From Candidatus Saccharimonadota bacterium (GTDB lineage Bacteria; Patescibacteriota; Saccharimonadia; Saccharimonadales; Saccharimonadaceae), in contig JAIKZA010000008.1 of assembly GCA_024682595.1 (NCBI GenBank), positions 10,697 to 74,696 of the forward strand: a DNA stretch of 64,000 nucleotides, written 5' to 3'. Made by a program: the position numbers and the translations under genes. Shown here piece after piece: positions 1-64,000 of this stretch; positions within the stretch are counted from its first letter, which is position 1, and each line of letters begins with the position of its first letter. The notes beneath the pieces are model-generated. The model was not told the DNA's origin. It searched no databases and was given only the letters and a program-made list of their open reading frames with translations.

Positions 1-46
1 AAGCTGCAGTCACAGCCAGCATAGCCGAAGTGTGGAGTTTTTTCAT
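1..46 (-). CDS. 5' end of a gene running off the left edge. The visible N-terminus MKKLHTSAMLAVTAA looks like a signal peptide.
   Basis: ATG at 46-44 on the minus strand, frame open to base 1. Only 15 codons are visible. Confidence 0.25.
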   Translation of the reverse strand, partial: MKKLHTSAMLAVTAA

Positions 47-143
47 ATTTTTCTCTTTTATTTTTGTTTTTGACCTTTTGTAAACTTATAGTAACATTTG
101 AGTGACCAAAATGCAAGTGCTTTTTTATCACAATAAATGGAAC

Positions 144-172
144 TTGACTTTTCCACCGTATCTTTGTACACT
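144..172 (+). promoter_or_regulatory. Candidate sigma70-type promoter for tRNA-Asn
   Basis: TTGACT (144-149), 17-nt spacer, TACACT (167-172). The tRNA 5' end lies 11 nt downstream. Confidence 0.4.
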
Positions 173-182
173 TAGATTACCT

Positions 183-257
183 TCCCCTGTAGCTCAATGG
201 TGGAGCAAGAAGCTGTTAACTTCGAGGTTGCCAGTTCGAGTCTGGCCGGGGGAGCCA
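183..257 (+). tRNA. tRNA-Asn (anticodon GTT), 75 nt with encoded CCA
   Basis: Hand-folded cloverleaf. Acceptor TCCCCTG/CGGGGGA, D stem GCTC/GAGC, anticodon loop CTGTTAA, T stem GCCAG/CTGGC with TTCGAGT loop, then discriminator G and CCA. Confidence 0.9.
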
Positions 258-1742
258 AGATTGAGTTTTTGACATTGATGATAACGTATTAAAGGGCTCT
301 AACAGATTACAGTTGAGCCTTTTTTGGTCGATTTTAAGGTTCGAAAATAAAAGTTTCAAAATCTTGTTCTTTTGCTCTGGTTTCGAACTTTCAAATATTG
401 TTCGTGCCTTTGAGGCTAGTTCTAACAGATAAGAACGGCTTACATCGAAACTTTTGTCATTGTTTGTCAGTTCCATTAACTTGCTATCCTTTTCGTTGAT
501 TTCGGCTTCTATCTTTGTCGCAATTTTGTCATACTCATCCACAGTAATACGACCGTTTAGCCTATCTTCATACAATATCTCTTTTTTCTTTGTAGCCTTT
601 TCTATACCATCACGGACTTCTTTAATCGCATTACGGTAGTAAAGTTGGATATTGTCGTGTTTTTCCTTCAAGTCTGCTACTATTTCATCTACTAGAGTTT
701 GGCTGATACTGATTTTATCAAGCACCGAACATACTTGCGACAAAATTTCTTCTTCCGAAGCGTGGTTTCCGCATTTACCCTTTGCTTGTGAGCACTTTAC
801 GTAAATATGACCTTTCTTGTAATAGGAACTCATACTGCATCCACAGACACCACATTTCAATATGCCGTTCAGAGCAAAGTGATATTTCGTGTCGACCTTA
901 TTTTTCTTACATCCTTCATTAGTTCTTATTAGTTGGGCTCTGTCGAAGGTTCTTTTGTCGATAATTGGCTCGTATTTATGCGGGTATAAGTTGCCGTCGT
1001 ATCGCATAACACCATAATAAAACGGATTACTTAGTACACCTTCGATGACACTCTTTGAGATAGGCTTTGGGCGTTTAGTGTTGCTTGTCATACCCTCGCT
1101 TCGCATAGTATTAGCAATACTTCTGAACGTTTCGCCTTTTAGCCTCAAGTCGAAAATCTTTTCGATATATTGTCGTCTGGCTGGGTCAGGGATAATACCT
1201 TTCTTGCCGTTCGGTAAGTTAATGTTTATGTAGCCTATTGGTGCTTTTCCAGGGAATTCGCCATCGTGAAGTTTCTGTTCAATCCTACGCTTTACGTTGT
1301 CGGAAATTGCGGATGAATAGTATTCGCCGAATACCATACCGATACCTAGACGGGTTTTATCGCAGGCTGGCGAGTTTTTATGAAAGACTAGACCGTCTGA
1401 CGGAAAGTGTAATTCCAGTTTCCCATCTCTAACTCTATCTTTCAAAATTCTTACTACTTCAGATGTAGCATCACGAGTAAAGCGGTCGATTTTATCGAAC
1501 ACTACAACTGCCTTTTCTTCGCAATGAGCAATATCCATTACTATCTCTTGGAATTTTCGACGGTCTTCTTTGTAAGCCGTTTCATCAAAACTGTGTAAAG
1601 TGGCTCTTAGCCCTAACTGCTCAGCATAATTTTTTAGCCTTAATTCCTGAGCAGGTAGTGCATCGACCTGGCTTGGGTCGGATACCCGTGCAATTAAAAA
1701 TGCCTTCATCCCTTCATAGTTAGTTTTCGTATTAAAATTCAT
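216..1742 (-). CDS. Large serine recombinase (integrase)
   Basis: N-terminal resolvase domain (AFLIARVSDPSQ, catalytic Ser context), recombinase domain, Cys-rich zinc ribbon (CGVCGCSM...CSQAKGKCGNH) and a coiled coil. The stop TAA (218-216) lies antisense within the tRNA anticodon loop. An alternative start at M12 (1709) is possible. Confidence 0.9.
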   Translation of the reverse strand: MNFNTKTNYEGMKAFLIARVSDPSQVDALPAQELRLKNYAEQLGLRATLHSFDETAYKEDRRKFQEIVMDIAHCEEKAVVVFDKIDRFTRDATSEVVRILKDRVRDGKLELHFPSDGLVFHKNSPACDKTRLGIGMVFGEYYSSAISDNVKRRIEQKLHDGEFPGKAPIGYININLPNGKKGIIPDPARRQYIEKIFDLRLKGETFRSIANTMRSEGMTSNTKRPKPISKSVIEGVLSNPFYYGVMRYDGNLYPHKYEPIIDKRTFDRAQLIRTNEGCKKNKVDTKYHFALNGILKCGVCGCSMSSYYKKGHIYVKCSQAKGKCGNHASEEEILSQVCSVLDKISISQTLVDEIVADLKEKHDNIQLYYRNAIKEVRDGIEKATKKKEILYEDRLNGRITVDEYDKIATKIEAEINEKDSKLMELTNNDKSFDVSRSYLLELASKARTIFESSKPEQKNKILKLLFSNLKIDQKRLNCNLLEPFNTLSSMSKTQSWLPRPDSNWQPRS

Positions 1743-1799
1743 AATTATCCTTTCGTTTACTTTATATTATATAACATTACTTAACAATATGTACCAAAA

Positions 1800-2921
1800 T
1801 TATAGCAATAAAAAGTAGTTTTTCATCCTTGTCGGCTTCTTTCTTCTTATTACGTCGCTTATCTTCGTTAGAACTTTCAAATTATCATCTTCTGGCAAAG
1901 GCAAAATACTCTTTGATAATCGATACCAGGCTTTGCTTCCTAACTTCTTTTCGATGAGGCTTCTAGCATTCCTGCTATCATCCGAACTAGCCATAAGTGA
2001 GTAGTACCCTAAACTTGCCAAGAGGTTCATCGGTCGGACATTGTCATTAGTGAGCAGTTTTACAAGGATGTTGTCAGGAGTTTGAAAATCTAATTGAGCC
2101 TTTGGAACCTTGCTCAAAATTCTTTGCCAATGGTAATTTACGACTTTGCTCGAAATATCGGATGAGAATAATCTGCCGAATGTTAGGTCGTCTGATGGCA
2201 GACCAATCTTTTCGAGCATAGAGCGTATTTGCTTCTTGCCGTTAAGTCTAACCTCAACACGAAGAACCGAGATGTTTCTGTTTTTATTGAAGGCATCGAT
2301 TAAATTTTGTTGCACCAGACTATCGCTTTCGTATGCTCTTTTCGGGCTTTTGATACTTTGTTTTAAATCTTCAACCTTGTCGTAAAGTGCCACGTCTAGT
2401 GCGTTTGTGTGGATATGAAAAATGTGTCCGCCATTACGAAATGTATCTTTTTCCACGTCATACACTTTAGATATGTCAGCACGTCTTACGATACCAGTAA
2501 TGTAGGAAACTGGCATACCGTTATCCAAGACAATGTTTTTCGAGTAATCAATTTTTGATACTTCTAAGTTCTCAAGTTGGAACTTAAATAGCCACAAAGA
2601 TTTCATTTCTCTTAGTACGTCAGACAGAGCCTTTAGGACGGTTGGGAAATCATCGTCAGTCAACTCATCGAAATTATTATTGAATACCAATTTCGGAACA
2701 GATAGTTCTATGGCGAGTTGATATGTTTTACCGCCTCTTGCTGGTCTTTCGGTATACGTCAGCCTCGGATAATACTTTCCAGTCTTTTTCATCATCACTG
2801 TTGGGTTGTATATGCCTTGGATAACACCCTTTTCTTGCTCTTTAAAGAGTTGGAAGTCCAGGTCGCTTTTACGCAACGGTCTAGATAAGTTCATAGTCAG
2901 TTTTACCGTGTCTATCATCAT
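1800..2921 (-). CDS. Putative replication initiation protein (filamentous-phage gpII / Phage_CRI-like family)
   Basis: The N-terminus MIDTVKLTMNL and the IELSVPKLVFNNNFDEL block recall gpII-type MIDMLVL... and ASPAKVLQGHNVFG. The match is from memory, not a search. Start chosen at MMIDTV; the ORF track extends to 2942. Confidence 0.5.
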   Translation of the reverse strand: MMIDTVKLTMNLSRPLRKSDLDFQLFKEQEKGVIQGIYNPTVMMKKTGKYYPRLTYTERPARGGKTYQLAIELSVPKLVFNNNFDELTDDDFPTVLKALSDVLREMKSLWLFKFQLENLEVSKIDYSKNIVLDNGMPVSYITGIVRRADISKVYDVEKDTFRNGGHIFHIHTNALDVALYDKVEDLKQSIKSPKRAYESDSLVQQNLIDAFNKNRNISVLRVEVRLNGKKQIRSMLEKIGLPSDDLTFGRLFSSDISSKVVNYHWQRILSKVPKAQLDFQTPDNILVKLLTNDNVRPMNLLASLGYYSLMASSDDSRNARSLIEKKLGSKAWYRLSKSILPLPEDDNLKVLTKISDVIRRKKPTRMKNYFLLL

Positions 2922-3183
2922 TACTTCTTTCGAACAGTTCATTACATTTTTTAATGATTAAGTTTTCTAATTGCTTACCGCATTCCGAGTTGATTGGATG
3001 GAAAACGTTCAGATATTTCGTTCCTATTCTTTTTGTTGGATAAAGTATCCTGTATGAGCCGTCTAGGCGTGTATACACGGCGATTGAGCCGAGATATATG
3101 TTGTCATCGATTACTACGCTCGCAAACGCTACAAGACCATCCTGTGGCTTTACGGGGCATATTTTTACTTCACTTATCTTCAT
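2881..3183 (-). CDS. spoVG: SpoVG-family protein
   Basis: MKISEVKI..DGLVAFASVVIDDNIYLGSIAV...YPTKR....FHPINS aligns well with B. subtilis SpoVG (MEVTDVRL..AIASITLD..PSKR..IAHPINS). AAAGGAA Shine-Dalgarno (SD) before the ATG at 3183. Confidence 0.75.
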   Translation of the reverse strand: MKISEVKICPVKPQDGLVAFASVVIDDNIYLGSIAVYTRLDGSYRILYPTKRIGTKYLNVFHPINSECGKQLENLIIKKCNELFERSNDDRHGKTDYELI

Positions 3184-3295
3184 ATTCCTTTGCCTGCTTA
3201 CTGTTTTCATTGTCAAAATCCGCTTCCATTAAAGCGTCGATGAAGGCGACTAGCCTTTCTTTTTGCTCTGTGGTTAATTCGGATTTATTATTCAT
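3170..3295 (-). CDS. Small acidic ORF, 41 aa (MNNKSELTTEQKERLVAFIDALMEADFDNENSKQAKEYEDK)
   Basis: Found by reading; it is below the ORF-track size cut-off. Its stop overlaps the spoVG-like ATG. TATAGT sits 6 nt upstream of its ATG. Confidence 0.3.
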   Translation of the reverse strand: MNNKSELTTEQKERLVAFIDALMEADFDNENSKQAKEYEDK

Positions 3296-3308
3296 AGCCC
3301 GACTATAC

Positions 3309-3340
3309 AAAAAATGACTCTGTACAATTTCATACAGAGT
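3309..3340 (-). terminator. Rho-independent terminator after the 310-aa gene
   Basis: Perfect 8-bp stem ACTCTGTA/TACAGAGT (3317-3324 / 3333-3340) with an 8-nt loop, followed on the minus strand by TTTTTT (3309-3314). Confidence 0.65.
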
Positions 3341-3369
3341 TTACAGAGAGAAAATTGACGGTTTTTAAA

Positions 3370-4302
3370 TTATTTGAACAACTTTGGGTTCAAAATATAT
3401 GTATTATTGCCGTCCTGGATAATTAGTTTTTCGCCAAGACCCGTTGCCAGCATAAATCGGTTATTTATGTTGCGAATAGACTGATACACCTTCCTTTGAA
3501 ATTTTGCGTGTTCTTCATTGCTTTCGCTAAACCAATCTCTGTTTTCGCATTTTTCGTAGAAATCTACTGGCTCGTATGACCTAGTTTTACTGAAGTTTTT
3601 TCGACCAAAGAAGATATGAAGTAGAACTGATGCTATTCCGCCCTTAAATTGGATAGTCTTACCGTTAATTTCTAATGTAGAATGGCTATTATTTACAAAA
3701 CCTATGTCAGCAATCGTTGCAGGGATAGAATATTTTTCTGTTCTTTCTTCTAGTGTGGCTATTTTTGCAAGAATTAACTTTTGACTTTCTTTTATGTCTG
3801 ATATTCCTGCAACAAACTGTAAATCTGCCGAATTCTTATAGACAATACCATTATCGTTATATTTTTCTTCTATCTCAGCAGACATCGATACTAGACAGGA
3901 CGAGCCACTCTGTATTTCGTCTATCTTTGAAACGCTTTTTGTGGCTTCTTCGTAGACTTCTGAGATTGAGTTAATCGCTTTGAGCGATAATGTAATATCC
4001 TTGCCGATAGCCTGCGACGGCGTAATGTCTATTCGTAAACTACTTGTAGCACTTAAGAAACTGTTTATTAGTTCCTGGGTCGGAGCAAAGGCTCTTTGGA
4101 CAGACTGGACAAATTCATCTAAACTTGAGACAAATGTGGCATTTGCAAAAAGTCTGTTTTGCTGGTCGGCTACACTTTGAATAGCGTTTTGGAGTCCTGA
4201 GGTTCGGGCGGTCAATATTTCCGAAATTCCGCTCAAATTATAAAGGCTAGGTATAGCCGTTAACTGCTCAGGATGTGGTTTTACATCTTTCAAATCTGTC
4301 AT
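3370..4302 (-). CDS. Hypothetical protein with a probable C-terminal winged-helix (OmpR/CadC-like) DNA-binding domain; candidate island regulator
   Basis: Long ORF divergent from the excisionase gene. The C-terminal pattern LEINGKTIQFKG...VYQSIRNINNRF...LIIQDGNNTYILNP resembles the trans_reg_C layout. Confidence 0.5.
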   Translation of the reverse strand: MTDLKDVKPHPEQLTAIPSLYNLSGISEILTARTSGLQNAIQSVADQQNRLFANATFVSSLDEFVQSVQRAFAPTQELINSFLSATSSLRIDITPSQAIGKDITLSLKAINSISEVYEEATKSVSKIDEIQSGSSCLVSMSAEIEEKYNDNGIVYKNSADLQFVAGISDIKESQKLILAKIATLEERTEKYSIPATIADIGFVNNSHSTLEINGKTIQFKGGIASVLLHIFFGRKNFSKTRSYEPVDFYEKCENRDWFSESNEEHAKFQRKVYQSIRNINNRFMLATGLGEKLIIQDGNNTYILNPKLFK

Positions 4303-4344
4303 TACTTTTTCCCGTAGTTCTATTAAATATTGTATAATAAAAGT
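4303..4344. promoter_or_regulatory. 42-bp divergent promoter/operator region
   Basis: TATAAT at 4333-4338 (plus strand) lies 6 nt before the ATG at 4345. TACAAT on the minus strand faces the 310-aa gene. Confidence 0.4.
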
Positions 4345-4536
4345 ATGAAAAGTGAGAAAGAATTACCTGAGTATCTTACCCTGCAAGAGGTAAGCCAAAT
4401 GCTAAAAGTTCATCCCAATACCTTAAGGGCGTGGGACAACAATGGAACGCTGAAGGCGGTACGAATTGGAGCCAAAAAAATCCGTCGCTACCGAAAAGTA
4501 GATATTGATAATTATGTCGAACAAAGGTTGATATAG
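4345..4536 (+). CDS. Excisionase / MerR-type helix-turn-helix DNA-binding protein
   Basis: LTLQEVSQMLKVHPNTLRAWDNNGTLKAVRIGAKKIRRYR matches the HTH_17/excisionase pattern. The ATG at 4345 is preferred over the TTG at 4330, which overlaps the -10 box. Confidence 0.8.
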   Translation: MKSEKELPEYLTLQEVSQMLKVHPNTLRAWDNNGTLKAVRIGAKKIRRYRKVDIDNYVEQRLI

Positions 4537-4585
4537 AAGCATTAAAACATATCGAGCGTGAGATTATGGGGTATAAAAAAACGGT

Positions 4586-6067
4586 ATGCTAACAGTTAAA
4601 AACCTTGTTAAATATTACGGTGAGGATTTGGTACTTGGGGGTGTATCTCTGACGGTGGATTTTGGTGAAAAAGTGGGGCTTGTCGGTGTGAACGGAGCAG
4701 GTAAATCGACCTTACTCAAAATCATTGCAGGAATTGAAAAGGCAGATGATGGAAAAATTGAAACTGGCAAAACTGGTACGATTGGTTTTTTGCGACAGGA
4801 GTTTAGTTTAGTCGAAGAAGCACAACTCGTTGAGGACTACATTACAGCATCAAATATACCCTCGCAAAACTTATACAAAGTCGACATCATTCTTGACGGA
4901 TTAGACTTCCCGCAACCATTAAGGAATAGTCGTATTTCCGATTTAAGTGGTGGACAAAAAAGCAAATTGTTATTGGCTTTGGCATTGTTGGATGGAGAAG
5001 ATATATTACTACTAGACGAACCAACTAACAATCTAGACCTGGATGCGATAATGTGGCTCGAAAACTACCTCATTGGCACTACTACGCCTATGATTATTGT
5101 TTCGCACGACCGTAGATTTTTGAATAAAATCACTACTAAAATACTAGAAATTGACGAAGCGACAAGAAAAATCAAGGAGTATGCTGGCAATTATGATTTC
5201 TATCACGAAATGAAAAGGCTAGAATTGGAACATTCGATTTCAGCGTACGAACAATACCAAACAAAGGTAGCCAGTCTAGAAGCAGACATTAGGCAGAAGA
5301 AGCAGTGGGCAATGAAGGGTCAGAGGTATATTCCAAAAGATAATGACAAATTCGATAAGGGATTTATGCGAGACCGCTCAAAGAGTTTAACGAAATCAGC
5401 GAAAAGTTTGGAAAGAAAAATCGGACAACTAGAGAAAGTTGACCGCCCAGACTTAAAACAGCCTCTTAAAATTGAGATTGATGAAACAAAGATTAAAGGT
5501 TCAACTCTAATCCGTCTAACAGACTTGGTGTGTGGGTATAATGATGGATTTCAAACTAAACCTATTACTTTTGACTGTCAATTTGGAGAGCGAGTAGTTA
5601 TTCTAGGTAAAAACGGGACTGGAAAATCTACCTTAATTAAGACAATCTCTGGGGAAATTCCTCAGTTATCTGGCGATATAAGCATAGGGACTGGAATTAG
5701 GATAGGATATATCTCTCAAGACACGAAAATGGATACCGAGAAGACAGTGAGCGAATATCTGCTTGGTGATGATAGAGACAAAACAACCGTGTTTACAGTA
5801 ATGAAACGTTTTAACTTCCCCTACGAAAACCGAAATAAATTATATCGAGATTTAAGTCCAGGGGAACGCACTAGAGTAATGTTGGCAAGATTTGCTCTGA
5901 ATGGAGTTAACACGCTTTTACTAGATGAGCCGACGAACCACCTCGACATTGAAGCCTTGGAAGCACTAGAGGAATTGTTGACAAGTTTTAGCGGTAGTGT
6001 TATTTTAGCAAGCCACGACCGAAGTTTAATAGAAAAAATTCACCCAACAAAACAAGTTGAGATGTGA
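4586..6067 (+). CDS. ABC-F family ATPase (two nucleotide-binding domains (NBDs), no transmembrane (TM) domain)
   Basis: Walker A GVNGAGKST and GKNGTGKST. Signatures LSGGQKSK and LSPGERTR. Walker B LLLDEPTNNLD and LLLDEPTNHLD. A charged inter-domain linker of about 95 aa. Confidence 0.9.
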   Translation: MLTVKNLVKYYGEDLVLGGVSLTVDFGEKVGLVGVNGAGKSTLLKIIAGIEKADDGKIETGKTGTIGFLRQEFSLVEEAQLVEDYITASNIPSQNLYKVDIILDGLDFPQPLRNSRISDLSGGQKSKLLLALALLDGEDILLLDEPTNNLDLDAIMWLENYLIGTTTPMIIVSHDRRFLNKITTKILEIDEATRKIKEYAGNYDFYHEMKRLELEHSISAYEQYQTKVASLEADIRQKKQWAMKGQRYIPKDNDKFDKGFMRDRSKSLTKSAKSLERKIGQLEKVDRPDLKQPLKIEIDETKIKGSTLIRLTDLVCGYNDGFQTKPITFDCQFGERVVILGKNGTGKSTLIKTISGEIPQLSGDISIGTGIRIGYISQDTKMDTEKTVSEYLLGDDRDKTTVFTVMKRFNFPYENRNKLYRDLSPGERTRVMLARFALNGVNTLLLDEPTNHLDIEALEALEELLTSFSGSVILASHDRSLIEKIHPTKQVEM

Positions 6068-6086
6068 GTTAAAAGGCGAACGAATA

Positions 6087-6317
6087 TTAATTAATCGACC
6101 ACTTCGAGTCGACTTCATACCATTGGATTAGACTAATTACTTTTTCGGCTATTTTTGTGTCTGTTTTTGCTTGTTCGACATAGTTATGCGCTATTCTTTG
6201 CACTATCGTGAAATCGCTCATATCAAGGTCGTTAAAATCCGCCTCTTTTATAGATGAAAACTGTTTCATCCAGTATGCTAACTCTTTTTTGGTTGTGCTA
6301 TCGTTGATATTATCCAT
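6087..6317 (-). CDS. Hypothetical small acidic protein (76 aa)
   Basis: ORF overlaps the stop of the upstream HNH gene by 8 nt, suggesting translational coupling. Confidence 0.5.
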   Translation of the reverse strand: MDNINDSTTKKELAYWMKQFSSIKEADFNDLDMSDFTIVQRIAHNYVEQAKTDTKIAEKVISLIQWYEVDSKWSIN

Positions 6318-7263
6318 TATTGTCTTCCTCTTTCGTCAATTGCCATTCGAGGTTATCACTTTTGGCTTGATTATCTTCGGGCTTTAGTAATTGCAAGTTA
6401 GTATAGTGGCACAACTCTATGACATCTTGCTCAGTCTTAGCGGTGGCTAACGGTATAATATGGTCTATATGGTAAGGCTCGCCGTTCCACTCTGTGCCGT
6501 AATTTGCTTGCCAAGTGCCTAATAAATAATCGACAAAGGTATTAAAATCACAACCTAGTATTTGCTCGGTCTTAGTACCTTTCTTATATCCCGTGCGGTT
6601 AAAAGAGTTGCGTATAAGGTTGCGGGTTTGCTCTTTTAATTTTAATATCGGGTCGTTGGCTAGTCTTTTAATAGCGTATGCCGTGTGCTTTTTCTGTATC
6701 TCTACCTTGTTTGCTTGGTAATATGCTTGTCGCCACTCGGCTCGCTTTTCTTTATGTTTATGGTAGTTGGCTCGGTTCTTTTCTAAATACTTTTCGTGGT
6801 CGGCATAATACTCATCTTTTTTCTTTGCCAAAATCTCGTCGTGGTTCTCTTTGTAATAGTTGGCTTTGTAGGCTTTTCTCTCATCTATATGCTCTTGCCA
6901 ATACTTTTTATGCCACTCGCTAATCTCGTCTTGGTGTGTGGCTCTGTAAGCCTGTTGATAGGCTATCACGGCGTCGGTATTAGCCCTATAATAAGTTTTT
7001 TGCCTTTCTAGTACACGCTCTTTGTTTTTCTCGTAATACTCTTTGCCTTTTTCTTTAATATAGTCGGCGTTTTGCTCTCTGTATTTTTTATTGTAATCGC
7101 TTAACTTTTGCTTATTCTCTCGGTAGTAATCTTGCCTTGCTTGGTATCGGCAAGCCTTGCACTCATTGCGATATTTGCCCGTATCTCGCCTAAAAATAAA
7201 CTCGGTTAGAGGCTTAGTCTTACCGCACTTTGTACAAATCTTTGTATCGTTCTGCACGTTCAT
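6310..7263 (-). CDS. HNH endonuclease with an N-terminal zinc ribbon and about ten 15-aa YYxxN helical repeats
   Basis: CTKCGKTK...CKACRY zinc ribbon. Repeats run from YYRENKQKL to YYQANKVEI. C-terminal HNH core YHIDHIIPL....NLQLL..EDNQAK. AAGGA SD. Confidence 0.8.
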   Translation of the reverse strand: MNVQNDTKICTKCGKTKPLTEFIFRRDTGKYRNECKACRYQARQDYYRENKQKLSDYNKKYREQNADYIKEKGKEYYEKNKERVLERQKTYYRANTDAVIAYQQAYRATHQDEISEWHKKYWQEHIDERKAYKANYYKENHDEILAKKKDEYYADHEKYLEKNRANYHKHKEKRAEWRQAYYQANKVEIQKKHTAYAIKRLANDPILKLKEQTRNLIRNSFNRTGYKKGTKTEQILGCDFNTFVDYLLGTWQANYGTEWNGEPYHIDHIIPLATAKTEQDVIELCHYTNLQLLKPEDNQAKSDNLEWQLTKEEDNNG

Positions 7264-7432
7264 CTTTTATCCTTAAGGCGTATGCTTGGCAATGTTGTCT
7301 GTATTATTAATATTATAACATTTTTCTACACTTTCGCTGTTTGCCACATCTTGCGAAGCATTGATATAATTGTTCTGTTGATATAAAATTACTTTGACTT
7401 CCTCAAGTTTTTCCGAGTCATAGGAAAAGAGA

Positions 7433-7464
7433 GCGGTTCGAAATGTGTCCGCCAACGGGAGCCA
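7433..7464 (+). repeat. att-like degenerate copy of the tRNA-Asn 3' end (copy B)
   Basis: GTGTCCGCCAACGGGAGCCA (7445-7464) matches tRNA 238-257 at 14/20 positions, including the terminal GGGAGCCA. A GGTTCGAA T-loop-like stretch lies upstream. Confidence 0.6.
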
Positions 7465-7755
7465 TTTTTGACTATTCGCACAATTTGATAACGATTTGAA
7501 AGGCTCTAACAGATTAAATTGGAGTCTTTTTTGATTGATTTTAAGGTTCGAAAATAATAGTTTCAAAATCTTGTTCTGCTGCTCTGGTTTCGAATTTTCA
7601 AATATAGTTCGTGCCTTTGACGCTAGTTCTAACAGACAAGAGCGGCTTATATCGAAACTTTTGTCATTGTTTGTCAGTTCCATTAACTTGCTATCCTTTT
7701 CGTTGATTTCGGCTTCTATCTTTGTCGCAATTTTGTCATACTCATCCACAGTAAT
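7465..7755 (-). pseudogene. 3' fragment of a second large serine recombinase gene
   Basis: Colinear, ungapped with 258-548. The last 250 nt or so are about 90 percent identical by eye. It encodes DEYDKIATKIEAEINEKDSKLMELTNNDKSF..., nearly identical to the C-terminus of the intact recombinase. No N-terminal catalytic domain is present. Confidence 0.85.
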
Positions 7756-7789
7756 GCACCCGTTGCCCGGCCCCGGGAACCAAAATTTA

Positions 7790-8887
7790 CTAACTAGCTT
7801 GCTGCAAAAAGGTATTTATTGCACCTGCTAATTTGTCAGTAGGGTACTCCCATATTTCATGTGGACCTGGCACCTCAATGAACGCCGCATTTTCATCCTG
7901 TAAAGCCTTTTGATTATCGTCCTTGTATCCTTTATAAAAATTAATATATTCCTCCATCGCTTTTTTATCTCCTCCAAAACTGCTAAGTGCCGTCTCCTTG
8001 AAATATTTTTCATAATAGTCTTTATCGAACTGGTTAGCAGCGATAAACAATTTTGCTAATTTACGATAATTTTCACCCCTAATCTTTATTGTATTTTCAG
8101 CGTTAGCTTTTTCTAGTTCCGACTCACTTACTACGAAATCTGGAAAGGCATTTTCCATCCCTAGAATTTTGCTTGCTCTTGCTAAATCCTCCGTAAAATA
8201 TCCTGTTTTCACTAATTGCTCAGCCTCAGCATCTCTCGTTGCTTCATCCAGCATAAACAAGCGGTGTAATCCTAATTTTGCGGCAATATTGTAGAGGTGA
8301 GTAGAAAACCAATCATAATGATTATATTTTTCCTCTATGGCATTTTCCGGAGAGCCAATATCAAGTGCTATCATCCCGCTTACTTCCTCAGGATATTTTT
8401 CCGCCCAATACATTGCATACTGTCCAGCAATGGAATGAGGCATCAAAATTACAGAGGTTTCCACCCCTATTTCTTTCAGCGTTTTGCGATAAAACTCAAC
8501 GATAAAGTCCGAAGTCGCGTCTATACCAGTATCCTCGGATAAAGCATATCCAGGACGATTTATCAGTATTACTCGCGCGTTCACCTTCTCGGCTAACGGC
8601 GTGAACGAAAGTGCGGCGTTCTGCACATTTAGCCCTGGCATCAAAACTAAAGTATGCTCGGTTTTTTCAGAATTAAAAACTTTGTAATTAACCTCTTGCC
8701 CATCCACCATCACCGTTCTACCAATGTCATAAGATTTTAGCAACTCCCATTCTCGCCCTATCTGTATCTTATGGTTAATAAAAACACCCAGGACAAACAA
8801 AAACATACATCCTAGCAATATACCCGCTATGATGCCAGAGACTTTCAAGATTTTGCGAAATTTCAAACTTTTTTCGTTTTTAACCAT
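7790..8887 (-). CDS. Membrane-anchored alpha/beta hydrolase
   Basis: N-terminal TM helix, nucleophile elbow MPHSIAGQY and LVLMPGL oxyanion region. TATAAT lies 6 nt upstream of the ATG. Confidence 0.75.
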   Translation of the reverse strand: MVKNEKSLKFRKILKVSGIIAGILLGCMFLFVLGVFINHKIQIGREWELLKSYDIGRTVMVDGQEVNYKVFNSEKTEHTLVLMPGLNVQNAALSFTPLAEKVNARVILINRPGYALSEDTGIDATSDFIVEFYRKTLKEIGVETSVILMPHSIAGQYAMYWAEKYPEEVSGMIALDIGSPENAIEEKYNHYDWFSTHLYNIAAKLGLHRLFMLDEATRDAEAEQLVKTGYFTEDLARASKILGMENAFPDFVVSESELEKANAENTIKIRGENYRKLAKLFIAANQFDKDYYEKYFKETALSSFGGDKKAMEEYINFYKGYKDDNQKALQDENAAFIEVPGPHEIWEYPTDKLAGAINTFLQQAS

Positions 8888-9043
8888 AACATTATTATAC
8901 CGTGAAAAGATCCCCGTTCTAAACGGAGGCCTATTGATTGTTATGGCTCTGCGGCCACCTTTATTTCTCCATCTTTAGCAAGTCTGGTTAGTTTTTCGAT
9001 AGTTTTTACCTATATGCCAGCCATACTTAGGAGTATTTGTTAG

Positions 9044-9067
9044 TAATGTGTCAGCCAGGGGGAGCCA
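9044..9067 (+). repeat. att-like copy of the tRNA-Asn 3' end (copy C); probable outer island boundary
   Basis: GTGTCAGCCAGGGGGAGCCA (9048-9067) matches the tRNA 3' end at 16/20 and copy B at 17/20. Sequence to its right is unrelated to the element ends. Confidence 0.5.
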
Positions 9068-9197
9068 GGTTTAATATACAGATATATATTCAAATAAAGA
9101 GACGCTCGTAAGCAATGAAGAGGTCTTTTTTTGTTGTTTTTATAAAAATATTCAAAAGTACTTGTTTTTACGATTCGTTTATGCTTAAATACGTTTA

Positions 9198-9250
9198 TAA
9201 AAAGGTCAAATAAAAAGGTCAAATAAAAAGGTCAAATAAAAAGAAAGGTT
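9198..9250 (+). repeat. 13-bp tandem repeat (TAAAAAGGTCAAA x3 plus a partial copy) just upstream of the protease gene
   Basis: GGTC recurs at 9204, 9217 and 9230. A fourth, partial unit merges into the AAAGG SD of the ATG at 9257. Confidence 0.95.
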
Positions 9251-9256
9251 ACCTAT

Positions 9257-11983
9257 ATGGTTAGGAGAAAAAAGTCTTTGCTTTTTTCGGCATCATTAGC
9301 ATCTGCGGGTTTAGTCGCCGGCGGGTTGTTCATGATTGCCCCAAAAACGCAAGCGAGTAGCGATGAGGTCGCTATATCAAATACAGCAAACGCAGTAATT
9401 CAGGAAATCAGCAAAGAAAGCGGAATTTCAGCTAAAGGCGTGGAGACTGCTCTGAAAACCCATGAGCTAATAGTCAACATTCCAAACCTAGATGAATTTA
9501 AAGAAAGCCATCCAGACGCCATAAAGTATACAAAAATAGCCGAAAAGGTATACGTAGTCGAGTTCGCAGATTATAACACCACATCCGCAAACTATCTTGA
9601 TATAAAAGAAAAAGATAACAATTCTGGCGTTCTTTTAAATATGCAGTTAAAACTTGACGACGATGCAGAATCGAATGCGATATATAATTACGAGGAAATA
9701 AACCGATGCACTAATCGCTCTGCTACAACATACACAAATGGTACTAGCATACCAGACCAGTGCTTGGGCTGGGGAACTTCCGCCATGAAACTAGACACCT
9801 ATGCGAAAAGTCTAACTTCTGGCCAAAAAGTTACCGTTGCTGTGATTGATAGTGGCGTCCGCGCGTCTCACTGGGCATTCAAGAAGACAACCGTAGGCGA
9901 CCGCCTCGATATGACCTATGCTCACGATTATTACGATAACGACACAAATCCCGACGATAGTGGAAACGACGCCAACGACAGCATGACAGCAACTTGCAAT
10001 ATCACTACTCAAACATGCACTAACGTAAGTGCTGGCGCCTCAAGAGTAACGCATGGCACATCTGTTGCAGGAACAATCACCCAGGCCACTCCGGCGAGTG
10101 TAAAAATTGTTCCCATCCGCATTTCCGGCGGTAAAAGCATTGATCTTACGAAGGTAGTAATAGCTGTTTCTGAGTTAAAGGGTAAGGTTGACGTAATCAA
10201 CTTAAGTCTCGGCCTCGTAGAACAATTACCAAATCCGCTACCAGAAGAGTTTCAGACCACAATCGAACCTGCTTTTAGGGAAGCTAAAGAGGCTGGCACT
10301 ATTATAGTGGCCTCGGCCGGCAATGGTAGCGCTGGCTGGGTTTCTTATCCAGCGTCTAGTGACTATACCATCGCCGTATCTTCCGTCAATAATGCTAAAT
10401 CATTCTCGTCGTCGTTTTCTCAACATGGCGCAGAAATCGATTTCGCGGCACCTGGCGAGGAGCTTCTCCTGCCAACATCAAGTACTGGCGCGGATAATAC
10501 ATTAACCCTAATTGGTGGTACATCTTTCTCTGCACCTTACATTTCTGCAGCAATAGCAAATATCTTAACCGAACACCCAAACTATAACTACAACCAGGTC
10601 TATAACGCCCTTAAACTCGATGCTGAAGACTTAGGCGCAGCTGGCAAAGATGAGTACTATGGTTGGGGCAGCGTAAGCTTCCATGTTAACAAATACGCGG
10701 ATTTAAGTATTTCGACGCCAGCCGTAACAGCGGCAACTAACTGGACAAATAGTAATGCCACCATTAAAGCTACTGCGAGCAGTAACGCGTACAATATTAA
10801 TAAGTACAAAGTAGACAATGGCAATACCACAACCGCTACTCCGAGCTCTTGGTCAACCATTTCTTCGTCCAGTAAATCATACAACCTTTCGCAAACTGTC
10901 TCCGCAAACGGAACATATACGCTTTGGTTCAAGAATAGCAACAACGAGACCGCCTCGAAGACCGTTACGGTAAATAATATTGATAAAACCGCACCGGTAA
11001 TTAGCACCGCCCTCTCAGCAAGCAGTGTTACGGCTAATGGGGCAACTTTAAATATTGGAGTAACAGATAGCGCAAGTGGTCTCGGTCGAATCGTCTGGCA
11101 CTATAAAGAAAACTATGCAAGCAGCTATACAGACAAGACCGAAACGTATGCTAGCTCGAGTACTGGTGAGACTTCCGCAACAACTAAGAGCCTAGTTCTA
11201 ACTGGGCTCAATGAATCCTCCCGATACGCAGCATATGCGACCGTCTATGATGTTGCGGGCAACGCTAAAGATTCTGAAACAATTTACTTTGCCACTAGAG
11301 CAGCGAGCGATCCGTCAGTTCCGGCGACTAGTATTGCTGTCAGCCCCGCAACCGCAAACGTCAACGTAGGAGCTACGCTAAGCTTGACCGCCACCGTCAC
11401 TCCTACAAATTCAACCGATACGATTACTTGGAGCAGTAGCGATAGTAGTGTTGCGACAGTTGATGCGAATGGCGTCGTAAAAGGGATAAAAGCAGGAACA
11501 GCGACCATTACCGCCAAGGCGAACGACAATGTCTGGAACACCGCTATTATAACCGTAAAAGCTACTACAACGACGGTTCCAGCAACAGACATAAGCATTA
11601 ATCCTGTTTCTGTCAGTATTAACGTCGGCGAGGAAGCAACCCCAACCGTAACGCTTACTCCTACAAATTCAACCGATACGATTACTTGGAGCAGTAGCGA
11701 TAGTAGTGTTGCGACAGTGTCTAGCACTGGTAAAATAATAGCCGTTAAGGCTGGCACGGCCACCATTACCGCTATGGCAAATAGCAATGTGTCGGCAAAT
11801 ATTACAGTTACCGTACTAGGGGGAACAAACAACGATCCAGTAGCTCCTACTGAGCCAACCGAACCAAAAGACGTTAACATAAAGAATCCTAAAACTGCCG
11901 ATATTAATACTCCTGCAATAGCAAGCGTAGGTGGAATTCTGAGCGCTCTAGCGTTCTTCATCTTCCGCGCAAAACGCCGTTAG
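9257..11983 (+). CDS. Secreted, cell-surface subtilisin-like (S8) serine protease with Ig-like and two Big_2 domains
   Basis: Signal peptide. Catalytic motifs VAVIDSGV, HGTSVAGT and GGTSFSAPY. Two Big_2 repeats (..WSSSDSSVATV...KAGTATITA). C-terminal NPKTAD, then a hydrophobic helix and RAKRR tail. Confidence 0.9.
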   Translation: MVRRKKSLLFSASLASAGLVAGGLFMIAPKTQASSDEVAISNTANAVIQEISKESGISAKGVETALKTHELIVNIPNLDEFKESHPDAIKYTKIAEKVYVVEFADYNTTSANYLDIKEKDNNSGVLLNMQLKLDDDAESNAIYNYEEINRCTNRSATTYTNGTSIPDQCLGWGTSAMKLDTYAKSLTSGQKVTVAVIDSGVRASHWAFKKTTVGDRLDMTYAHDYYDNDTNPDDSGNDANDSMTATCNITTQTCTNVSAGASRVTHGTSVAGTITQATPASVKIVPIRISGGKSIDLTKVVIAVSELKGKVDVINLSLGLVEQLPNPLPEEFQTTIEPAFREAKEAGTIIVASAGNGSAGWVSYPASSDYTIAVSSVNNAKSFSSSFSQHGAEIDFAAPGEELLLPTSSTGADNTLTLIGGTSFSAPYISAAIANILTEHPNYNYNQVYNALKLDAEDLGAAGKDEYYGWGSVSFHVNKYADLSISTPAVTAATNWTNSNATIKATASSNAYNINKYKVDNGNTTTATPSSWSTISSSSKSYNLSQTVSANGTYTLWFKNSNNETASKTVTVNNIDKTAPVISTALSASSVTANGATLNIGVTDSASGLGRIVWHYKENYASSYTDKTETYASSSTGETSATTKSLVLTGLNESSRYAAYATVYDVAGNAKDSETIYFATRAASDPSVPATSIAVSPATANVNVGATLSLTATVTPTNSTDTITWSSSDSSVATVDANGVVKGIKAGTATITAKANDNVWNTAIITVKATTTTVPATDISINPVSVSINVGEEATPTVTLTPTNSTDTITWSSSDSSVATVSSTGKIIAVKAGTATITAMANSNVSANITVTVLGGTNNDPVAPTEPTEPKDVNIKNPKTADINTPAIASVGGILSALAFFIFRAKRR
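11399..11718 (+). repeat. Two exact 62-nt copies inside the protease gene (11399-11460 and 11657-11718)
   Basis: The two copies are identical on direct comparison. The 258-nt spacing equals one Big_2 domain. Confidence 0.95.
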
Positions 11984-11994
11984 TATTATTCTGA

Positions 11995-12022
11995 AAGCAC
12001 CCCTTTTGATGGGGTGCTTTTT
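11995..12022 (+). terminator. Rho-independent terminator
   Basis: AAGCACCCC / GGGGTGCTT stem with TTTTGAT loop, followed by a T-run. Confidence 0.8.
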
Positions 12023-12051
12023 GTTGCCGCGTTCAGCGACATTAATTGAGC

Positions 12052-13164
12052 TTAGTCGCTAAAATCTGAATCCAGAGCTATTTCAAAAGTATAATCTGGT
12101 ATCTCTTTTTGGAGTGCACTATGTATCCGCCGAAAATACGAACTGCGATTTCTCACATCAAAGCCAACGACAATATCAAGACTAATTTCTTTATTCTTTT
12201 CGTCAACATGAAAACCGTGCATTTGGATAACGTGTTCAAATCCAGATACTATTTCATATACTTGATCACGTAGCTCTGCAGCTCTCCCGCCCTTCTTATT
12301 AACAGAATAGACGCCAACGGAATTAATCAAAACATGACATTTTCGATGGACACGACGACGAATTTCTCGGGATATGTCGTCTATCTCTAGTGCAGTCATT
12401 GTGTCTGGAAGTTCAATATTAATTGACGCAAATGTAATATTCGGACCGTAATCGTGCATGACCAAATCGTATGCGCCCTCGACGCCATCAACCTGACGGA
12501 CCTCTTCTCGAATCTTTCGAGACAAATCAGAATCTGCCCGCTCTCCCAAAATAACACTGAAGGTTTCGCGGAGCATTTTAAAACCCGAGTAAGTAATAAA
12601 TAAGGAAATGCCAACCGCTAGATATGCCTCAACGCTAAAGCCGGTCAGTACAAATATCCCGGCAGCAACTAGCGTCGTTAATGATATTAATGAATCAAAT
12701 AATGCATCTTTTCCCGACCCTACTAGAGAATCGGAATCCACTTTCCGCCCTACCCTATATACATATATGCCAAGAACAATCTTGACGATAATTGCTACTG
12801 CCATGACTGCCGCGGTAATTAATGAATAATCTGGAGACTCGGGGTTGATAATTTTCTTTATTGATTCAATAAAAGCCGTAAAACCAATATACATAATAAT
12901 AACAGCCACGACAGCAGCGCTCAGATATTCGGAACGGCCATGCCCCATTGGATGCTCACGATCTGGGGATAGATTTGCAAAATGCGAACCAGCTATCGTG
13001 ACCAATGAAGAGAGCATGTCGCTAAAGTTATTGACAGCATCTAAGATTATTGCAATTGAATTCGACAACAGACCCACGATGGCTTTAAAAATTACCAGTA
13101 ATAAATTTGCTAGAATGCCAATGATACTTGCAACGACGATAGTGCGATGCCTATTATCTTTCAT
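12052..13164 (-). CDS. Cation diffusion facilitator (CDF) family metal efflux transporter
   Basis: Six predicted TM helices plus a C-terminal cytoplasmic domain. HPMGHGRSEY motif. Confidence 0.85.
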   Translation of the reverse strand: MKDNRHRTIVVASIIGILANLLLVIFKAIVGLLSNSIAIILDAVNNFSDMLSSLVTIAGSHFANLSPDREHPMGHGRSEYLSAAVVAVIIMYIGFTAFIESIKKIINPESPDYSLITAAVMAVAIIVKIVLGIYVYRVGRKVDSDSLVGSGKDALFDSLISLTTLVAAGIFVLTGFSVEAYLAVGISLFITYSGFKMLRETFSVILGERADSDLSRKIREEVRQVDGVEGAYDLVMHDYGPNITFASINIELPDTMTALEIDDISREIRRRVHRKCHVLINSVGVYSVNKKGGRAAELRDQVYEIVSGFEHVIQMHGFHVDEKNKEISLDIVVGFDVRNRSSYFRRIHSALQKEIPDYTFEIALDSDFSD

Positions 13165-13172
13165 GTTATTCC

Positions 13173-13751
13173 CTATTGTAGAGTTTTAAGTTTATTTAGT
13201 CGTTTTTCGTACTCTTCGAATAATTCCGCCGGCAATATCTTCGTCCTTAATACACCAAGCACCGCCTCGTAGAACCATATCTCGCGCTCGCGTTTGGCGG
13301 CGAAATAAGTCCAAATACTCTTGCCAAGCTCTTCATATCCGTAGGCCAATTCGCCCATATTATGCATTTTATCGCATGCCGAAATAATGAGTGGACGAAT
13401 ATCGTTGGTATTTTCAATATTATTAAGATAAGCATATTTCCGCGCTCGCCAAGCCTCTTGAGTTGGCGTACGAATATCTGGTTCGGAAACCGTCTCGACG
13501 AGGTTCAGAATTTCGTAGCCAAAATCATTAGCTAAATCATTCGAGGAATAGACACGTTCGGGTACATCCTCCAATACATCATGTAAAATTCCGCCAATAA
13601 ATACTTCCTCACTATCGATATATATTTGAGTCATAAGCGCTACTGCAAAAGGATGAGCAATATATGGGATAGTTGACCCACGACGAAATTGACCATCATG
13701 CAGCCTGGTGGCGATTTTGATAGCTTTATTGATAGGCTCAGAATAAACCAT
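13173..13751 (-). CDS. HD-domain protein, RelA/SpoT-type (p)ppGpp hydrolase-like
   Basis: AIKIATRLHDGQFRRGSTIPYIAHP....GGILHDVLEDV motif set. Confidence 0.8.
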   Translation of the reverse strand: MVYSEPINKAIKIATRLHDGQFRRGSTIPYIAHPFAVALMTQIYIDSEEVFIGGILHDVLEDVPERVYSSNDLANDFGYEILNLVETVSEPDIRTPTQEAWRARKYAYLNNIENTNDIRPLIISACDKMHNMGELAYGYEELGKSIWTYFAAKREREIWFYEAVLGVLRTKILPAELFEEYEKRLNKLKTLQ

Positions 13752-13896
13752 TAGCTATATTTTACAACAGCCTTGCCCATAGCGCCATCGAAACAAAACC
13801 CAAAGGAGTACTTAGGAGGGATTTTATACTTGATATTATGCCATAAAGTCGAGTTTCCGCCAGTCATTATCCTTTTCTATGATATAATAAATCAAG

Positions 13897-14883
13897 ATGA
13901 AAATATCTTTTGTAATACCGGTATATAATGAGGAAAAAGGCTTCAGCCAATTCTATGAAAAAATGTTGTTGCCGGAGCTAAAAAAGCTCAACTACGATTA
14001 TGAGTTAATCTTAGTTAATGACGGAAGCACTGACAAAAGTCTACAGATTATTCAAAAGATTTCCGAGAAAGACAACCATGTCAAGGTGCTATGTTTTTCG
14101 CGCAATTTTGGCAAAGAGGTCGCGCTGACGGCTGGAATTCGCGAGGCGACGGGAGATGCAATATTAACAATGGACGCAGATGGCCAACAACCGCCGAAAT
14201 TAATCCATGAATTTATTAAAAAATGGGAAGAAGGTGGCGAAATTGTTATCGGAGTTAGAGGTAGATACGAAAAACACGGCCTCATTGCAAAAATAGGATC
14301 AAAATTGTTCTATAAGATTCTTGGCATGATGGGCGTAAAAGACACCGTACCTGGCAGCACAGATTTTCGTATTATCGATAGATGTGTCGCAGATGAGTAT
14401 AATAGGTTAACCGAGCATGGGCGCATTACGCGAGGCTTGATGGACTGGATGGGCTTCAAAAAAGTATACATCGATTATATCTACGGGAATCGCCTGGCTG
14501 GAAAGCCTAGCTATAATTTTAAAAAGCTTTTTCAATTAGCAATAGACAGTTTTGTGAGCTTGAGCTCCGCCCCGCTAATCATATTCGCATGGATTGGTGC
14601 TTTTATTACAGTTGCCTCTTTGATATTGGGGATTTTCGTGATCATAGAGGAATTTATTATGGGAGACCCGATGCAACTCAAATGGACGGGCACGACTTGT
14701 TTAAGCATTTTTATTACTTTCTTGATTGGTTTAGTTCTTATATCGCAATCCATTATCGCATTATATATTTCACACATCCATGCAGAAGCACAAGGACGCC
14801 CATTATATATAATTGACCATAAGAACTCGAGGTATTTAAATGAGAGAAAAGCTAAAAAAGCTAAAGAATCAACCTCTAATTAA
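13897..14883 (+). CDS. GT2 polyprenol-phosphate glycosyltransferase (GtrB/ArnC-like)
   Basis: ISFVIPVYNEE, LVNDGSTD and DADGQ motifs, with two C-terminal TM helices. TGATATAAT lies upstream. Confidence 0.85.
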   Translation: MKISFVIPVYNEEKGFSQFYEKMLLPELKKLNYDYELILVNDGSTDKSLQIIQKISEKDNHVKVLCFSRNFGKEVALTAGIREATGDAILTMDADGQQPPKLIHEFIKKWEEGGEIVIGVRGRYEKHGLIAKIGSKLFYKILGMMGVKDTVPGSTDFRIIDRCVADEYNRLTEHGRITRGLMDWMGFKKVYIDYIYGNRLAGKPSYNFKKLFQLAIDSFVSLSSAPLIIFAWIGAFITVASLILGIFVIIEEFIMGDPMQLKWTGTTCLSIFITFLIGLVLISQSIIALYISHIHAEAQGRPLYIIDHKNSRYLNERKAKKAKESTSN

Positions 14884-15319
14884 GAAACACGCCGAAAAAA
14901 TAAGGTTCGTGCTAGTTGGAGGCTTCAATACGGTCTTCGATTTCTGCCTATTTGGCCTACTAACAAATCTGCTCAGTTTCCCAAAAGAAGCCGCAAACAT
15001 TATCTCGACATCTATCTGCATTACAATTAGCTTTATATTAAATTATAAATTTGTCTGGAAGTCGAAAAAGAATTTATATCAAACAGCGCCAGGTTTTCTA
15101 ATCGTCTCGTTGTTTAGCGCTTGGGTAGTGCAAAATTTAGCCATAAATCTCGTTACTTGGATATTTCAAGAAAACGGCGTAACGAAACTAATCGGAAAAG
15201 CTTTTGGTTCGATTTGTGGTATGATTACAAATTATTTCGGTTATAAATTAGTCTTCCGTGGCAAAGAAGATAAGACAAAGACTACTTTGCGCCATCATGA
15301 TGAAGAACGGAAGCAATAG
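14840..15319 (+). CDS. GtrA-family membrane protein
   Basis: RFVLVGGFNTVFDF motif and four TM helices, downstream of the GtrB-like gene. Confidence 0.75.
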   Translation: MREKLKKLKNQPLIKKHAEKIRFVLVGGFNTVFDFCLFGLLTNLLSFPKEAANIISTSICITISFILNYKFVWKSKKNLYQTAPGFLIVSLFSAWVVQNLAINLVTWIFQENGVTKLIGKAFGSICGMITNYFGYKLVFRGKEDKTKTTLRHHDEERKQ

Positions 15320-16709
15320 TCCTAAAGAATATCTGAACATCTAAAGCCGGCGTCCAGTTTTGAACATAATAAATATCAAGAGCGCGGCGCTCATTAAATG
15401 ATATATTACGACGTCCAGACACTTGCGCTAGCCCAGTTAGGCCAGATTTAACCGACAATAATAAGCCACGATCGCCGTAGTTTTTTAATTCTACGGGCTG
15501 CAGGGCGCGTGGGCCAATTAAGGATATGTCCCCCTTTAAGACGTTGATAAATTGCGGTATTTCGTCTAGCGAAGTCTTACGTAGCCATGTGCCAAATTTA
15601 GTATATCGAGGATCATTCTTAATATAGTCGCCTTGTTTGCGATATTTTTCAGATAATTCCGGCTTCCCCATTTTATTAAAAGCTTGTTCCGCCGTAAGAC
15701 CGCAATATTCTTGTTTCATACTTCGGAATTTTAGGAGTGGGAATTCTTGATTGTAGCGCGTAAGTCGCGTATCTTTATAGATTGCGGGCGATTTTGGTTC
15801 AATTATCTTTTGAATGATATAAATAACCAGCATAGGTATCGCAGCTAGCATAGTTAGAATTAGCCCAAAAATTATGTCCATCGCACGTTTGTAAATTTTT
15901 GCCCCACCACTAAGCGGAGTGGCGCGAATTAAAATAATTGGCACTGCGGCGACGAATTCAACATTGCCACTTTGCACAATTATCGAATCCTCAGCAGGAG
16001 AATAATAATAGAGTGCGTGATGGTCTATGGCCGCCTTATTGGTTGCCTCAATATCTTTTGACCCAGTATGAATAATCGCATGCGGACGTAGTCGTGCTAG
16101 AGCAATATCAAGGTTATCATATTGACGTTTTCGCCACTCTTCTGGCACATATTTATCGCTAGCTACTACACCAACCACTTTAAATCCGCTGTCGGCCGTA
16201 ATTCCTTGGAGTAATTGCGTAGTATTATCGCTATTGCCAACAATTACCGTACGAATAAGACCCATATTTCGACGCAATAAGAATTGGCGAATAGCCCGGA
16301 TAATCGTGCGCGTAATAATTAAAACAATAAAATTAAAAACAATTGCATAAATCGCGATCGTACGTACAGGAAATAGTGAGCCGCGCGTAACATATGCGGT
16401 GGCAAAGAAATCGTAAGTAATTATCGTCATGACGCCAATAATGGACGCAAGAAAAAGGCGCCAATACTCTAAGCCGCGACGCCTAAGAATGCGGCGCGAA
16501 TAAAGCCCAAGGCTCGTAAGAATAACTAGCCAGATTGGCAATAAGAGAACGTTCGTTAAAATAAAATCGCGAATCTCGGAAGTGAAATAGTATGGTCGAG
16601 AGTCAATATGAGTGCGGTAATAATAGGAAAATGCAAAAGAAAAGACGATTGCCAATGCGTCACCTATAATCAGGCAGATGCGGTAGGAAAAACCTGGTTC
16701 TTTTCTCAT
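15282..16709 (-). CDS. Polyprenyl glycosylphosphotransferase (bacterial sugar transferase, WbaP/CpsE-like)
   Basis: N-terminal TM helices. C-terminal LDEIPQFINVLKGDISLIGPRA hallmark. Confidence 0.9.
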   Translation of the reverse strand: MRKEPGFSYRICLIIGDALAIVFSFAFSYYYRTHIDSRPYYFTSEIRDFILTNVLLLPIWLVILTSLGLYSRRILRRRGLEYWRLFLASIIGVMTIITYDFFATAYVTRGSLFPVRTIAIYAIVFNFIVLIITRTIIRAIRQFLLRRNMGLIRTVIVGNSDNTTQLLQGITADSGFKVVGVVASDKYVPEEWRKRQYDNLDIALARLRPHAIIHTGSKDIEATNKAAIDHHALYYYSPAEDSIIVQSGNVEFVAAVPIILIRATPLSGGAKIYKRAMDIIFGLILTMLAAIPMLVIYIIQKIIEPKSPAIYKDTRLTRYNQEFPLLKFRSMKQEYCGLTAEQAFNKMGKPELSEKYRKQGDYIKNDPRYTKFGTWLRKTSLDEIPQFINVLKGDISLIGPRALQPVELKNYGDRGLLLSVKSGLTGLAQVSGRRNISFNERRALDIYYVQNWTPALDVQIFFRTIASVLHHDGAK

Positions 16710-16729
16710 TTTCGATAATTATATCATTG

Positions 16730-17125
16730 TCAGAGGTCGAGGTCGAGTAGGTTAGCGGCTGCCTTCAGTGTGCGCAAATCATCTTCTAGGCTTCGCCGTT
16801 TACTGTCGGATAGTTCCACAATGTCACCCTCTTCATTTTCAGACGGCTTCATTTTAGCTTCTAGCTCAGTTATTTTTTGCCGAAATAGCGTCTTGGTTTC
16901 TTTGTAATCTTGAATTGGAATTACTTTCAGTGAGCGGGCTGCATTTGGCACTTTTTTTAAAAAACCAGCCGATACGCAGTTATTAATATGCTCTGCTACC
17001 GCCGATACGGAGCTTAGGTTCATTGCGCGCATTATTTCCCTGTATGACGGCGAGTAGTCGTGTTCTTCGGTATATTGATCGATGAATTTTAGCAAAATCG
17101 TCTGTTTTTTCGTCGGATGCTTCAT
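16730..17125 (-). CDS. LexA N-terminal DNA-binding-domain protein lacking the S24 peptidase domain
   Basis: PTKKQTILLKFIDQYTEEHDYSPSYREIMRAMNLSSVSAVAEHINNCVSAGFLKK parallels the LexA winged HTH. The C-terminus is a short coiled coil only (131 aa total). Confidence 0.8.
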   Translation of the reverse strand: MKHPTKKQTILLKFIDQYTEEHDYSPSYREIMRAMNLSSVSAVAEHINNCVSAGFLKKVPNAARSLKVIPIQDYKETKTLFRQKITELEAKMKPSENEEGDIVELSDSKRRSLEDDLRTLKAAANLLDLDL

Positions 17126-17156
17126 ATAATAATTCTATCACGGCTTTTTACGCATG

Positions 17157-17219
17157 TTTTCCACATATTTGTGTACATTTTGTAGATATTTTTCCACATT
17201 TTTTATGTCTTTTTCCACA
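17157..17219 (+). promoter_or_regulatory. Cluster of three TTTTCCACA (DnaA-box-like) motifs upstream of the LexA-like gene
   Basis: Boxes at 17157-17165, 17190-17198 and 17211-17219, all in the same orientation. The same 9-mer is used around dnaA. Confidence 0.5.
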
Positions 17220-17235
17220 TACCTAGCTTTTTGCA

Positions 17236-17266
17236 CTAAAAAGCCGCAAACCAGAAGGTTTGCGGC
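17236..17266 (-). terminator. Rho-independent terminator of the 68-aa gene
   Basis: Perfect 10-bp stem GCCGCAAACC/GGTTTGCGGC with a 4-nt loop, then TTTTT on the minus strand. Confidence 0.85.
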
Positions 17267-17287
17267 TAAAACTATCATAAAAATGAA

Positions 17288-17494
17288 TTATTTTTTGCGA
17301 GAAACAGTCAAGAAACCGTTGCGTGGGTTTTCGTTAACTTCGCGATCCTCAGGGAGGTCACATGGAGTACCTTTTTCGTTCTTCTCAGTCTTGGTGAAGA
17401 AATAAATGGTCTGTGGCTTGCCGCCGCGAAGGGTTACTTCGGACTTGTGAAGGTAGTAAGTGACGCCCTTTGAGTTAGTATGTTTATAAGCCAT
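17288..17494 (-). CDS. Small basic protein (68 aa), function unknown
   Basis: Strong SD GGAGGAAAG, its own promoter and its own terminator. Confidence 0.7.
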   Translation of the reverse strand: MAYKHTNSKGVTYYLHKSEVTLRGGKPQTIYFFTKTEKNEKGTPCDLPEDREVNENPRNGFLTVSRKK

Positions 17495-17526
17495 TTTTAA
17501 GCTTTCCTCCGTTAGTTGATACTCTT

Positions 17527-17555
17527 ATCTTATGACCCCTGTTTAATGCTGTCAA
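17527..17555 (-). promoter_or_regulatory. Candidate promoter of the 68-aa gene
   Basis: Minus strand: TTGACA (17555-17550), 17-nt spacer, TAAGAT (17532-17527). Confidence 0.5.
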
Positions 17556-17592
17556 GGGGTTTAAAGCTTATTTTTTACCGTTTTTAATACTA

Positions 17593-18309
17593 TTAATGAT
17601 TAAGGATAAATAATGCAATAGTGCTAATGACCCAAAAGATGATTCGACAGACTATCCAGAATGCAAGAATGGCCGCGATTAATATCACCGCGCCAGAAAG
17701 ACATGGATACCAAATGGGAGAGGCTATATCATAACGGTAATTTTCAGTATTTGGCAAAACCGCCTCAAGTTCCGTTGTTAATGAAGCCGAAGATGGATAT
17801 TTAGCTAACTCATTAGTGTAACAGTCAAGATAGCGCCTATCGTAATACGGCCAGCCGTAAGTGCGCGCTCTGTCATCGCATATTTTTGCAACTTTTGCAA
17901 AAATATTTCCGTTAGGATTTTGGTCTGTGATGCCTTTTTCTTCTATTTCGGCTTGTTGCTTAGCTATAGCCTCTTTTGCATCGTGGATGTAAAGATTTTC
18001 GAGATAAAAAGGCCCCGTACCAAATATAACCGACCGTCGGCCGTTCTCTTCTAGGATATTAAAGATAATATGCTTTAATGTAAAATTGCGTAGCTCGTTT
18101 AAGGAGGCTAGAATTTTCTCGTTATCCTCTTTTTCGTCCGCCGCAAGCACGGCCTCTCGCAATTCGCTCATTTTTATATGGTCAAAACGTAGAAAAGTTG
18201 CGCCCAAAAAGATTAACAAAATTAGAACCAGGATCAGCTTCCAGGTACTGATGTGGAAGATTTTAGACAGAGCCTTCTTAGACTTCTTCTTTTTCGACAC
18301 TCCACCCAT
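17593..18309 (-). CDS. Hypothetical membrane protein (N- and C-terminal TM helices)
   Basis: Long ORF with hydrophobic segments at both ends. Confidence 0.6.
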   Translation of the reverse strand: MGGVSKKKKSKKALSKIFHISTWKLILVLILLIFLGATFLRFDHIKMSELREAVLAADEKEDNEKILASLNELRNFTLKHIIFNILEENGRRSVIFGTGPFYLENLYIHDAKEAIAKQQAEIEEKGITDQNPNGNIFAKVAKICDDRARTYGWPYYDRRYLDCYTNELAKYPSSASLTTELEAVLPNTENYRYDIASPIWYPCLSGAVILIAAILAFWIVCRIIFWVISTIALFILNH

Positions 18310-18393
18310 AACTAGCTAAATTATACCACAATTCAGCTAGCCAGGAGACGCTAGGTGTCAACCCGCCATCGAGAAACGCAATATCTTAGATGA

Positions 18394-18402
18394 TGGTATA
18401 CT
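18394..18402 (+). promoter_or_regulatory. Extended -10 promoter (TGGTATACT) 6 nt before the Mur ligase ATG
   Basis: TGn plus TATACT at 18394-18402, ATG at 18409, no SD. Confidence 0.5.
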
Positions 18403-18408
18403 ACAAAT

Positions 18409-19629
18409 ATGAATGTTTATTTTTCAGGTATAAGCGGCACAGGGCTTGGCCCATTAGCAGAACTAGCTCAAGATATGGGTTTGACAATATTCGGATCCGA
18501 CTTAAAGCGTGGAGCTATTAGCGATGAATTAGATAATCGCGGAATTGAAGTAGAATACGGTTTACAGGATGGCACTTTCTTCAAAAAGATCAATCAAGAA
18601 AGAGGCGTGAATTGGCTAGTTTACTCTTCAGCTATACCTGAAGATCATCCAGAATTAAAAGCTGCGCGTGAAAAAGGAATAAAATGCACAAAAAGAGATG
18701 CTTTTTTGGCCGATTTGGTCGAGCAAAAAGGATTAAAAATGATAGCCGTTGCCGGCACACATGGCAAAACTACAACTACTGCAATGCTAGTATGGGCGCT
18801 ATCGCAATTAGAAATTCCCGTTAGTTACTTAATCGGAACGACTATTAGTTGGGGTAATGGTGGCCATTATGATAATAGCTCTCAATATTTTATCTATGAA
18901 GCTGATGAATATGATAGGAATTTTCTGGCCTATCATCCATATTTATCGGCAATTACTTGCATAGATTACGACCATCCAGACATTTATCCTACGATCGAAG
19001 ACTATCGCGCCGCTTTTGACAAATTTATGGCTCAGAGTGAAATCGTTGTTAAAAACACAACAGTTAATAGCGCCATCACACTTGTTGGTGGTTTACGAAG
19101 ACAAGACGCTAGTATTGCACTAGAAGTAATTCAAAAGATTGCGCCGAATATAGATTTTCACAGAATAGTCAAAGTTCTAAATGACTTCCCTGGCGCTGGT
19201 AGGCGTTTTGAAAGAATAACGCGTGGCATATATACAGATTATGCACACCACCCAAATGAAATTTCATCAACAATAAAGATGGCGGTTGAACTGAAAGAAC
19301 GCGACAGATATGCTGGCCTAGCGATAATCTATCAGCCGCATCAAAATACTCGCCAACACGAAGTAAAAGATCAATACAAATACGCCTTCGTTGGCGCCGA
19401 TAAAGTCTTTTGGCTTCCTACATATCTAACTCGCGAAAACCCAGATTTGCCAATCTTAACGCCGAACGAGTTATCCGATAATACTGAAACAAAAGAGCAA
19501 ACTGAGGTCGTAGAACTAGATGATGACCTAGCACAGAAGCTTCATCATCTGCATGACAATAATTGGCTAATCGTGTTGATGACCGCTGGTCCAGCTGACG
19601 GCTGGTTGCGTAAACAGTTTGCGGAGTAA
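18409..19629 (+). CDS. Mur ligase family enzyme (MurC/Mpl-like)
   Basis: N-terminal GISGTGLGPLA Rossmann motif, AVAGTHGKTTTTAML P-loop and FPGAGRRFE motif. Confidence 0.8.
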   Translation: MNVYFSGISGTGLGPLAELAQDMGLTIFGSDLKRGAISDELDNRGIEVEYGLQDGTFFKKINQERGVNWLVYSSAIPEDHPELKAAREKGIKCTKRDAFLADLVEQKGLKMIAVAGTHGKTTTTAMLVWALSQLEIPVSYLIGTTISWGNGGHYDNSSQYFIYEADEYDRNFLAYHPYLSAITCIDYDHPDIYPTIEDYRAAFDKFMAQSEIVVKNTTVNSAITLVGGLRRQDASIALEVIQKIAPNIDFHRIVKVLNDFPGAGRRFERITRGIYTDYAHHPNEISSTIKMAVELKERDRYAGLAIIYQPHQNTRQHEVKDQYKYAFVGADKVFWLPTYLTRENPDLPILTPNELSDNTETKEQTEVVELDDDLAQKLHHLHDNNWLIVLMTAGPADGWLRKQFAE

Positions 19630-19631
19630 AA

Positions 19632-20000
19632 TCACTCCTCTTCGTCATTCGACGTAATCATAAGATTATCGTCCGAAAGTGGATCTGGTCCAAAATCGTT
19701 TTTTGAGGCATTAATACGTTCAGATACTCGGTCGAGCTCTTCGATATACTCTGTTAGGTTTTTTTCGGTAATGGCGCCTTCATTGGAGTATTTTTCTTGA
19801 ATGTCGTCATCTGTATTGTGTTTTTCGTCTTCCGAAATATACCCTGGCCGCGAGCGATCAATATAAATATCACCTTTGCTGTAGAAATATAAGCTTACCG
19901 ATGTCGTAATTAAGGCAATCGCAATAGACCCCAAACAAAGTATTATGAGATTACGGCCGCCATGAATGGTCTTTTTGTCTTTATCTTCTTTTTTACTCAT
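19632..20000 (-). CDS. Hypothetical single-pass membrane protein
   Basis: ORF with one TM helix and an acidic tail. It overlaps the upstream gene by 8 nt. Confidence 0.5.
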   Translation of the reverse strand: MSKKEDKDKKTIHGGRNLIILCLGSIAIALITTSVSLYFYSKGDIYIDRSRPGYISEDEKHNTDDDIQEKYSNEGAITEKNLTEYIEELDRVSERINASKNDFGPDPLSDDNLMITSNDEEE

Positions 20001-20523
20001 CGGTATCTTCCTTCGATAAGTCGTCCCGAATAACTAAAACTGATTGGCGATGCTTGGAAATTATCTCATCCATGCGCTCCATACTCTTCGTTATGTCTGC
20101 GCGCTTCTTGCGAGTTTTTTCGAGTTGTCGATAGAATTTAATTGGCTCATTTTTACAGTCCATATCAATTAGCGATTGTAATTCTTGAGAATACCCAATA
20201 AAATCATTGCGAAATCGCTCACGCTCGCTTTGAAATGCCGCTTGCTGGTTGGCTATATCCTGCTTTGCAATCCCATTTCTCATTAAGCGAAGGCTAAAGT
20301 TTGACATTAATCCAGAATAGATAGACTCATATTGCGTACCAAGATAGACGCGACTTTTTGCGCCTACACTTTCAATTCGGCGTAAACGCTCTTTTATAAT
20401 CGAGCAGTTTTGCGAGATAGCGCCAATGCGATTATCGTTAAGTTTAATCGCCGTAGCTGAAGTAGATGAAAAAACTACAATCATTGCGGCGAACACTAGA
20501 CTGTAGTTAATTCTTTTCTGCAT
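19993..20523 (-). CDS. Hypothetical secreted helical protein
   Basis: Signal peptide. Lies downstream of aspS on the same strand. Confidence 0.5.
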   Translation of the reverse strand: MQKRINYSLVFAAMIVVFSSTSATAIKLNDNRIGAISQNCSIIKERLRRIESVGAKSRVYLGTQYESIYSGLMSNFSLRLMRNGIAKQDIANQQAAFQSERERFRNDFIGYSQELQSLIDMDCKNEPIKFYRQLEKTRKKRADITKSMERMDEIISKHRQSVLVIRDDLSKEDTDE

Positions 20524-20544
20524 ATCTATTATTGTAGCACGAGA

Positions 20545-22314
20545 CTATTCTTCTGGCTCAACAATGGCGAGATGGCAATCGGAAATCTGATACTCGTCAA
20601 CTACCGATGGCGAACTCATCATAAGATCTACGCCAGAACCGTTCTTTGGAAAAGCTACAATATCGCGGATATTTTCGGTATTTTCGAGAATCATGAAAAT
20701 ACGATCAATACCAAAGGCGCAACCAGCATGAGGAGGTGCACCAAACTTGAAGGCTGAAAGCATACCACCAAAGCGTTGTTCGACGTATTTTTCGTCGTAA
20801 CCGAGGATGCCGAAAACCTTGTACATAATTTCTGGATTATGATTGCGGACGGCGCCGGAGCAAATTTCATAGCCATTAGCCACCATATCATATTGGTCGG
20901 CAACAATGTCGAGCTTTTCTTTGATTGTCTTGGCAGACTCGAGTGCCTCGATGCCGCCTTTTGGCATAGAGAATGGGTTGTGGCCAAAATCGAGCTTATT
21001 AGCGCCGTCATCCCATTCGTAAAATGGAAAATCAACAACCCAACACAAGGCAACCTCGTCAGGGTTTTTGAGTTCAAAGTGGTCAGCAAAAGAAATGCGG
21101 AGTTGACCGAGCACTTTATTGACCTTTTCGCGCTTGTCAGCACCAAAGAAAACAGCGTCGCCAGCTTTGGCGCCAGTCTTCTTAGTAATGACATCCAATT
21201 CTTTTTCGCTTAAGAACTTGGCGATTGGGGATTTGATGCCGTCTGGTGTATAGGTAAGATAAGCGAGACCGCCAGCACCTAGCTTGCGAGCTCGTTCGGT
21301 GAAACCGTCAATCTGCGAACGGCTTAGGTCGGCGCCATTCTTAACGCAGATGGCTTTGACACATTCAGCCTTAGCAAAAACAGTAAATTTAGTTTCCTTG
21401 AGATCATCAGTCAAATCAACTAGCTCCATGCCATAGCGGAGGTCCGGATTGTCGACGCCATATTTCTCCATCGCTTCGACATATGGGATGCGTGGGATAC
21501 TGTTTGGGTCGGTCAGAAGTTTTTTGCCACCAAAATCAGTCATTAGTTTGACAATGAGTGGCTCGACCGTTTTGCGAACTTCTTCGCCGCTGTCAACGAA
21601 AGACATCTCGAGGTCGAGCTGATAGAAATCGCCATAGAGACGATCAGCACGCGGATCTTCGTCGCGGAAGCAGGTAGCAATTTGGTAATAGCGCGATATG
21701 CCACCAACCATTAGTAGCTGCTTGAACTGTTGCGGAGCTTGTGGGAGTGCATAGAACTGACCTGGGTGTAGACGCGAAGGAACGAGGAAGTCACGTGCGC
21801 CTTCTGGCGAAGAGTTAGCGAGAATCGGGGTCGCAACCTCGATAAAATCGTTTTCTTCCATATAGTTGCGCATAAACCTGTAGTATTTAGCACGACGTGC
21901 GAGGCGCTTTTGCATACTAGGGCGGCGAAGGTCGAGATAGCGGTACTTAAGACGGAGATCTTCGCCGGTTTCGACGCCTTCGTCGTGCGTATTGACCGGA
22001 AGTGGCTCGGAGCGGTTGAGGAGCTCGAGCTGGTCGACAACAACCTCGATGTCGCCAGTTGGAATGTTTGGGTTTTCGAGGCCCTCGCCACGTTTGCGAA
22101 CAGTTCCAGTGGCGCGAATGACAAATTCGTCACGGACGGATTCGGCAAGTTTGAAAGCGTCGGTAGTATTTGGATCAACCACGAGCTGAATGATGCCAGT
22201 GTGGTCGCGCAGATCGATGAAAATTAATCCACCATGATCGCGACGGGAATTTACCCAACCAGCAAGCTCGACTTTACCAGATTTGACAGTGAGATCTTTC
22301 GCTAATGCTCTCAT
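20545..22314 (-). CDS. aspS: Aspartate--tRNA ligase
   Basis: OB-fold N-terminus (VELAGWVNSRRDHGGLIFIDLRD), class II motifs (FRDED, GGMLSAFKFGAPPHAGCAFGIDR). Start set at MRALAK, which has a GGAG SD (22326-22323). Confidence 0.95.
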   Translation of the reverse strand: MRALAKDLTVKSGKVELAGWVNSRRDHGGLIFIDLRDHTGIIQLVVDPNTTDAFKLAESVRDEFVIRATGTVRKRGEGLENPNIPTGDIEVVVDQLELLNRSEPLPVNTHDEGVETGEDLRLKYRYLDLRRPSMQKRLARRAKYYRFMRNYMEENDFIEVATPILANSSPEGARDFLVPSRLHPGQFYALPQAPQQFKQLLMVGGISRYYQIATCFRDEDPRADRLYGDFYQLDLEMSFVDSGEEVRKTVEPLIVKLMTDFGGKKLLTDPNSIPRIPYVEAMEKYGVDNPDLRYGMELVDLTDDLKETKFTVFAKAECVKAICVKNGADLSRSQIDGFTERARKLGAGGLAYLTYTPDGIKSPIAKFLSEKELDVITKKTGAKAGDAVFFGADKREKVNKVLGQLRISFADHFELKNPDEVALCWVVDFPFYEWDDGANKLDFGHNPFSMPKGGIEALESAKTIKEKLDIVADQYDMVANGYEICSGAVRNHNPEIMYKVFGILGYDEKYVEQRFGGMLSAFKFGAPPHAGCAFGIDRIFMILENTENIRDIVAFPKNGSGVDLMMSSPSVVDEYQISDCHLAIVEPEE

Positions 22315-22378
22315 ATAGGTTACTCCATTATTTTCTATGATTAATAAAGACTTGCGCATGCGAGCCATACTTTTAAAA

Positions 22379-22387
22379 ATTATACCA
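22379..22387 (-). promoter_or_regulatory. Extended -10 promoter (TGGTATAAT) for aspS
   Basis: Minus-strand TGGTATAAT, about 58 nt upstream of the ATG at 22314. Confidence 0.5.
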
Positions 22388-22432
22388 TATTTAAACGCCA
22401 ATAGCGAGAGCGTGGCCGAACCCGTCTCTTAT

Positions 22433-22460
22433 ATAAAAAGTCGCAGCGTAACACTGCGAC
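22433..22460 (-). terminator. Rho-independent terminator of the 239-aa gene
   Basis: Stem GTCGCAG/CTGCGAC with a 7-nt loop, then TTTTT on the minus strand. Confidence 0.75.
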
Positions 22461-22473
22461 ATAATTTGGCCCA

Positions 22474-23193
22474 TCAACGGTTTTCGCGAAGCATAATGTA
22501 AAAGGAGATGAATCGTTCCACATAATGAGCAAAATTTTGCTCATTGCCATTTAGATTTGCATAAGTTCCGAGGTTAAAGGAACGCGCAATTAATCTACTA
22601 CCAACTCTGCCGCGAGTGCCCATGACAAACTTGCGAAAATCGCCTTGAAACTTCAGCTCAAACTTTTTAATGATAGAGAGTAAATACACTATCTCTGCAT
22701 TAGGATTTATGTCATTATTGATGCGCTGGAGTTCAACTAGGCATTGATGCAGACATATTAATTGTTTCTGAATTCCGTCTTCGGAATCGTCATTCTTGTC
22801 AATTACCTGCCCTAAATTCGTCATTAGCTTCCTGTACGTCAATTGAGAATCTGCGGACAATATTATTTCGACGTCGCTACCATTAAGAATCTTAGACATA
22901 TCATACACGTCCATAGATAATTGTTTATAACCGTCCTGGAGTCGGATAGTAGTACGCGATAAACGCCCAATGATTTGGCGAAGCTTATTTAGATGATATA
23001 TTGCACGAGCGAAATGTTTAGTATTAACATTAGCCCCAATGCATTCAGTATAAGCAGAGCGTAAATACTCTGCTATCGCTTTCTCATAAAGCTTGCCATC
23101 CTCTAACCCGAAAATGCGATCACAAATATCAAATACTACACATTCGCTAATGAGCTCAAAGAAGTCTTGATCATCATTGTCTATAACTTGCAT
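22474..23193 (-). CDS. Hypothetical cytoplasmic helical protein (239 aa)
   Basis: Long ORF with its own terminator. No motif recognised. Confidence 0.6.
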   Translation of the reverse strand: MQVIDNDDQDFFELISECVVFDICDRIFGLEDGKLYEKAIAEYLRSAYTECIGANVNTKHFARAIYHLNKLRQIIGRLSRTTIRLQDGYKQLSMDVYDMSKILNGSDVEIILSADSQLTYRKLMTNLGQVIDKNDDSEDGIQKQLICLHQCLVELQRINNDINPNAEIVYLLSIIKKFELKFQGDFRKFVMGTRGRVGSRLIARSFNLGTYANLNGNEQNFAHYVERFISFYIMLRENR

Positions 23194-23298
23194 TATTACC
23201 CCCCTAACTTCAAAAACCGTCTTTTAATGTGCAACCTGAATAACTGTTATTCAAATATATTCGCTTAGATATGTCAAGCTACGCCATCCTCAGGAGTA

Positions 23299-23715
23299 TT
23301 AATAGCGAGAGCGTTCACGATCTAAGTCGCGCGATTTAATGGTTTGACGCTTGTCATATTTCTTCTTGCCCTGCCCAACCGCAATTGTTAGTTTAATATG
23401 ACGTTTAAACGGATGAAGTTCGACTGGAACAATCGTAGAACCATCAACTTTAGCACGCTCTAGTGCAACAATCTGTTTCTTAGTTGCGAGTAGTTTAATA
23501 TTTTCGGACGTCTCGGAGCCAAGAGTTAGGTTTAAAAGCCAAAGTTCATGATTACGAATAGTAACATAGGTTCCTTTTAACTGGGCATGGCGATCGCGAA
23601 TAAGGCGAACTTGGGCACCAGTCAAAACCATGCCTGTCTCGATTTTATCGGACAAATTGTAATCGTAGTGTGCGCGGCGATTAACAACGGCGGCAGGCTT
23701 TTTGACTTTTTTCAT
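23299..23715 (-). CDS. smpB: SsrA-binding protein
   Basis: NRRAHYDYNL...ETGMVLTGAQV...LLNL pattern and typical size. Confidence 0.9.
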   Translation of the reverse strand: MKKVKKPAAVVNRRAHYDYNLSDKIETGMVLTGAQVRLIRDRHAQLKGTYVTIRNHELWLLNLTLGSETSENIKLLATKKQIVALERAKVDGSTIVPVELHPFKRHIKLTIAVGQGKKKYDKRQTIKSRDLDRERSRY

Positions 23716-23731
23716 ATTTGTATTTTAACAC

Positions 23732-24490
23732 TTATTTGCTCTGACGACGAATCTTAAACGTGAGATATTCATGATAACAGAATTCAAAAAAGCTATATAT
23801 TTTTGGCCCAATTAGCCGGATGAAAAAAGTTCCTAAATTTTGCATCGTTTTTTCGAACTTTGAATGCCACGTAGATGCATAATGGTGAATTGCACGCGTG
23901 TTTTCGGTTTGACGCATTATGCCAGTACTGTAATGCTTTGGGTTGAAATATTCAGGCGCAAATACGGCAAATTTTTCATCATACACATGAGTTCTTCCAT
24001 CAAGTTTTAGCCCATAAATATCCTCTGCATAGATTGAAGGACTATGTACCGTGCACATGAATGTTTCGTTGGTTATTTTCTTCGGCAGAAGCCCCTCGTA
24101 GCGGCGGAGTGTTTTTGCAATCCAGGCGGAGTGCTTCTTGGCGCCAAAAAAAGAAGTAGTAAACCAATATTTAGACTCCCAACAAGCTACGCCATCGTAT
24201 TTAAGCAGGTCATCTAGGGGGCGCAGAAGTTCAACGTCGGTATCCATATAGAAACCGCCCTCATTATAAACCACGTACATCCGAATAATATCCGCGGCAA
24301 GCGCCCAACGCTTCTCTTTCATTGCTTTTGCGACTAGTGGATATTTATCTAGGTCAATATCTTTTTCCGTCCAACACCTAATCTCGAAGTCTGGATGCAA
24401 CTTTTGCCATTGTTCAATATATTTTTTGTCTTGTTTTGGTATCGGCGCCGTGCCAACCCAGATGTAGTGAATCTTTTTAGGGATTGCCAT
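23732..24490 (-). CDS. GT32-type glycosyltransferase (DXD sugar-binding region)
   Basis: IPKKIHYIWVG start and YMDTDVELL DXD motif. Confidence 0.75.
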   Translation of the reverse strand: MAIPKKIHYIWVGTAPIPKQDKKYIEQWQKLHPDFEIRCWTEKDIDLDKYPLVAKAMKEKRWALAADIIRMYVVYNEGGFYMDTDVELLRPLDDLLKYDGVACWESKYWFTTSFFGAKKHSAWIAKTLRRYEGLLPKKITNETFMCTVHSPSIYAEDIYGLKLDGRTHVYDEKFAVFAPEYFNPKHYSTGIMRQTENTRAIHHYASTWHSKFEKTMQNLGTFFIRLIGPKIYSFFEFCYHEYLTFKIRRQSK

Positions 24491-24506
24491 ATGATAAAAT
24501 CATATC

Positions 24507-25769
24507 ATGAAAATAGTAATCTCTACGGACGTGTATTATCCAATGATTAACGGCGTAGCGGTATTTTCGAAAAATCTAGCAACTGGCTTAAAAAAGCGCG
24601 GCCATCAGGTGATGGTTCTTACGCCAAGCATTTCCGGCAAATTCTCGGTCGAAAAAGACCCCAATTGCAACTTTACAGTAGTTCGCCTTAAATCTACTAG
24701 AATGTACTTGTACCCAGACCAAATCGAAAAAATCCCAAATGATAAAAAAATATTAGGCATAAAAATACCACAGTTTTTATACAAAAATGGCCTACACGTA
24801 AGTTATAACCCATACTCAGACATTAAGCGCGTTTTAGAGGATTTCAAGCCGGATATTATTCACAATCAAACGTCTGGCCCGCTCGCTTTGGCAATATTTA
24901 GATACGCAAAAAAATGTAATATTCCAATCGTAATGACCGACCATACCTACCCCGATAATCTCACACAACAAGTAAAGTTACCTAAGTTTGCCAAAAAGCC
25001 CATAAATGCCGCAATGAATGCGTATTTTATGAGTTTTCTACGACGAAGTAAATATGCAACTTTGCCAACAAAACAGGCAATTACGGACCTACTGCCAAAA
25101 AATCATCATTCTTTTAAGGTTCCCGTTGAGGCTCTAAGTAATGGGATTGATTTATCGCGCTTCACGAAAGGTCCAGCAAGCGAAGAGATATACAAAAAAT
25201 ATGCTATACCGAGAAATGTGCCAATAGTACTGTATGTGGGACGAATAGATCCCGAAAAAAGTCTCGAAATATTAGTCAATTCGTTCAAAAAACTAATAAA
25301 AAAGACGCCAAAAGCTCACTTAGTTATGGTAGGTGACGGAACTGCTCGCGAGAAACTCGAAAAAATAATTAAGAGGGAGAAAACTAGTAGTCAGACTCAT
25401 TTTATTGGGCGAGTTATCGGCGATGATTTGCCGCAAATATATCGTACCGGTACGGTATTCGTAATCACGTCTAAAACGGAAACCCAAAGTATTGTTTTGA
25501 TGGAAGCGATGGCTTCTGGCCTACCCGCGATAGCCGTCAATGCGGGCGCCGTTACGGAGCTAGTAGAAGATGGAGAAAATGGTTTTATCCTTGAGCCGGA
25601 CGATACGGCTGGAATAGCGTCAGGTATTAATACTATCATCTCCGATAAAGAGCTTCGCGAAAAAATGTCAAAAAATGCACTAAAAATGATTACTAAACAT
25701 GATATTAACTACACGCTTTCGCGCTTTGAAAAAATATATAACAATGTATTACAGAGCCATTCTAAGTAA
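24507..25769 (+). CDS. GT4 glycosyltransferase
   Basis: GT-B fold with the E..G.P motif (ETQSIVLMEAMASGLPAIA). TGATAAAAT lies 6 nt before the ATG. Confidence 0.85.
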   Translation: MKIVISTDVYYPMINGVAVFSKNLATGLKKRGHQVMVLTPSISGKFSVEKDPNCNFTVVRLKSTRMYLYPDQIEKIPNDKKILGIKIPQFLYKNGLHVSYNPYSDIKRVLEDFKPDIIHNQTSGPLALAIFRYAKKCNIPIVMTDHTYPDNLTQQVKLPKFAKKPINAAMNAYFMSFLRRSKYATLPTKQAITDLLPKNHHSFKVPVEALSNGIDLSRFTKGPASEEIYKKYAIPRNVPIVLYVGRIDPEKSLEILVNSFKKLIKKTPKAHLVMVGDGTAREKLEKIIKREKTSSQTHFIGRVIGDDLPQIYRTGTVFVITSKTETQSIVLMEAMASGLPAIAVNAGAVTELVEDGENGFILEPDDTAGIASGINTIISDKELREKMSKNALKMITKHDINYTLSRFEKIYNNVLQSHSK

Positions 25770-25774
25770 TGAAG

Positions 25775-26527
25775 CTAACTAATGAAGTTAGATATCGCAT
25801 CGGCAATTTGTTGAGGTTTTTCGTAATTAATCAAATGTCCAGAGTTGGGAATAATCTTAATTTTACACATATTATCATCAGACATGCGCCGAATCAATTC
25901 TAACGAAGTTAACTTATCTTTGTCGCCAATTATTAATAAATTGTCCTTCTTTGACGAAATAATCGTCTGCGAATGCATGGACATCTTTATATCCGCCATA
26001 ATAGAATTTGCCGACGAGAAGCGCCCAGAGTATCGATAATGTAACTCGTCAATTTGTTCTTGTTTATTTTTGTCGCATGTTAGATAGTGTGATATACAAA
26101 AAGATACTACTCTACTCTTCAGTAAATTGTAGCGAAGTTTATTTGGTAACAACCGCAAAAGAAAAATCAACACAGCGCATATTATATTGCTGACTATTTG
26201 GCCGGTATGAGTTCGAAAGATTGGTGACATTAATACTACTTTTCGGTTCACGTCGTTTGGGTATTTTTCGACATAGTTAGATACGATTATTGAACCCATG
26301 GAATGTTCAGCAATATATGGTTTTGTTTTTAATTTTAGCGATTGAATATAGTCGTGAAGCCACTCAGCGTATCCATCAAGAGTTTTGTTATCTAGCTCCA
26401 AGCGGGTTCCCGATCCGGGCAAATCTGGATTTATTATTTTATATTTACTAGACAATAAGCTCGCAACTTCAATTAATCCATGATGCGTACCGCGCATACC
26501 ATGAATGAGTAAGATAGTTTTTCTCAT
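25775..26527 (-). CDS. Alpha/beta hydrolase
   Basis: LLIHGMRG and EHSMGS nucleophile elbow, with a C-terminal GH motif. Confidence 0.8.
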   Translation of the reverse strand: MRKTILLIHGMRGTHHGLIEVASLLSSKYKIINPDLPGSGTRLELDNKTLDGYAEWLHDYIQSLKLKTKPYIAEHSMGSIIVSNYVEKYPNDVNRKVVLMSPIFRTHTGQIVSNIICAVLIFLLRLLPNKLRYNLLKSRVVSFCISHYLTCDKNKQEQIDELHYRYSGRFSSANSIMADIKMSMHSQTIISSKKDNLLIIGDKDKLTSLELIRRMSDDNMCKIKIIPNSGHLINYEKPQQIADAISNFIS

Positions 26528-27456
26528 AAACTTTCCAGTATTTGGCGCGCCTCGGATATGGTTTTGGTTTGCATTAACTGATCGCGTATTTCGGATGCAC
26601 CTGGAAAATTATTTATATAAATCTTAAAAAAGCGCTTGAGCGGATCGTATGGCGATAAATTATATTTTTCATATAAATCTAAATGGCACTTCATAAGCTC
26701 GATTAGTTCTCCCCTGCTATGGTCACGAGGATTCTTTTCAAAACAAAAAGGATTATGGAATACGCCGCGACCAATCATTATTCCGTCTACGCCCATATCG
26801 ATATATTTTTGTGCATCGCTCGGTTTTTCGATATCGCCATTAATGATTAATACAGTCCCTGGCGATATTTGGTTTTTTAGCGCAATAATATCTGGAATAA
26901 GTTCATAGTGTGCACCAACTTTAGACATTTCTTTTTTGGTACGTAAATGCACAGTAAGCGCAGCGGGCTCTTCCGCTAAAAGAGCTGATAGCCATCCTTT
27001 CCATTCATCAACATGCGTATAGCCAAGGCGAGTTTTTATAGATACTGGTAAGCCAGCTGTTTTTGTTGCGCGAATTATTTGTCGCGCTAGTTCTGGATTA
27101 CGGATAAGCCCTGATCCGCCACCAGTCGCAACAACGTGACGGTCTGGGCAGCCCATATTAATATCTACTGCTGAAAAATCCATTTCCTTCAGCGCCACTG
27201 CAGTTTCCACGAACATTTCTGGCTTTGTCCCCCATATTTGAGGTACGATTGGCTGCTCAGATTCTTCGATTCGAAAACGTTCTAATGCGTTGTGTCGCCC
27301 TTTCTCGCTCGTATAACTATTCACATTTGTAAACTCGGTATAAAAAATATCTGGCCTTGCAGCTTTTGCGACAACTTGACGAAAAGCAATATCCGTAACA
27401 CCCTCCATTGGTGCTAATATCGTAAAACCTGGTTTAAATTTTTTCCAAAAATCCAT
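26524..27456 (-). CDS. dus: tRNA-dihydrouridine synthase
   Basis: ILAPMEGVTDIAFRQ, DINMGCP and KTRLG motifs. Confidence 0.9.
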   Translation of the reverse strand: MDFWKKFKPGFTILAPMEGVTDIAFRQVVAKAARPDIFYTEFTNVNSYTSEKGRHNALERFRIEESEQPIVPQIWGTKPEMFVETAVALKEMDFSAVDINMGCPDRHVVATGGGSGLIRNPELARQIIRATKTAGLPVSIKTRLGYTHVDEWKGWLSALLAEEPAALTVHLRTKKEMSKVGAHYELIPDIIALKNQISPGTVLIINGDIEKPSDAQKYIDMGVDGIMIGRGVFHNPFCFEKNPRDHSRGELIELMKCHLDLYEKYNLSPYDPLKRFFKIYINNFPGASEIRDQLMQTKTISEARQILESL

Positions 27457-27477
27457 ATTATTATATATTAGTTCATA

Positions 27478-27506
27478 TTGACATTTTTTGTAAAGTGTTA
27501 TATAAC
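27478..27506 (+). promoter_or_regulatory. Candidate promoter of the lipoprotein gene
   Basis: TTGACA (27478-27483), 17-nt spacer, TATAAC (27501-27506). AAGGTGGTG SD lies 7 nt before the GTG at 27558. Confidence 0.5.
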
Positions 27507-27557
27507 TGATTTAACAATTGTTTTTCTCACTATTTTAAAGAAAGGTGGTGATTATGC

Positions 27558-28448
27558 GTGAGAACAACAAAGATCCTTTCCATTGCATTAACACTACTCT
27601 GCGCGTCACTGACTGCATGCGCAGGGGCAACAAAACCGAATCAGCAGCAGCAGCAGACCGTAAGTCAGCCGGCAGCTGAAGCTCAGCCCGAAGACAACGT
27701 GAGCAGCGTCGGTATCGAATCTCCGGACAACAGCAGAGCCGAAAAAGACAAGGAAGCTCGGGAAGAGCTTTATCCTGAAAAAGAGCCTGAGCATGAAGGC
27801 GACGTCGGTATCGAATCTCCGGACAACAGCAGAGCCGAAAAAGACAAGGAAGCTCGGGAAGAGCTGGAACGCCAGCAGGAAGAAGCCGAAAGGCAGCGCG
27901 AAGAAGAGGAGCGCCAGCAGGAAGAACAGGCATACTCTGGAAACGGCACTTATATCCTGAGTGACGGCACCGAAGTACAAACCGAACATAGGATCGAGGA
28001 CTATATCGAGAAAAATGAGTATCGCGTGAAGAGAGATGGGGTTATAGTTCCTAAACACGAGTTTATTCTTGATGTCGGAAGAATGTGCTACGACATCTTT
28101 GGCTCTGGCGAGCTCGAAGGGGCAGCTGGTTTCGATTTTGAGGGCGGCGGAGTCGAATTCTCAGAGTTCGACAAAAAGAATCTGGCGCACGCAATTACTA
28201 TTGAGGTAAGAGACGCCGACAATTTTGCAGCTTACTCCATCGTAAAGATGTTCGACTGCTCAATGCAGGCAAACTGGCTTCCCGACGACGAGCACGATAT
28301 AAAAGTCGGTGAGTCGTATATGCATTTAGACTTAGCAGTACTTATTTTGTACGGGCTCGAGCAGGCGGAAACCAACCCTAGACGGGATATTTTTGCGGAT
28401 ATCTCGTTTGTAAGCAATTACGGTAGCAAAGACGCTCGACGTTGGTAG
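27558..28448 (+). CDS. Lipoprotein with a duplicated E/K/R-rich segment and an unknown C-terminal domain; compositionally foreign
   Basis: GTG start, signal peptide with lipobox LTAC. Visibly higher G+C than the flanks. Confidence 0.8.
   Translation: MRTTKILSIALTLLCASLTACAGATKPNQQQQQTVSQPAAEAQPEDNVSSVGIESPDNSRAEKDKEAREELYPEKEPEHEGDVGIESPDNSRAEKDKEAREELERQQEEAERQREEEERQQEEQAYSGNGTYILSDGTEVQTEHRIEDYIEKNEYRVKRDGVIVPKHEFILDVGRMCYDIFGSGELEGAAGFDFEGGGVEFSEFDKKNLAHAITIEVRDADNFAAYSIVKMFDCSMQANWLPDDEHDIKVGESYMHLDLAVLILYGLEQAETNPRRDIFADISFVSNYGSKDARRW
27707..27865 (+). repeat. Exact 63-nt direct repeat (27707-27769 and 27803-27865), 96-nt period
   Basis: The two copies are identical. Each encodes VGIESPDNSRAEKDKEAREEL. 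Confidence 0.95.
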
Positions 28449-28479
28449 CCGTAACCGCTAGGAACAACGCAACCATATT

Positions 28480-28506
28480 AGCCTCGCTACAGATGCGAGG
28501 CTTTTT
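28480..28506 (+). terminator. Rho-independent terminator
   Basis: AGCCTCGC / GCGAGGCT stem with a 7-nt loop, then TTTTT. The T-run abuts the stop of the convergent gene. Confidence 0.75.
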
Positions 28507-31376
28507 CATGCTGTGATTTTTTGGTTCTTCTTATCACTCACGAAAGAGTTAATATGTATGATGCCAATTACATGCGTAAAGTTTTCGGTCGATTCAATGG
28601 TTAGTTCAACTTTTGGTTCTTGATAGAAGAGAGGGCCGAGACCTTCTGGTTCATAATTCGCTATAAATATGAGTGCGTTCATTTGAGCTAGAACCGTGCG
28701 AGCTTGTTCTTTGGTCTGCCCAGTACGACGAGCGATGAAGCCAAGCATCGAATTGTCTAGCGGATGCTCTTTTCGGTAATCTTCCATATATGCAACGGCT
28801 TGATTTTTTTCATACACCCCCATAGCCACGCCGAGTTCTTGATCAAGCATATAGCGTTCGCATAAATGGTTTTCTTCGGTATCCTCGGTATAGTAAGACC
28901 CTAAGATTCTAGTTATATTCATAGCCTTGGTTATATTATTAATAGTATCAATAGCGCCGCCAATAACTGGGGTAACACCTAGAAGTGCATCGCCAACCAC
29001 AGATCCAGTATCCCCAGGGCTATAATTTGCTTCGATTGCCGGATCCGGATAACCCAATTCTGCGCCACGATTAGCGTATTCCACATCGCATTTCGCAATA
29101 AAGTTGTCATTATCTTTTTTAATCGGTGGATTGGGATTATTTACGGGGTCATAGTTATCGAATACGCCTTTTTCCTCTAGTCTTTTCATCATTTTCTCAG
29201 TATTCATGCCTATCGTTGAGAAATCTCCCACATATTTAGGCATACAAAATGCGGATGCGTATTTAAAATCATCATTTAGGTAGTTTATTTCTGGGCAGTC
29301 TCCTTCGGATATTAAAGTATCTAAAGAATACGCATGACTAGCCGGCGTCAGTGAAATTAGCGACTTTCCTGCAGTCGACATGAGCACAGCAACCTTCCCC
29401 ATGACACTCTGTGTGCTAAACGAAAGGTTACCAAAAGAGCGCGCAAGAGAACCCATAAATGTATGCTCAGACGAGACATCGAACGGGCTAAGCGTATACC
29501 TATCAATTCGCGCCTGTTCGGCGATGACTTCTTGTTTTGCAAGATTGTATGCGAGTAGAGTCTCGGGAGTCGCAGGCTGCATAGCAACATGCCTAGCTAA
29601 TTCCCCCATAATTATTTCTGAGCCCCACATTAACACGGCACTAGATTCAGGCCCCATCATGAATGACGAAAAATCTCTAGTCATTGCATTTACGGCTTTT
29701 GGTACTAAAACGTCTACTACGGCACCAACTATGAGTGAGATAGATGTTCCTAAGGCAACGCCGGCTAGGAGACCTAGTAATTTTGTTCCGCCAAGAGTTA
29801 CCACATCGCCAACCGCATCAACAACACCAGCAGCAATCTTAGCACCCGTACAAGCTTTGTAGCCAGTGCCGCCATCGATAGTGCTCATGATTCGACGAAA
29901 TTGACTCGGACTAGTAATAAAAGACTTAACGATTGGATCCTCACTAGTAAGCTTTGAGCCGCCAAAAACGGCAGCCATAGGTGAACTACTCATCATAGAA
30001 CCCTCTACTTCAACCTCATCGCCCTCGCCAAATTTCAATATTTTTTTCTCGGACTTAGTAGCATAGTCTGCATATACATCCGCTATCAAATCAAATCCAC
30101 CATCACCGGCTTGCATTCGCTGAACAGCCTCCAAGAAACGTAGCGCCATCACGGCAACTTGCGCCATTTCCATATTTTTTATCATGCTATTTATAGTCGT
30201 AGCAACAGTATAGAGCTGACATCCTCCGTTAACCAGAGTCCCTACAATACTAAAATCCATCCCCTTACCAACTTCTTGTTCAACCATATCGCTAACTTTT
30301 ACCTCAACATCATCCGGGGAGTCTATATCTGTACGAGTACGACCGCTCTCTAGGTACTCCTCCTTTATTGGATTGCCATCATCGTCAACTCGAACTTCGC
30401 CGTCTTTATCGACAGCATCTCTTTCCTCTGTTCTACCACTTTCAACTTCGCCACTCATCTTATGAGTGGATTTATCCAACGCTTCTTGAGAGTTAGTATC
30501 TATTTTTTCTTTCGTTTCATCGAAATCTTTACCATTGTTATCTTCTTGGTTAAGCTCATTCCGCGTAGCTCCAACTCTCCCCTTATATACCTTGGTGCCC
30601 GTTTCTCCGTACGCTACTGGCACGCTACTGCCGACGGTCTTCATGCCAGCATCCAAATCTGCTGCAATCTTTGTATTTGTTGCAACTACAGAATCCATAT
30701 TATCGGCATCAACTTTAACTTCCTCGCCAACCTCGTTTTTGAAATACAGGCTATCCTTGTCGCCTTCGCCTCTAACATCGACACCGGCTTGCGAGAGCTT
30801 AACTTTCATATAGTCCGAGAATTTACTCCATACGCCGCCCTTCGTATTTGTGCCGCTCATAATCCCCTTGATTAGAACTCTACTACGTACTTTGGAAGCA
30901 ATTTCAACTGGGTCAAATGCGCTCTGTAGGTTACTTACTACGCCAGCTAGCATGGCGCTTTGGCTACTAAAGAAAACACTCATACACATCGCTAATATGA
31001 TGAGAATCATGCCGGCCGGTCCAACAACCTTAGCGGTATTCATTAAGCCACCGTTTTTTCTTACATTTCTTATAAAAGTGAAAGCATTCCCCGATACAGA
31101 AGCTGCAACCATTTTAGCCGTCTGGCCTGTGCGATTAGTCCACGTAGCGTCATTTCGGCTAGAGCCATCTTTGTCAGATTGTTGATTTCGTTCGCCCGCA
31201 TCAAGAGTATCTCTTTCTTTTCCGGATTCCTGATTGTCATTATTGTTTCTTCGGGGGTTATGCTCGTAGTCATAAATCCGGTGGTTTGCCCCATCGCCAA
31301 AATCGACGTTTCCGGAGTCCTCAACCTTGTCTATACCGTGACCGGTATAATCACCATAATGACCACCATTATCCAT
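28506..31376 (-). CDS. Large polytopic membrane protein, paralogue of the T4SS-locus protein at 57454-60240
   Basis: Same layout as the paralogue: charged disordered N-terminus, TM helix, large exported domain, central TM cluster and conserved C-terminal blocks (QARIDRYTLSPFDVSSEHTFMGS versus EAEIDRLRRSPLDTSSPNTFLGS). ATG at 31376 preferred; the ORF track starts at GTG 31424. Confidence 0.8.
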   Translation of the reverse strand: MDNGGHYGDYTGHGIDKVEDSGNVDFGDGANHRIYDYEHNPRRNNNDNQESGKERDTLDAGERNQQSDKDGSSRNDATWTNRTGQTAKMVAASVSGNAFTFIRNVRKNGGLMNTAKVVGPAGMILIILAMCMSVFFSSQSAMLAGVVSNLQSAFDPVEIASKVRSRVLIKGIMSGTNTKGGVWSKFSDYMKVKLSQAGVDVRGEGDKDSLYFKNEVGEEVKVDADNMDSVVATNTKIAADLDAGMKTVGSSVPVAYGETGTKVYKGRVGATRNELNQEDNNGKDFDETKEKIDTNSQEALDKSTHKMSGEVESGRTEERDAVDKDGEVRVDDDGNPIKEEYLESGRTRTDIDSPDDVEVKVSDMVEQEVGKGMDFSIVGTLVNGGCQLYTVATTINSMIKNMEMAQVAVMALRFLEAVQRMQAGDGGFDLIADVYADYATKSEKKILKFGEGDEVEVEGSMMSSSPMAAVFGGSKLTSEDPIVKSFITSPSQFRRIMSTIDGGTGYKACTGAKIAAGVVDAVGDVVTLGGTKLLGLLAGVALGTSISLIVGAVVDVLVPKAVNAMTRDFSSFMMGPESSAVLMWGSEIIMGELARHVAMQPATPETLLAYNLAKQEVIAEQARIDRYTLSPFDVSSEHTFMGSLARSFGNLSFSTQSVMGKVAVLMSTAGKSLISLTPASHAYSLDTLISEGDCPEINYLNDDFKYASAFCMPKYVGDFSTIGMNTEKMMKRLEEKGVFDNYDPVNNPNPPIKKDNDNFIAKCDVEYANRGAELGYPDPAIEANYSPGDTGSVVGDALLGVTPVIGGAIDTINNITKAMNITRILGSYYTEDTEENHLCERYMLDQELGVAMGVYEKNQAVAYMEDYRKEHPLDNSMLGFIARRTGQTKEQARTVLAQMNALIFIANYEPEGLGPLFYQEPKVELTIESTENFTHVIGIIHINSFVSDKKNQKITA

Positions 31377-31473
31377 AATTATCCCAATTATAGCATAAAC
31401 AATTTGTAAATATCTAATAAGCACTTGCTTTTTTTATTAGATGATGATTAGATTTAAATAGGAGTGCTATATT

Positions 31474-32079
31474 ATGGCAAAAACAAAAATTCAAACAACA
31501 AGGTCAAATAAACACACCGCCATGATGATAATTGGTGGAGTTTTTCTTGTTGCGGTGCTTTGTTTTGGCGCTTTAGCTGGCATAAAAATGGCAAGCAAGG
31601 ACGAAAAAGTAGTAATTGAAGAAAGCGATATTAATACCGCAAATACAGAAAAGGAACAAAAACAGCCAACTCCCGAATCGGATATTGACAAAAATTACAC
31701 CACCCCAGGAAACGAAGCGAAGGCAAAAAATGACGAACTCGAAAAAAGACAACACCAACAAGTAGAAAGAAATGAGTCTGGTCTAAAGAAAGCAAATGTA
31801 TTATTGCACGATCCTTATGTCGTAGGAGAAAAAACAGTAATTAGTAGTACTATCACGAATATTGTCGAAACCGAGGGAACCTGTAGCTATATATTCACAA
31901 AAGATACTCAGTCCGTAACGAAGATGACTTCAGTATTACCTAATGCAAAAAACACTGTGTGCGAAGCGGTAGTGCTTGAAAAAGGATCACTCAGTTCAGG
32001 AGAATGGAAAGTAAGGCTTGAATATAAATCTAATTTATCGGAGGGCGTGAGTGAAACACAAACTTTTACAATTCAGTAA
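31474..32079 (+). CDS. Hypothetical membrane-anchored exported protein
   Basis: GGAG SD, one TM helix and a Cys-containing beta-rich C-terminus. Confidence 0.6.
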   Translation: MAKTKIQTTRSNKHTAMMIIGGVFLVAVLCFGALAGIKMASKDEKVVIEESDINTANTEKEQKQPTPESDIDKNYTTPGNEAKAKNDELEKRQHQQVERNESGLKKANVLLHDPYVVGEKTVISSTITNIVETEGTCSYIFTKDTQSVTKMTSVLPNAKNTVCEAVVLEKGSLSSGEWKVRLEYKSNLSEGVSETQTFTIQ

Positions 32080-34375
32080 ATTAATAGCCGTAGTAGTATT
32101 TTTGGTAGTATTCTTTGGGCTTGCTGTTAAAAATACACCAGACTCTACCGCTATTAAGGCTACAGATTTTAAGGCTGGGCGCATTATTGATGATGGCGTT
32201 TTTTATAACTCTGGCAGCATGTCGGTAGCGGATATTCAAAATTTTATGGATAGCCACTTGCCGACTTGCGATATGTGGGGCACTCAAAAAATCGGTTACG
32301 GTTATTACATAAAAGGTAAAGCGGTAGATCCAAATATTACTCGCGCAGAATATGCCAGAAAGATGCGCACCGAAGGTGGCGATAGTCGCTATCATGATGC
32401 ACCATATGTTTGTATTAATAAGTACTACGAAAACCCAACTACGCATAAAAACAACTTCGCTACTAGAGGCGTAGCCGAAGAAGGGATGCTTTCAGCCGCA
32501 CAGATTATTTATAATGCAGCAAAAGAATTTAATATTAATCCGCAAGTTCTATTAGTGATGCTGAAGAAAGAAAGCTACGCTTGGGGCGACGATTGGCCAA
32601 CTAAAAATGAGTTCGATACTATAATGGGCTATGCCTGCCCAGATAATGCGGCTTGCGACACGAAATATTATGGTTTTTATAATCAGGTAACTAGGGCAGC
32701 CTGGCAATTAAACTATTACAAAGAGCATATTTATAGCTACAATTATCACCCGTTCACTACGAACAAAATATACTATTCACCGACATATTCTTGTGGTCAA
32801 AAATCGGTCTATATAGAAAATTACGCCACCGCTTCCCTCTATATTTATACTCCTTACACCCCAAACGATGCAGCTCTTAGAAATTACCCCGGCACAGCAA
32901 CTTGTGGTTCATATGGTAATCGAAATTTCTTTATGTATTTTAGCGAATGGTTCGGCAATCCGTTGCTTCCGAGTGAATATGAAAAAATAGAGGAAGCCTA
33001 TGAGTTATTAGGTGGAGAAGAAAAATTTGGCGCTAAAATAGGGACGATTAGTACTAATAAGGCTACTGGCATATATTGGCAACAGTACGAGAACGGATAT
33101 GTCTTAGGCAACTCAACATACGGCTTCCACGAATCATCCGGCAAGATACGTGAAGTATGGCGAAGCTTTGGTTTTGAGGGAGGAAAAATGGGCTTCCCAA
33201 TTGGCGAAATACTAACAAATGAAGAAACTGGTATAACTTACCAGCAATATCAGAACGGGTATATTCTAGGCAACGAAGAACTCGGCTATTACGAGTCGAT
33301 GGGCGGTATATATGAATACTGGAAAGCGAATAATTACGAAAAAGGTAAATTAGGTTTCCCAATTAGTAGTATTAAATCCGAAAGGACTACTGGCGGAGAA
33401 TATCAGCTCTACGAGCATGGAGTCGTGATAGGATCAGCCAAGACTGGCTATTATACTATCAGTGAAGAATATCTTCAAAAGTGGTTAAAGAACCCGTCAG
33501 AGTACGGCCTACCGTCTGAAGACGAAACTAATAAACAATTAACTTTACAAGCCGCCCTATTTACTAGTGATGGGTTCATTATTAGTGGTGGCATCTATAA
33601 GAAATGGCTAAGTCTCGATCTCGGTAAACCAATAGATATATTGAGAAGTAATAAGAATACTGGAATCTACTGGCAGGAATACGAGAAAGGTTACGTTTTG
33701 GGCAATGCAAAGTATGGCTTTTATGAATCATCAGGTCCAATCCGCCAGGTTTGGAAGAGCTTTGGTTTCGAGGGTGGTAAGTTTGGATTCCCAGTAGATG
33801 ACATAAGAACTAACGAAAAGTCTGGCATCATTTACCAGCAATACCAGAAGGGCTACATTGTCGGTAAGGATGATCTTGGTTATTATGAGTCAACTGGTAA
33901 AATACGCGATTACTGGCGTAGATTTAATTTCGAAAACGGAAAGATGGGCTTCCCTATTAGTAACATTAGTACTAATACTAAAACTGGGATTTATTTCCAG
34001 GAGTACGAGAACGGCTTCATACTAGGAAACGACAAATATGGCTATCATGAATCTACTGGTAAAATACGTGAAGTTTGGAGAAGCTTCGGTTTTGAGGGTG
34101 GTAAGTTTGGATTCCCAGTAGATGACATAAGAACTAATACGGCGACGAATATGACCTGGCAGCAATATCAAAACGGCTATATTGTTGGGAATGATAAAGT
34201 TGGATTCTATGAGTCTACCGGCGCGTTACGCGAATATTGGCGCAGAAGCGGCTTCGAGAGCGGAAAGATGGGCTTCCCAACAAGCAACGTAAGAACAAGT
34301 GGTAATTATCAGTATCAGCAATATCAAAATGGTGTTTTATATTATAATACTAAAACCAAAAAATACACTTGGTGA
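32051..34375 (+). CDS. Secreted cell-wall protein: N-terminal domain of about 300 aa (possibly muramidase-like) plus about nine LGFP repeats
   Basis: Signal anchor. Repeated G(K/R)(M/L/F)GFP....T....G..YQ.Y..G.I.......G.YES.G.I...W units. GTG start. Confidence 0.85.
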   Translation: MKHKLLQFSKLIAVVVFLVVFFGLAVKNTPDSTAIKATDFKAGRIIDDGVFYNSGSMSVADIQNFMDSHLPTCDMWGTQKIGYGYYIKGKAVDPNITRAEYARKMRTEGGDSRYHDAPYVCINKYYENPTTHKNNFATRGVAEEGMLSAAQIIYNAAKEFNINPQVLLVMLKKESYAWGDDWPTKNEFDTIMGYACPDNAACDTKYYGFYNQVTRAAWQLNYYKEHIYSYNYHPFTTNKIYYSPTYSCGQKSVYIENYATASLYIYTPYTPNDAALRNYPGTATCGSYGNRNFFMYFSEWFGNPLLPSEYEKIEEAYELLGGEEKFGAKIGTISTNKATGIYWQQYENGYVLGNSTYGFHESSGKIREVWRSFGFEGGKMGFPIGEILTNEETGITYQQYQNGYILGNEELGYYESMGGIYEYWKANNYEKGKLGFPISSIKSERTTGGEYQLYEHGVVIGSAKTGYYTISEEYLQKWLKNPSEYGLPSEDETNKQLTLQAALFTSDGFIISGGIYKKWLSLDLGKPIDILRSNKNTGIYWQEYEKGYVLGNAKYGFYESSGPIRQVWKSFGFEGGKFGFPVDDIRTNEKSGIIYQQYQKGYIVGKDDLGYYESTGKIRDYWRRFNFENGKMGFPISNISTNTKTGIYFQEYENGFILGNDKYGYHESTGKIREVWRSFGFEGGKFGFPVDDIRTNTATNMTWQQYQNGYIVGNDKVGFYESTGALREYWRRSGFESGKMGFPTSNVRTSGNYQYQQYQNGVLYYNTKTKKYTW

Positions 34376-34435
34376 ACTACTCAGTTTATATTCCATGCTT
34401 CCTAATGGCGAAATATAGGCTATGTCTGTTAAAAT

Positions 34436-35587
34436 ATGAAGGAAATGCCTACATTAAAGCGTAAAATACTATTTACTTCTCATACGGCTAATTTTCATAA
34501 GTTCAACCGAGCTCCCATGCGAATGCTGCGCGGAAAACTCGAAGCCCCATATGATGACCTTAACATAGGTGGATGGAGCGTAGATTACGCAAGTGCTAAT
34601 GAGGAAAAAGTATATGACGTTAATCGTGTTTTTGAGGTGGATTTTGCGCGCAATCCATTACAGATTCATAAGCTCATAAAATCCTATTCTCAGCTAAAAA
34701 CCATGTTACGCGAGAATAATTACGATGCGATTCACACTCATACGCCAGTCGGATCAGTAATTACTCGTTTGGCTGCAAAATCATTGCGCAAAAAAGGTAA
34801 TTTAAAAGTTATCTACACTTGCCATGGGTTTCATTTTTATAAAGGCGCGCCGAAGCTAAATTGGCTGATTTATTACAGTATTGAAAAAATGATGGCGAGG
34901 TATACGGATTTACTAATCACAATCAATACCGAAGACTACAAATGCGCAAAAAAGCATTTTTCTTGCCCAGTTAAATTAATTAACGGCGTCGGTATCGACA
35001 CAACGAAGTTTAATACTAAACTAAGTGAATCTAAGAAATCATCTCTCAGAAAAGAGATAGGATTAAAAGATGACGATTTTACCGTTGTGTATGTGGCGGA
35101 GTTTACGAAAAACAAAAATCACAAAATGTTACTAGAGAGCATCGCCGGCCCTATGCACAAAAATAAAAATCTAAAATTAGTGCTGCTCGGAGTTGGCAAG
35201 ATGTTTAATGCAATGAGAGTTTTAGCAAAAAAGCTCGGCATTGATAATCAGGTCTTGTTTCTAGGATATCGAAACGACGTGCACGAAGTATTACAGTGTT
35301 GCGATTTATGCGTCTCCACGAGTATTCGAGAAGGCTTAGGTCTAGGTGTTTTAGAGGCTATTCTATGCGGCTGTAGCGTATTAATATCTAACAATCGTGG
35401 ACATCGGGATATAGTGGATGGTAATAAAAAATACCTATTCGAACTAGGCGATAATAATGCGTTAGAAAAGAAAATAATAAAAGCGATCAAGAACCCAGAA
35501 GAATATAATATAAAGTTTTCGGAAAAGTTTTCCTTGCGCTCTTCCCTAACGGCCATGAGAGAAATATATGAGGAATTATTAGGATGA
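34436..35587 (+). CDS. GT4 glycosyltransferase
   Basis: GT-B fold with the REGLGLGVLEAILCG motif. Confidence 0.8.
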   Translation: MKEMPTLKRKILFTSHTANFHKFNRAPMRMLRGKLEAPYDDLNIGGWSVDYASANEEKVYDVNRVFEVDFARNPLQIHKLIKSYSQLKTMLRENNYDAIHTHTPVGSVITRLAAKSLRKKGNLKVIYTCHGFHFYKGAPKLNWLIYYSIEKMMARYTDLLITINTEDYKCAKKHFSCPVKLINGVGIDTTKFNTKLSESKKSSLRKEIGLKDDDFTVVYVAEFTKNKNHKMLLESIAGPMHKNKNLKLVLLGVGKMFNAMRVLAKKLGIDNQVLFLGYRNDVHEVLQCCDLCVSTSIREGLGLGVLEAILCGCSVLISNNRGHRDIVDGNKKYLFELGDNNALEKKIIKAIKNPEEYNIKFSEKFSLRSSLTAMREIYEELLG

Positions 35588-36678
35588 AAAATGTCTTACA
35601 TATAGTTGGCGGTTTAGATCGCGGAGGTGCTGAAGCCTATATTATGAATACATTGCGCAATATTGACCGCAAAAAATATCGCTTTATTATTGCGACCTTT
35701 ATAGCGCCGTCGAACGGAGACAGATATGCATATCAAGATGAGTTAGAAACATTAGGTGTTGAAATAGTACGTTTGCGCGATACTCGTTTTTCTAATCCAA
35801 GGGACTTTGAAAAACAAATAGAGCTACTTGTTCGAAGACGAGGGATTAATATTGTACATAGTCATATAGATTTTATGTCTGCTCTAACTTTGGCTGGAGC
35901 AAAGCGTGGTGGCGCAGAAAAACTAATCGCCCATAGCCATAGTACAAATAATACTAAAATGAAATCACCTATTAAGAAGTTTATTTCTATTTTTCTAAAA
36001 CGTAAATTAAACAAACTAGCTACACAAAGAATCGGGTGCGGACAGGCGGCAGGAGAATTTCTATTCGGCAACAACCCTTTCACTGTCGTGCCTAACGGAA
36101 TAGATATTGAAAGATACAAATTTAGCGAATCTTTACGTAATAAATTGCGAGATCAATATGAGATTGATAAAAGCACCTCCGTATGGCTAACTATAGGTCG
36201 CTTAGAAGAAGTGAAGAATCAAGAATTTCTGATAGATTTACTAAAAGATCACTTCATTGATTCGAACGAAATACTTTTTATCATCGGAAACGGATCATTA
36301 CACGACAGCCTACAAAATCAAATCAATAATTCCAGCTTATCCAATCGAGTATATTTATTACCAGCGCGCGACGACGTGAACGAGTATTACTCGATGGCCG
36401 ACTTTTTCGTGCTACCTTCGCTTTTCGAGGGCGTTCCGACGGTCGGAATAGAAGCACAAGCAAATGGCTTAAAGTGTATTTTTAGCGATAGAGTCGCAAA
36501 AGAAGTATCCGTATCTGAAAATAATCTATTTTTACCGCTTGATCAGGATATTTGGGTAAAAGAATTGAAAAAGAAGCCAAAAGGCATTAAATATCGCAAT
36601 AATCTTCAAGACAAATTAATTCAGGCATACAATATAAAAATGACAGTAAAGAAACTGGAAGAAATATATGACATTTAA
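35584..36678 (+). CDS. GT4 glycosyltransferase
   Basis: VGGLDRGGAE N-terminus and FEGVPTVGIEAQANG motif. Confidence 0.8.
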   Translation: MKNVLHIVGGLDRGGAEAYIMNTLRNIDRKKYRFIIATFIAPSNGDRYAYQDELETLGVEIVRLRDTRFSNPRDFEKQIELLVRRRGINIVHSHIDFMSALTLAGAKRGGAEKLIAHSHSTNNTKMKSPIKKFISIFLKRKLNKLATQRIGCGQAAGEFLFGNNPFTVVPNGIDIERYKFSESLRNKLRDQYEIDKSTSVWLTIGRLEEVKNQEFLIDLLKDHFIDSNEILFIIGNGSLHDSLQNQINNSSLSNRVYLLPARDDVNEYYSMADFFVLPSLFEGVPTVGIEAQANGLKCIFSDRVAKEVSVSENNLFLPLDQDIWVKELKKKPKGIKYRNNLQDKLIQAYNIKMTVKKLEEIYDI

Positions 36679-37777
36679 TGCATTCACTAGTGTAATTATT
36701 TATTTCTTGGTTTTTTCAATGTCTACAGTATTGATGTATATAGGTAGTAAGAAAAAGCTAAAAACACTAACCATTCTTAGTTTATTAATTATTGTTATTT
36801 TCTCGGCAATCAGACTTGAAGCTGGTACCGACACGGCAACATATCGGACTTTTTATGAGCAAGTTTCAACTTCTACCATTGAACGAAGTATGGTTCGCTT
36901 AATGAGCGGCGAAATAGAGCCGTTCATTCTATTAACTGCTACAGTCGGCGGATTTTTAGGCCTTGATGCGTGGTTTATGTTCGGTATTTTTGCACTAATC
37001 ACTGTATTTTTCTCTTATAAGACCTCGCAAAAATTAGACAAAAAATACTATTGGGCTTTATATGGTGTATTGTTGATAATGGCTTTCCCTAATAGTTTAA
37101 ATACAATGAGGCAAATGGCAGCAATGAGTGTGCTTTCTTATTTGCTAAGCAGTATTATCGATTCCGTAATTAAGAAACAGAGAGTACATGTTACGAAAAT
37201 AGTTTTATTTTCACTATTTGCAATTTCATTACATTACTCATCCATAGCCTTATTGCCTATATTATTAGTTCCTTATATTGTTAATAAGTTCGGATATCAT
37301 AAAGCTTTTTACGTATTCGGGTTCTTGGCGATTTTTATCGTCACGCTCTATAAGCCCGCTTTATTAATATTAACTACCGTGCGCATTGTGTCACAAAAAC
37401 ATTACTACACATTCGTAGATACAAGCGGATCATTATTGAATTTCAATTTCTTAATATGCGGATCATTAGCCCTTATTGGCGCGTTACATTATCGACACCA
37501 TAAAAACGCTAACCCAGTAAACGAGCATATGTTACCAATCATTATGACAGGTGCAGCCTACTCGGCAATTGGTTTTTATTCAGGATATCTTGGGCGATTA
37601 GCTGATTTTTTCTGGCCCTTTGCAATATTTATGCTTTGGCAAATAATATCCGAGACAAAAGAACCTCCTTTAACTAAAATAGCGATAATCTATGCAATAG
37701 CTGCGGCATACTTCTTGTTGGCTTTCGTAATAATGGGAACAAATCAATTAATACCATACGATATTATAGGAGGATAA
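36668..37777 (+). CDS. EpsG-family polysaccharide polymerase (Wzy-like)
   Basis: About 10 TM helices and an RLEAGTDTATY motif typical of the EpsG family. Confidence 0.7.
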   Translation: MTFNAFTSVIIYFLVFSMSTVLMYIGSKKKLKTLTILSLLIIVIFSAIRLEAGTDTATYRTFYEQVSTSTIERSMVRLMSGEIEPFILLTATVGGFLGLDAWFMFGIFALITVFFSYKTSQKLDKKYYWALYGVLLIMAFPNSLNTMRQMAAMSVLSYLLSSIIDSVIKKQRVHVTKIVLFSLFAISLHYSSIALLPILLVPYIVNKFGYHKAFYVFGFLAIFIVTLYKPALLILTTVRIVSQKHYYTFVDTSGSLLNFNFLICGSLALIGALHYRHHKNANPVNEHMLPIIMTGAAYSAIGFYSGYLGRLADFFWPFAIFMLWQIISETKEPPLTKIAIIYAIAAAYFLLAFVIMGTNQLIPYDIIGG

Positions 37778-38680
37778 ATGGACAATAAAACAGTTGCGAC
37801 GATTGTAGTGACATATAATCGCAAGAAAATGCTTAAAGAATGCATTGAAGCTTTATTGAAGCAAACATACAAAAAGCAGCAAATATACATTATTGATAAT
37901 GCCAGTACGGATGGAACAAAAGATTATATAAAAAAATATATAGATAACAAGAAAGTATTTTATTACAATACCGGCAAGAACTCTGGTGGCGCTGGAGGCT
38001 TTAATTATGGCGTACGTGAAGCGCTAAAAAATAAGGTAGATTACGCGTGGCTAATGGACGACGATTCTATTGCCGAAGATAAGAACGCTCTAAAATCCCT
38101 AGTCGATAAAGCCGCTTTCCTTGAGGATAACTTCTCTTTCCTTTCAAGCATTGTAAAGTGGACCGATGGAAAGATATGCCAGCTAAATAAACAAACGCTA
38201 GACGGTGCTTGGGATGTAAATTTTGATAAAATAAACCATGGTTTGATTCCGGTAAAAACCGCTTCTTTCGTTTCATTTTTTGCTAATATGCAAGTCGTTA
38301 AAGAAGTCGGCCTACCGATTAAAGATTTCTTCATTTATTTCGATGACAACGAATATTCGCTTCGATTAAATAAGATTAAGCCGTCATACATTGATATTGA
38401 TAGTATTATGATTCATAAATCTCCAACCAATCAAAGCTCTTCAGTGACCTATTGCGACGAAAATAAGATTAATCGTCTATATATGCAATACAGAAATGAA
38501 GGTTATATTTTGCGCAAACATATCCCGATGCGCGACCATTTCAACTTTCGCTATAACTATATATTAAACGTATTGAGTGTATTGCGTTTTTCAAAAAATC
38601 ATAAAGCTAAACGAATTTGGTATTATACGAAAGGTAAAATAGCTGGTAGATTCTTTAACCCAAAAATTGAAATGGAATAA
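37778..38680 (+). CDS. GT2 glycosyltransferase (candidate galactofuranosyl- or rhamnosyltransferase)
   Basis: IVVTYNR, IDNASTDGT and LMDDD motifs. Lies next to glf. Confidence 0.8.
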   Translation: MDNKTVATIVVTYNRKKMLKECIEALLKQTYKKQQIYIIDNASTDGTKDYIKKYIDNKKVFYYNTGKNSGGAGGFNYGVREALKNKVDYAWLMDDDSIAEDKNALKSLVDKAAFLEDNFSFLSSIVKWTDGKICQLNKQTLDGAWDVNFDKINHGLIPVKTASFVSFFANMQVVKEVGLPIKDFFIYFDDNEYSLRLNKIKPSYIDIDSIMIHKSPTNQSSSVTYCDENKINRLYMQYRNEGYILRKHIPMRDHFNFRYNYILNVLSVLRFSKNHKAKRIWYYTKGKIAGRFFNPKIEME

Positions 38681-38715
38681 AAAATAACCCCTCTAGATGA
38701 GGGGCTATTCTTTTT
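38681..38715. terminator. Bidirectional terminator between the GT2 gene and glf
   Basis: CCCCTC/GAGGGG stem with a 5-nt loop and T-rich runs on both strands. Confidence 0.6.
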
Positions 38716-39811
38716 AAATATCTATATCTAATGCCTTCTTAATAACATCATCCATGTCATAATATTTATATTCAGCAAGGCGTCCACCAAATATAACATT
38801 TTCCTCTTTTTTCGCTAAATCACGATATTTCTCGGCTAGCTCATTATTCTTTTTATCATTAATAACATAGTAAGCTTCTTTTTCAGGATCATCCCAATCG
38901 TCTGGATACTCATATGTAATTACGGTTTTTGGTGACTCGGTTGATTCAAAATGTTTATGTTCAATAACGCGCGTATATTCCACTTCATGTCCGGTATAAT
39001 TAACTACCGCATTCCCTTGATGGTTTTCTTCATCGAGTATTTGCGTATCAAAGCGTAGCGAACGATATTCAAGACGCCCTAGTTTGAAATCAAAATACTC
39101 ATCAATCATACCCGTATAGATAATCTTCTTTGCTATATCTTTATATTCTGCCCTATTATCAAAGAAGTTAGTATTTAATCTTATCTCAACCCCATCTAAC
39201 ATACCCTCGACAAGTTTAGTGTATCCACCAATTGGTATTCCTTGGTATCGATCATTAAAGTAATTATTGTCGTAAATAAAACGCACAGGAAGACGTTTAA
39301 TAATATCGGCTGGCAGTTCAGTACAATCGCGGTGCCATTGTTTTTCTGTATAACCTTTAATTAGCTTTTCATAAATGCTGCGCCCAACTAGCGAAATCGC
39401 CTGTTCTTCAAGGTTTTGCGGGTCTTTGTCAGCCATTTCTTTGCGCTCCTCTTCGATGCGACGCTTTGCGTCTTCTGGCGTAAAAACATCGTCCCAAATT
39501 TTAGCGAATGTATTCATATTAAATGGCATATTATAGATTTCGTTGCCAATGCGAGCTACGGGCGAGTTAGTGTAGCGATTAAACTCTACGAAAGAGTTTA
39601 CAAACTCCCACACATCTTTGTAGTCCGTATGAAAGATATGGGCCCCATATTTATGAACATTAATTCCTTCGATTGTTTCAGTATAAACATTACCCGCGAT
39701 ATGATCGCGCTTGTCAATTACTAGTACCTTTTTACCAGCCTGTTTCGCTCGACATGCGACCGTGGCGCCAAATAGGCCAGCGCCAACAATTAGATAGTCG
39801 TATTTAGTCAT
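38714..39811 (-). CDS. glf: UDP-galactopyranose mutase
   Basis: YDYLIVGAGLFG FAD motif, HKYGAHIFHT and typical size. Confidence 0.9.
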   Translation of the reverse strand: MTKYDYLIVGAGLFGATVACRAKQAGKKVLVIDKRDHIAGNVYTETIEGINVHKYGAHIFHTDYKDVWEFVNSFVEFNRYTNSPVARIGNEIYNMPFNMNTFAKIWDDVFTPEDAKRRIEEERKEMADKDPQNLEEQAISLVGRSIYEKLIKGYTEKQWHRDCTELPADIIKRLPVRFIYDNNYFNDRYQGIPIGGYTKLVEGMLDGVEIRLNTNFFDNRAEYKDIAKKIIYTGMIDEYFDFKLGRLEYRSLRFDTQILDEENHQGNAVVNYTGHEVEYTRVIEHKHFESTESPKTVITYEYPDDWDDPEKEAYYVINDKKNNELAEKYRDLAKKEENVIFGGRLAEYKYYDMDDVIKKALDIDI

Positions 39812-40518
39812 TATTCATCCTCCTCAGTTATCAATTTTTCCGCAATAGCTATGTCTTTACTAGTTGTAATTTTAATATTGTCAGTATTGCCTTCAATTAT
39901 ATGCACTGTATGATTGTTATTAACAAAGATTGACGATAAATCAGATATCTTCGCCAGCTCTTCGGCCTTATATTTTTTGATACATTCCATAAAAATTTGA
40001 ATATTAAAAATTTGCGGAGATTCATCAGTATATAGCTTTTCGCGAGGAAATATCTTTTTAATATTGCCATCATCATCAGAAGAGATAATGTTTATTGCGA
40101 GAGGATTCGCGACGGAGATGGCTGGATATTTTTCGGATGATTCTATGGCATTTTTTAAAACCATCTCATCGATAAATGGCCTAACCGAATCATGAATCAT
40201 AAAACTGTCAGATTCTCCAGGATGGAAATTATCATTAATGAAGTTAATCCCGCCAAGGATTGAGTCAAAGCGATTATCGCCACCTTCGGTGATATAAATA
40301 TTTTTATTAAGCTCATACTCCGAAAGCAAGTCAGCCAAATAAACGCAATAACTCTTATTGCATACGATTACTATTTTATCTATCTTCTCTTGCTCAAGAA
40401 GTTTCTTCAGAGTACGAATTATGATTGGTTGGCCTTTAATACTGATAAATTGTTTAGGAACACCAGTATTTCCCATACGTGTCCCCTTCCCACCAGCTAA
40501 TAGTAATGTATATAACAT
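39811..40518 (-). CDS. IspD/TarI-family cytidylyltransferase (CDP-alcohol, probably CDP-ribitol, synthase)
   Basis: LLAGGKGTRMG..PKQF motif, 235 aa. Confidence 0.8.
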   Translation of the reverse strand: MLYTLLLAGGKGTRMGNTGVPKQFISIKGQPIIIRTLKKLLEQEKIDKIVIVCNKSYCVYLADLLSEYELNKNIYITEGGDNRFDSILGGINFINDNFHPGESDSFMIHDSVRPFIDEMVLKNAIESSEKYPAISVANPLAINIISSDDDGNIKKIFPREKLYTDESPQIFNIQIFMECIKKYKAEELAKISDLSSIFVNNNHTVHIIEGNTDNIKITTSKDIAIAEKLITEEDE

Positions 40519-40527
40519 GCTACTCCT

Positions 40528-41418
40528 TTATAACGTATAATCGTTTGCGTTAATTTCTTTTGACTTAACCTTTTTAATAAATTCTTTGTATGGAATTTTG
40601 GACGAAAAATACACGTCGCCATGCGTGTTCGGTGCGCGGGATGGCTTCATATAATCACCAAAATGCTGAGTTAAAATTTCATCATAAGTTAATGGCATAC
40701 TGATTGTAGTATCCTCAAAAGGTACTTCTTTGAATTTATGTAGACCTTTTTCTCTCATATAGTCTACCTCTTTGCCATAATTCACACTTAATGCGCCGAC
40801 TATACCATTGCCGCAACCATTATATTTACGTGCTATTTTTTCATATTTTGCAAAATATTTACTTGGCCCGCCATGAGCCCAAACAATAATACCAGCAAGA
40901 AGACGGCGTATCTTTTCTGAAGCTTTATTGGTATCGCGATAATAATTCCGCAACGTTCCGCCGATCATAAATAACTGGCGCTGTTGGCTTTTGCGTAATT
41001 TATCGTCGGCTGGATATTCATCTAGTGGAAAAATGTCTATAAAAATACCTTGGTTATAGTCGCGGTTTATGTCACTAATCATTACGCCAGTAGTGTCAGA
41101 ATTGCGCAATTGAGCATGACCGCGGAATAGCCTGTCGTTATAATCCGTTTGAAAAAAGTATGGTTCTTTAAATTCCGAATCAGCAATTTCACGAAGCTTA
41201 TCGTAATCTGATCGCGACATAGCTAAATCAATATCATCATCCCACGGAATATAGCCTTTATGGCGAATTGCGCCAAGCATAGTGCCGCCAAATGCAAAAT
41301 ATTTAAGGTGATATTTTTTGCAAACTCGCTTAAACTCTTCAAGCATTTGTAATTCAATTTTCCACACGTCGCGACGCTCTTTGGTAATTTTAAACGCTGC
41401 ACTCTTACTGCTTTTCAT
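40528..41418 (-). CDS. LicD-family phosphotransferase
   Basis: FGGTMLGAIRHKGYIPWDDDIDL motif. Confidence 0.85.
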   Translation of the reverse strand: MKSSKSAAFKITKERRDVWKIELQMLEEFKRVCKKYHLKYFAFGGTMLGAIRHKGYIPWDDDIDLAMSRSDYDKLREIADSEFKEPYFFQTDYNDRLFRGHAQLRNSDTTGVMISDINRDYNQGIFIDIFPLDEYPADDKLRKSQQRQLFMIGGTLRNYYRDTNKASEKIRRLLAGIIVWAHGGPSKYFAKYEKIARKYNGCGNGIVGALSVNYGKEVDYMREKGLHKFKEVPFEDTTISMPLTYDEILTQHFGDYMKPSRAPNTHGDVYFSSKIPYKEFIKKVKSKEINANDYTL

Positions 41419-42314
41419 AATTTCTGCGCGACCTCCTCTTTCTTATCTTTGTAGTATAAATAGCTATGCCTCGTATCGAAAAACGTTTTTCCATGCCCGG
41501 TGCCTATACCGACAGTTTTTAATTTCGGCGGAGTCATATAGTCTCCATAAAGTCTTGTTAAATACTCATCGTAATTTTTAGTTATTTTTGCTTCTAGATA
41601 TTCAAATGGCACTTTGATAAAGTTTCCTTTTTTCAGCCAAGATGTTTTTCTTAACTTAGTATATGGCCTGAAACCAAGTTTGCCACACTCCATCGTGTCT
41701 TCGTTATTATATTTTTGAATTAGTTTGGCGCAATATTTAATTAAATATCTAGGTTTAATAATAAACTGAAACATTTTTTTTGCCATATTCCCATCATCAT
41801 GGAGGAATAGGCGACGTATAAAACTAATTTTGTCTAGAAATTTTTTGCGTTTTGTGAGATTGTCTGGAACTTTATCGAGAGGAAAAATATCAATTGAAAT
41901 CCCGCAATTATAATTATATTGAAGATCGACTTTAATTATAGCCGTAGTGTCAGAGTGGCGCAATTGAGTATATTGTCGATAATATTCCGGTTCAGTACGT
42001 TCATTCTGAATAAAATAAGGTGGTTTTAGTTCTTTTTTGGCATATTTTAAAAATTTCTCATACTGATCGCGCATCAACGCTACATCGATATCATCATCCC
42101 ACGGCACATAGCCTTTATGGCGAATTGCGCCTAATAAGGACCCGCCATCGAGCGTATAGTTAATATTGTGGCGGTCACAAACTTTTGCAAATTGCTCAAA
42201 TAAATCCAGCTGAACTTGCCAGATTTCTTTCATCTCCTTCGAGACTAAGTAACCATCCCTAACTTCAGATTTTAAAGAGAGCTTTTTTACTCTTTTTTCT
42301 CTCTTTACATTCAT
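41415..42314 (-). CDS. LicD-family phosphotransferase (second copy)
   Basis: DGGSLLGAIRHKGYVPWDDDIDV motif. Confidence 0.85.
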   Translation of the reverse strand: MNVKREKRVKKLSLKSEVRDGYLVSKEMKEIWQVQLDLFEQFAKVCDRHNINYTLDGGSLLGAIRHKGYVPWDDDIDVALMRDQYEKFLKYAKKELKPPYFIQNERTEPEYYRQYTQLRHSDTTAIIKVDLQYNYNCGISIDIFPLDKVPDNLTKRKKFLDKISFIRRLFLHDDGNMAKKMFQFIIKPRYLIKYCAKLIQKYNNEDTMECGKLGFRPYTKLRKTSWLKKGNFIKVPFEYLEAKITKNYDEYLTRLYGDYMTPPKLKTVGIGTGHGKTFFDTRHSYLYYKDKKEEVAQKL

Positions 42315-42339
42315 AGTCGTATTATATCAAAAGAGGTAT

Positions 42340-43788
42340 CTAGCGTCTAACTATTTTATCTTTAACTTTTTGTATCTCATAGTCTAGAAAATGGTCATGA
42401 AGCATAAATCTTAGAACAATATAGTACACAACCGCACCGCATACGATTTTCGCAGCAACAACAATAATCGTAGGTGACGACAATAGATTATCCAGAAGGA
42501 AAAGAACCAAGAACATAACTACGCCGGAAATAAAATAGTTAATCATAGGCTTAAATACGATTTTGAGCGGCATATATTTCCTCAATAGCAAAACATGCAT
42601 AACGGTGATTACAATCTCTGCAATCAGAGAGCCGATAGCGGCGCCATAACTTGCTAAAATCGGTATCAAAATTAAGTTACAAACAATATTAACGGCGGCA
42701 CCCACCCATAAATAAACAGCTGTGCGTAAGCGTTTACCGATTGGAATTAGAAATTGCCCGCTAATACAGTTGCTTATCGCTATAATGAGTATAATTGGCG
42801 CAAAAAGCGGCAACAAGGTTTGAACTTTCTCGTAACCTTCGCCAAAAAATATCAAAGAAAAGGCTGACCCAACTGCAATAAGCCCAAACATCATAGGACA
42901 CGTGATCATATAAATAAAATGAAATGATGCTTTCATGCGATCTTGTATCTCTTTCTTTTTTCCTTTTCCATATAAAAAAGCCATGCGTGGCGCAATAACA
43001 GCATTTAATGATGTAATTATTATTAAACAAAGTTGAATTATTTTATAAGTTTGTTCATAATAACCGTTTTCCGCTTCGGAGCCAGTGATGAAACCGAGCA
43101 TAGTTTTGTCTAGAACTGTATATATAGACGTCGCAATTTGCGGAAGAAAATAAATGATTGAATCTTTCCAATATTTAAAGATGCGGATATCTTTTAGAAC
43201 TGGCTTATTAACAATTTTAGGGAGTTTAAACCATAATAATATTGACGATAGCAAGAGCGAAATACTATTAATTAACACATATATCGGTAAATCATTACTA
43301 GTATGCACAAATACAAATATTGCCACTACGCTACATAATTTTATAAAGATATTGCGGACAGAAATATATCGATACTCTTCTAGCCCACGATATAGCCAAG
43401 CCATATCAGCAACTGCCGCCACAATATTAATAGCCATTATCCATTGAACGCCAGGGTAACTACTAAAAAACGTGACGTAAATAACGTATGCCAAAAAAGA
43501 GATAGTTCCTACAATGGCCTGATAAAAGAAAAGATCCCAAAAAATTTTAGAATATGTTTTACGATCATCTTGATGAAGGGCAATTTCGCGCTGACCGAGG
43601 CTTCCTACGCCGATATTTGCCAATAATACAAAGTATGAAACAATCGACAAAACAAAACTATTAATACCAATATTTTCGACGCCTAAAATACGTGACAAAT
43701 ATGGTATCGTAACAAAAGGTACAATTACCAATAATACTTGGTAGGCGAGATTATATATATAATTTTTCTTGACACTTTTTTGGGTCAT
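42340..43788 (-). CDS. Wzx-type (MOP superfamily) polysaccharide flippase
   Basis: 482 aa, about 12-14 TM helices, located within the glycan locus. Confidence 0.8.
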   Translation of the reverse strand: MTQKSVKKNYIYNLAYQVLLVIVPFVTIPYLSRILGVENIGINSFVLSIVSYFVLLANIGVGSLGQREIALHQDDRKTYSKIFWDLFFYQAIVGTISFLAYVIYVTFFSSYPGVQWIMAINIVAAVADMAWLYRGLEEYRYISVRNIFIKLCSVVAIFVFVHTSNDLPIYVLINSISLLLSSILLWFKLPKIVNKPVLKDIRIFKYWKDSIIYFLPQIATSIYTVLDKTMLGFITGSEAENGYYEQTYKIIQLCLIIITSLNAVIAPRMAFLYGKGKKKEIQDRMKASFHFIYMITCPMMFGLIAVGSAFSLIFFGEGYEKVQTLLPLFAPIILIIAISNCISGQFLIPIGKRLRTAVYLWVGAAVNIVCNLILIPILASYGAAIGSLIAEIVITVMHVLLLRKYMPLKIVFKPMINYFISGVVMFLVLFLLDNLLSSPTIIVVAAKIVCGAVVYYIVLRFMLHDHFLDYEIQKVKDKIVRR

Positions 43789-43790
43789 AA

Positions 43791-44786
43791 TTAGATATGC
43801 TTATACCTCTCGCGCAAATAAAACGACAATGGGCGCGTTAGTAAATAATTACTGCCAGCAACAATACGCGATTTTATATCTTTTTTGAGAACTTCATATA
43901 TTTTTGGATGTGTTTTTTCTATATCCGTATAAAGGGTTTTAATATCTTGCGTCATGTTTTCATCATGAATTAATAGCAAAATGTCGAGATGATTAATTAT
44001 TAAGCCAGTTATTTGACGCGCTAAATAATAGTTTACGTTTGGCTGGAGTTGGTCTTCTATATCCTCATAAAAATCCAACATTTTGTCAAGTATTATGCGA
44101 TGGTTAACGCGGTTTTTGCGAAGTTTTTCCGGACTCGTACTCTGCCCTGGCATACCAACACGATATTGGTAAATGTCTAAGTCAAAATATATTGCTTTTT
44201 TAAGATATGGCGTAGGGAAAAACATATACTCAGCATCCGTATAAAAGCCTTTGTCTAACTTGACATGTTTTTTCATGATTTCCGTACGAAATATAGTGTG
44301 ATGCATACGAAGTGGTGGGCTCCAATGATATTCATAATCACTAAAGTCAAAAACCTCATTTGGGGTCATGTCGGTTTTGATGGTAGGATAATATTTTTGT
44401 TTACGCTGATGAAATGGCGTATAGTTTGCAAATACTACATCTACATCTATCTTTTTCAGTTTTTTAACCAATTTAGTGAAATCTTTAGGGTTTACCCAAT
44501 CATCCCCATCGACCATACGGAAATATTTACCCGTAGCGTTTTTAATACCATTATTAACAGTTGCACCAGGACCAGCATTTTTCTGTGTAATGACTTTAAT
44601 GGACTTTGGATATTTTTTTGCATATTTCTCTGCTCTTTCGGCAGTATCATCCGTCGACCCGTCATTTATAACCAGAATCTCCACATCATCAATAACGTCG
44701 GAATCGCAAAATGATTTTAGATTATCTTCAATCATTTCACCAAGATTATAAGCCGCTACCGAAACGGATAGTATTTTTTCGGACAT
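43791..44786 (-). CDS. GT2 glycosyltransferase
   Basis: LSVSVAAYN, INDGSTDDT and VDGDDW motifs. Confidence 0.85.
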   Translation of the reverse strand: MSEKILSVSVAAYNLGEMIEDNLKSFCDSDVIDDVEILVINDGSTDDTAERAEKYAKKYPKSIKVITQKNAGPGATVNNGIKNATGKYFRMVDGDDWVNPKDFTKLVKKLKKIDVDVVFANYTPFHQRKQKYYPTIKTDMTPNEVFDFSDYEYHWSPPLRMHHTIFRTEIMKKHVKLDKGFYTDAEYMFFPTPYLKKAIYFDLDIYQYRVGMPGQSTSPEKLRKNRVNHRIILDKMLDFYEDIEDQLQPNVNYYLARQITGLIINHLDILLLIHDENMTQDIKTLYTDIEKTHPKIYEVLKKDIKSRIVAGSNYLLTRPLSFYLRERYKHI

Positions 44787-45361
44787 TATTTCTCCGTACT
44801 GAAATCAAATTTAATGAAGATAATCACGGCAGCTAGTGCAACCATCGCAAAAGTAGCAACAATGCCCATGAATATGTCTTTTTTTAAGTTTGTGCTTGCA
44901 GCGGCTTGCTGATCGATTTGAAGAATAGTAATTTCATATTTGTCAGCATCACTATATACGCCATCAACTAATGAACGGATATTTTCGCTTATTTTTTTAA
45001 TATTTTCTACAGCGGTATCCGCATCGCTTTCAGTGTTGGTAATTGTAAAGACGCCTCGATTTGATTCTTTCACTTCTATATGGCTAGCAATATCTTTAAG
45101 GCCTATTCTTTCTTCGATAAGTATGTCGCTAGTTAGAATTTCTTTAAATTGAACGTATGGCGAAACGGCTGCGCCTTGATCTACTTCCGCGTTATATACC
45201 ATTACCTTAAGGTTTGCCGAATAGGTGACCTTTGAATTACTAATATATATATAACTGCCAATTAGACCTATTACGGCAAATACAACTATTAAAACCCAAT
45301 ATTTTCGAAGATATTTTAGGTAGTTTTTAAAGGTAAATTTGTTTTCTGAATTTTTAATCAT
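44786..45361 (-). CDS. Wzz/CpsC-like chain-length determinant (two TM helices, no kinase domain)
   Basis: N- and C-terminal TM helices flank a periplasmic-type domain. Located within the glycan locus. Confidence 0.65.
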   Translation of the reverse strand: MIKNSENKFTFKNYLKYLRKYWVLIVVFAVIGLIGSYIYISNSKVTYSANLKVMVYNAEVDQGAAVSPYVQFKEILTSDILIEERIGLKDIASHIEVKESNRGVFTITNTESDADTAVENIKKISENIRSLVDGVYSDADKYEITILQIDQQAAASTNLKKDIFMGIVATFAMVALAAVIIFIKFDFSTEK

Positions 45362-45365
45362 TTGA

Positions 45366-46370
45366 TTAATCCTTATTCTTCTTTAGATAATTAATTGTAT
45401 CGCGCATAGCATCATCAATAGTTAGTTCCGTATGCCAACCAAGTTCGGAGTTAGCTTTATGAGCATCAGCCCAGAATTCTGGTAAATCGCCAGCTCGACG
45501 CTCGATGATTTTATATGGCAACTTTTCATTGCTAGCTTTTTCAAATGCGTTAATAATCTCCATAACCGAAGATGGCTCGCCGGTGCCTAAATTATACACT
45601 TCTACGCCCTTCTTAAGATGATTTAGGCAAATTACGTGCCCTTTTGCTAGATCAACCACATGAATATAATCACGGCGACAAGTACCATCCGCGGTCGGAT
45701 AATCGTCCCCATAAACTGAGAGTTGATCAATTCTACCATCCCATACGCGCATTATAATAGGCATAAGATTGTTTGGGATTCCATTAGGATCCTCGCCAAG
45801 TAGACCAGATGGATGAGCGCCAACTGGATTGAAATATCTCAAAAGAATCGCTTCAAAATCTGGGTTAGAAGTTGCATAATCCTTAATTATTTCTTCAATA
45901 AAGTATTTAGTACGACCATATGGATTAGAAATACCAACTCCGGTCTGCATAGTCTCAATATACTCTGGCGAATCTTGAACACCATAAACAGTAGCCGACG
46001 ATGAGAAAATCAGTTTATTTACATGGTGATTTTGCATAGCTTTTAGCAGATTTATGGTGCCAGTAATATTATTATGAAAATAAAGAAGGGGTTTTTCAAC
46101 AGATTCACCCACAGCCTTGAGCCCCGCGAAATGTAAAACAGCGTCATATTCGTTTTGGTCGAATACTTTTTCAAGCTCTTCGTTATCTAGTAAATCGACT
46201 TTGTAGAAATTTGGTTTTTTGCCAGTAATCTCTTCTATCTTGTTAATAACCGTGCTTTTACTATTAAATAAATTATCAACAATATCCACCTCGTATCCGG
46301 CCTTAATCAACTCTACGACAGTATGAGAACCAATATATCCAGTACCACCAGTTGCTAAGATTTTATTCAT
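45366..46370 (-). CDS. galE: UDP-glucose 4-epimerase
   Basis: GGTGYIGSH, YGRTK catalytic motif and typical size. Confidence 0.9.
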   Translation of the reverse strand: MNKILATGGTGYIGSHTVVELIKAGYEVDIVDNLFNSKSTVINKIEEITGKKPNFYKVDLLDNEELEKVFDQNEYDAVLHFAGLKAVGESVEKPLLYFHNNITGTINLLKAMQNHHVNKLIFSSSATVYGVQDSPEYIETMQTGVGISNPYGRTKYFIEEIIKDYATSNPDFEAILLRYFNPVGAHPSGLLGEDPNGIPNNLMPIIMRVWDGRIDQLSVYGDDYPTADGTCRRDYIHVVDLAKGHVICLNHLKKGVEVYNLGTGEPSSVMEIINAFEKASNEKLPYKIIERRAGDLPEFWADAHKANSELGWHTELTIDDAMRDTINYLKKNKD

Positions 46371-46395
46371 ATTTATATTCTATCATATCTGTATA

Positions 46396-46404
46396 TGGTA
46401 AAAT
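46396..46404 (+). promoter_or_regulatory. Extended -10 promoter (TGGTAAAAT) 6 nt before the LCP gene ATG
   Basis: TGn plus TAAAAT at 46396-46404, ATG at 46411, no SD. Confidence 0.5.
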
Positions 46405-46410
46405 AATGTA

Positions 46411-48180
46411 ATGAACAACAAGTCTATTGATGGACTTCAACGGAGGAGTGGGACAAAAACTGCGAGAATAAATAGTGCTGCCTCCAAGAAGCGCGCTACG
46501 GTAAAAACTAATAGCTCTCTTGGTGTTAATAAAAAAGTCACCAAGAGAAAAACGATCGGCATTACGGATGGTAAAAAGGACTTAAAAAAAGTAATTGCCG
46601 AAAACGAAAGATTAGATAGAGAAAGAAAAACATCAGTACAAAATGATGAATCGGTGAAGGAGTATCTGTCTGCTATACAAGATATAGACCCCACCGACCT
46701 AGTGGAAGTACCTAGAAAAGAAAAATCTAAGGCATGGTATAAGGATAAATTAAAAAATAAAAAAGCAGATAAACCAAAAAAGAAACATAAAATTGCGAAA
46801 CGTGTCGCCATAGCGGCAGTATTAATACTCGTTGTAGGGATTGGTGCTTTATATTTCTACCTAAACGATTTTGTATCAACAGTAACCGATAATGGCAATA
46901 TTCTTAATGTTATTTTTTCCGATCCAGATACTCCTCTTGAAAAAGACGAAAATGGCCGTACAAATATCCTAGTTTTCGGCACAGAGGGGTATGCTATGGA
47001 CGATCCAAATTATGACGGAGGCTTCCTTACTGACGCAATGATGATTCTTAGTATCAATCAGGATAGTGGTGACGTGAAAGCCGTCAGTTTGCCGCGCGAT
47101 TTAAAGATGCAGCAAACTTGCACCGCTACAATGAAGATGAACGAAGTCTATTGGTGCGAATATCTCGACTATCTCGATAGCCCAAATAAAACAAACGATT
47201 TAAAGAAGCAGAAAGAAGACGAAGGCGGTACAGCTCTCGCTAAAAAATTCGAAGAAGTTACTGGTTTGAAAGTACATTACCGTGTACATGTGAACTGGGC
47301 AGTATTAATAGACACTATAAATGCACTTGATGGCGTAGATGTTTGTTTCTACTATCAGAATAATAAATGCCCAGAAGATGTTACTGCAATTGAAGTGTCC
47401 GACGAAAGAGGTCTATCTGAACAAAGCTACAACAAAATATATTTTGCCTATGAGACTAATAAGAAGTATCACCTGGTTGGCTACCAGGCGCTAGAGGTAG
47501 CGCGCGCTAGAAACGCTAGTGGCGGTTACGGTGCTTCGAATGGGAATTTTAGCCGAGAATACTTCCAACAGCGCATTATTGAAGCAACTGCGAGAAAAGC
47601 CAAAGAAAAGAAAATCACAATTGAAACTGTTTTAAAGCTAAAACAAACCATGGGCGATAATATACGAACAAACTTCAAGGATACCGAGCTGAAAACGCTA
47701 GTAAAGTTAGTAACAACCTTAAATACCGAGCATCTTGAAACAATTTCTCTCACAGAGGCAAATCTTTTAACCACATCATATATCAACGGTATTTCTTACG
47801 TTGTGCCAGCTATGGGTACTTATGAGTACAATAATATAAAGAGTTACCTAAAAACTATAATGCGCGGCGAAGATTATATCACCGAGAACGCAAGCATAGT
47901 GGTATTAAATGGAACCGATGCCTCGGGTATAGCTTCGAATGAGAAGAATGATCTCGAAGATGAAGGTTTTACGGTTAGTCAGATAGCAAATTCTCCAGAC
48001 GAAAAAGGATTATCAGACTTTGATGGCATTAAGATCTATCAGGTCGATGCAAATGCTAAAAAGACCGCAGCGGCCCTTAAAAAGCGCTATAAGGCCGAAA
48101 TGATTACGGAAATACCCGAATCATTAAAGATTTATGATTGTGACTTTATAATCATCCTAGGAAACGGCTACGACAATTAG
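46411..48180 (+). CDS. LytR-CpsA-Psr (LCP) family glycopolymer-to-peptidoglycan ligase with a LytR_C-like C-terminus
   Basis: TM anchor. NILVFGTEG....DAMMILSIN....SLPRDL motifs. Confidence 0.85.
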   Translation: MNNKSIDGLQRRSGTKTARINSAASKKRATVKTNSSLGVNKKVTKRKTIGITDGKKDLKKVIAENERLDRERKTSVQNDESVKEYLSAIQDIDPTDLVEVPRKEKSKAWYKDKLKNKKADKPKKKHKIAKRVAIAAVLILVVGIGALYFYLNDFVSTVTDNGNILNVIFSDPDTPLEKDENGRTNILVFGTEGYAMDDPNYDGGFLTDAMMILSINQDSGDVKAVSLPRDLKMQQTCTATMKMNEVYWCEYLDYLDSPNKTNDLKKQKEDEGGTALAKKFEEVTGLKVHYRVHVNWAVLIDTINALDGVDVCFYYQNNKCPEDVTAIEVSDERGLSEQSYNKIYFAYETNKKYHLVGYQALEVARARNASGGYGASNGNFSREYFQQRIIEATARKAKEKKITIETVLKLKQTMGDNIRTNFKDTELKTLVKLVTTLNTEHLETISLTEANLLTTSYINGISYVVPAMGTYEYNNIKSYLKTIMRGEDYITENASIVVLNGTDASGIASNEKNDLEDEGFTVSQIANSPDEKGLSDFDGIKIYQVDANAKKTAAALKKRYKAEMITEIPESLKIYDCDFIIILGNGYDN

Positions 48181-48206
48181 ATAGAATATAGTGTACTAGA
48201 TATAGA

Positions 48207-48237
48207 AAGCCTCCCATAAAAGCATGGGAGGCTTTTT
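48207..48237 (+). terminator. Rho-independent terminator of the LCP gene
   Basis: AAGCCTCCCA / TGGGAGGCTT stem with an 8-nt loop, then TTTTT. Confidence 0.85.
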
Positions 48238-48528
48238 GAAGTGATTGATAAATGTCGAAAAGCGCGCATTGTTTTACAGCCTCTTATTCTTTTAAATACC
48301 TATTAATACACCCATTAGCATACACCGCTATCTTCTATGATTAACCATCTATGAATTATTGTTTAGCTTTACCCACAAAAACATAATAGTTTTAAACACC
48401 CCTGTTGATGTATAATAATTGATTTTTTGTGAAAATATTACACCAATCTGTTAGCTTATAGTTGACAGCTAAAAAACAACCAAAATACTGTGGAAAACTA
48501 TTATCTATCCCCTTCTATAATTGCTCAT

Positions 48529-48555
48529 CAAAAAGCCCCGCATTAAGGCGAGGCT
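48529..48555 (-). terminator. Rho-independent terminator after jag
   Basis: Minus strand AGCCTCGC/GCGGGGCT stem (one mismatch) followed by TTTTT. Confidence 0.55.
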
Positions 48556-48575
48556 CTAACTATCTTGTTATGGGT

Positions 48576-49037
48576 TTACGATTCTTTCTTTGCAATATGG
48601 AGACGACGCTCGCGACCTTCACCCGTACTAAATGTCTCAATGTCGGAATAGTCACCAGCATATCGATGCACAACGCGTCGATCGGCAGCGTTCAAATCAA
48701 GGACTTTTTCGCGACCAGTACGACGCACCTCATCAATCCAACGCTCTGCTTGATGCTCAATTTTATCAGCTCTTTGACGTTTATAATCGGCTATATCAAT
48801 ATTAACGCGAGTCACCTCTGCATTACGCGCAATAAGAGTCATCATAAGAACATGCTGTAATGCGCGGAGATTATTTGCATTTTTACCTATCAATAACGAA
48901 TTCATACTGGTAGATGGGATTGATAATTGAATTACATCATCCTCTATAGTTGAATAAACCGCCACATTAATACCAAAGAAAGACAGAAGGTCTTCTAGGT
49001 ATTTCGTTGCAAAACGAATTGATTCATCGGTATTCAT
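48576..49037 (-). CDS. jag: Jag/KhpB RNA-binding protein (KH plus R3H domains)
   Basis: R3H motif region RRVVHRYAGDY..IETFSTGEG..RRLHI. Position immediately downstream of yidC. Confidence 0.85.
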   Translation of the reverse strand: MNTDESIRFATKYLEDLLSFFGINVAVYSTIEDDVIQLSIPSTSMNSLLIGKNANNLRALQHVLMMTLIARNAEVTRVNIDIADYKRQRADKIEHQAERWIDEVRRTGREKVLDLNAADRRVVHRYAGDYSDIETFSTGEGRERRLHIAKKES

Positions 49038-49039
49038 AA

Positions 49040-50107
49040 TTATCTCCTTTTCTTTTTATCCGATGCCCTAATTCGTGTGATATGTACTTTTTCATTTTTA
49101 TTTTGTTTATTGTCGGACGCATAGTGCGTCTTTTTTAAATCATTGTTAGTAGTACGATCATCAACGATGACGGCTTCTTGCGCCTCTTTGAGTTCTTTGA
49201 GAATCTTCTTATCCGCCGCAGCCTCCATTTCAGTATAATCCTGATTTAGGATGCGTTTTTGCAAGAATACTGTTATGGCGTTATTAAGAAGGTAGTATAG
49301 CACTAATGCGCCTGGGAGATTCATCATAATAAGTAGCATCATGAAAGGCATCATCCAAGTCATCTGACTCTGCGCAATCATATTAATTTCATCTTGACTA
49401 GCTTCCTTGCCTTCGGCCGCTTCTTTCATAATGTCGCGCATAGTACGGCTTTTTTTGCCATTTTTGCGAGCAGGATCCTGCTGGCGAGACATAATAAACT
49501 GCATTAGCGCAGAAAGAATGGCAAGAATAAATATAAATATCGAGCTAACCGAGCCGAAGCCGGCTGTGGTAGAGAGATCAATTGTGCCGAATAGTTTTGG
49601 CGCAAATCCTAACTTAGCGTTTTCGTTGCCAGATTTAATTTTATCTAGATATATGTCTTGCTGCGTAATAAGGTCATTAATATGATTCATAGGCTCTACG
49701 AAGGAATAAGCGGAATGTTCTACTGTATAAACACTATCATCTCTAATGTATGGACGAACCGCAACATTAATAGCAGTAAATAAGCCTATAAAGATAGGAA
49801 GCTGAATAAGAAGCGTCAACATGGAGCGAAATGGTTTAACATTTTTGCGCTTATATAAATCCATCCTCTGAAGAGATTCAAGCTGACGATTACCCTTGCA
49901 GTTCTTTTTAATTTCGGCGAGCTCTGGCTGAATTTCGCGCATAATCTTCGTCTGGTGAAGTTGACGCTTCATTAATGGCCAAGTCAAAAGCTTAACTATT
50001 ATTGTAAATAAAATAATGGCGAGACCAAAATCGCCAACTAAAGAATATATTACAAAAAGGATGTTTACGATTGGACGGACAATAATCATATCTAGAAAAG
50101 CAAACAT
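49040..50107 (-). CDS. yidC: Membrane protein insertase YidC
   Basis: TM topology, conserved PLMKRQ and MMPFMM regions, synteny with rnpA-rpmH. Confidence 0.9.
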   Translation of the reverse strand: MFAFLDMIIVRPIVNILFVIYSLVGDFGLAIILFTIIVKLLTWPLMKRQLHQTKIMREIQPELAEIKKNCKGNRQLESLQRMDLYKRKNVKPFRSMLTLLIQLPIFIGLFTAINVAVRPYIRDDSVYTVEHSAYSFVEPMNHINDLITQQDIYLDKIKSGNENAKLGFAPKLFGTIDLSTTAGFGSVSSIFIFILAILSALMQFIMSRQQDPARKNGKKSRTMRDIMKEAAEGKEASQDEINMIAQSQMTWMMPFMMLLIMMNLPGALVLYYLLNNAITVFLQKRILNQDYTEMEAAADKKILKELKEAQEAVIVDDRTTNNDLKKTHYASDNKQNKNEKVHITRIRASDKKKRR

Positions 50108-50129
50108 ATAACTCCTTTGATTCTTTTAA

Positions 50130-50471
50130 TTATAAGATACTTGCCTCTTTAAGTAAATCTCTGATGGTTTTTTGAATTACCTTAAAGTCCATATCTAGTA
50201 TTTCTTTTGAATAGATAATAAAAATACAGTCAACCGGTTTCTCGATCTTAGGCAACTCTATACGGATAGCCTCATATACGCGGCGGCGTATGCGATTGCG
50301 CCCAACGGCTGACTTTAATACTTTTTTACTAACAACTACCGCATAACGCTGTTTGTTACGGCTATTATTCGCAAAAACCAGGGATATTTTCGATCCCCGG
50401 ATTGTTTTGCCATTTTGGTAGGTATATCGCACCCCACCTCTAGAATGAAAACGATATTTCTTTGATAACAT
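50130..50471 (-). CDS. rnpA: Ribonuclease P protein component
   Basis: 113-aa basic protein with the RNRIRRR motif, 5 nt downstream of rpmH. Confidence 0.9.
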   Translation of the reverse strand: MLSKKYRFHSRGGVRYTYQNGKTIRGSKISLVFANNSRNKQRYAVVVSKKVLKSAVGRNRIRRRVYEAIRIELPKIEKPVDCIFIIYSKEILDMDFKVIQKTIRDLLKEASIL

Positions 50472-50476
50472 TTATA

Positions 50477-50614
50477 TTAAGCAGTTAGACGAGCGCGACC
50501 TTTAATGCGACGGCGAGCAAGAACCTTGCGGCCATTTACGGTTGAATTGCGCTTACGAAAACCATGCTCAACTTTACGTTGGCGTTTATGTGGTTGATAA
50601 GTACGTTTTGGCAT
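50477..50614 (-). CDS. rpmH: 50S ribosomal protein L34
   Basis: Not in the ORF track (45 aa); found by reading. Sequence [45 protein letters not shown], with an AGGAA SD. Confidence 0.95.
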
Positions 50615-50676
50615 AAAATTATTCCTGACTGTATAATTATTGTTTTATTAAAAGAATTATGTCTATTATAATGATT

Positions 50677-50808
50677 TTTTACACATTTTTCAAGAGCTTT
50701 TCCACATACTCGCTTCCCTGTTTTGTGAGAAAATGGGGAAAATTCTTATCTGTTAGGGCTAAAAGTTATTAGAAAATATTATTTCGACCTGTAAAAACCT
50801 GTGGAAAA
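50677..50808. promoter_or_regulatory. DnaA-box cluster and dnaA promoter region (left part of oriC)
   Basis: TTTTACACA at 50677-85, TTTTCCACA at 50698-706, TGTGGAAAA at 50800-808. TATAAT at 50813-818. Confidence 0.6.
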
Positions 50809-50850
50809 GTCGTATAATGAATCTTATAGAAATGGAGGTTAAGTAATAAT

Positions 50851-52239
50851 ATGCCAAACGAATGGCAGACCGTATTGGATGAGATAAAAAACAACGTATC
50901 CGAAATGGCCTATGAGGCGTATTTTGTTCGGTTTAAATTTGTCTCAAACGAAAACGGTATTTTAACTACCTCCGTGCCAAACGTGTTTATTAAAACGCAA
51001 GTCGAAGGTAAATTTCATAGCACGGTAATCGACGCTATTCAAAGTGCAAAGATTAACTTTGACGAATTAAAAGTTATTATCGACGGCAAGGAGAATAAAA
51101 CAACTGTCAGACGTGCAGTAGAAATCCTTGATAGCAACAAACCCGTTACAAATATACCAAAGCTCACCACTACTAGTTCTGTAATCACATACGGCGACTC
51201 GAAGAGGTTTTCGACCGATAATAATGGTCTTAATCCAAAATTTAGACTAAGTAATTATGTTGTTGGTAGTAATAATGATTTAGCTGTTAGTGCCGCACAC
51301 GCCGTGATTGAAAATCCGGGTTTACGTTATAATCCATATTTTATCTATGGTGGCCCAGGACTAGGTAAAACACATCTAATTCAAGCAATAGGCAACGAAA
51401 TTCTCGAACGCAATCCAGAGATGCACGTTTTATATGTTACTATTGAACAATTTTATCACGAATTCGTTGAGGCGATGCGTAAAAAGATTGATGGTTTTGC
51501 CGAAAAATATCGCAAAGTAGACGTATTAATCGTAGATGATTTTCAATTTATCGTGAACAAGGAAAAGTCTCAAGAGGAATTTTTCCATACATTCAATGAA
51601 CTACAACAGCACGATAAACAGATTATTATCGGGAGTGACCGTCTCCCTGCTCAGATTGCTACTATAGACGAACGCTTGGCGTCTCGCTTAATGATGGGCG
51701 TTCCTATCGATATTCAAATGCCAGACTTTGAGACACGATGTGCGATTTTAAAATCTAAAGCAGAGATGCTAGGAGCAGAAATCGACGATAAAACCGTGGA
51801 ATTCATTGCTGAAAACGTGCGAGATAATATCCGTAACCTTGAGGGGAAATTAAATCAAATATTAGCCTTGGCAGAATTAAGAGGTGTGCCAACTTACGAA
51901 TTAATCGATGATAGCTATATCGCACAGACAAGTGCACGAGCGAAACACAAAACTATATCGGTAAAGCAGTTGATTGATAAAGTCGCTAAATATTACGACT
52001 TAAGCTCAAAAGATTTATTGGGTACAAGCCGTATAAAAAATATCAAGACGGCGCGCCAGATAGGTATGTATTTAATGAAGGAAGAGTTAGGACTTAGTAC
52101 GGTGGAAATTGGTCGAGAACTAAGTAAAGATCACACGACGATAATGCACGGGATAAAAGTAATAAAAACTAATCTAAAAACAGATTTCAATTTGCGCGAG
52201 CAAATAACAGATTTGAGGCAAAAAATTTATACAAGTTGA
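50851..52239 (+). CDS. dnaA: Chromosomal replication initiator DnaA
   Basis: AAA+ motifs GGPGLGKTHL and VLIVDDFQF. C-terminal DnaA-box-binding domain (KDHTTIMHG). GGAGG SD. Confidence 0.95.
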   Translation: MPNEWQTVLDEIKNNVSEMAYEAYFVRFKFVSNENGILTTSVPNVFIKTQVEGKFHSTVIDAIQSAKINFDELKVIIDGKENKTTVRRAVEILDSNKPVTNIPKLTTTSSVITYGDSKRFSTDNNGLNPKFRLSNYVVGSNNDLAVSAAHAVIENPGLRYNPYFIYGGPGLGKTHLIQAIGNEILERNPEMHVLYVTIEQFYHEFVEAMRKKIDGFAEKYRKVDVLIVDDFQFIVNKEKSQEEFFHTFNELQQHDKQIIIGSDRLPAQIATIDERLASRLMMGVPIDIQMPDFETRCAILKSKAEMLGAEIDDKTVEFIAENVRDNIRNLEGKLNQILALAELRGVPTYELIDDSYIAQTSARAKHKTISVKQLIDKVAKYYDLSSKDLLGTSRIKNIKTARQIGMYLMKEELGLSTVEIGRELSKDHTTIMHGIKVIKTNLKTDFNLREQITDLRQKIYTS

Positions 52240-52246
52240 TGAGATA

Positions 52247-52510
52247 TGTGGAAAAGCCGTGAATAAACTTGTAGAAAAGATGGTTTAAAAGATGTGGATG
52301 CTAAATGTGAAAAAGTATAAAAAGTGGAATAACCCAAACTCATCGACCAACTTTTTACACAAAGCCCGTCTTTTACACGAGTTTTCCAAAATATTTTCGA
52401 CAGGTTTTACACAAATTTTTTCATCAATTACGCCCCTGTTAAATATGAGTTTTACCAGTTTTGCACATAGAACTACTATTACTACTACTAATTTATTAAT
52501 AATGGAAAAG
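52247..52510. other. oriC core: eleven DnaA-box-like 9-mers plus an AT-rich candidate DNA-unwinding element (DUE)
   Basis: Five boxes in the TGTGGAAAA orientation (52247, 52270, 52293, 52306, 52323). Six boxes in the TTTT(A/C)CACA orientation (52353, 52371, 52382, 52405, 52450, 52459). Then AT-rich ACTACTATTACTACTACTAATTTATTAATAAT. Confidence 0.7.
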
Positions 52511-52536
52511 GAATAAACTTTTAATTGGAGGAGAAA

Positions 52537-53640
52537 ATGGAGATTGAAGTATTACAAGACAGACTCGCTAAAGCACTAAATACCGTAAGTCGTGTAGCTG
52601 CAAGCACAAAAGCTGGGTTGCCAATCTTAAGTAATGTCCTTTTGAGAGCTGAAGAGAATCAATTAACATTAACAGCCACAAATATGGAGATGGCTATAGT
52701 TCAATACGTTAACGCGAAAGCAAAAAAGAACGGTATCATTACGGTACCAGCAAAGCTTTTAGCAGAATTTGTTTCTAACTTACCAAAAGATAACGTTGTT
52801 ATTAGTACGAAAGATGATAAGTTGACTGTTTCGGCCGGCAAATATAAGTCCACAATTAATGGTATTTTGGCGGATGATTTTCCGGAATTGCCAAAAATCG
52901 ATGAAAAAGAAGCAGTTATCTTTAAGATTAGTGTGGACATCTTTAAAGAAGCGGTTAATGAGGTGATAATTGCTTCTAGTAATGATGCGACGCGTCCGGC
53001 TTTGACTGGTGTTTATTTTAATACTTTCGATGGGTCGTTATATATTGCGGCAACGGATGGTTATCGTTTAGCCGATCGTAAGTTTGTGGATGAAGTAAAG
53101 AGCGAAATAAAAGCTATTGTTCCGACAAATGCTTTGCAAGAGGTGATCCGTTCTATTTCGGACAATATGGATGAAATAGAAGTTTTAATCAACGATAGCC
53201 AAATTCGTTTTAGGATGGGTGAAATTGAGATAACTTCAAAACTAATAGATGCAAGTTTTCCAGATTACCGTCAATTAATTCCGAAAGATTGTTCGAATAT
53301 AATTGAGTTAGATAAAGCGGAATTAATTAGAATGACGAAGGTTGCGGCGTTATTTGCGCGCGAAAGTGGCGGTTCGATTGTTTGTGAAGCAAAAAAAGAA
53401 GAAGGAAGCTTTTCGGTAAGTGCGGTTGCGTCGGAACTTGGGGAAAACTCTTCAGCTATGGAGGCGGTAGTTTCTGAAGATGGAAAAGTAGTACTTAATT
53501 CACGATATTTATTAGATGCATTGAATTCGACGATTGAAGGAAAGATAACTTTTGGCTTGAGTGGGAAACTAGCTCCAGTAATAATTAAAAATGCTAAAAA
53601 TAATGATTATACGCATATCATTATGCCACTTAAAAGCTAA
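52537..53640 (+). CDS. dnaN: DNA polymerase III beta sliding clamp
   Basis: Three-domain clamp pattern (ATDGYRLA, PDYRQLIP). The ATG at 52537 follows a GGAGGAG SD; the ORF-track TTG at 52525 is rejected. Confidence 0.95.
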   Translation: MEIEVLQDRLAKALNTVSRVAASTKAGLPILSNVLLRAEENQLTLTATNMEMAIVQYVNAKAKKNGIITVPAKLLAEFVSNLPKDNVVISTKDDKLTVSAGKYKSTINGILADDFPELPKIDEKEAVIFKISVDIFKEAVNEVIIASSNDATRPALTGVYFNTFDGSLYIAATDGYRLADRKFVDEVKSEIKAIVPTNALQEVIRSISDNMDEIEVLINDSQIRFRMGEIEITSKLIDASFPDYRQLIPKDCSNIIELDKAELIRMTKVAALFARESGGSIVCEAKKEEGSFSVSAVASELGENSSAMEAVVSEDGKVVLNSRYLLDALNSTIEGKITFGLSGKLAPVIIKNAKNNDYTHIIMPLKS

Positions 53641-54659
53641 TGAATATTGTTAAAAAAGTTAGTTTAAAAAACTTCCGTTGTCACGAGGAATTTGATTTAG
53701 ATTGTAATCGTCCGACGACTTTAATAATCGGCGAAAATGGAAGTGGAAAAACTTCGGTTTTGGAGGCTATTTATCTTGCACTACGTGGAAAAAGTTTTAA
53801 AGGTGTGGATAAAGAAATCCTAAAAAGAGAGGCGGATTTTTATCGAGCCGAGATTGAATTGATGGATGCTCAAAAAATAATAATACGTTTTGACGGTCGA
53901 AAGAAAGAATTTGAGATTGATGGGAAAAAGAGTCTAAGGCTACCGAAGAAAAATCGTTATCCGGTAGTGCTATTTGAGCCGGATGATATTTATTTAGTTG
54001 GTTCCTCCCCGTCGCGAAGGCGTGATTATTTTGATGAATTATTTAAGCAAATTAATGAGAATTATGGAGCTGCTTTAAGTAAGTATAATAAAGCTTTGCG
54101 TCAAAGAAACGATTTATTAAAGAATGAGATTGTTAGTAGAGATGATTTATTTTCGTGGAATGTGATGTGTGCAAATTATGGTGCGGAGGTTATTCGCCGG
54201 CGTGTGCATAATCTTAAAAAGATTAATGAAAAGATGACGGATATTTATAGAAATATTGCGAAGAATGGCGATGAATGCTCAATTAAATATATTGGGGCTG
54301 AAGTTGATGAGAATGATTATTTAAAGAATTTGGAAAACAATTTTGAACGTGATTGCGTGTTGGGATATACGACCTTTGGAATTCATCGCGATGATTATGA
54401 ATTTATTTTTAATAAAAAGAAGGCGGATGGATCGGCTTCGCGTGGCGAAAATCGTAGTATGATTTTGTCATTGAAATTTATTGAGGCGCAAATATTGGAG
54501 CAGGAAGTTGGCAAAAAACCAGTTGTATTATTAGATGATATATTTTCGGAATTAGACGAAATGCGTCAGAGACATTTGATTGATAATTTTAAAAACTATC
54601 AGATGATTATAACGAGTACGGCAGTACCGAGCGAGATGCGTGTAGATAAGAAATTATAA
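53640..54659 (+). CDS. recF: DNA replication and repair protein RecF
   Basis: GENGSGKTS Walker A, RGENRSMILSLKF signature-like block, VVLLDDIFSELD Walker B. Synteny with dnaN. Confidence 0.9.
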   Translation: MNIVKKVSLKNFRCHEEFDLDCNRPTTLIIGENGSGKTSVLEAIYLALRGKSFKGVDKEILKREADFYRAEIELMDAQKIIIRFDGRKKEFEIDGKKSLRLPKKNRYPVVLFEPDDIYLVGSSPSRRRDYFDELFKQINENYGAALSKYNKALRQRNDLLKNEIVSRDDLFSWNVMCANYGAEVIRRRVHNLKKINEKMTDIYRNIAKNGDECSIKYIGAEVDENDYLKNLENNFERDCVLGYTTFGIHRDDYEFIFNKKKADGSASRGENRSMILSLKFIEAQILEQEVGKKPVVLLDDIFSELDEMRQRHLIDNFKNYQMIITSTAVPSEMRVDKKL

Positions 54660-54660
54660 A

Positions 54661-55575
54661 TTACGGAGCGAGGGAGTTTGCCGAATTTAATATATCCTGC
54701 GGGACGTTGGGTGTATTATCTTTGGTAAGCAGTGGCTGGGGTTTGGATATAACATGCCAATTCTCTCCATCTTTCTTTAATAGAATACGATAGTGGTTAT
54801 ATGAAAAATCACGATCAAAATCGTAAATATATAGAGTTGTAGCATAATAATTATCAACGAGGTTTTGACCATCGGATATTGTGTATTTTCCAAGATTGAA
54901 TGATGATCTTATAGTCTCTTTCGGTGTGGATTTTGGGGATTCATTATAAGTATCGAAGGGATTTTCTAGATTAAAAGATATTTGATAATCTGTTAATTCG
55001 ACATTCTTGAAGGTTTTCATTTTAGCGACAGCATCATCGAGAAATTCTGGTGTGGTTTTTATTTTAATTAATGGGATATTATCTTCTAAATAAGTGTAAC
55101 TAATAGAAAATAAACTATTATTTATAGGCAAATAATTTAAAATTGGATACTGTTTTTTGATTGCAATACCCTCTTCATTCAAGGCTCTTCCTACAATACC
55201 TTCCGCATTGGCGAATTCTTGTTTATGTAAATTTGCATACGATCTACCTTCGTCGTCGGTGGCGGATAATATCCCGACAATATAATGGTAATTGTTTGAT
55301 ATTTCTATAGTGCGTTCAATACTACTGAAGTGGTCGCATTTGACTTTGACGGTATATGACCCTGGTTCTAGCCAGATATTTGAATTATTATTTACTGGCT
55401 CATCATTAAGTGTAACTTCTGCGATATATGGCGCATACTGAATAGTTGTTTTAATCTTATTAATACGTAATGTGAAAGTCGCAATAAAAATTGCAAGCCC
55501 GACGAGTAAAATGATGCCAAATAATATAAATAGTAGATGTGTATTATTGGCGATTCTACGAGTTGTTTTTTTCAT
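54661..55575 (-). CDS. Membrane-anchored exported protein with a PEGA-like beta-sandwich; last gene of the T4SS-like operon
   Basis: N-terminal TM helix. AEVTLNDEPV....LEPGSYTVKVKCDHFSSIERTIEI resembles a PEGA domain. Confidence 0.55.
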   Translation of the reverse strand: MKKTTRRIANNTHLLFILFGIILLVGLAIFIATFTLRINKIKTTIQYAPYIAEVTLNDEPVNNNSNIWLEPGSYTVKVKCDHFSSIERTIEISNNYHYIVGILSATDDEGRSYANLHKQEFANAEGIVGRALNEEGIAIKKQYPILNYLPINNSLFSISYTYLEDNIPLIKIKTTPEFLDDAVAKMKTFKNVELTDYQISFNLENPFDTYNESPKSTPKETIRSSFNLGKYTISDGQNLVDNYYATTLYIYDFDRDFSYNHYRILLKKDGENWHVISKPQPLLTKDNTPNVPQDILNSANSLAP

Positions 55576-55585
55576 TCCCCTCCCC

Positions 55586-57457
55586 TTATGATAGATTATT
55601 TTTAATAAAATAACGTTGGCGATTATCTATAAAAGCAATCTTAAATAAAGTATTATTACTAGATATATTATTAGCAACGATATTTGTTTGATAATTATAT
55701 TTAGCGATGCGATAATTTGGTTTACGATACCATCTAACAGTCACGCCATTGCCGTGCATTAAATCTTCTCTTCCGGCCATTGGAGCACGACCTGCGCCGA
55801 TTGTAGAATATGAGGCTGAGGCTATTACGCTATCAAATCCAGGTATTTCGCCAACATATATGAAAGTATGTCCGCTTGAAAATGCGACGTCGCCTGGTTG
55901 TAATATACTCGTATCGACCGCAATACTAGATGCGCTATTTAGAAGTTGCCAGCCATGTGATTTTGCCCAAGCCTCTTGTGCGTCTGTATTCCCCTTTCCG
56001 TCATTATATTCTGGTTCAAGCCCGGAGTTTTGAACCAAAATAGTTACAAAACCGCCACAGTCTATTCCTGGTACGCCGGCGACAGATCCACCAACATATC
56101 GGCCTTCACTGATTGAACGAGTAACCGCTTCTGCGTAGGCTGGCATGCGATCGTGCCATGGCGCTTCATGATATTGCGGCCAAGCATAGCTAAGAACTAG
56201 GGATTGGAATTCCCCGCTTACGCTACATCCATTTTCATTAGTATTTGAGTTGATAGCTTTCCAAATAATTTCCGCGAATAATTCGGTGCCGGCACCGTTG
56301 GGGTGGAACATGTCGGAATCTAAATATGTGTTTGGATTTTGATCTACTGTTGTAGCCCAGTCTGCAATTATAATATTTTGGTTATTTTTGGAAAAAGTTT
56401 TAAATAAATTATTGTTTGAAGTAAATAAATTTTTATTTTTACCATGATAATTTGTGACAAAAACGATAGTTTTATTTGCGCCAATTGTCGTGATAGCTTC
56501 TTCAATACTTGAAGCGGTGAGATTGGCTGAGTTTGTTCCGAGAGCAAAAACAACGATATTCTTTAATTCTATAGATTTTGCTACGTTTATACCTTCGCTC
56601 CAAGGTCGACCGCTACGTCCATTTATGTCTGAATCGGTAAGTTCTGGGAATCTTTTTTTGAAGGCATTGTGCGATCTTACAGTGATAGAGTCGCCAATTA
56701 TTGTGATGTTTTTACCATTTTCGGCATTACCATTCATGGAGCCAGTATTTTGTATACCTTTTCCGGCGTATTGGCTGTAAAATTCTTTAGCGTAATCGCG
56801 GCGAGCTTTAGCTGCTTGATAGAGGCGGCCAGCATACGGTGCATAATAAAGAATTTCAGAGCTTCCACCTACGGCGCGTTCGAATAAGACAAGGAAAATT
56901 TCCGCAGCCATTTCGGGGGTGTCGGCTTTCTTGATTTCTTCTTGCCAATTTAAATCTTTTTCTTCTAATGTGAATTCAAGTTCGACTTGTAGAAGTTTGT
57001 CGTAGTCGGCTTTTGGTATTTTTTGTTCTGCATCACTTCCCCAATATTCAGACGAAGTATACTTGCTAAGTCCAGCATCTTCTATTCTTCTAAAAAGTGT
57101 ATTTCTACGGCCGCCGCCCCACTGGAATATGCCAAAATATGTGCCATTGCTAGATCTGGTGGGGACTAGGCCCGATTCGGCCTTGGCGTTTCCAAGGAGT
57201 CCAGCCGTTTGGGCATCATTAAAACCATGCTCGATAAAGAAGTTCCATATTTTCTCTGCAGAATCGCTACCTGCGAGTGTAGTAGCGCTAGTATTGCATT
57301 TATCCGCATTCCCGTCCGGGTTATAGTAATAAATGCCATTCTTATTGAACATATCTAGTATTTCTTCGCTTGGGGTAGCGGCGCAAGTTGAAGTAGTCAA
57401 TGTTGCGGCAATAATGATAGAGGCAACTGATTTTAGAATAATGCGGATTTTTTTCAT
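55586..57457 (-). CDS. Secreted three-domain peptidoglycan hydrolase: phage-tail-lysozyme-like, SGNH esterase and NlpC/P60-like domains
   Basis: Signal peptide. LLGNAKAESGL...GIFQWGGGRR. SGNH blocks IIGDSIT, LGTNS and DMFHPN. GIDCGGFV and GHTFIYVG. The ATGA start/stop overlaps the upstream gene. Confidence 0.8.
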   Translation of the reverse strand: MKKIRIILKSVASIIIAATLTTSTCAATPSEEILDMFNKNGIYYYNPDGNADKCNTSATTLAGSDSAEKIWNFFIEHGFNDAQTAGLLGNAKAESGLVPTRSSNGTYFGIFQWGGGRRNTLFRRIEDAGLSKYTSSEYWGSDAEQKIPKADYDKLLQVELEFTLEEKDLNWQEEIKKADTPEMAAEIFLVLFERAVGGSSEILYYAPYAGRLYQAAKARRDYAKEFYSQYAGKGIQNTGSMNGNAENGKNITIIGDSITVRSHNAFKKRFPELTDSDINGRSGRPWSEGINVAKSIELKNIVVFALGTNSANLTASSIEEAITTIGANKTIVFVTNYHGKNKNLFTSNNNLFKTFSKNNQNIIIADWATTVDQNPNTYLDSDMFHPNGAGTELFAEIIWKAINSNTNENGCSVSGEFQSLVLSYAWPQYHEAPWHDRMPAYAEAVTRSISEGRYVGGSVAGVPGIDCGGFVTILVQNSGLEPEYNDGKGNTDAQEAWAKSHGWQLLNSASSIAVDTSILQPGDVAFSSGHTFIYVGEIPGFDSVIASASYSTIGAGRAPMAGREDLMHGNGVTVRWYRKPNYRIAKYNYQTNIVANNISSNNTLFKIAFIDNRQRYFIKNNLS

Positions 57458-60240
57458 ACAGTATAGTTCCTACGATCGACGAATAGCGGTTCAGTTATGA
57501 CGGAAAGATAATGATTACTTGATATTGGAGTTTTTGTGAAAGATAGTTTTACTTCTGGTTTAATATAATCACCAAATGAATCACGCGTTGATGGGTCATA
57601 TTGCGCTAATTCATTGGAATAATCTATATATTCGAGTAGAAAAGCAACATCGTCGGTGCTTAGTCCCGAAATACGCGAAAGGGTTCCTTTAAAACTATTA
57701 TCAACAGGATGAGCTTTTTCGTATTGTTCTTGATAAGCAAGAACAGGATTGGTCTCATTGTCTTCTTGACCTTGTATGTCGTATAAAATACGCATATCTT
57801 CGACATAGCGTTGGTAATATTTGAATTCGGAATCCCAACGGGGGTTATCGCTGGAATTTATGCAGTTTTTACCGGTTGCCCATCCTTGGTTATAAACGTC
57901 CTCTGCAGCATTTACGACGTCAATGATGTCATTTACGAATGGAAGGTTGTTTACAACTATTCCTCCATCCGTCTGTAATGCGTTCAAAATATTAGCGTCA
58001 GTTACGCCCCATGGCGATTCGCGGTTTACGCAAAAATTTATAAATTTAGCGAGTTCGGAATTGTCTTTAATGTCGCCGTTTTCGTTTAAATTTGGTTCGA
58101 TTGCGGCTAGATAACTAGGATCGTCTGGAGACATGTCGACAGTAGAGTAATCTGCGCTAACAATAGGATAACCGTACATGTCGCACATGGTGCCGCTAAG
58201 ATTAGTACATTCACTATATTGTGAGGTATATTTAAGATCGTCATCTAATGCAGCGGCAGTAGGAATGAGTGATTGGGTGGCACTACTGGTGACACGGGTG
58301 ACGTTGGCCATTATATTAATCAGTGAATTTGAGTATGAAAGGTACGAGAATTTAGACATGATTGAACCAAGAAAAGTGTTTGGGCTAGAAGTATCTAATG
58401 GGCTTCGTCTTAATCGGTCAATTTCCGCTTCTTGTGCAATGACGCGAGTGATTTGACGATTTTGAGTTTTAATAGATTCTTCGCTAGAAGGCATATATGC
58501 ACTACCTTGTGTGGCGAGCGAGAAATTGGCGGCGGCGGCTCCCTGCGAGAAGAGATTACCGGCTGGTATTCCTGTATATGATTCAAAAACATTACTTGCA
58601 AACATTTTTGTAGCGTATGGTACGATAGCATTTATAATCCCTGCAATAATGCCAGTAAGCGCGATTCCACCTACGGTCCGTGCGATAGCGCCTACTACAA
58701 AAGTTGCAAGTGCGCCACCTGGGATTGCAGTAGAAGCTAGCGAAACAATCGCAGAAGCAGCCATGACGCCCGAACAAACAACGTTGGTTCCGCCATTTAC
58801 CAAGACGATGCGCGTGGCGGCTTTTCTAATATTATCAAAGGAAAAAGGTTGAATCTCGGAATCTGAAGATAAGGTATTGCCCATGATGATTTTGGCGCCG
58901 GATGATTCTAACATAGAACCAGTGTAGGCTTGCGTAATTGGTTCTCCGTCGTCTCCGACATATTGAACTTCGCTAGTAGTTTGTTGGGTCATCAAGTTTA
59001 GTGCTTCGTTGATTCCAGAAGCTTCTCCTTCTCCAGCCATCATTTTACTGATTGACTCCATAAAACTAAGGAAGTAAGCGATTGATTGTTGGATTTGATA
59101 GGCAGATACGGCAACATTGATGAGATTTGCAATACGGAGGGCCGAACAGACCGGAACGCCGACTGATGATACTTTGCCGGCAATGCTATTAACCATGGCA
59201 TGCGCTTTTGATTCTGGCGTGGCGCCATCAATATTATTAATGTCGATATCTTCGCCGTTTTTTTGCTTTATCTCTTCGCCAGTTTCTTCGTCTGTACCAG
59301 TTCTAATTGTGTTAATTGAGCCATCGCTACCAGTGATGCGGCTGGAAACGGTGGATTGAAATTCATCCATGTCGGCATTTTTGTCGCCAGTGGATTTATA
59401 ATTGTCAAAGATGTCGCGCGTAGCGCCTTTCTTTTTGTAGTATGCTTCTGATGAATCGTCAAAAAAACCAGCTACGCGCCCACGTTTTGCGTTATAATAC
59501 GCCTCGCGAAAACTTGCATTCGATGCAAACTCATCTTGAAATTTATCGGCACTAATAGTTTTGTCGCCGTATTTTAAGACTGTTTTATAGCCGAGAGGAG
59601 CTTGTCCTGGTTCGAATTGATTATCTGTATTAATATGTCCAATTTCGATGCCATTTTTGGCTAGGCGATCTTGTAGATATGATGGGAAATATTTGTATCT
59701 ATGGGCAAAGAGGGAGCCAATTTCGACCTGGTCGCCACCATCAAGCATGTAAGCCATAATGCGAGCATTACGAGGGCTGTAAGAAGTAAATTGGAGATCG
59801 GTTGCTTGTGTATAGAGCGCAGATATATGTGGGGCCAACATAGATTGAGCAACATAAAAGAAAAAACCGCCCCCAAAAAGTACTGTAGTTATAGCACCGA
59901 GCGGAGCGACTTTTTTAAATAGACCGCGTGTTCTCCCACCCTTCCCTATCGTTCGATTTTTGCCTCGAACAGAATTGTGAAATGATTGTTGCCCTTGAGA
60001 TGAAAAGGCTTCGTTACTTTGGTTGCGTTCGCGACGACGAAGAACGTCGGAACTACTCTCGTGTGTTTTGTGGTTTTTAGTTTTAGGTTTTTCTCCATCG
60101 TTCTGGATTGGCTTTGAGGCATTTTTTTCGCCATCAGAAAGTTCTTTAAGAATATTCGATGGGCGAATATCCGGCTCCTCCATACCATTGTATGGATCAA
60201 TGGGTGTGCGGTACTGTTCTTTTTTTGGTGTGGAGACCAT
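57454..60240 (-). CDS. Large polytopic membrane protein of the T4SS-like locus (VirB6/PrgH/TcpH-type role inferred)
   Basis: 928 aa with a basic disordered N-terminus, TM helix, exported domain, central cluster of Gly/Ala-rich TM helices and a Cys-containing C-terminal domain. Confidence 0.75.
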   Translation of the reverse strand: MVSTPKKEQYRTPIDPYNGMEEPDIRPSNILKELSDGEKNASKPIQNDGEKPKTKNHKTHESSSDVLRRRERNQSNEAFSSQGQQSFHNSVRGKNRTIGKGGRTRGLFKKVAPLGAITTVLFGGGFFFYVAQSMLAPHISALYTQATDLQFTSYSPRNARIMAYMLDGGDQVEIGSLFAHRYKYFPSYLQDRLAKNGIEIGHINTDNQFEPGQAPLGYKTVLKYGDKTISADKFQDEFASNASFREAYYNAKRGRVAGFFDDSSEAYYKKKGATRDIFDNYKSTGDKNADMDEFQSTVSSRITGSDGSINTIRTGTDEETGEEIKQKNGEDIDINNIDGATPESKAHAMVNSIAGKVSSVGVPVCSALRIANLINVAVSAYQIQQSIAYFLSFMESISKMMAGEGEASGINEALNLMTQQTTSEVQYVGDDGEPITQAYTGSMLESSGAKIIMGNTLSSDSEIQPFSFDNIRKAATRIVLVNGGTNVVCSGVMAASAIVSLASTAIPGGALATFVVGAIARTVGGIALTGIIAGIINAIVPYATKMFASNVFESYTGIPAGNLFSQGAAAANFSLATQGSAYMPSSEESIKTQNRQITRVIAQEAEIDRLRRSPLDTSSPNTFLGSIMSKFSYLSYSNSLINIMANVTRVTSSATQSLIPTAAALDDDLKYTSQYSECTNLSGTMCDMYGYPIVSADYSTVDMSPDDPSYLAAIEPNLNENGDIKDNSELAKFINFCVNRESPWGVTDANILNALQTDGGIVVNNLPFVNDIIDVVNAAEDVYNQGWATGKNCINSSDNPRWDSEFKYYQRYVEDMRILYDIQGQEDNETNPVLAYQEQYEKAHPVDNSFKGTLSRISGLSTDDVAFLLEYIDYSNELAQYDPSTRDSFGDYIKPEVKLSFTKTPISSNHYLSVITEPLFVDRRNYTV

Positions 60241-60303
60241 AGATAATTATATTTTACAACATTTTTCTTAAAATGTCGAATCGTTCAGCGGATTATGAAA
60301 GGG

Positions 60304-62100
60304 TTATTTTTTAGTTTCAGTTGGGTTGGTAGTAATTAGGTCTTCTTCGGTATTTGATGCGACTATTTGAATATGTACGTGATTCTGACCAGCAAAGAAG
60401 AGACCTTGTCCGACTGGGAAATTTGAAAGACGTTTACGTTCCTCGTCGGTGAGTTTGAAGACGTCAGAAAGAACATCGACGGCGGATGCAGACTGTTTTA
60501 ATAGAAGCTGCATGGATGAGTTTGCGACGATGGCGCGACCCATCTTTGATGACATGAAATCCTCGACGTCCTGCGTAATAGTTGTGAGACCGAGATAATA
60601 TTTACGGGCACGTTTCGCAAGGCTGAATAGGAAGTTGGCTGAGTCTTCATATTTCATAAGCTGCCAAGCCTCATCTACGAGGAGGAGGCGACGTTTTTGT
60701 TCGGCGCGAACAATGTTCCAAATATGCGAGAGGACGATATACATAGCGACTGGGCGAAGCTCATCTTCAAGATCGCGAATATTGAATACAGCCATCTGAT
60801 TATTGATGTCGATATTTGATTGTTGAGAGAAAATACCCGCGAAGCTACCAGTTGTATATTTACGTAGACGCTGTGCGAGGCTTGGGCCAGAACCGCCCAT
60901 ATGCAGTAGGGTGTCAAATAGGTTCATGATAGTCGGTGGAACGGCGGTGTGAGTTAATGGGTCATTTGTGATGCCGGCGCGAGCATAGGTATCAATGAGC
61001 GCCTGATCAAGGTCAGCCTCTTCAGTTGGCGAAAGGCCAGCGCCGTTTCCCAACATGAGACGGAAGAGGCCATGGAGTGTGACAAGGTTAGCGCGAAGTG
61101 CGTCATTAGCATCTTCTGCGTCGACTACTTTTGGAAGGTCGAATGGATTGATGCGAACGTCGGAGTTAAGGCTGAGACGAACATAGGCACCGCCGACGGC
61201 GTCGCAAAGTTTTTGATACTCGTTTTCTGGGTCGATAATGAGAATTTCTGTGCCGACCATCATGGAGCGAAGCGCTTCAAGCTTGACCGTAAATGATTTA
61301 CCTGCACCAGACTTAGCAAAGACGACCATATTGGCATTCTCAAGCGAGAATCGGTCGAATATGACGAGACCATTATTATGCATATTGACACCATAAAGGA
61401 TGCCTTTTTCCTGAGTAAGGTCTGCGGATGTGAATGGGAAACTAGTAGAAATTGCACCCGTGTTCATATTACGACGAATCTGAAGCTGGTCGGAGCATTG
61501 CGGCATTGTGCTATTTAGGCCCTGCTCCTGCTGAGATGAAGCAACTTTGCTGAATACCATTTGTTGCCCAAAGATATTTTCGATTTTATGTTGGACGAAC
61601 TGTAGTTCATCTAACGAGTCGGCGTAAATGGTAACATATAGGCCGTAGCGGAAAAACTTTTCAGCACCGACCTGAAGCTGGTCGCGTAGATCTTCGGCAT
61701 CGGATATAGCGGCTTCTAGCTCTGGGTCGCGAACTTTTCCTTTCTCACTATTAATATTCATACTAGCTTCGAGCTGAGTAACCTTTTTAGTAAGGTTCTT
61801 CATCACTATGTCGGTGTCGACTGGGTATATATACATAGATACATCAATAACTTCGTCAATATTAATAATGGAACTTAGCCAACCAGTATAAAGCATACGT
61901 GGATACCCATACACATAGATGGTGCGACCGTATTTCGTACCAAGACGGAAATAATCTGAGTGAATCTCGATACTTGATGGAGAAATAAGGTCTCGAAGTG
62001 TGGTGATACCGGTCTCGAACGCTTTTTGAATTTCAACTTCTTCTTGAAGTTGAGCTTGTGCGGCAATATCTGCTGCGCTGATTTGTTTTTGCTTTGCCAT
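60304..62100 (-). CDS. virB4: VirB4-family T4SS ATPase (PrgJ/TcpF-like)
   Basis: N-terminal IEIHSDYFRLGTKYGRTIYVYGYP pattern, Walker A VFAKSGAGKSF, Walker B RLLLVDEAWQLM. Confidence 0.9.
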   Translation of the reverse strand: MAKQKQISAADIAAQAQLQEEVEIQKAFETGITTLRDLISPSSIEIHSDYFRLGTKYGRTIYVYGYPRMLYTGWLSSIINIDEVIDVSMYIYPVDTDIVMKNLTKKVTQLEASMNINSEKGKVRDPELEAAISDAEDLRDQLQVGAEKFFRYGLYVTIYADSLDELQFVQHKIENIFGQQMVFSKVASSQQEQGLNSTMPQCSDQLQIRRNMNTGAISTSFPFTSADLTQEKGILYGVNMHNNGLVIFDRFSLENANMVVFAKSGAGKSFTVKLEALRSMMVGTEILIIDPENEYQKLCDAVGGAYVRLSLNSDVRINPFDLPKVVDAEDANDALRANLVTLHGLFRLMLGNGAGLSPTEEADLDQALIDTYARAGITNDPLTHTAVPPTIMNLFDTLLHMGGSGPSLAQRLRKYTTGSFAGIFSQQSNIDINNQMAVFNIRDLEDELRPVAMYIVLSHIWNIVRAEQKRRLLLVDEAWQLMKYEDSANFLFSLAKRARKYYLGLTTITQDVEDFMSSKMGRAIVANSSMQLLLKQSASAVDVLSDVFKLTDEERKRLSNFPVGQGLFFAGQNHVHIQIVASNTEEDLITTNPTETKK

Positions 62101-63044
62101 TATTTTTGACTCCCTTCAGTACCTGGTTCACCCTTTTTAACATATAAGTGGGCAAGTTTATTGAAATCTCCTAGCGGCTCACGAACGGCGGTGTCTGGGT
62201 TATTGAAGTTGTAATAGAGCTGGCCTAGCTCTTTTGTGCTAAGGCGAACGGAGTGGATTCCGATTTGGAATAAGCCTGCAATAACGGCTTCTACGCGGTT
62301 GTTTATTTCTGTCACGGCCTTGTCGTAGGTGGCGCGGTCGATGCGAGTAATTGTTTGACCTTTGGCACGACTGAATGATTTGAAGAAATTCTTTGTTTGG
62401 GTTACGGCTTTTTCGGCTTCGGATGAAGTATAGTATGGAATTACAATAAAGAAAGATTTATCCATAATGTTTGCTTCCTGAGACAACTCGTCGATAAAGC
62501 CAATATAATCATCCATAAGAATGCCGAGGAGCATATTATCGTTGTCACGACGGAGTTCGGTTAAGCGATCTAGATAAGGTCCAATATCGACGCGTTGAGA
62601 ACGAATAAGGATTTGAACGGTAAAATTCAAGGAGTTTAAGAAGTTTTGATAAGAGTATTCAACCGCTTCACGCTCAGTCTCAGACATGAGATCAAAGTTA
62701 ATAGATTTACAGGCAACCACGGCCCTAAAGGAACCGTCTTTCATAATTACCATTGAGTCGCGTAACTCGGAAATAATTAATGACGCTTGAGTGGAAGTGG
62801 GATTTTCTTTTGGTGTAGCATCGCCGTTAGGAGCTTGTTGCTGTGGAATAGTGGTAGGCTGACCTGCAACCGGTTGACCCGCAACTGGTTGACCTGCAAC
62901 TGGCTGACTTACGATTGGCTGGCCAGCAACTGGTTGATTGGCAACTGGCTGGTTTATGATAGGTTGGCCAATAGGCGGCTGAGGAATACCGTTCATTGGT
63001 TGCGGGTTTTGCATTGGTAGTGGCTGTGGTTGATTTGGCTGCAC
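62100..63044 (-). CDS. Protein with an N-terminal QPxxx pentapeptide array and a VirB4-N-terminal-domain-like body
   Basis: GTG start with an AAGGAG SD. Stop TAA overlaps the virB4 ATG. The body (MVIMKDGSFRAVVACKSINFDLMSE...FFIVIPYY) parallels the N-domain of the downstream ATPase. Confidence 0.65.
   Translation of the reverse strand: MQPNQPQPLPMQNPQPMNGIPQPPIGQPIINQPVANQPVAGQPIVSQPVAGQPVAGQPVAGQPTTIPQQQAPNGDATPKENPTSTQASLIISELRDSMVIMKDGSFRAVVACKSINFDLMSETEREAVEYSYQNFLNSLNFTVQILIRSQRVDIGPYLDRLTELRRDNDNMLLGILMDDYIGFIDELSQEANIMDKSFFIVIPYYTSSEAEKAVTQTKNFFKSFSRAKGQTITRIDRATYDKAVTEINNRVEAVIAGLFQIGIHSVRLSTKELGQLYYNFNNPDTAVREPLGDFNKLAHLYVKKGEPGTEGSQK
62857..62976 (-). repeat. Eight tandem 15-nt units encoding QP(V/I)(A/V/I)(G/N/S)
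   Basis: Plus-strand GGYTGRCC(T/C)GCAAC(C/T)-type 15-mers read consecutively. Confidence 0.9.
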
Positions 63045-63053
63045 GTTAACTCC

Positions 63054-64000
63054 TTAATGTAATGAAATATAAACTTCGTCGTCTTTCTTTTCTTTAATAC
63101 GTTTCGCTTGTTGGGCGATGGTTTCAATGGAGAAGTCTGAGTTATTGGCGAGATCAATCATATTTTGGTCGGTTTGTTCGGCGACTTCTTTCATTTCTGC
63201 CTGACGCTTTTCTTCGGCCTCTTCCTGCTGGATTCTTTCTTGCTCTGCTCTTTCGGCTTCGATTCCGGCGACCATTGAATCTGACTTTATGATAGTGTCG
63301 TTATATTTTACGGCTTCATCACTAAGCGGATTACTTGGGATGATTGGTTTCGGCGCTGGAATTGACGAGTTATTAATGATGGGGTTATCTGGTAATGCAG
63401 GTGGTTGAGGCATTGGATATGCCTGAGGCTGTTGCATTGTTTGTGGCTGTGTAGTTTGTTGTGGCACTTGTTGATCGAGCTGCCCGTTATGATTGGTGAT
63501 GGTTGTGTTTTGGTTGTGGGTACTATTTTCAATAGCTGCGCGCATTTGACTAATAGCTAGATCATGGCGTGCCGACGCTCCATCCGTGAGAGTTTGATTG
63601 ATTAGATTATTACTGGCGGTTGTATTCTCGAACATGTCGGGAGTATCGTGAGCTTCGGCATAGACTTCTTCTTTTACGCCAGAATTAGGGGTTGTGCCCT
63701 TAATGGCGTAACCTTCAGTATCGATAATGTCGGCGAGGAATGAAAGGCGGTGGAGGGCTTCTTCTTGGTCGATATCTTTAGTACGGACTTTTTCGGTTTT
63801 CTTTGGAGCGGTAATTTTAATAGTCGTCTCTGGCTCGCCTGGCTCCCATGTGCGAACATGTGGCTTGAGATAAAAAGATACAACGGCGGACAGGTAGGTT
63901 TCCATCGGCTGATCCTTCTTTAGTGGTAAAGCGAGCGCGCCAAGAAGAATGATTGGCGGTATTAAGATGACGATAAAAGGTGGAAAAACTTGCCATAATA
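63054..64000 (-). CDS. PrgI/VirB3-like membrane protein with a long Q/P-rich and charged C-terminal extension (5' end outside the window)
   Basis: The frame stays open upstream of the ORF-track Met up to the window edge. It encodes LWQVFPPFIVILIPPIILLGALALPLKKDQPMETYLSAVVSFYLKPHVRTW, which matches the PrgI-family pattern (TM helices followed by ..G.P.E..L....F...P..R.Y). Confidence 0.6.
   Translation of the reverse strand, partial: LWQVFPPFIVILIPPIILLGALALPLKKDQPMETYLSAVVSFYLKPHVRTWEPGEPETTIKITAPKKTEKVRTKDIDQEEALHRLSFLADIIDTEGYAIKGTTPNSGVKEEVYAEAHDTPDMFENTTASNNLINQTLTDGASARHDLAISQMRAAIENSTHNQNTTITNHNGQLDQQVPQQTTQPQTMQQPQAYPMPQPPALPDNPIINNSSIPAPKPIIPSNPLSDEAVKYNDTIIKSDSMVAGIEAERAEQERIQQEEAEEKRQAEMKEVAEQTDQNMIDLANNSDFSIETIAQQAKRIKEKKDDEVYISLH

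Follow-up and report, generated by a model that had tools for sequence, protein, structure and literature searches.

Introduction

To our knowledge, canonical serine integrases have their attP outside the integrase ORF and insert into protein-coding or intergenic DNA, not into tRNA 3′ ends, and we know of no other clade of serine integrases with an att site in its own ORF and a C-terminus that depends on integration. According to a 2026 provirus survey, preference for RNA loci belongs to the tyrosine integrases (PMC13626063). Among the closest described arrangements is that of the archaeal 'suicidal' tyrosine integrases of the SSV1, pTN3 and pT26-2 types, and the 2021 review that covers them knew of recombinases disrupting their own gene only in archaea (PMC8371274). 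The locus described here, element E1 in a window of 64 kb (the whole stretch of DNA that was analysed, 64,000 nt), resembles the SSV type in having attP in the integrase's own ORF, a tRNA target, a gene divided between the two element ends and a compact module of gene and site. Unlike those tyrosine integrases (Phage_integr_3), the E1 protein is a large serine recombinase of bacterial (Patescibacteria) origin and, unlike SSV-type inactivation, integration in its clade exchanges only a C-terminal tail of 30–35 residues, all catalytic and DNA-binding domains staying on the attL-side ORF.

A second parallel is the integration-dependent immunity of mycobacteriophages such as BPs, in which attP also lies in the 3′ part of a gene and the free and integrated forms differ in their C-termini (PMC4557955). 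In BPs, however, it is the repressor that is remodelled, the integrase is a tyrosine integrase and the removal of an ssrA-like degradation tag has a demonstrated effect, whereas in E1 it is the gene of the serine recombinase itself that is altered, without any effect having been shown. With the serine integrases of Listeria A118/LI, Bxb1 and phiC31 (PMC3783163) the E1 enzyme shares the order of resolvase, recombinase and zinc ribbon/coiled coil, short sites and a 5-bp motif shift. A preprint on the mv4 integrase contains nothing on an overlap between the int gene and attP. In the literature we found neither a Saccharibacteria serine recombinase reported at tRNA ends nor a serine integrase gene reported to contain attP.

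Elements of the pSAM2/SLP1 type carry a rolling-circle replication initiator, and the best-characterised of them use tyrosine integrases. Similarity to these actinomycete elements (PMC2440964; ~9–17 kb) lies in the small size, in the circular and tRNA-integrated states and in an FtsK/SpoIIIE-type transfer ATPase: for one relative of E1 a tRNA target and both states are shown, and its circular form, L072, has an FtsK-like gene (FtsK_SpoIIIE and FtsK_gamma domains). Phage_CRI reached its Pfam threshold in L077, where the Rep-like neighbour of the recombinase scored 26.9 bits, above the cut-off; the Rep-like ORF of the window (1800–2942) scored 16 bits, below it. Unlike pSAM2 and SLP1, which belong to Actinobacteria, E1 is without an FtsK-like gene; in its place are an ABC-F ATPase and an HNH endonuclease.

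Results

The recombinase gene ends antisense to tRNA-Asn

ARAGORN calls a single tRNA in the 64-kb window, tRNA-Asn(GTT), and the recombinase gene runs into it from the opposite strand (Table 1). The tRNA call and the ORF coordinates together confirm that, as the preliminary description had stated, the last 13 codons and the TAA stop of the recombinase are antisense to the tRNA, and that the WLP codons are the complement of the tRNA end. In the ORF list the protein ends in ...SWLPRPDSNWQPRS; its Trp codon is the complement of CCA at 255–257, TGGCTCCC is the complement of GGGAGCCA at 250–257, and the stop, complementary to 216–218, overlaps the anticodon GTT (215–217) and its 3′ neighbour.

Table 1. 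Coordinates of the features of the window discussed in the text.
Feature	Position	Strand	Remarks
tRNA-Asn(GTT)	183..257	+	CCA encoded; B arm of attL; ARAGORN
Large serine recombinase, integrated short-tail form, 508 aa	216..1742	-	Catalytic Ser is S21; W496-L497-P498 over the core
42-nt overlap, 13 codons (WLPRPDSNWQPRS) and stop	216..257	-	Antisense to tRNA-Asn 3′ half
attL core GGAGCCA	251..257	.	tRNA nucleotides 70–76; crossover within
P′ arm, last conserved recombinase codons (…SKTQS before W)	258..286	-	ATTTG…TTTT conserved directly after CCA in the family
Element E1, ~7.2 kb	258..7464	.	ORFs, domain matches, synteny with L002–L004
E1: rolling-circle Rep-like protein	1800-2942		
E1: SpoVG-like protein	2881-3216		
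E1: HTH_17 excisionase-like protein	4330-4536		HTH_17 ORF also in relatives
E1: ABC-F ATPase	4586-6067		
E1: 76-aa ORF	6087-6317		
E1: HNH-like endonuclease	6310-7263		
E1 right arm: P arm and detached tail-coding segment	7273..7464	-	Only one frame open
T-loop-like motif GTTCGAAAT in P arm	7436..7444	+	5 bp further from CCA than tRNA GTTCG (223–227)
Core GGAGCCA at E1/E2 tandem joint	7458..7464	.	attP-like: E1 P arm and E2 P′ arm
E2, decayed 3′ third of a second recombinase gene	7465..7772	-	...NG.ITVDEYDK to WLP; without catalytic domain
Third P-arm remnant, attR	9044..9067	-	AATGTGTCAGCCAGGGGGAGCCA, tail WLPLADTLLTNTPKYG...; site remnant at 9061–9067

Pfam places Resolvase, Recombinase and Zn_ribbon_recom domains in the protein (PF00239, the resolvase catalytic domain, at residues 15–161, PF07508 at 190–274 and PF13408 at 291–336). 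Alignment of 44 homologues shows that R19, S21 and D22, the zinc-ribbon cysteines 297, 300, 302, 317 and 324, and W496 and L497 are all invariant. An AF2 model of the homologue P0062 has the serine-integrase fold with a long coiled coil, formed by long antiparallel helices at 355–402 and 408–434. The window enzyme thus meets the domain criteria of a serine integrase, namely a resolvase domain, a Recombinase domain and a zinc ribbon with an inserted coiled coil. Confident structure in this model stops near residue 496; the low-confidence segment 497–521 contains the crossover residues, W503 and L504 in P0062 numbering, the long tail is a low-confidence helix, and no confident contact between the tail and the body of the enzyme is predicted.

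E1, a small plasmid-like element integrated in a Saccharibacteria genome, is syntenic over window positions 182–4513 with the related islands L002–L004. No tyrosine integrase occurs among its ORFs, which rules out a hidden enzyme of that type in E1. Neither the Rep-like nor the SpoVG-like protein had a match in PHROGs, and nor did the small ORFs. The HTH_17 ORF is excisionase-like; serine-integrase directionality factors vary too much in sequence to be recognised by it. Scanning the IMG/VR viral contigs with the recombinase alignment returned no relatives; these elements are uncatalogued as viruses.

The crossover lies inside the recombinase ORF in a circular relative

A homologous circular element of 8,669 bp, encoding a 532-aa long-tail recombinase, was assembled in three samples: the ends of L072 overlap by 30 nt, while the other samples yielded circularly permuted versions, L073 and L074. 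L012 is an integrated copy, with a short tRNA-antisense tail and the tail codons detached at its other end, and a metagenome scan with the predicted attB of L012 found L078, an empty tRNA-Asn site. The resulting four sites, attP (L072), attL and attR (L012) and attB (L078), have in common only the 7 bp GGAGCCA, that is, the W and L codons and the first base of the next codon (Trp-Leu-Pro/Arg). In L003 and L004, attL/attR identity stops at CCA. Two earlier proposals, that an excised circle encodes the long tail and the integrated copy the short one and that the crossover lies inside the recombinase ORF, are therefore met in this homologous element. The full set of four sites comes, it must be said, from a homologue with only 57% protein identity. 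For E1 itself neither a circular junction nor an empty site was found, the predicted attB of the window (GGGGGAGCCAGGTTTAATATACAG) being without a metagenome match.

Sequence comparison bounds the crossover only to the 7-bp core, which is longer than a serine recombinase needs, and leaves the 2-bp crossover unmapped. Placing it by mirror symmetry of P and P′ was dropped, as the centres were inconsistent (+2 to +4.5 relative to CCA). We relied instead on the limits of attL/attR identity and on the spacing of the zinc-ribbon motif, and from this spacing we infer that the exact 2-bp crossover is near GA in G-GA-GCCA.

The arms of the sites differ in a regular way. Counted from the last A of CCA, GTTCG stands at 24–28 nt in 22 P arms and at 19–23 nt in 28 tRNA-Asn B arms; the P′ arm has only a weak mirror image of the P-arm motif. 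In serine integrases, the motif of the zinc-ribbon domain is 5 bp nearer the middle of attB than of attP, and by this offset the domain distinguishes the two sites (PMC3783163). As far as spacing can tell, the offset between the P and B arms matches this rule, though there are no binding data. Target recognition would probably go through the tRNA itself, the P-arm GTTCG(C/A)AA resembling the T-loop GTTCGA; that the zinc-ribbon domain reads the T-loop is likewise an inference without binding data.

The register between recombinase and tRNA is conserved in the family

Of 70 Patescibacteria loci, 55 have a tRNA antisense to the 3′ end of the recombinase gene. An in-frame TGG (Trp, the complement of CCA) is present in all but one of the 54 readable loci with an antisense tRNA, and this conservation of frame in 53/54 loci puts the Trp/CCA register far beyond chance. 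The targets comprise eight types of tRNA (Asn, Arg, Gln, Asp, Gly, Leu, Trp and His), tRNA-Asn being used in 38 of the 70 related loci. Including the stop, the overlap with the tRNA ranges from 12 to 282 nt across loci and is 27, 30 or 42 nt at most tRNA-Asn loci. Among 120 homologues, the invariant WL is followed by a tRNA-antisense tail in about 103; the tails of 15 are not tRNA-derived and group into conserved classes. Homologues consistently ending upstream of the WLP codons would have refuted the arrangement, but the homologues do not stop short of WL. The attP-in-ORF arrangement is a trait of the whole integrase clade and not only of the window locus.

A tandem joint that mimics attP

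Within the right arm of E1 the conserved part is 7375–7464 (WLPLADTFRTALFSYDSEKLEEVKVILYQQ), which encodes a tail of 30–35 residues, and 7273–7374 is a window-specific extension. The conserved part recurs at the far end of the single-copy islands L002, L003 and L004, whose right arms end in GGGAGCCA followed by unrelated chromosome; these far ends support the assignment of 7273–7464 as the right arm of the element that adjoins the tRNA. From there on, window 7457–7772 aligns to 250–565 with ~92% identity, homology beginning exactly at GGGAGCCA, and the left end of E2 from 7465 onward is TTTTTGAC. Minus-strand ORF 7273..7749 translates as ...SQKWLPLADTFRTALFSYDSEKLEEVKV...HTP, with 63 residues from W to the stop. 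The decayed copy with the same WLP and a 63-residue tail is hence real, but the preliminary description had put it at 7465–7755, and the WLP codons are not inside that interval: they occupy 7457–7464, the last 8 nt of what had been called the E1 right arm. Its further claim, that the junction joins the E1 right arm to an element left end, holds, since an intact P arm and a P′ arm meet at 7464. This junction is the joint of a tandem array and mimics attP.

The third P-arm remnant matches the right arms of L006, L007 and L038 and is likely the outer boundary of the island array; the chromosomal flank beyond it, from 9068 onward, is GGTTTAAT. ARAGORN finds no second tRNA, either at 7380–7465, a region that corresponds to the T-loop-like P arm, or at 7757–7786, where the apparent 'T-loop' is partly recombinase coding homology (NG.ITV). 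An 18-nt tRNA-like end at 7757–7786 is left unexplained.

How did the joint at 7464 arise? The downstream flank (B′) is not conserved, and we infer from this that an occupied site (attL) could be reused. Such reuse would produce tandem arrays with the newest element adjoining the tRNA, and would leave an attP-like joint at 7464 and a decayed E2 behind it. Canonical serine integrases have no attP x attL reaction, and this route of tandem accretion is therefore a conjecture. For the same reason we cannot exclude that the joint comes from homologous recombination or duplication between related islands, or from insertion of a dimer, and not from site-specific insertion, the more so as E1 and E2 share 300 bp at 92% identity. 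We nevertheless think this unlikely: the breakpoint coincides with the 7-bp core, flanked by a P arm that is intact and by a P′ arm, the segment adjoining the core is the most divergent part of the E1/E2 repeat, and the same architecture is repeated in the tandem arrays of L076 and, with different tail classes, of L011, L020 and L051. The attP-in-ORF conclusion stands independently of how the joint arose.

The detached tail behaves as coding sequence

Detached tails retain 28–35 codons and a stop. The dN/dS ratio is 0.03–0.04 in tails, versus 0.26–0.39 for the last 60 recombinase codons, and its median over 21 class-A pairs is 0.25; synonymous and non-synonymous differences in tail codons stand at 8:1, 12:3 and 13:3, and codons 18–30 differ almost solely at third positions. 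Judged from these substitutions, the tail is under strong purifying selection though it is joined to the gene only in the circle. Several long tails have a hydrophobic end (-LVTV, -LVAV or -LYAV), for which a function as a tag is unshown. A start codon of its own was considered for the detached tail and rejected: the window subfamily has TTG at codon 4, but other subfamilies have CTA there, so that the tail start codon is not conserved. At 63 aa the E1 tail is longer than usual, continuing beyond the normal stop since an HNH gene has replaced the regular end, and the E1 copy may in consequence be atypical.

Could the tail segment be conserved for reasons other than protein, as an extended P-arm binding site or for translational coupling to the next gene? 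The first ~9 tail codons do overlap the conserved P-arm DNA motif, and the next ORF overlaps or abuts the tail stop in the circle, L002, L003 and L012. Codons 18–30, however, with their variation almost only at third positions, are 50–90 bp from the core, beyond any serine-integrase half-site, and the genes downstream of the tail are non-homologous between subfamilies while the tail class is nonetheless common to them. We give this explanation only a small chance. It is still less credible that the recombinase effectively ends at about WL and that the extensions are an accidental, unselected read-through without conserved relation to the att site: short tails are set by the tRNA sequence, with stops as variable as the overlaps given above, and disorder is predicted for the crossover region of the protein, but the frame is kept over eight tRNA targets and the long tails form conserved classes with dN/dS of 0.03–0.25, 28–35 codons and a retained stop. 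The idea of a run-on to the first stop thus describes the short tail and is contradicted for the long one by its conserved frame and tail classes.

Discussion

We are confident, short of certainty, that E1 was inserted by its own serine recombinase at the tRNA-Asn 3′ end, with attP in the 3′ end of the recombinase gene, and that the C-terminus of the enzyme swaps with integration and excision. In the model that we propose, the last conserved codons before Trp496 would constitute the P′ arm of attP, the crossover would take place in GGAGCCA and the further tail codons would constitute the P arm; GGAGCCA serves as Trp-Leu-Pro codons on one strand and as tRNA nucleotides 70–76, including CCA, on the other. 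In the circle, the ORF would continue over the joint, predicted for E1 to be ...GTGTCCGCCAACGGGAGCCA followed directly by AGATTGAG..., into the tail, giving a predicted protein of 558 aa; in the circular form of relatives a small co-oriented gene comes directly after the tail. On integration the tail codons, with whatever follows them, would end up at the element's opposite end. The integrated gene reads antisense into the tRNA as far as the first stop, yielding the 508-aa form and leaving the tRNA intact. That E1 itself is still able to excise is inferred.

What might the exchange of tails be for? One possibility, which we put forward tentatively and which may well prove wrong, is that it is a built-in sensor of element topology, biasing the direction of recombination without or alongside a classical directionality factor; a functional effect is unshown. 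The enzyme with the long tail, which the circle alone would supply along with the product of the following gene, would be an integration-competent or short-lived form, and the short-tail enzyme made from the integrated copy would differ from it in stability, coiled-coil control or partner binding. The integrated recombinase gene also converges on a tRNA gene that is highly transcribed, and its expression could be affected by this.

Genome engineering relies mainly on serine integrases as its tools, and the control of their directionality is still being worked out. The clade described here targets tRNA 3′ ends, otherwise the territory of tyrosine integrases, and its attP arm apparently mimics the T-loop with the canonical 5-bp shift, which provides a testable model of target choice and switching. 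For genome annotation, the recurrent 'WLRRLDSNQRP'-type C-termini are antisense-tRNA read-through. The conserved attB (the tRNA-Asn end) and the natural 8.7-kb circular vector might become a tool for Saccharibacteria and Patescibacteria, for which few genetic tools exist. If it is true that the enzymes read the universal T-loop and CCA end, this would explain the hops of the clade among eight tRNA targets, and would offer integrases with predictable targets for the Patescibacteria, which are genetically hard to manipulate.

Results

The only tRNA found by ARAGORN in the whole 64 kb is a tRNA-Asn(GTT), and the 3′ end of the adjacent gene is encoded antisense to it. The product of this gene is a large serine recombinase because it contains Resolvase (residues 15-161), Recombinase (190-274) and Zn_ribbon_recom (291-336) domains. 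Its final 13 codons, WLPRPDSNWQPRS, plus the stop are read from the strand opposite tRNA positions 216-257: TGG stands against the encoded CCA (255-257), and TAA against 216-218, where it overlaps the anticodon. The preliminary description had reported this overlap, as well as a decayed second copy (E2) whose ORF continues beyond WLP, and both observations were confirmed.

Features of the window
Feature	Position	Strand	Remarks
tRNA-Asn(GTT)	183-257	+	ARAGORN
Large serine recombinase, 508 aa	216..1742	-	ORF list and domains
Element E1	258-7464		bounded by tRNA-Asn and attR
ABC-F type ATPase	4586-6067		E1 cargo; two ABC_tran domains and linker
HNH/endonuclease-VII-like gene, 317 aa	6310-7263		between tail codons and conserved 76-aa ORF
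Second-copy ORF	7273..7749	-	passes WLP into 63-residue tail
Truncated recombinase 3′ third (E2)	7457-7772	-	~92% identity; homology begins exactly at GGGAGCCA
tRNA-like segment	7769-7786		GCCCGGCCCCGGGAACCA
Alpha/beta-hydrolase gene	7790-8887	-	in segment 7787-9043, which att remnants flank
Third P-arm remnant	9044-9067		tail WLPLADTLLTNTPKYG...; matches right arms of L006, L007, L038
Tandem 13-nt units, 3-4 copies	9183-9253		AAAAAGGTCAAAT; just upstream of next gene
Gene for secreted, repeat-bearing protein, 908 aa	9257-11983
Direct repeat, perfect, 63 nt	27707-27865		spacing 96 nt
Copy related to 9183-9253 repeat	31468-31512
162-170-nt unit, five copies	33050-34299
15-nt tandem array	62842-62961		GGYTGACCYGCAACY

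Window positions 7375-7464 align with the distal end of related islands at three loci (L002, L003 and L004), all three of which terminate at ...GTTCGAAATGTGTCCGCCAAAGGGAGCCA before unrelated sequence, so that this segment is the right end (attR) of E1. On the recombinase strand, which holds the sole open frame of the arm, the arms encode WLPLADTFRTALFSYD[SPT]EKLEEVKVILYQQ..., and in L002-L004 the frame closes after 35 codons. Synonymous to non-synonymous codon differences in these arms were 8:1, 12:3 and 13:3, and dN/dS (NG86) was 0.03-0.04 for the tail (window versus L002) and 0.26-0.39 for the final 60 codons of the recombinase. Detached tails of the same class (class A, 28-35 codons plus stop) occur at the distal island end, on the recombinase strand, in at least 20 loci, with a median dN/dS of 0.25 over codons 10-28 (21 pairs). 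No conserved internal start codon for the detached tail was found in the arms. Given the low dN/dS, the single open frame and the lack of such a start, we infer from sequence comparison that the tail is a translated peptide under selection. It can only join the recombinase gene once both ends of the element are united. In E1, the tail extends to 63 residues because the HNH-like gene was inserted between it and the 76-aa ORF.

When 7375-7464 and 258-437 were compared against L002 and L004, the same element pairs gave a dS of 0.7 to saturation in the tail segment versus 0.17-0.47 in the adjacent last 60 codons. The element's two ends seem to differ in their history, suggesting that arms were exchanged between elements.

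The excised form of a homologous element was found as contig L072 (8,699 nt), whose ends overlap exactly by 30 nt and which therefore represents an 8,669-bp circle; contigs from two other samples, L073 and L074, are circular permutations of it. Its recombinase (P0062, 532 aa, class-A tail) reads uninterrupted across TGGCTCC into the tail, and the following gene overlaps the stop by 4 nt. The integrated form, with 96% DNA identity, is present in L012, where the match to the circle runs to TGGCTCC on the tRNA-Asn side (attL) and resumes at TGGCTCC, position 3448 (attR). The empty site predicted from both L012 flanks was searched for in metagenomes and matched one contig, L078, in which a tRNA-Asn with 100% identity to the L012 one directly abuts a flank 98.6% identical to L012 1-3454; L012 consequently holds an 8,040-bp insertion. 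Only 7 bp, GGAGCCA, are common to attP, attL, attR and attB, and they correspond to tRNA nucleotides 70-76, or, in the ORF, to the Trp and Leu codons plus the initial base of the codon after them. Identity between attL and attR also ends at CCA in L003 and L004, which excludes a crossover downstream of the tRNA.

Around 74 bp past attR (4949-5022), L003 carries another copy of TGGCTCCC and, after it, a degenerate reading that is tRNA-antisense-like (WLPRLGSHRSEAE...); this is a further decayed site or tRNA fragment. A small ORF overlapping the long-tail stop in L012 (3537-3758) and L072 (3036-3221) is very acidic, contains EP/LP repeats (MIADLPEFQPLEPIDLNLEPLSLDFE...) and is unrelated to the 76-79-aa ORF at the equivalent position in the window subfamily.

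Homologues numbered 857 (E <= 1e-20) among the 5.8 billion proteins searched. Among the best 120 of them (53-100% identity), the sequence is conserved as far as ...NWL, W496 and L497 being invariant among the homologues aligned. In about 103 of these 120, WL is followed by tails of the type WL[PR]xxDSNQxPxx, whose DSN is encoded opposite the T-loop GTTCGAxTC and which are therefore antisense-tRNA read-through. Other tails, found in 15 of the 120, sort into conserved classes: A, that of the window's long tail (WL.L[AV]DTLRTA..YDE.K...IKE.L), B (WLTTIEEVIT.IK.D.) and C (WLPIQVT[DE]).

When genomes were scanned, one for each species, 70 loci were obtained, almost all from Saccharibacteria or other Patescibacteria; the nearest (83% identity) are in two genomes, one of goat-gut Saccharibacteria and one of Candidatus Nanosyncoccus. 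An antisense tRNA lies at the recombinase 3′ end in 55 of the 70 loci, and 53 of the 54 that could be read have the CCA complement as a Trp codon in the recombinase frame. The target is tRNA-Asn in 38 loci; distant relatives (32-50% identity) use tRNA-Arg, Gln, Asp, Gly, Leu, Trp or His with the frame unchanged. No tRNA was called at 15 of the 70 loci, nine of which merely end at a contig edge. The overlap of gene and tRNA is a family trait.

The P-arm consensus (n = 22) is ...GTTCGCAATGTGTC.GC.AG.G.GAGCCA and that of the tRNA-Asn 3′ half (n = 28) is ...GGTTCGAGTCC.G.C.C.GGAGCCA, the distance from GTTCG to CCA being exactly 5 bp greater in the P arm. In serine integrases, attP and attB are known to differ by a 5-bp shift of the motif for the zinc-ribbon domain (PMC3783163), and this spacing places the centre near GA in G-GA-GCCA, within the 7-bp core. 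We infer that the T-loop is read by the zinc-ribbon domain, the P arm being a putative T-arm mimic. The B′ downstream flank varies between genomes, and the P′ arm has a weak mirror motif.

P0062 was modelled with AF2 (33-sequence alignment, mean pLDDT 75), and the model has the expected serine-integrase fold. The last element modelled with confidence stops near residue 496; pLDDT is below 50 over residues 497-521, which include W503 and L504 (P0062 numbering), and the tail forms a low-confidence helix (519-531) with no confident contact to the enzyme body predicted in this model. The crossover is thus predicted to fall in a flexible C-terminal extension, which would explain why a tail swap is tolerated.

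At the 7464 joint, the P arm comes from E1 and the P′ arm from the decayed E2 recombinase gene, an attP composition, in agreement with the attP-like junction that had been inferred. The third P-arm remnant is probably the outer edge of the array. Similar arrays are present in L011, L020, L051 and L076; in the last of these, a second element that encodes a recombinase of its own comes after a 542-aa long-tail recombinase. Detached class A and B tails lie less than 2 kb apart on the island far side in L011 (1619-3724), L020 (137-853) and L051 (147-2244), which suggests stacked right-arm remnants of successive elements. In the window, the intact element lies beside the tRNA and the decayed one is distal, an order consistent with elements having inserted repeatedly at a site already occupied. 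This route remains a conjecture because canonical serine integrases are not known to recombine attP and attL.

Located between what is left of the E2 recombinase and the point where the alpha/beta-hydrolase gene ends, the segment at 7769-7786 matches, at 17 of its 18 nt, the 3′ end of another tRNA-Asn allele (L007 type), from the 3′ strand of the T-stem through the acceptor strand to CCA, and differs from the window's own tRNA-Asn; this could be an older element's arm or a carried-over tRNA fragment. No homologue of the hydrolase gene was found in the 70 related loci, and it may be either cargo of a decayed element or trapped chromosome.

The recombinase is accompanied by a SpoVG-like protein and a 371-380-aa protein resembling rolling-circle initiators (Phage_CRI, 26.9 bits in L077, above the cut-off; 16 bits in the window copy, below it). 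An HTH_17 excisionase-like gene is likewise present in relatives, and an FtsK/SpoIIIE-type ATPase in L072; E1 has no FtsK-like gene. The E1 cargo, the ABC-F ATPase and HNH-like endonuclease genes, is unlike that of its nearest relatives. The overall design is similar to that of actinomycete integrative conjugative elements (PMC2440964), from which this clade differs by its serine integrase.

Discussion

To our knowledge, canonical serine integrases have attP outside their ORF, and tRNA genes are not their typical targets. A 2026 survey attributes the preference for RNA loci to tyrosine integrases (PMC13626063). The archaeal 'suicidal' tyrosine integrases, exclusive to archaea according to a 2021 review (PMC8371274), likewise have attP within the int gene, but there integration leaves inactive halves. 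In integration-dependent immunity (PMC4557955), attP lies within the repressor gene and a degradation tag is lost on integration. Our literature searches turned up no account of this clade or of such an arrangement, which does not prove that none exists.

The proposal that integration remodels the C-terminus of the recombinase is supported and reaches the whole clade. A real regulatory role for the tail swap is a tentative idea, and we would not presume it; the structural claims, among them that the attachment site lies within the recombinase ORF throughout the clade, are well supported, and we hold them with high confidence.

What the first reader, a model, noticed from the sequence alone, without database searches (positions are those of the whole stretch)
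258..9067. Composite tRNA-Asn island bounded by three tRNA-3'-end-like att copies (one intact element, one relic)
Seen, three related 20-mers:
- tRNA end GAGTCTGGCCGGGGGAGCCA (238-257)
- copy B GTGTCCGCCAACGGGAGCCA (7445-7464)
- copy C GTGTCAGCCAGGGGGAGCCA (9048-9067)

B and C match each other at 17/20, and at 23/28 with the upstream 8 nt included. They match the tRNA at 14/20 and 16/20. Sequence to the right of the tRNA copy and of B is homologous (recombinase 3' end). Sequence to the right of C is unrelated.

Inference: this pattern fits two related elements integrated in tandem at the same tRNA. The inner one (258-7464) is intact. The outer one (7465-9067) is reduced to a recombinase stump plus an alpha/beta hydrolase gene.
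Basis: partly seen in the sequence, partly recalled or inferred. Interest (0 to 1): 0.65.

Follow-up and report, generated by a model that had tools for sequence, protein, structure and literature searches.

The report
Stacked mobile elements at tRNA-Asn
In a gut Saccharibacteria genome, a 7.2-kb intact mobile element driven by a serine recombinase sits at the tip of the tRNA-Asn gene next to the 1.6-kb remnant of an older related element, a known kind of stacking seen here in an unusual element family.

Summary
In 64 kb on both strands, only B (7445-7464) and C (9048-9067) match the tRNA-Asn 3' end at 14/20 or better.

The tandem reading is supported by comparison with other samples:
- An empty site: tRNA-Asn joined directly to 9068 onward.
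- A remnant-only allele: tRNA, then recombinase stump, hydrolase and the S8 protease gene.
- Near-identical copies of the inner element in other chromosomal backgrounds, ending at the same nucleotides.
- An independent contig that spans junction B.

One correction is needed. B and C are not displaced tRNA ends. The element uses a large serine recombinase. Crossover falls inside the last 6-8 nt (GAGCCA) of the tRNA. B and C are the element-borne arm of attP.

That arm also encodes the first codons of a conserved 28-35-aa C-terminal tail of the recombinase (dN/dS 0.04-0.15). The tail is joined to the gene only in the excised circle. Two circular relatives were found.

The remnant is itself a mosaic. 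It has an outer stump from a different element lineage, a 105-nt tract identical to the inner element, and a fourth tRNA-Asn-end fragment of a foreign allele. It also carries a hydrolase gene under purifying selection.

The order of events is not resolved. This is a new variant of a known kind, of moderate interest.

The parts
183..257 (+). tRNA-Asn(GTT). Its last 6-8 nt (GGGAGCCA, 250-257) are the recombination core. Together with 258 onward it forms attL of the inner element.
   Evidence: ARAGORN. Recombinase homologues abut or overlap a tRNA-Asn in the same way in 14 of 20 genome loci. L012 and L013 carry the same element beside tRNA alleles that differ up to position -9.
258..7464 (.). Inner intact element E (7,207 bp).
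   Evidence: The left boundary after the CCA and the right boundary after the CCA of copy B are shared with L001, L002, L029, L031 and a contig of X2, whose flanks diverge from there on. The core module of recombinase, 380-aa protein, SpoVG and HTH_17 is conserved in the 20 loci.
216..1742 (-). Large serine recombinase in its integrated form (508 aa). The last 13 codons (WLPRPDSNWQPRS) are read antisense from the tRNA.
   Evidence: Pfam Resolvase, Recombinase and Zn_ribbon_recom. PHROG 95 integrase, E 1.5e-71. Translation.
1800..2942 (-). Conserved 380-aa core protein. Other notes call it a replication initiator, but no family match was found here.
   Evidence: tblastn match in all 20 genome loci (37-81% identity; only partial coverage in L001 and L018). 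No Pfam, PHROG, NCBIfam or PDB sequence hit.
2881..3216 (-). SpoVG-family protein.
   Evidence: Pfam PF04026, E 1.4e-10.
3370..4302 (-). 310-aa protein of the core region, family unknown.
   Evidence: About 51% identity in L001 and L002. No significant family hit.
4330..4536 (+). HTH_17/MerR-type small DNA-binding protein (excisionase-like).
   Evidence: Pfam PF12728, E 1.2e-12. Matches PHROG excisionase families. Matched by tblastn in 19 of the 20 genome loci (not L018); it was not among the hits for L005.
4586..6067 (+). Cargo: ABC-F ATPase of the ribosomal-protection-like class.
   Evidence: NCBIfam NF000355, 422 bits against a cut-off of 380.
6087..7263 (-). Cargo: 317-aa endonuclease VII/HNH-like protein (6310-7263) and a 76-aa ORF (6087-6317).
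   Evidence: PHROG 1035 and 2340. A contig of X3 lacks 6273-7375, so this block is variable.
7276..7464 (-). Tail-coding segment of E's recombinase (WLPLADTFRTALFSYDSEKLEEVKVILYQQ...). It joins the gene only across attP. Copy B (the P arm, 7435-7464) is its first 10 codons.
   Evidence: In-frame reading across the CCA in 11 of 12 reconstructed junctions. dN/dS is 0.03/0.76 for E versus L001 and 0.084/1.33 for L007 versus L010. Contiguous full-length ORFs occur in public proteins and in circular contigs.
7465..7755 (-). Recombinase 3' stump of the outer remnant. It corresponds to residues of about 412-495 plus the P' arm.
   Evidence: Repeat of 258-548. In X44 and X45, 7465-7533 follows a tRNA-Asn and leads into a different intact recombinase, with 0 differences in X45. 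7651-7755 is 100% identical to E. The same breakpoint is present in L021.
7756..7812 (+). 57-nt filler containing a fourth tRNA-Asn 3'-end fragment of a foreign allele (7765-7782).
   Evidence: 17/18 match to the L004/L012 tRNA-Asn allele. It is the only further tRNA-end-like 18-mer in the window. Other strains carry the 12-nt filler TCCCTATAAAAC at the same breakpoints.
7790..8887 (-). Alpha/beta-hydrolase gene (365 aa, N-terminal membrane anchor). Intact and under purifying selection.
   Evidence: Pfam PF00561. Only 12 homologues in 5.8 billion proteins. 95% amino-acid identity to L021, dN/dS 0.225.
9019..9067 (-). Right-end remnant of an L003/L004-type element. It encodes the first 16 tail codons (WLPLADTLLTNTPKYG). 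Copy C (the P arm, 9038-9067) plus the chromosomal flank forms attR.
   Evidence: blastn to the right ends of L003 and L004. Matrix score 47.1 bits. Tail translation.
9068..9256 (+). Chromosomal B' flank, holding the tRNA terminator and a 13-bp x3 repeat, upstream of the S8 protease gene (9257-11983).
   Evidence: In the empty-site contigs of X22, X24, X27 and X30 it is contiguous with the tRNA-Asn 3' end.

Best explanation
**What is there.** The window holds an accretion array at tRNA-Asn of a ruminant-gut Saccharibacteria genome. The array was made by a family of 6-11-kb integrative, plasmid-like elements that use a large serine recombinase (LSR).

**How the elements recombine.**
- Recombination takes place inside the last 6-8 nt of the tRNA (GAGCCA, probably at the terminal CA). 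The tRNA therefore stays intact and no target sequence is duplicated.
- The tRNA 3' end is the B arm of attB.
- Copies B and C are P arms of attP carried at the far end of each element. They resemble the tRNA end because the same recombinase must bind both.
- The P arms also encode the start of a conserved C-terminal tail of the recombinase. That tail is attached to the gene only in the excised circle.

**Layout in the window.**
- T is attL (tRNA | P' of element E).
- 258-7464 is the intact element E.
- B is a hybrid junction (P arm of E | P' arm of an older element of another lineage).
- 7465-9067 is what is left of the older unit or units: a 291-nt recombinase stump, a 57-nt filler, a retained hydrolase gene and a 49-nt right end.
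- C is attR (P arm | chromosome).

**Most likely history (inferred).** The remnant was already at the tRNA. E then integrated at the same CCA, using the occupied site as its target. Later, gene conversion between the two 291-nt direct repeats made their inner 105 nt identical.

**Shown:** the anatomy, the boundaries, the empty and remnant-only alleles, the coding tail, and free circles of relatives.
**Inferred:** the order of events, the use of attL as a target, and the exact crossover dinucleotide.
For: **Recombinase type.** The domains are Resolvase, Recombinase and zinc ribbon, and no tyrosine integrase is present.

**Family context.**
- Of the 20 genome loci with homologues, 14 place the recombinase 3' end against tRNA-Asn.
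- In most of the loci whose far end is held (11 of 20), one P arm on the tRNA strand lies 6-11 kb from the recombinase end (L009 and L010 have two); no match anywhere lies on the other strand.

**Boundaries.**
- L012 and L013 carry the same element beside different tRNA alleles.
- L001 and L002 carry the same element with right flanks that differ from the base after the CCA.
- E itself occurs with other flanks in L031, L032 and X2.

**Population alleles.**
- Empty site: tRNA end joined to 9068-9400 in X22, X24, X27 and X30.
- Remnant-only allele: L021 and X22, X23, X24, X27, X30.
- Junction B lies within a 288-nt contig with no mismatches in X43, a different sample.

**Origin of the remnant.**
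- In X44 and X45, the P' arm of the stump (7465-7533) follows a tRNA-Asn and leads into an intact, different recombinase.
- C with its 49 nt matches the right end of L003 and L004.
- The tract 444-548 is 100% identical to 7651-7755, against 88% in the preceding 165 nt.

**Coding tail and circles.**
- The tail is coding: dN/dS 0.04-0.15.
- Contiguous tail-bearing ORFs exist in public proteins (P0015, P0016).
- L041 (9,724 bp) and L050 (10,673 bp) are circular contigs without a tRNA and carry the contiguous ORF.

**Other composites.** L010, L009 and X26 also show tandem or P|P' junctions.
Against: - The expected pre-insertion allele was not seen. It would read tRNA | TTTTTGACTATTCGCACAATT..., stump, hydrolase. 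All remnant-only strains carry an E-like 21 nt after the CCA instead.
- Either those strains lost an E-type element by homologous recombination, or the history is different from the one proposed.
- From my own knowledge, LSRs are not known to use attL as an integration target.
- A dyad-symmetry scan of 12 reconstructed attP sites gave no clear axis. The CA dinucleotide is therefore only a guess within GAGCCA.
- All population evidence comes from contigs of metagenomes at 3-15x depth, not from reads.
- No excision joint of this copy was seen.
- Junction B was found only in one further run, from the same study.
- The foreign tRNA fragment at 7765-7782 is unexplained.
Confidence: 0.78

Rival explanations
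1. The element entered by homologous (Campbell-type) recombination rather than by the serine recombinase. An incoming circle recombined with the pre-existing stump through their shared recombinase 3' sequence. On this reading, junction B is the intact attP of the incoming element. The 105-nt identical tract marks the crossover. The sequence after the tRNA (258-443) is the old remnant's own.
For: - Remnant-only strains carry the T-type sequence after the CCA, as the window does at 258-278.
- The perfect 105-nt tract lies at the inner end of the repeat.
- The ORF through B is open for 158 codons and includes a full tail.
- A contig of X6 joins E-type alleles at 7606-7650 to the filler and hydrolase.
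Against: - Where E occurs in other hosts without any stump at its right end (L031, L032), its recombinase is contiguous with the same T-type flank at 99% identity. That flank is therefore E's own.
- Contigs of X3 and X5 also run from the T flank into E's recombinase.
- 7465-7533 belongs to a different recombinase lineage in X44 and X45.
- The X6 contig may be a de Bruijn graph artefact at 3x depth.
Confidence: 0.12
2. This is a classical tRNA island. B and C are partial copies of the tRNA 3' end, left as direct repeats by successive integrations that each rebuilt the tRNA. That is the pattern of tyrosine-integrase islands.
For: There are three same-strand copies resembling the tRNA end. They sit at the borders of blocks with mobile-element genes.
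Against: - No tyrosine integrase is present.
- The copies match the resident tRNA only at 14-16/20.
- The copies follow the element lineage and not the host tRNA allele. L004 has tRNA GAGCCCGGCCCCGGGAGCCA but far-end copy GTGTCAGTAAGGGGGAGCCA.
- The sequence to the left of the copies is conserved element DNA and is coding.
- Identity between attB and attR is limited to 10 nt in this genome and to 6 nt across the family.
Confidence: 0.03
3. The composite is an assembly chimera. The assembler joined two strains, one carrying E and one carrying only the remnant, through the 105-nt identical repeat.
For: - The window comes from a metagenome-assembled genome at low depth.
- The contigs of X1 do not cover 7201-7600.
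- Remnant-only and E-only configurations both exist in related samples.
Against: - A chimera would join sequences inside the repeat, not at the CCA.
- The X43 contig (7377-7664, no mismatches) runs from unique E right-end sequence across B and through 186 nt of stump-specific variants.
- Contigs of X24, X25 and X26 link the stump to the filler and hydrolase.
Confidence: 0.05

Closest known systems
Dehalococcoides ssrA-specific genomic islands (McMurdie et al. 2011, PMC3146451)
   Same: - A serine-recombinase integration module sits next to attL at the 3' end of a tRNA-like gene.
- Several islands are stacked in tandem, each bounded by a roughly 20-bp copy of the gene's 3' end.
- Additional conserved element-side sequence lies next to the repeat.
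- Islands without an integration module are interpreted there as cis-mobilizable elements joined by accretion.
   Different: - The target there is tmRNA, and insertion is inferred in the T-loop. Here it is at the terminal GAGCCA of tRNA-Asn.
- The enzyme there is a CcrB-like/CcrA-like pair. Here it is one recombinase.
- No split recombinase gene is reported there.
- The host phylum differs, and the elements here are much smaller (6-11 kb).
ICE/CIME accretion in Streptococcus thermophilus (ICESt3 and CIME; reviewed in PMC5704250; own knowledge for details)
   Same: - A defective element keeps attL and attR but has no recombinase.
- An autonomous relative integrates into one of its att sites.
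- The result is a tandem composite that could excise in parts or as a whole.
   Different: - Those elements use a tyrosine integrase, true direct repeats and conjugation.
- Here the enzyme is an LSR with a minimal core, and no transfer genes were recognised.
- Mobilisation of the remnant is not shown.
Phage and ICE large serine integrases (phiC31, Bxb1, A118/LI, TP901-1, CcrB, XisF)
   Same: - The domain architecture is the same.
- attP and attB are non-identical and share only a short core.
- A small HTH protein is present as a candidate directionality factor.
   Different: - The target here is the extreme 3' end of a tRNA.
- attP lies inside the recombinase gene, so integration replaces a conserved 28-35-aa tail.
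- The occupied site seems to remain usable.
SSV1-type archaeal integrases and integration-dependent immunity of mycobacteriophages (own knowledge)
   Same: attP lies inside a gene of the element. Integration therefore changes that gene's product and reports the physical state of the element.
   Different: - Those are tyrosine recombinase systems.
- In SSV1 the integrase is cut in two, and in the mycobacteriophages the gene concerned is the repressor.
- Here only the C-terminal tail of a serine recombinase is exchanged.

Membership tests
Large serine recombinase integrative element | N-terminal resolvase-type catalytic domain with the serine nucleophile motif | tested here: met
   Pfam PF00239 over residues 15-161. 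The motif ARVSDPSQ is present.
Large serine recombinase integrative element | Recombinase domain plus zinc-ribbon domain C-terminal to the catalytic domain | tested here: met
   PF07508 (residues 190-274) and PF13408 (residues 291-336). PHROG 95 integrase match over residues 4-478.
Large serine recombinase integrative element | attP and attB share only a short core, with no long target duplication | tested here: met
   The sequence shared between tRNA ends and P arms across the family is GAGCCA. Flanks diverge directly after the CCA.
Large serine recombinase integrative element | Imperfect dyad symmetry of the half-sites about a central dinucleotide | tested here: inconclusive
   A scan of 12 reconstructed attP sites gives 0.29 complementarity at the C|A axis, with no peak above background. 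In the P arm, a GTTCGA motif lies 5 bp further from the core than the T-loop GTTCGA does in the tRNA. This was seen by eye only.
Large serine recombinase integrative element | An excised circular form carrying the attP junction | tested here: met
   Met for relatives only. L041 and L050 are circular contigs without a tRNA and carry the contiguous recombinase-plus-tail ORF. For this copy, no excision joint appears in contigs.
Accretion array with a cis-mobilizable (CIME-like) remnant | Two or more units in tandem at one target, each bounded by att sites in the same orientation | tested here: met
   T, B and C all lie on the plus strand. B is a P|P' hybrid junction located exactly at the CCA.
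Accretion array with a cis-mobilizable (CIME-like) remnant | The defective unit lacks a recombinase but keeps both end sites | tested here: met
   The stump is only 291 nt. The P' arm (7465 onward) and the P arm C (47.1 bits) are intact at sequence level.
Accretion array with a cis-mobilizable (CIME-like) remnant | Empty, single-unit and composite alleles exist in the population | tested here: met
   Empty site in X22, X24, X27 and X30. Remnant-only allele in L021, X22, X23, X24, X27 and X30. Composite in the window and X43.
Accretion array with a cis-mobilizable (CIME-like) remnant | The defective unit is actually moved by the recombinase of a neighbour | not testable with these tools
   This needs excision PCR, long reads or an in vivo assay. 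The variable half-site types at the remnant's ends in different strains are only suggestive.
Tyrosine-integrase tRNA genomic island | Tyrosine recombinase (Phage_integrase fold) next to the tRNA | tested here: not met
   No such domain occurs in any ORF between 1 and 9067.
Tyrosine-integrase tRNA genomic island | The far-end repeat is a copy of the host tRNA 3' segment | tested here: not met
   Identity to the tRNA end is only 14-16/20. The copies track the element lineage and not the host allele, and they are coding.

The most novel reading that the evidence does not exclude
The 1.6-kb remnant is not dead. It may be a non-autonomous cassette whose two half-sites are still used by the serine recombinases of incoming elements.

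In this family the recombinase would recognise mainly the tRNA half of attB. An occupied site would then stay a target. Units could be stacked, swapped and lost, and cargo such as the hydrolase would be handed between elements and strains.

The differing half-site types found at the remnant's ends in different strains, and the presence/absence polymorphism with exact boundaries, would be the traces of this process. It would amount to a serine-recombinase version of ICE/CIME accretion in ultra-small CPR bacteria.
Probability: 0.3. Interest if true: 0.6.

Novelty: new variant of a known kind. Interest (0 to 1): 0.5.

Why it matters
Saccharibacteria and other CPR bacteria have tiny genomes, and very little is known about their mobile DNA.

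**What this locus shows.** In one place and across natural populations, it documents four states of a small plasmid-like element family at a single tRNA gene:
- empty site;
- decayed remnant;
- intact element stacked on a remnant;
- free circle (seen in relatives).

**Cargo.** The family carries a ribosomal-protection-like ABC-F gene and a rare hydrolase.

**Annotation rule.** For these serine-recombinase elements, 'tRNA-like repeats' are recombinase binding arms that also encode the enzyme's own tail. They are not duplicated target.

**Possible uses.** The family gives defined attP and attB sequences and a compact recombinase. These could be tested as genetic tools for organisms that are hard to manipulate.

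**Limit.** The stacking phenomenon itself is already known from other phyla.

Tried and rejected

**Searches that found nothing.**
- An exact look-up of the hydrolase protein found nothing on record.
- A viral-contig scan with the recombinase found no relative.
- The 380-aa core protein gave no hit in Pfam, PHROGs, NCBIfam or PDB sequences. I do not endorse 'rolling-circle Rep' from my own data.
- No paper in the held library describes this family in Saccharibacteria, or a serine integrase gene spanning attP.

**Tests that were inconclusive.**
- The dyad-symmetry scan for the crossover axis gave no clear peak. I therefore dropped the claim that TGTC...GACA symmetry pins down the CA.
- No joints indicating excision of 258-7464 or 258-9067 were found in contigs of 8 runs that hold the strain or the element. 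At 3-6x contig-level depth, this says nothing about rare circles.
- A joint 257->7379 in X3 has only 21 nt on one side. I disregarded it as a mis-laid P arm.

**Explanations rejected or abandoned.**
- The classical tyrosine-type duplication and the assembly chimera are rejected (see rivals).
- I tried to order the events from the three-way comparison of T flank, B flank and L021. The pattern is mosaic and does not fit one crossover, so I abandoned this.
- I considered that the hydrolase is an ordinary chromosomal neighbour of the tRNA. The empty-site allele lacks it. Its 42-45% homologues sit in unrelated contexts.

Full report
**Observation**

The tRNA-Asn(GTT) gene is at 183-257.

In the whole 64-kb window on both strands, B and C are the only 20-mers matching the tRNA end at 14/20 or better. 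Both are on the tRNA strand.

The flanks to the right of T and B align without gaps:
- 38% identity over the first 21 nt.
- 88% identity over 279-443.
- 100% identity over 444-548 versus 7651-7755.
- Nothing beyond 7755-7764.

The flank of C is unrelated.

**Gene content**

- 216-1742 (minus strand) is a 508-aa large serine recombinase with Resolvase, Recombinase and zinc-ribbon domains. Its last 13 codons are read antisense from the tRNA.
- Next come a 380-aa protein with no family hit, a SpoVG-like protein and a 310-aa protein.
- A divergent HTH_17 excisionase-like gene follows, then an ABC-F ATPase.
- The ABC-F ATPase passes NCBIfam's cut-off for 'ribosomal protection-like ABC-F'.
- A 76-aa ORF and an endonuclease VII/HNH-like protein complete the element.
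- 7273-7749 is an open frame made of a recombinase 3' stump that reads on through copy B.
- 7790-8887 is an alpha/beta hydrolase.

**Relatives**

The genome-contig scan with the recombinase returned 20 loci, all Saccharibacteria or Patescibacteria.
- In 14 loci the recombinase 3' end overlaps a tRNA-Asn antisense, exactly as here.
- One subfamily sits at tRNA-Leu or another tRNA ending GGGCACCA.
- The 380-aa protein is matched in all 20 loci and the HTH_17 gene in 19 (not L018). SpoVG is matched in 14. The hydrolase and the S8 protease are in none.

blastn places the window's right ends on those of relatives:
- 7375-7464, the 90 nt ending at copy B, matches the far ends of the elements in L001, L002 and L029 at 84-94%.
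- 9019-9067, the 49 nt ending at copy C, matches the far ends of L003 and L004 at 83-92%.

In most loci whose far end is held, each element ends with the motif gTTCGnAAtGyGTCmGCCAgnGGGAGCCA, and unrelated DNA follows directly.

A weight matrix built from ten of these sites gives the following:
- One P arm per element, 6-11 kb from the recombinase end, in 11 of the 20 genome loci. L009 and L010 have two. L011-L018 give none at this threshold.
- Matches also in loci that were not used to build the matrix.
- All matches on the tRNA strand.
- In the window, only B and C.

**Where recombination happens**

- L012 and L013 carry the same element next to tRNA-Asn alleles that differ up to position -9. 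The crossover is therefore within the last 8 nt or just after.
- P arms and tRNA ends across the family share only GAGCCA.
- L001 and L002 share the P arm but differ from the first base after the CCA.
- In this species the empty site reads ...TCTGGCCGGGGGAGCCA|GGTTTAAT.
- Copy C reads ...GTCAGCCAGGGGGAGCCA|GGTTTAAT.

The core therefore lies in GAGCCA at the very tip of the tRNA. The tRNA is not rebuilt and nothing is duplicated.

A dyad-symmetry scan did not single out the axis. The central dinucleotide remains a guess.

**What copies B and C are**

I read the minus strand across the CCA in frame with the recombinase. The P arm and the DNA to its left then encode a conserved peptide, WLxLA(D/N)xLRTASxxYDExK..IKExL. 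It is 28-35 aa long in most elements, and the ORF runs for 63 codons in E.

Between elements this stretch evolves like a protein:

| Pair | dN | dS |
|---|---|---|
| L007 vs L010 | 0.084 | 1.33 |
| E vs L001 | 0.031 | 0.76 |
| L003 vs L004 | 0.14 | 1.23 |

Further support:
- Public protein catalogues hold contiguous recombinases with this tail (P0015 of 532 aa, and P0016).
- The metagenome scan gave two contigs with terminal direct repeats and no tRNA. L041 is a 9,724-bp circle and L050 a 10,673-bp circle. In both, the recombinase ORF runs straight into the tail.

attP therefore lies inside the recombinase gene. Integration replaces the tail by 13 residues encoded antisense by the tRNA.

B is the first 10 codons of E's detached tail. 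C is the first 10 of the 16 tail codons that survive from an L003/L004-type element.

I reached this before reading earlier notes of this scan. Those notes say the same for other genomes. They are not independent evidence.

**Population evidence for the composite**

*Empty site.*
- Contigs of X22 (2,386 nt, depth 14), X24, X27 and X30 (depth about 50) consist of the tRNA-Asn 3' end followed directly by 9068-9400.

*Remnant only.*
- L021 was reached through a 95% identical hydrolase.
- It reads tRNA-Asn, 291-nt stump, hydrolase, P arm, S8 protease gene.
- X22, X23, X24, X27 and X30 show the same layout.

*E elsewhere.*
- L032 has E's flank and recombinase (99% identity) next to a different tRNA-Asn allele.
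- L031 has E's right end followed by TTTTTTTGCCCATG...
- A contig of X2 has E's right end followed by TTATGAAT....

*Junction B.*
- A 288-nt contig of X43, another sample of the same study, matches 7377-7664 without mismatch.
- This rules out a chimera made through the 105-nt repeat.

*Origin of the stump.*
- In X44 and X45, the 69 nt after B's CCA (7465-7533) follow a tRNA-Asn and continue into an intact but different recombinase. X45 shows 0 differences over those 69 nt.
- The outer part of the stump therefore comes from another element lineage. It is not a duplication of E.

**The remnant is mosaic**

- Its inner 105 nt are identical to E. This is a gene-conversion or crossover tract.
- The three-way comparison with L021 switches partner several times.
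- Between the stump and the hydrolase lies a 57-nt filler. Other strains have 12 nt at the same two breakpoints.
- The filler holds GCCCGGCCCCGGGAACCA, which matches the tRNA-Asn end of other Saccharibacteria at 17/18. I cannot explain how it got there.
- The hydrolase has lost its native last codons. Its C-terminal tail is QQAS in the window and GNYRG in L021.
- The hydrolase is otherwise intact, with dN/dS 0.225. Its dS is 0.105, against 0.17 for the neighbouring S8 gene.
- It has only 12 homologues in 5.8 billion proteins. The 42-45% identical ones sit in unrelated contexts.
- In L021 the right-hand P arm is of E's type, whereas in the window it is of the L003 type. The chromosomal flank differs by a 25-nt indel next to the core.

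**History**

The simplest reading is that the remnant was resident and E integrated at the same CCA. That produced tRNA|P'E and PE|P'R. Gene conversion followed.

Two points count against a clean story:
- The expected pre-insertion allele was not found.
- All remnant-only strains carry an E-like sequence after the CCA. This would fit earlier cycles of integration of E-type elements followed by loss through recombination between the 291-nt repeats.

A contig of X6 joins E-type alleles to the filler. It may be such a product, or a low-coverage graph artefact.

A Campbell-type entry through the stump homology is the main rival. It is disfavoured because E keeps the same flank in hosts without a stump.

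Other P|P' junctions (L010, X26) and a locus with two P arms (L009) show that stacking recurs in this family.

**Comparison with known systems**

The closest described case is the serine-recombinase ssrA islands of Dehalococcoides. There, tandem islands are each bounded by a roughly 20-bp copy of the tmRNA 3' end, and islands without an integration module are read as cis-mobilizable elements.

ICE/CIME accretion in streptococci is the functional model.

The differences here are:
- the tRNA-tip target;
- a single recombinase;
- attP inside the recombinase gene;
- the host phylum.

Searches of the held literature found no description of this family.

**Verdict**

- This is a new variant of a known kind, of moderate interest.

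**Limits**

- All run data are contigs.
- No excision of this copy was observed.

Noticed in passing
window 7276-7464 and 216-257; loci L041, L050, L034, L068; proteins P0015, P0016: attP lies inside the recombinase gene. The circular form encodes a conserved 28-35-aa C-terminal tail (dN/dS 0.04-0.15). Integration swaps that tail for 13 residues read antisense from tRNA-Asn. Two circular contigs without a tRNA carry the full-length gene.
   Followed up: yes
window 7765-7782: A fourth tRNA-Asn 3'-end fragment matches the allele of other Saccharibacteria (L004, L012) at 17/18. It lies inside a 57-nt filler between the stump and the hydrolase. Other strains have a 12-nt filler at the same breakpoints. 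Its origin is unexplained.
   Followed up: partly
window 541-552 / 7748-7755; L031, L032: The recombinase sequence CATCCACAGTAAT is a recurrent breakpoint. The remnant's stump ends there. Two contigs with a 99% identical recombinase carry a 295-nt deletion (552-846) that starts 2-4 nt away.
   Followed up: partly
window 4586-6067: The element's ABC-F cargo passes the curated NCBIfam cut-off for 'ribosomal protection-like ABC-F family protein' (422 bits against 380). It is a candidate antibiotic-resistance-type factor on a mobile element of a CPR bacterium.
   Followed up: partly
window 6273-7375: A contig of run X3 skips this block (the endonuclease-like gene and most of the 76-aa ORF). The cargo region next to the right end therefore varies between copies of E.
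   Followed up: no
L009 (reverse-complement coordinates 17996-18025 and 20268-20297); L010 (134-163): Other genomes also show two P arms 2.3 kb apart, or a P|P' junction preceded by unrelated element DNA. These are further stacked or decayed arrays of the same family.
   Followed up: partly
L014, L016, L017: A subfamily with 53-54% identical recombinase sits at tRNA-Leu(TAA), or at another tRNA ending GGGCACCA, instead of tRNA-Asn.
   Followed up: no
window 9068-9256: The chromosomal flank next to the att core varies strongly between strains. There are at least four variants of the tRNA terminator region, a 25-nt indel directly after the CCA, and a variable copy number of the 13-bp repeat (a 12-nt gap at 9209).
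   Followed up: partly
L021 (= contig of run X33): The remnant-only contig comes from a library labelled metatranscriptomic. If it really is RNA, then the tRNA, stump, hydrolase and the start of the S8 gene are co-represented in transcripts. DNA carry-over cannot be excluded.
   Followed up: no

Follow-up and report, generated by a model that had tools for sequence, protein, structure and literature searches.

Two large membrane proteins encoded within the 64-kb window, the whole stretch of DNA analysed here, are, judging from their sequences, true and ancient paralogues of an unnamed family, called BIG in this work. One copy belongs to a T4SS operon, and the other, 26 kb away, occurs in a conserved gene order with a single-pass membrane protein and a probably muralytic exoprotein. 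The genome is that of a Saccharibacterium from the ruminant gut (Nanosyncoccaceae). The features of both loci are collected in Table 1.

Table 1. Features of the T4SS locus and of the second BIG locus in the window
Feature	Position	Strand	Remarks
Lipoprotein, 296 aa	27558-28448	+	Lipobox LTAC; convergent with the second BIG gene
GC-rich hairpin, terminator-like	28480-28502		Between the convergent lipoprotein gene and second BIG gene
Second BIG paralogue	28506-31376	-	956 aa from ATG; a start at GTG 31424, in frame, would extend it to 972 aa
Promoter-like site TAGATA-18-TATAAT with TG	31387-31416	-	10 nt upstream of ATG 31376
Single-pass membrane protein, 201 aa	31474-32079	+	One TM helix; overlaps next gene by 29 nt
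Exoprotein, 774 aa	32051-34375	+	N-terminal signal/anchor, ~280-aa conserved domain, 8 LGFP repeat stretches
Single-pass membrane protein, 304 aa	54661-55575	-	TM helix, weak PEGA match
Exported muralytic enzyme, 623 aa	55586-57457	-	Phage_lysozyme2 E 8e-23; weak GDSL E 0.012, NlpC/P60 E 0.04
T4SS-locus BIG paralogue, 928 aa	57454-60240	-	Stop overlaps muralytic gene start by 4 nt
VirB4-like ATPase, CD1110 family	60304-62100	-	NF045971 393.9 bits vs cut-off 325; Pfam TraG P-loop
314-aa protein	62100-63044	-	Weak TrsD/TraD-like match
283-aa protein	63054-63905	-	PrgI/VirB3 position (SEML1_0010); no family match here

The BIG family and its two copies

The paralogy rests on a single collinear BLASTP alignment (24% identity, 131 bits, E 3e-35), which pairs residues 57-970 of the second copy with residues 52-928 of the T4SS copy; tblastn found no copies in the window beyond these two. 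This end-to-end alignment bears out the shared layout and collinear blocks that the initial annotation had proposed for the two proteins, and both pairs of blocks it had quoted, ARIDRYTLSPFDVSSEHTFMGSL with AEIDRLRRSPLDTSSPNTFLGSI and EDYRKEHPLDNS with YEKAHPVDNS, lie inside it. The central Gly/Ala-rich hydrophobic clusters were likewise located, at residues 541-582 of the second copy and 487-544 of the T4SS copy. Furthermore, T4SS copies and second copies fall into separate clades (SH-aLRT 100), the non-T4SS copies grouping as a clade of their own, and the second copy diverges much faster than the T4SS copy (67% versus 81% and 43% versus 76% identity in apparently the same genomes, the two copies being taken to co-reside because their contigs are equally long).

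A family profile search returned 1913 clusters at 50% identity with E<=1e-3 and 1159 with E<=1e-30; matches cover the full length, as they do for both window paralogues, and nearly all members measure 860-1300 aa, with about 900-1100 aa as the usual size. All taxon-named samples came from Saccharibacteria or another Patescibacterium, except one contig binned as Eubacteriales, and no relatives of the family were found in Pfam, NCBIfam, PHROG or PDB. Both paralogues carry the signature motifs R-x3-SPFD-x2-S-x2-TF-x-G and HP(L/V)DNS, and a 76-sequence alignment shows invariant columns at R626, P631, D633, T639, F640, G642, D874 and G886.

A hydropathy scan places one TM helix near the N-terminus and a central cluster of about two, and the AF2 model has helices at 111-154, 502-525 and 543-566; the predicted layout has a tail on the cytoplasmic side, some three membrane helices and two large extracytoplasmic domains. 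The C-terminal domain is placed outside the cell because some orthologues have a CHAP or M15 peptidase domain fused at their C-terminus. In the second copy, the N-tail is predicted to be disordered and cytoplasmic; TM1 (~113-144) leads into an extracytoplasmic domain, and a TM hairpin (~502-566) is followed by a C-domain, conserved and mostly helical, that holds the first motif together with HPLDNS.

The T4SS locus

Only the 928-aa paralogue occupies the T4SS-operon position next to virB4. The window shows a single ATPase locus, and VirB4 adjoins the T4SS copy alone, as had been claimed; the three-domain muralytic enzyme and the TM/PEGA-like protein described earlier beside this copy are also present, with the family matches given in Table 1. 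More than 30 species loci share the order PrgI-like, TrsD-like, VirB4, BIG, lysozyme, PEGA-like, recF, dnaA, and the T4SS copy always lies between virB4 and the muralytic enzyme in the loci examined.

The second module

The second copy had been given two alternative bounds, 31376 and 31424. The protein of 956-972 aa is real, and its start is likely ATG 31376, not GTG 31424, to judge from the lengths of its orthologues (948-968 aa) and from a -10 box (TATAAT, TG-extended) that falls between the two codons, at 31392-31387. The promoter-like site lies in the 97-bp divergent intergenic region (31377-31473) that separates this gene from the 201-aa gene. The neighbours were correctly described at the outset as a TM-anchored protein, of 201 aa and with a single TM helix, and an LGFP protein. 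The former has a conserved C-terminal domain of ~95 aa with an invariant Cys pair, C137 and C163. Its T4SS_pilin match (E 0.007, 16.9 bits against a cut-off of 26.6) covers the N-terminal TM segment only; it was rejected and is treated as a hydrophobic-segment match.

The module has the order lipoprotein, BIG and then, divergently, a 201-aa-type single-pass protein gene overlapping the exoprotein gene, and was kept in 12 of 12 loci reached through BIG and in all four DNA-verified loci reached through the exoprotein, from distant genomes. The overlap of the latter two genes recurs at 26-29 nt (L002, L004, L076-L079), the module persists with other flanks (L004, L013 and L014 lie near dnaA), and the divergent BIG-exoprotein pair persists down to about 25% BIG identity. 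The association noticed originally in this one locus, of the second copy with the TM protein and the exoprotein, thus holds throughout the loci examined, distant genomes and differing flanks among them. The lipoprotein is the least constant and a fast-evolving member: a homologue or a 230-300-aa ORF (17-42% identity) takes its position in most loci, and it is absent in L078 and L079.

The exoprotein gene mostly adjoins a glycopolymer cluster of glycosyltransferase, EpsG, GLF and LCP-ligase genes. LGFP repeats (window, L001) and Ricin-B repeats (L002, L076) are both found beside the same GT4-GT4-EpsG cluster; the repeat type therefore does not track the adjacent glycan genes, and no co-variation of the two was seen. 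In Southlakia, no second module was found in the Dus neighbourhood and the annotation tables have no LGFP or Ricin entries. Contigs with about 93% identity were found in three bovine metatranscriptome assemblies at flat, low depth; one of them crosses the divergent intergenic region, so DNA carry-over is possible. No description of a second, exoprotein-linked BIG copy was found in the literature.

The proposal that the two loci are instances of one recurring module stands in part. Both copies adjoin a single-pass TM protein and a secreted enzyme that is muralytic or probably so, but the accessory genes are not detectably related: BLASTP detected no homology between the exoprotein and the T4SS lysozyme (best E 0.42) or between the 201-aa and 304-aa TM proteins (E 2.4), and hhalign of 8-sequence accessory-protein profiles aligned the TM helix only, at a probability of 10%. 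Homology of the accessory genes was rejected on these results, and the large protein alone is therefore demonstrably duplicated. In addition, some 23 loci with further BIG paralogues lie amid housekeeping genes, gut Saccharibacteria having several such dispersed paralogues; about half of these loci have no wall-active neighbour, and the module is thus not universal to the family.

The exoprotein

The LGFP repeat (PF08310) is recognised by Pfam in eight stretches of the exoprotein (131.6 bits against a gathering cut-off of 22, E 1.2e-38); such repeats are typical of actinobacterial envelope proteins. Among homologues, the C-terminal part varies and carries LGFP, Ricin-B, ChW or no repeats. The N-terminal domain of ~280 aa, encoded at 32138-32980, has 1271 homologues, with 66-99% identity across the best 120 of the 1271.

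Searches of this domain against Pfam (E<=1), NCBIfam, PHROGs and PDB profiles gave no relevant match. Its AF2 model (pLDDT 74.7, pTM 0.77) was compared with PDB and BFVD, and in each case most of the best 50 fold matches were lytic transglycosylases, GH73 glucosaminidases and g-type lysozymes, the SagB-SpdC complex (PDB 6u0o) being among the matches; best E values were 0.11 (PDB) and 0.058 (BFVD) with TM<=0.42, and no single match was significant. On these sub-threshold fold matches, the domain is most likely a lysozyme-like (GH23/GH73-type) peptidoglycan glycosidase. E174-S175, within LLVMLKKESYAWGD, does not vary in alignments of 9 and of 35 sequences and fits the pattern of an invariant Glu at a helix end followed by Ser/Thr, and we infer that E174 may be the catalytic Glu.

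Proposed explanation and alternatives

The explanation preferred here is, taken as a whole, evenly poised between right and wrong. An old duplication would have split the origin-proximal T4SS-operon copy from copies elsewhere. The T4SS copy is flanked by virB4 and by a multi-domain muralytic enzyme to which it is translationally coupled, and the second copy heads a conserved ATPase-free module whose single-pass protein is translationally coupled to the exoprotein; the wall- or sugar-binding repeats of the latter, LGFP in this case, are exchanged between lineages on a constant N-domain. BIG itself would be a membrane-anchored platform that positions or gates the wall-cutting enzyme, the peptidoglycan being opened locally; in one locus it would do so for the T4SS, in the other for a purpose apart from it. 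The role suggested in the initial annotation, envelope penetration or host attachment, may be that purpose. As the target, an actinobacterial host wall is slightly favoured over the cell's own wall because the binding repeats swap on a constant enzyme; the module mostly adjoins the cell's own glycopolymer cluster, and a self-wall role would therefore fit. In a bolder form, which we hold to be unlikely, BIG would be a new class of envelope-spanning platform, first used in the T4SS and then duplicated and joined to a retargetable lysin, yielding an ATPase-independent device for breaching the host wall at the contact site, with the swapped LGFP, Ricin and ChW repeats as host-range determinants.

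The adjoining glycopolymer genes lend weight to a different reading, in which the second module would act on the cell's own wall as a housekeeping autolysin complex (growth, division, glycopolymer insertion) with no host role, and BIG would act like SpdC or FtsEX. The very high conservation of the catalytic-type domain and the appearance of SagB-SpdC among its fold matches point the same way, but the repeat type is independent of the adjacent glycan genes, the module was not found beside Dus in Southlakia, and the LGFP repeats have an actinobacterial character, cultured Saccharibacteria having Actinobacteria as their known hosts; we regard an autolysin complex as a serious if somewhat unlikely possibility. 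It is decidedly unlikely that the second copy is an exchangeable alternative subunit of the same T4SS, docking on the single VirB4 machine and altering its specificity, a role that has been proposed for the multiple VirB6 paralogues of Rickettsiales. The full-length architecture and invariant motifs common to both paralogues, the one ATPase locus of the window and the several dispersed paralogues of gut Saccharibacteria would agree with such a subunit; however, the second copy comes with conserved partner genes and a divergent promoter region of its own, lies 26 kb from the T4SS in this window and in different contexts in other loci, evolves much faster and falls, with other non-T4SS copies, in a separate clade.

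Finally, the second copy and the exoprotein gene might lie side by side through inherited gene order, with no functional link, since Saccharibacterial genomes are small and syntenic and Dus and glycosyltransferases are often conserved nearby too. Against this, the divergent pair survives a change of both outer flanks (L004, L013 and L014 compared with the window), is kept where the lipoprotein is missing and endures BIG divergence to the low identity given above, which makes mere inheritance of order highly improbable.

Significance

A central question of candidate phyla radiation biology is by what means Saccharibacteria attach to their actinobacterial hosts, open them and feed from them. The T4SS is essential in one tested species, and the ~950-aa core of its largest unannotated subunit has had no assigned role; this subunit is now placed in a family that numbers nearly 2000 sequence clusters, and one old paralogue within it is tied to an exoprotein that is highly conserved, probably muralytic and fitted with interchangeable wall-binding modules. 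The second module yields testable candidates for wall breaching and host specificity, and offers another genetic route to what the T4SS subunit does. If it serves the cell's own wall, it would represent an autolysin system specific to the Saccharibacteria group.

Comparison with known systems

The likeness to VirB6, PrgH and TcpH that had been raised for comparison did not materialise, and BIG as VirB6, TrbL, PrgH or TcpH is rejected, since HMM, profile and fold searches lend it no support. Neither paralogue matched the VirB6/TrbL models (PF04610, PF19590, NCBIfam VirB6) in Pfam or NCBIfam; none of 40 BIG family members matched TrbL or TrbL_3 at E<=1; and an NCBIfam scan including the conjugation models (PrgH/TcpH/ConG) assigned no family to either paralogue, while recognising the neighbouring VirB4 and TrsD-like proteins. 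Foldseek of the full-length BIG model against PDB gave a best E of 0.42 with TM<=0.11 and no T4SS chain, and a BIG profile search of PDB sequences found nothing. In monoderm T4SS operons, a large membrane protein directly follows virB4 and precedes a multi-domain peptidoglycan hydrolase (PrgK, TcpG, CwlT). The T4SS copy matches this gene order of virB4, large protein and hydrolase, as found with the VirB6-type proteins PrgH of pCF10, TcpH of pCW3, ConG of ICEBs1 and Orf15 of Tn916; unlike these, BIG has about 3 TM helices rather than 5 or more, and no TrbL/VirB6 HMM match.

The closest counterpart is found in the T4SS cluster SEML1_0006-0019 of Candidatus Southlakia epibionticum ML1 (Wang et al. 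2023, PMC10633639). SEML1_0007, equated with the T4SS copy by position and size, lies between virB4 (0008) and a lysozyme gene (0006), is of similar size and has the PEGA protein 0005, recF, dnaN and dnaA nearby. In Tn-seq it scored GD/ES/ES, that is, growth defect and then essential (PMC10633639). The core, some 950 aa, carries no annotation, and in a later paper the protein is called only a 'peptidase'. It differs from the window's T4SS copy, which is without M15, in having 1113 aa and a C-terminal DD-peptidase (M15) domain, and the VirB6-like assignment in Southlakia was given to SEML1_0013 and 0011, not to SEML1_0007. Oral Saccharibacteria loci with the same gene order show weak BIG matches at the SEML1_0007 position.

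A further parallel is offered by RvhB6a-e of Rickettsiales, which are true VirB6 homologues, mostly in tandem within the T4SS locus. There, too, a large T4SS-associated protein with big hydrophilic domains has multiplied in a host-dependent, reduced-genome bacterium; BIG, however, is unrelated to VirB6, and its copies are dispersed, one having a lysin partner of its own. Extended VirB6 proteins are discussed in PMC12857230. With respect to mechanism, BIG resembles neither SpdC nor FtsX in sequence or fold, and its interaction with the exoprotein is a proposal; what the model shares with SagB-SpdC of Staphylococcus aureus and with FtsEX-PcsB is the concept of a membrane protein that positions or activates a wall hydrolase, of GH73-type or another kind.

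Genomic setting

The window DNA is chromosome of a ruminant-gut Saccharibacterium; its sequence is found again in bovine and sheep gut metagenomes, and 95% identical loci occur in MAGs labelled Candidatus Saccharibacteria Tb.RUG.403 and Nanosyncoccaceae. A monoderm-type T4SS operon on the minus strand adjoins dnaA, dnaN and recF, all within the window, and encodes, in order, a 283-aa protein, a TrsD-like protein, a VirB4/CD1110-family ATPase (393.9 bits, cut-off 325), one member of the large unnamed envelope-protein family here called BIG (the T4SS copy), a 623-aa muralytic enzyme and a 304-aa TM protein that weakly matches PEGA. By tblastn, the only other BIG gene in the window is the second copy, located in a separate module. 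A subtilase (Peptidase_S8) with Big_2 Ig-like domains is probably another large surface protein of this cell.

Coordinates of features in the window and in homologous loci (L-numbers) of other genomes and metagenomes
Sequence	Feature	Position	Strand	Size
Window	subtilase	9257-11983		908 aa
Window	lipoprotein	27558-28448
Window	BIG, second copy	28506-31376	-	956 aa
Window	200-aa TM protein	31474-32079		201 aa
Window	exoprotein with LGFP repeats	32051-34375		774 aa
Window	LGFP region, skipped in contigs of close strains	33108-34034
Window	dnaA and dnaN	50851-53640
Window	BIG, T4SS copy	57454-60240	-	928 aa
L001	exoprotein orthologue in two ORFs	6839-9318 (7840-9318 and 6839-7789)
L017	cluster c1 exoprotein locus	5604-7628
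L018	BIG matches upstream of intact paralogue	7857-9898		~2 kb
L022	TrbL/VirB6-like protein	9801-12398		834-865 aa
L046	TrbL/VirB6-like protein	3513-6017		834-865 aa

The BIG family

The layout that the initial annotation saw in both large proteins was borne out: a collinear alignment runs from about residue 55 through to the C-terminus at 24% identity (E 3e-35), and all motifs quoted for them are present. For the second copy, the most likely start codon is the ATG at 31376; orthologues measure 948-968 aa, and between this codon and the upstream GTG there is an extended -10 box.

Searches of Pfam, NCBIfam, PHROGs and PDB sequences return nothing for either paralogue, and 40 diverse members are likewise without family matches, save for an occasional fused C-terminal Peptidase_M15. 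A 40-sequence profile retrieves 1913 clusters (50% identity) at E<=1e-3 and 1159 at E<=1e-30, matching nearly all of them end to end; nearly all of the 150 listed measure 860-1300 aa, and the named sources are nearly all Saccharibacteria or other Patescibacteria, apart from one 4.9-kb contig binned as Eubacteriales. Hydropathy and an AF2 model (76 sequences; pLDDT 71.7, pTM 0.72) agree on a disordered N-tail of ~110 residues, one TM helix, a ~350-residue domain with a variable insert and a Gly/Ala-rich helical hairpin followed by a well-conserved, mostly helical C-domain. Invariant residues fall within the motifs R-x3-SPFD-x2-S-x2-TF-x-G, shortly C-terminal to the hairpin, and HP(L/V)DNS-x2-G. 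Some T4SS-type orthologues carry fused C-terminal CHAP or M15 peptidoglycan hydrolase domains, which we take to mean that the C-domain would be extracytoplasmic. Many T4SS-type orthologues exceed the T4SS copy by 150-230 residues (P0039, P0041, P0044, P0063, P0094 and others measure 1080-1157 aa), with precomputed CHAP (PF05257) matches in some long ones and Peptidase_M15_4 in one; such domains have joined the C-terminus of this protein more than once.

The suggested comparison with VirB6 came out negative. The full-length model retrieved nothing from the PDB by Foldseek (best E 0.42), the sequence profile had no PDB match, and no HMM, profile or Foldseek search in any test run supported VirB6/TrbL, so that BIG is not a VirB6/TrbL protein as far as these tests go.

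In a 54-sequence tree, T4SS-type proteins make up one clade and second-copy-type proteins another (SH-aLRT 100 each). A broader, context-labelled tree places every non-T4SS copy in one clade (SH-aLRT 100), around which, in this unrooted tree, the T4SS-linked copies form two groups. The second copy evolves faster than the T4SS copy: identities are 67% versus 81% and 43% versus 76% in pairs from apparently the same contigs, a co-residence that we infer from their equal lengths.

Conservation of the second-copy module

The pairing of second copy and exoprotein is kept in all 12 loci with a second-copy orthologue (36-95% identity). Their common core comprises the exoprotein gene, the 200-aa TM protein gene 5' of it with a 29-nt overlap, the divergently transcribed BIG gene, Dus and, in most cases, the gene of a weakly conserved lipoprotein, convergent with BIG. 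On the outer side, the window, L001 and L002 have a glycosyltransferase cluster, and L004, L013 and L014 have an LCP ligase, yidC and dnaA; the core is therefore not simply frozen synteny. In the opposite approach, from the exoprotein N-domain with its 1271 homologues, five distant members were looked up. The four with DNA all carry a gene for 196-203 aa that shares 26-29 nt with the exoprotein gene and, in divergent orientation, a gene encoding 994-1480 aa; this product is recognised as BIG by BLASTP in two (E 1e-53 and 3e-21), and all four group with non-T4SS copies in the tree.

Several peculiarities accompany these loci. The lipoprotein is the module's least conserved product (17-42% identity versus 61-94% for its neighbours) and has an internal duplication, with VGIESPDNSRAEKDKEAREEL present twice. 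On the metagenome scaffold L001, the split of the exoprotein orthologue is due to a frameshift or else to misassembly inside the repeats. At the locus of the fifth distant member, on a 24686-bp contig of GCA_016648615.1, a 203-aa protein and an exoprotein with ChW repeats are divergent from a 1284-aa protein matching PF19590 TrbL_3, with a 1066-aa protein farther out; each of these two may be a BIG member or a genuine VirB6-like protein.

The exoprotein

The first ~305 residues are 66-99% identical among the 120 best of the 1271 hits, with ~150 invariant columns among nine orthologues, and the C-terminal part swaps between LGFP, Ricin-B lectin, ChW, Kelch-like or no recognisable repeats. The N-domain has no HMM match, and Foldseek with its AF2 model (pLDDT 74.7, pTM 0.77) yields no match that is significant on its own. 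Among the 50 best PDB matches, the majority are MltC/MltE lytic transglycosylases, GH73 autolysins (Acp, LytB, SagB, AtlE), g-type lysozymes or a GH23 chitinase, and an independent viral fold library agrees (SLT transglycosylases and endo-beta-N-acetylglucosaminidases, probabilities up to 0.77). The invariant E174-S175 in LLVMLKKESYAWGD comes after a helix, a placement like that of the catalytic Glu in lytic transglycosylases, GH73 enzymes and g-type lysozymes. Based on this fold trend and residue placement, the N-domain is, with moderate confidence, probably a lysozyme-like peptidoglycan glycosidase.

In ~93% identical strains, contigs from two bovine runs connect 33108 with 34034, lacking 925 nt and carrying seven other letters at the junction; LGFP repeat number therefore differs among close strains.

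Recurrence and further paralogues

The notion of a recurring module holds for composition, each locus having a large protein, a wall enzyme (probable at the second locus) and a single-pass protein, but not for the accessory genes: homology is detectable neither between exoprotein and T4SS lysozyme nor between the 200-aa and 304-aa proteins. The likeness is compositional, without demonstrable common descent.

Some 23 further paralogue loci without virB4 nearby (L017-L046, gut Saccharibacteria) are 22-30% identical to both copies and lie among housekeeping genes (P-type ATPase, nrdDG, pheST, bipA); some share one genome, which then has two or more in addition to the T4SS copy (for example L033 and L034, or L029 and L035). 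In 12 of them (cluster c1, L017 and 11 others), a 580-690-aa exoprotein with a cutinase domain, in L017 also with VWA and PKD, lies directly upstream; a cutinase-type esterase could matter where hosts have lipid-rich envelopes. The others have no wall-active neighbour, and pairing with a wall enzyme is not a family-wide rule. In L018, L021, L023, L024, L026, L028 and L031, BIG tblastn matches continue for ~2 kb beyond the intact paralogue on its upstream side, where there is no long ORF, and may represent a decayed tandem copy. In L022 and L046, a protein weakly matching TrbL/VirB6 (E 0.008) adjoins an extra BIG, away from any virB4.

Proposed function and comparison with known systems

In the reading with the most support, BIG proteins would be membrane-anchored platforms partnering a wall-cutting enzyme. 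The T4SS copy would work with its wall enzyme as the large membrane protein does with the hydrolase in monoderm conjugation, and the second copy would have become central to a module that has no ATPase but a retargetable lysin of its own; activity and interaction are proposed from sequence and models. As to the target, the binding repeats change while the enzyme stays constant, and do so independently of the neighbouring glycan genes, which slightly favours the host wall; the usual location next to the glycopolymer cluster of the cell itself speaks for its own wall instead.

The literature search found neither a description of the second module nor a paper combining 'Saccharibacteria' and 'LGFP', and SEML1 gene numbers turned up solely in the original Southlakia epibionticum paper. 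There, the VirB6-like assignment falls on SEML1_0013 and SEML1_0011 (PMC10633639), whose counterparts would lie past the window's end. The T4SS copy occupies the same operon position as SEML1_0007, a 'hypothetical protein' annotated solely for its C-terminal DD-peptidase domain and scored GD/ES/ES by Tn-seq (PMC10633639); a later survey names it merely as a 'peptidase' downstream of virB4.
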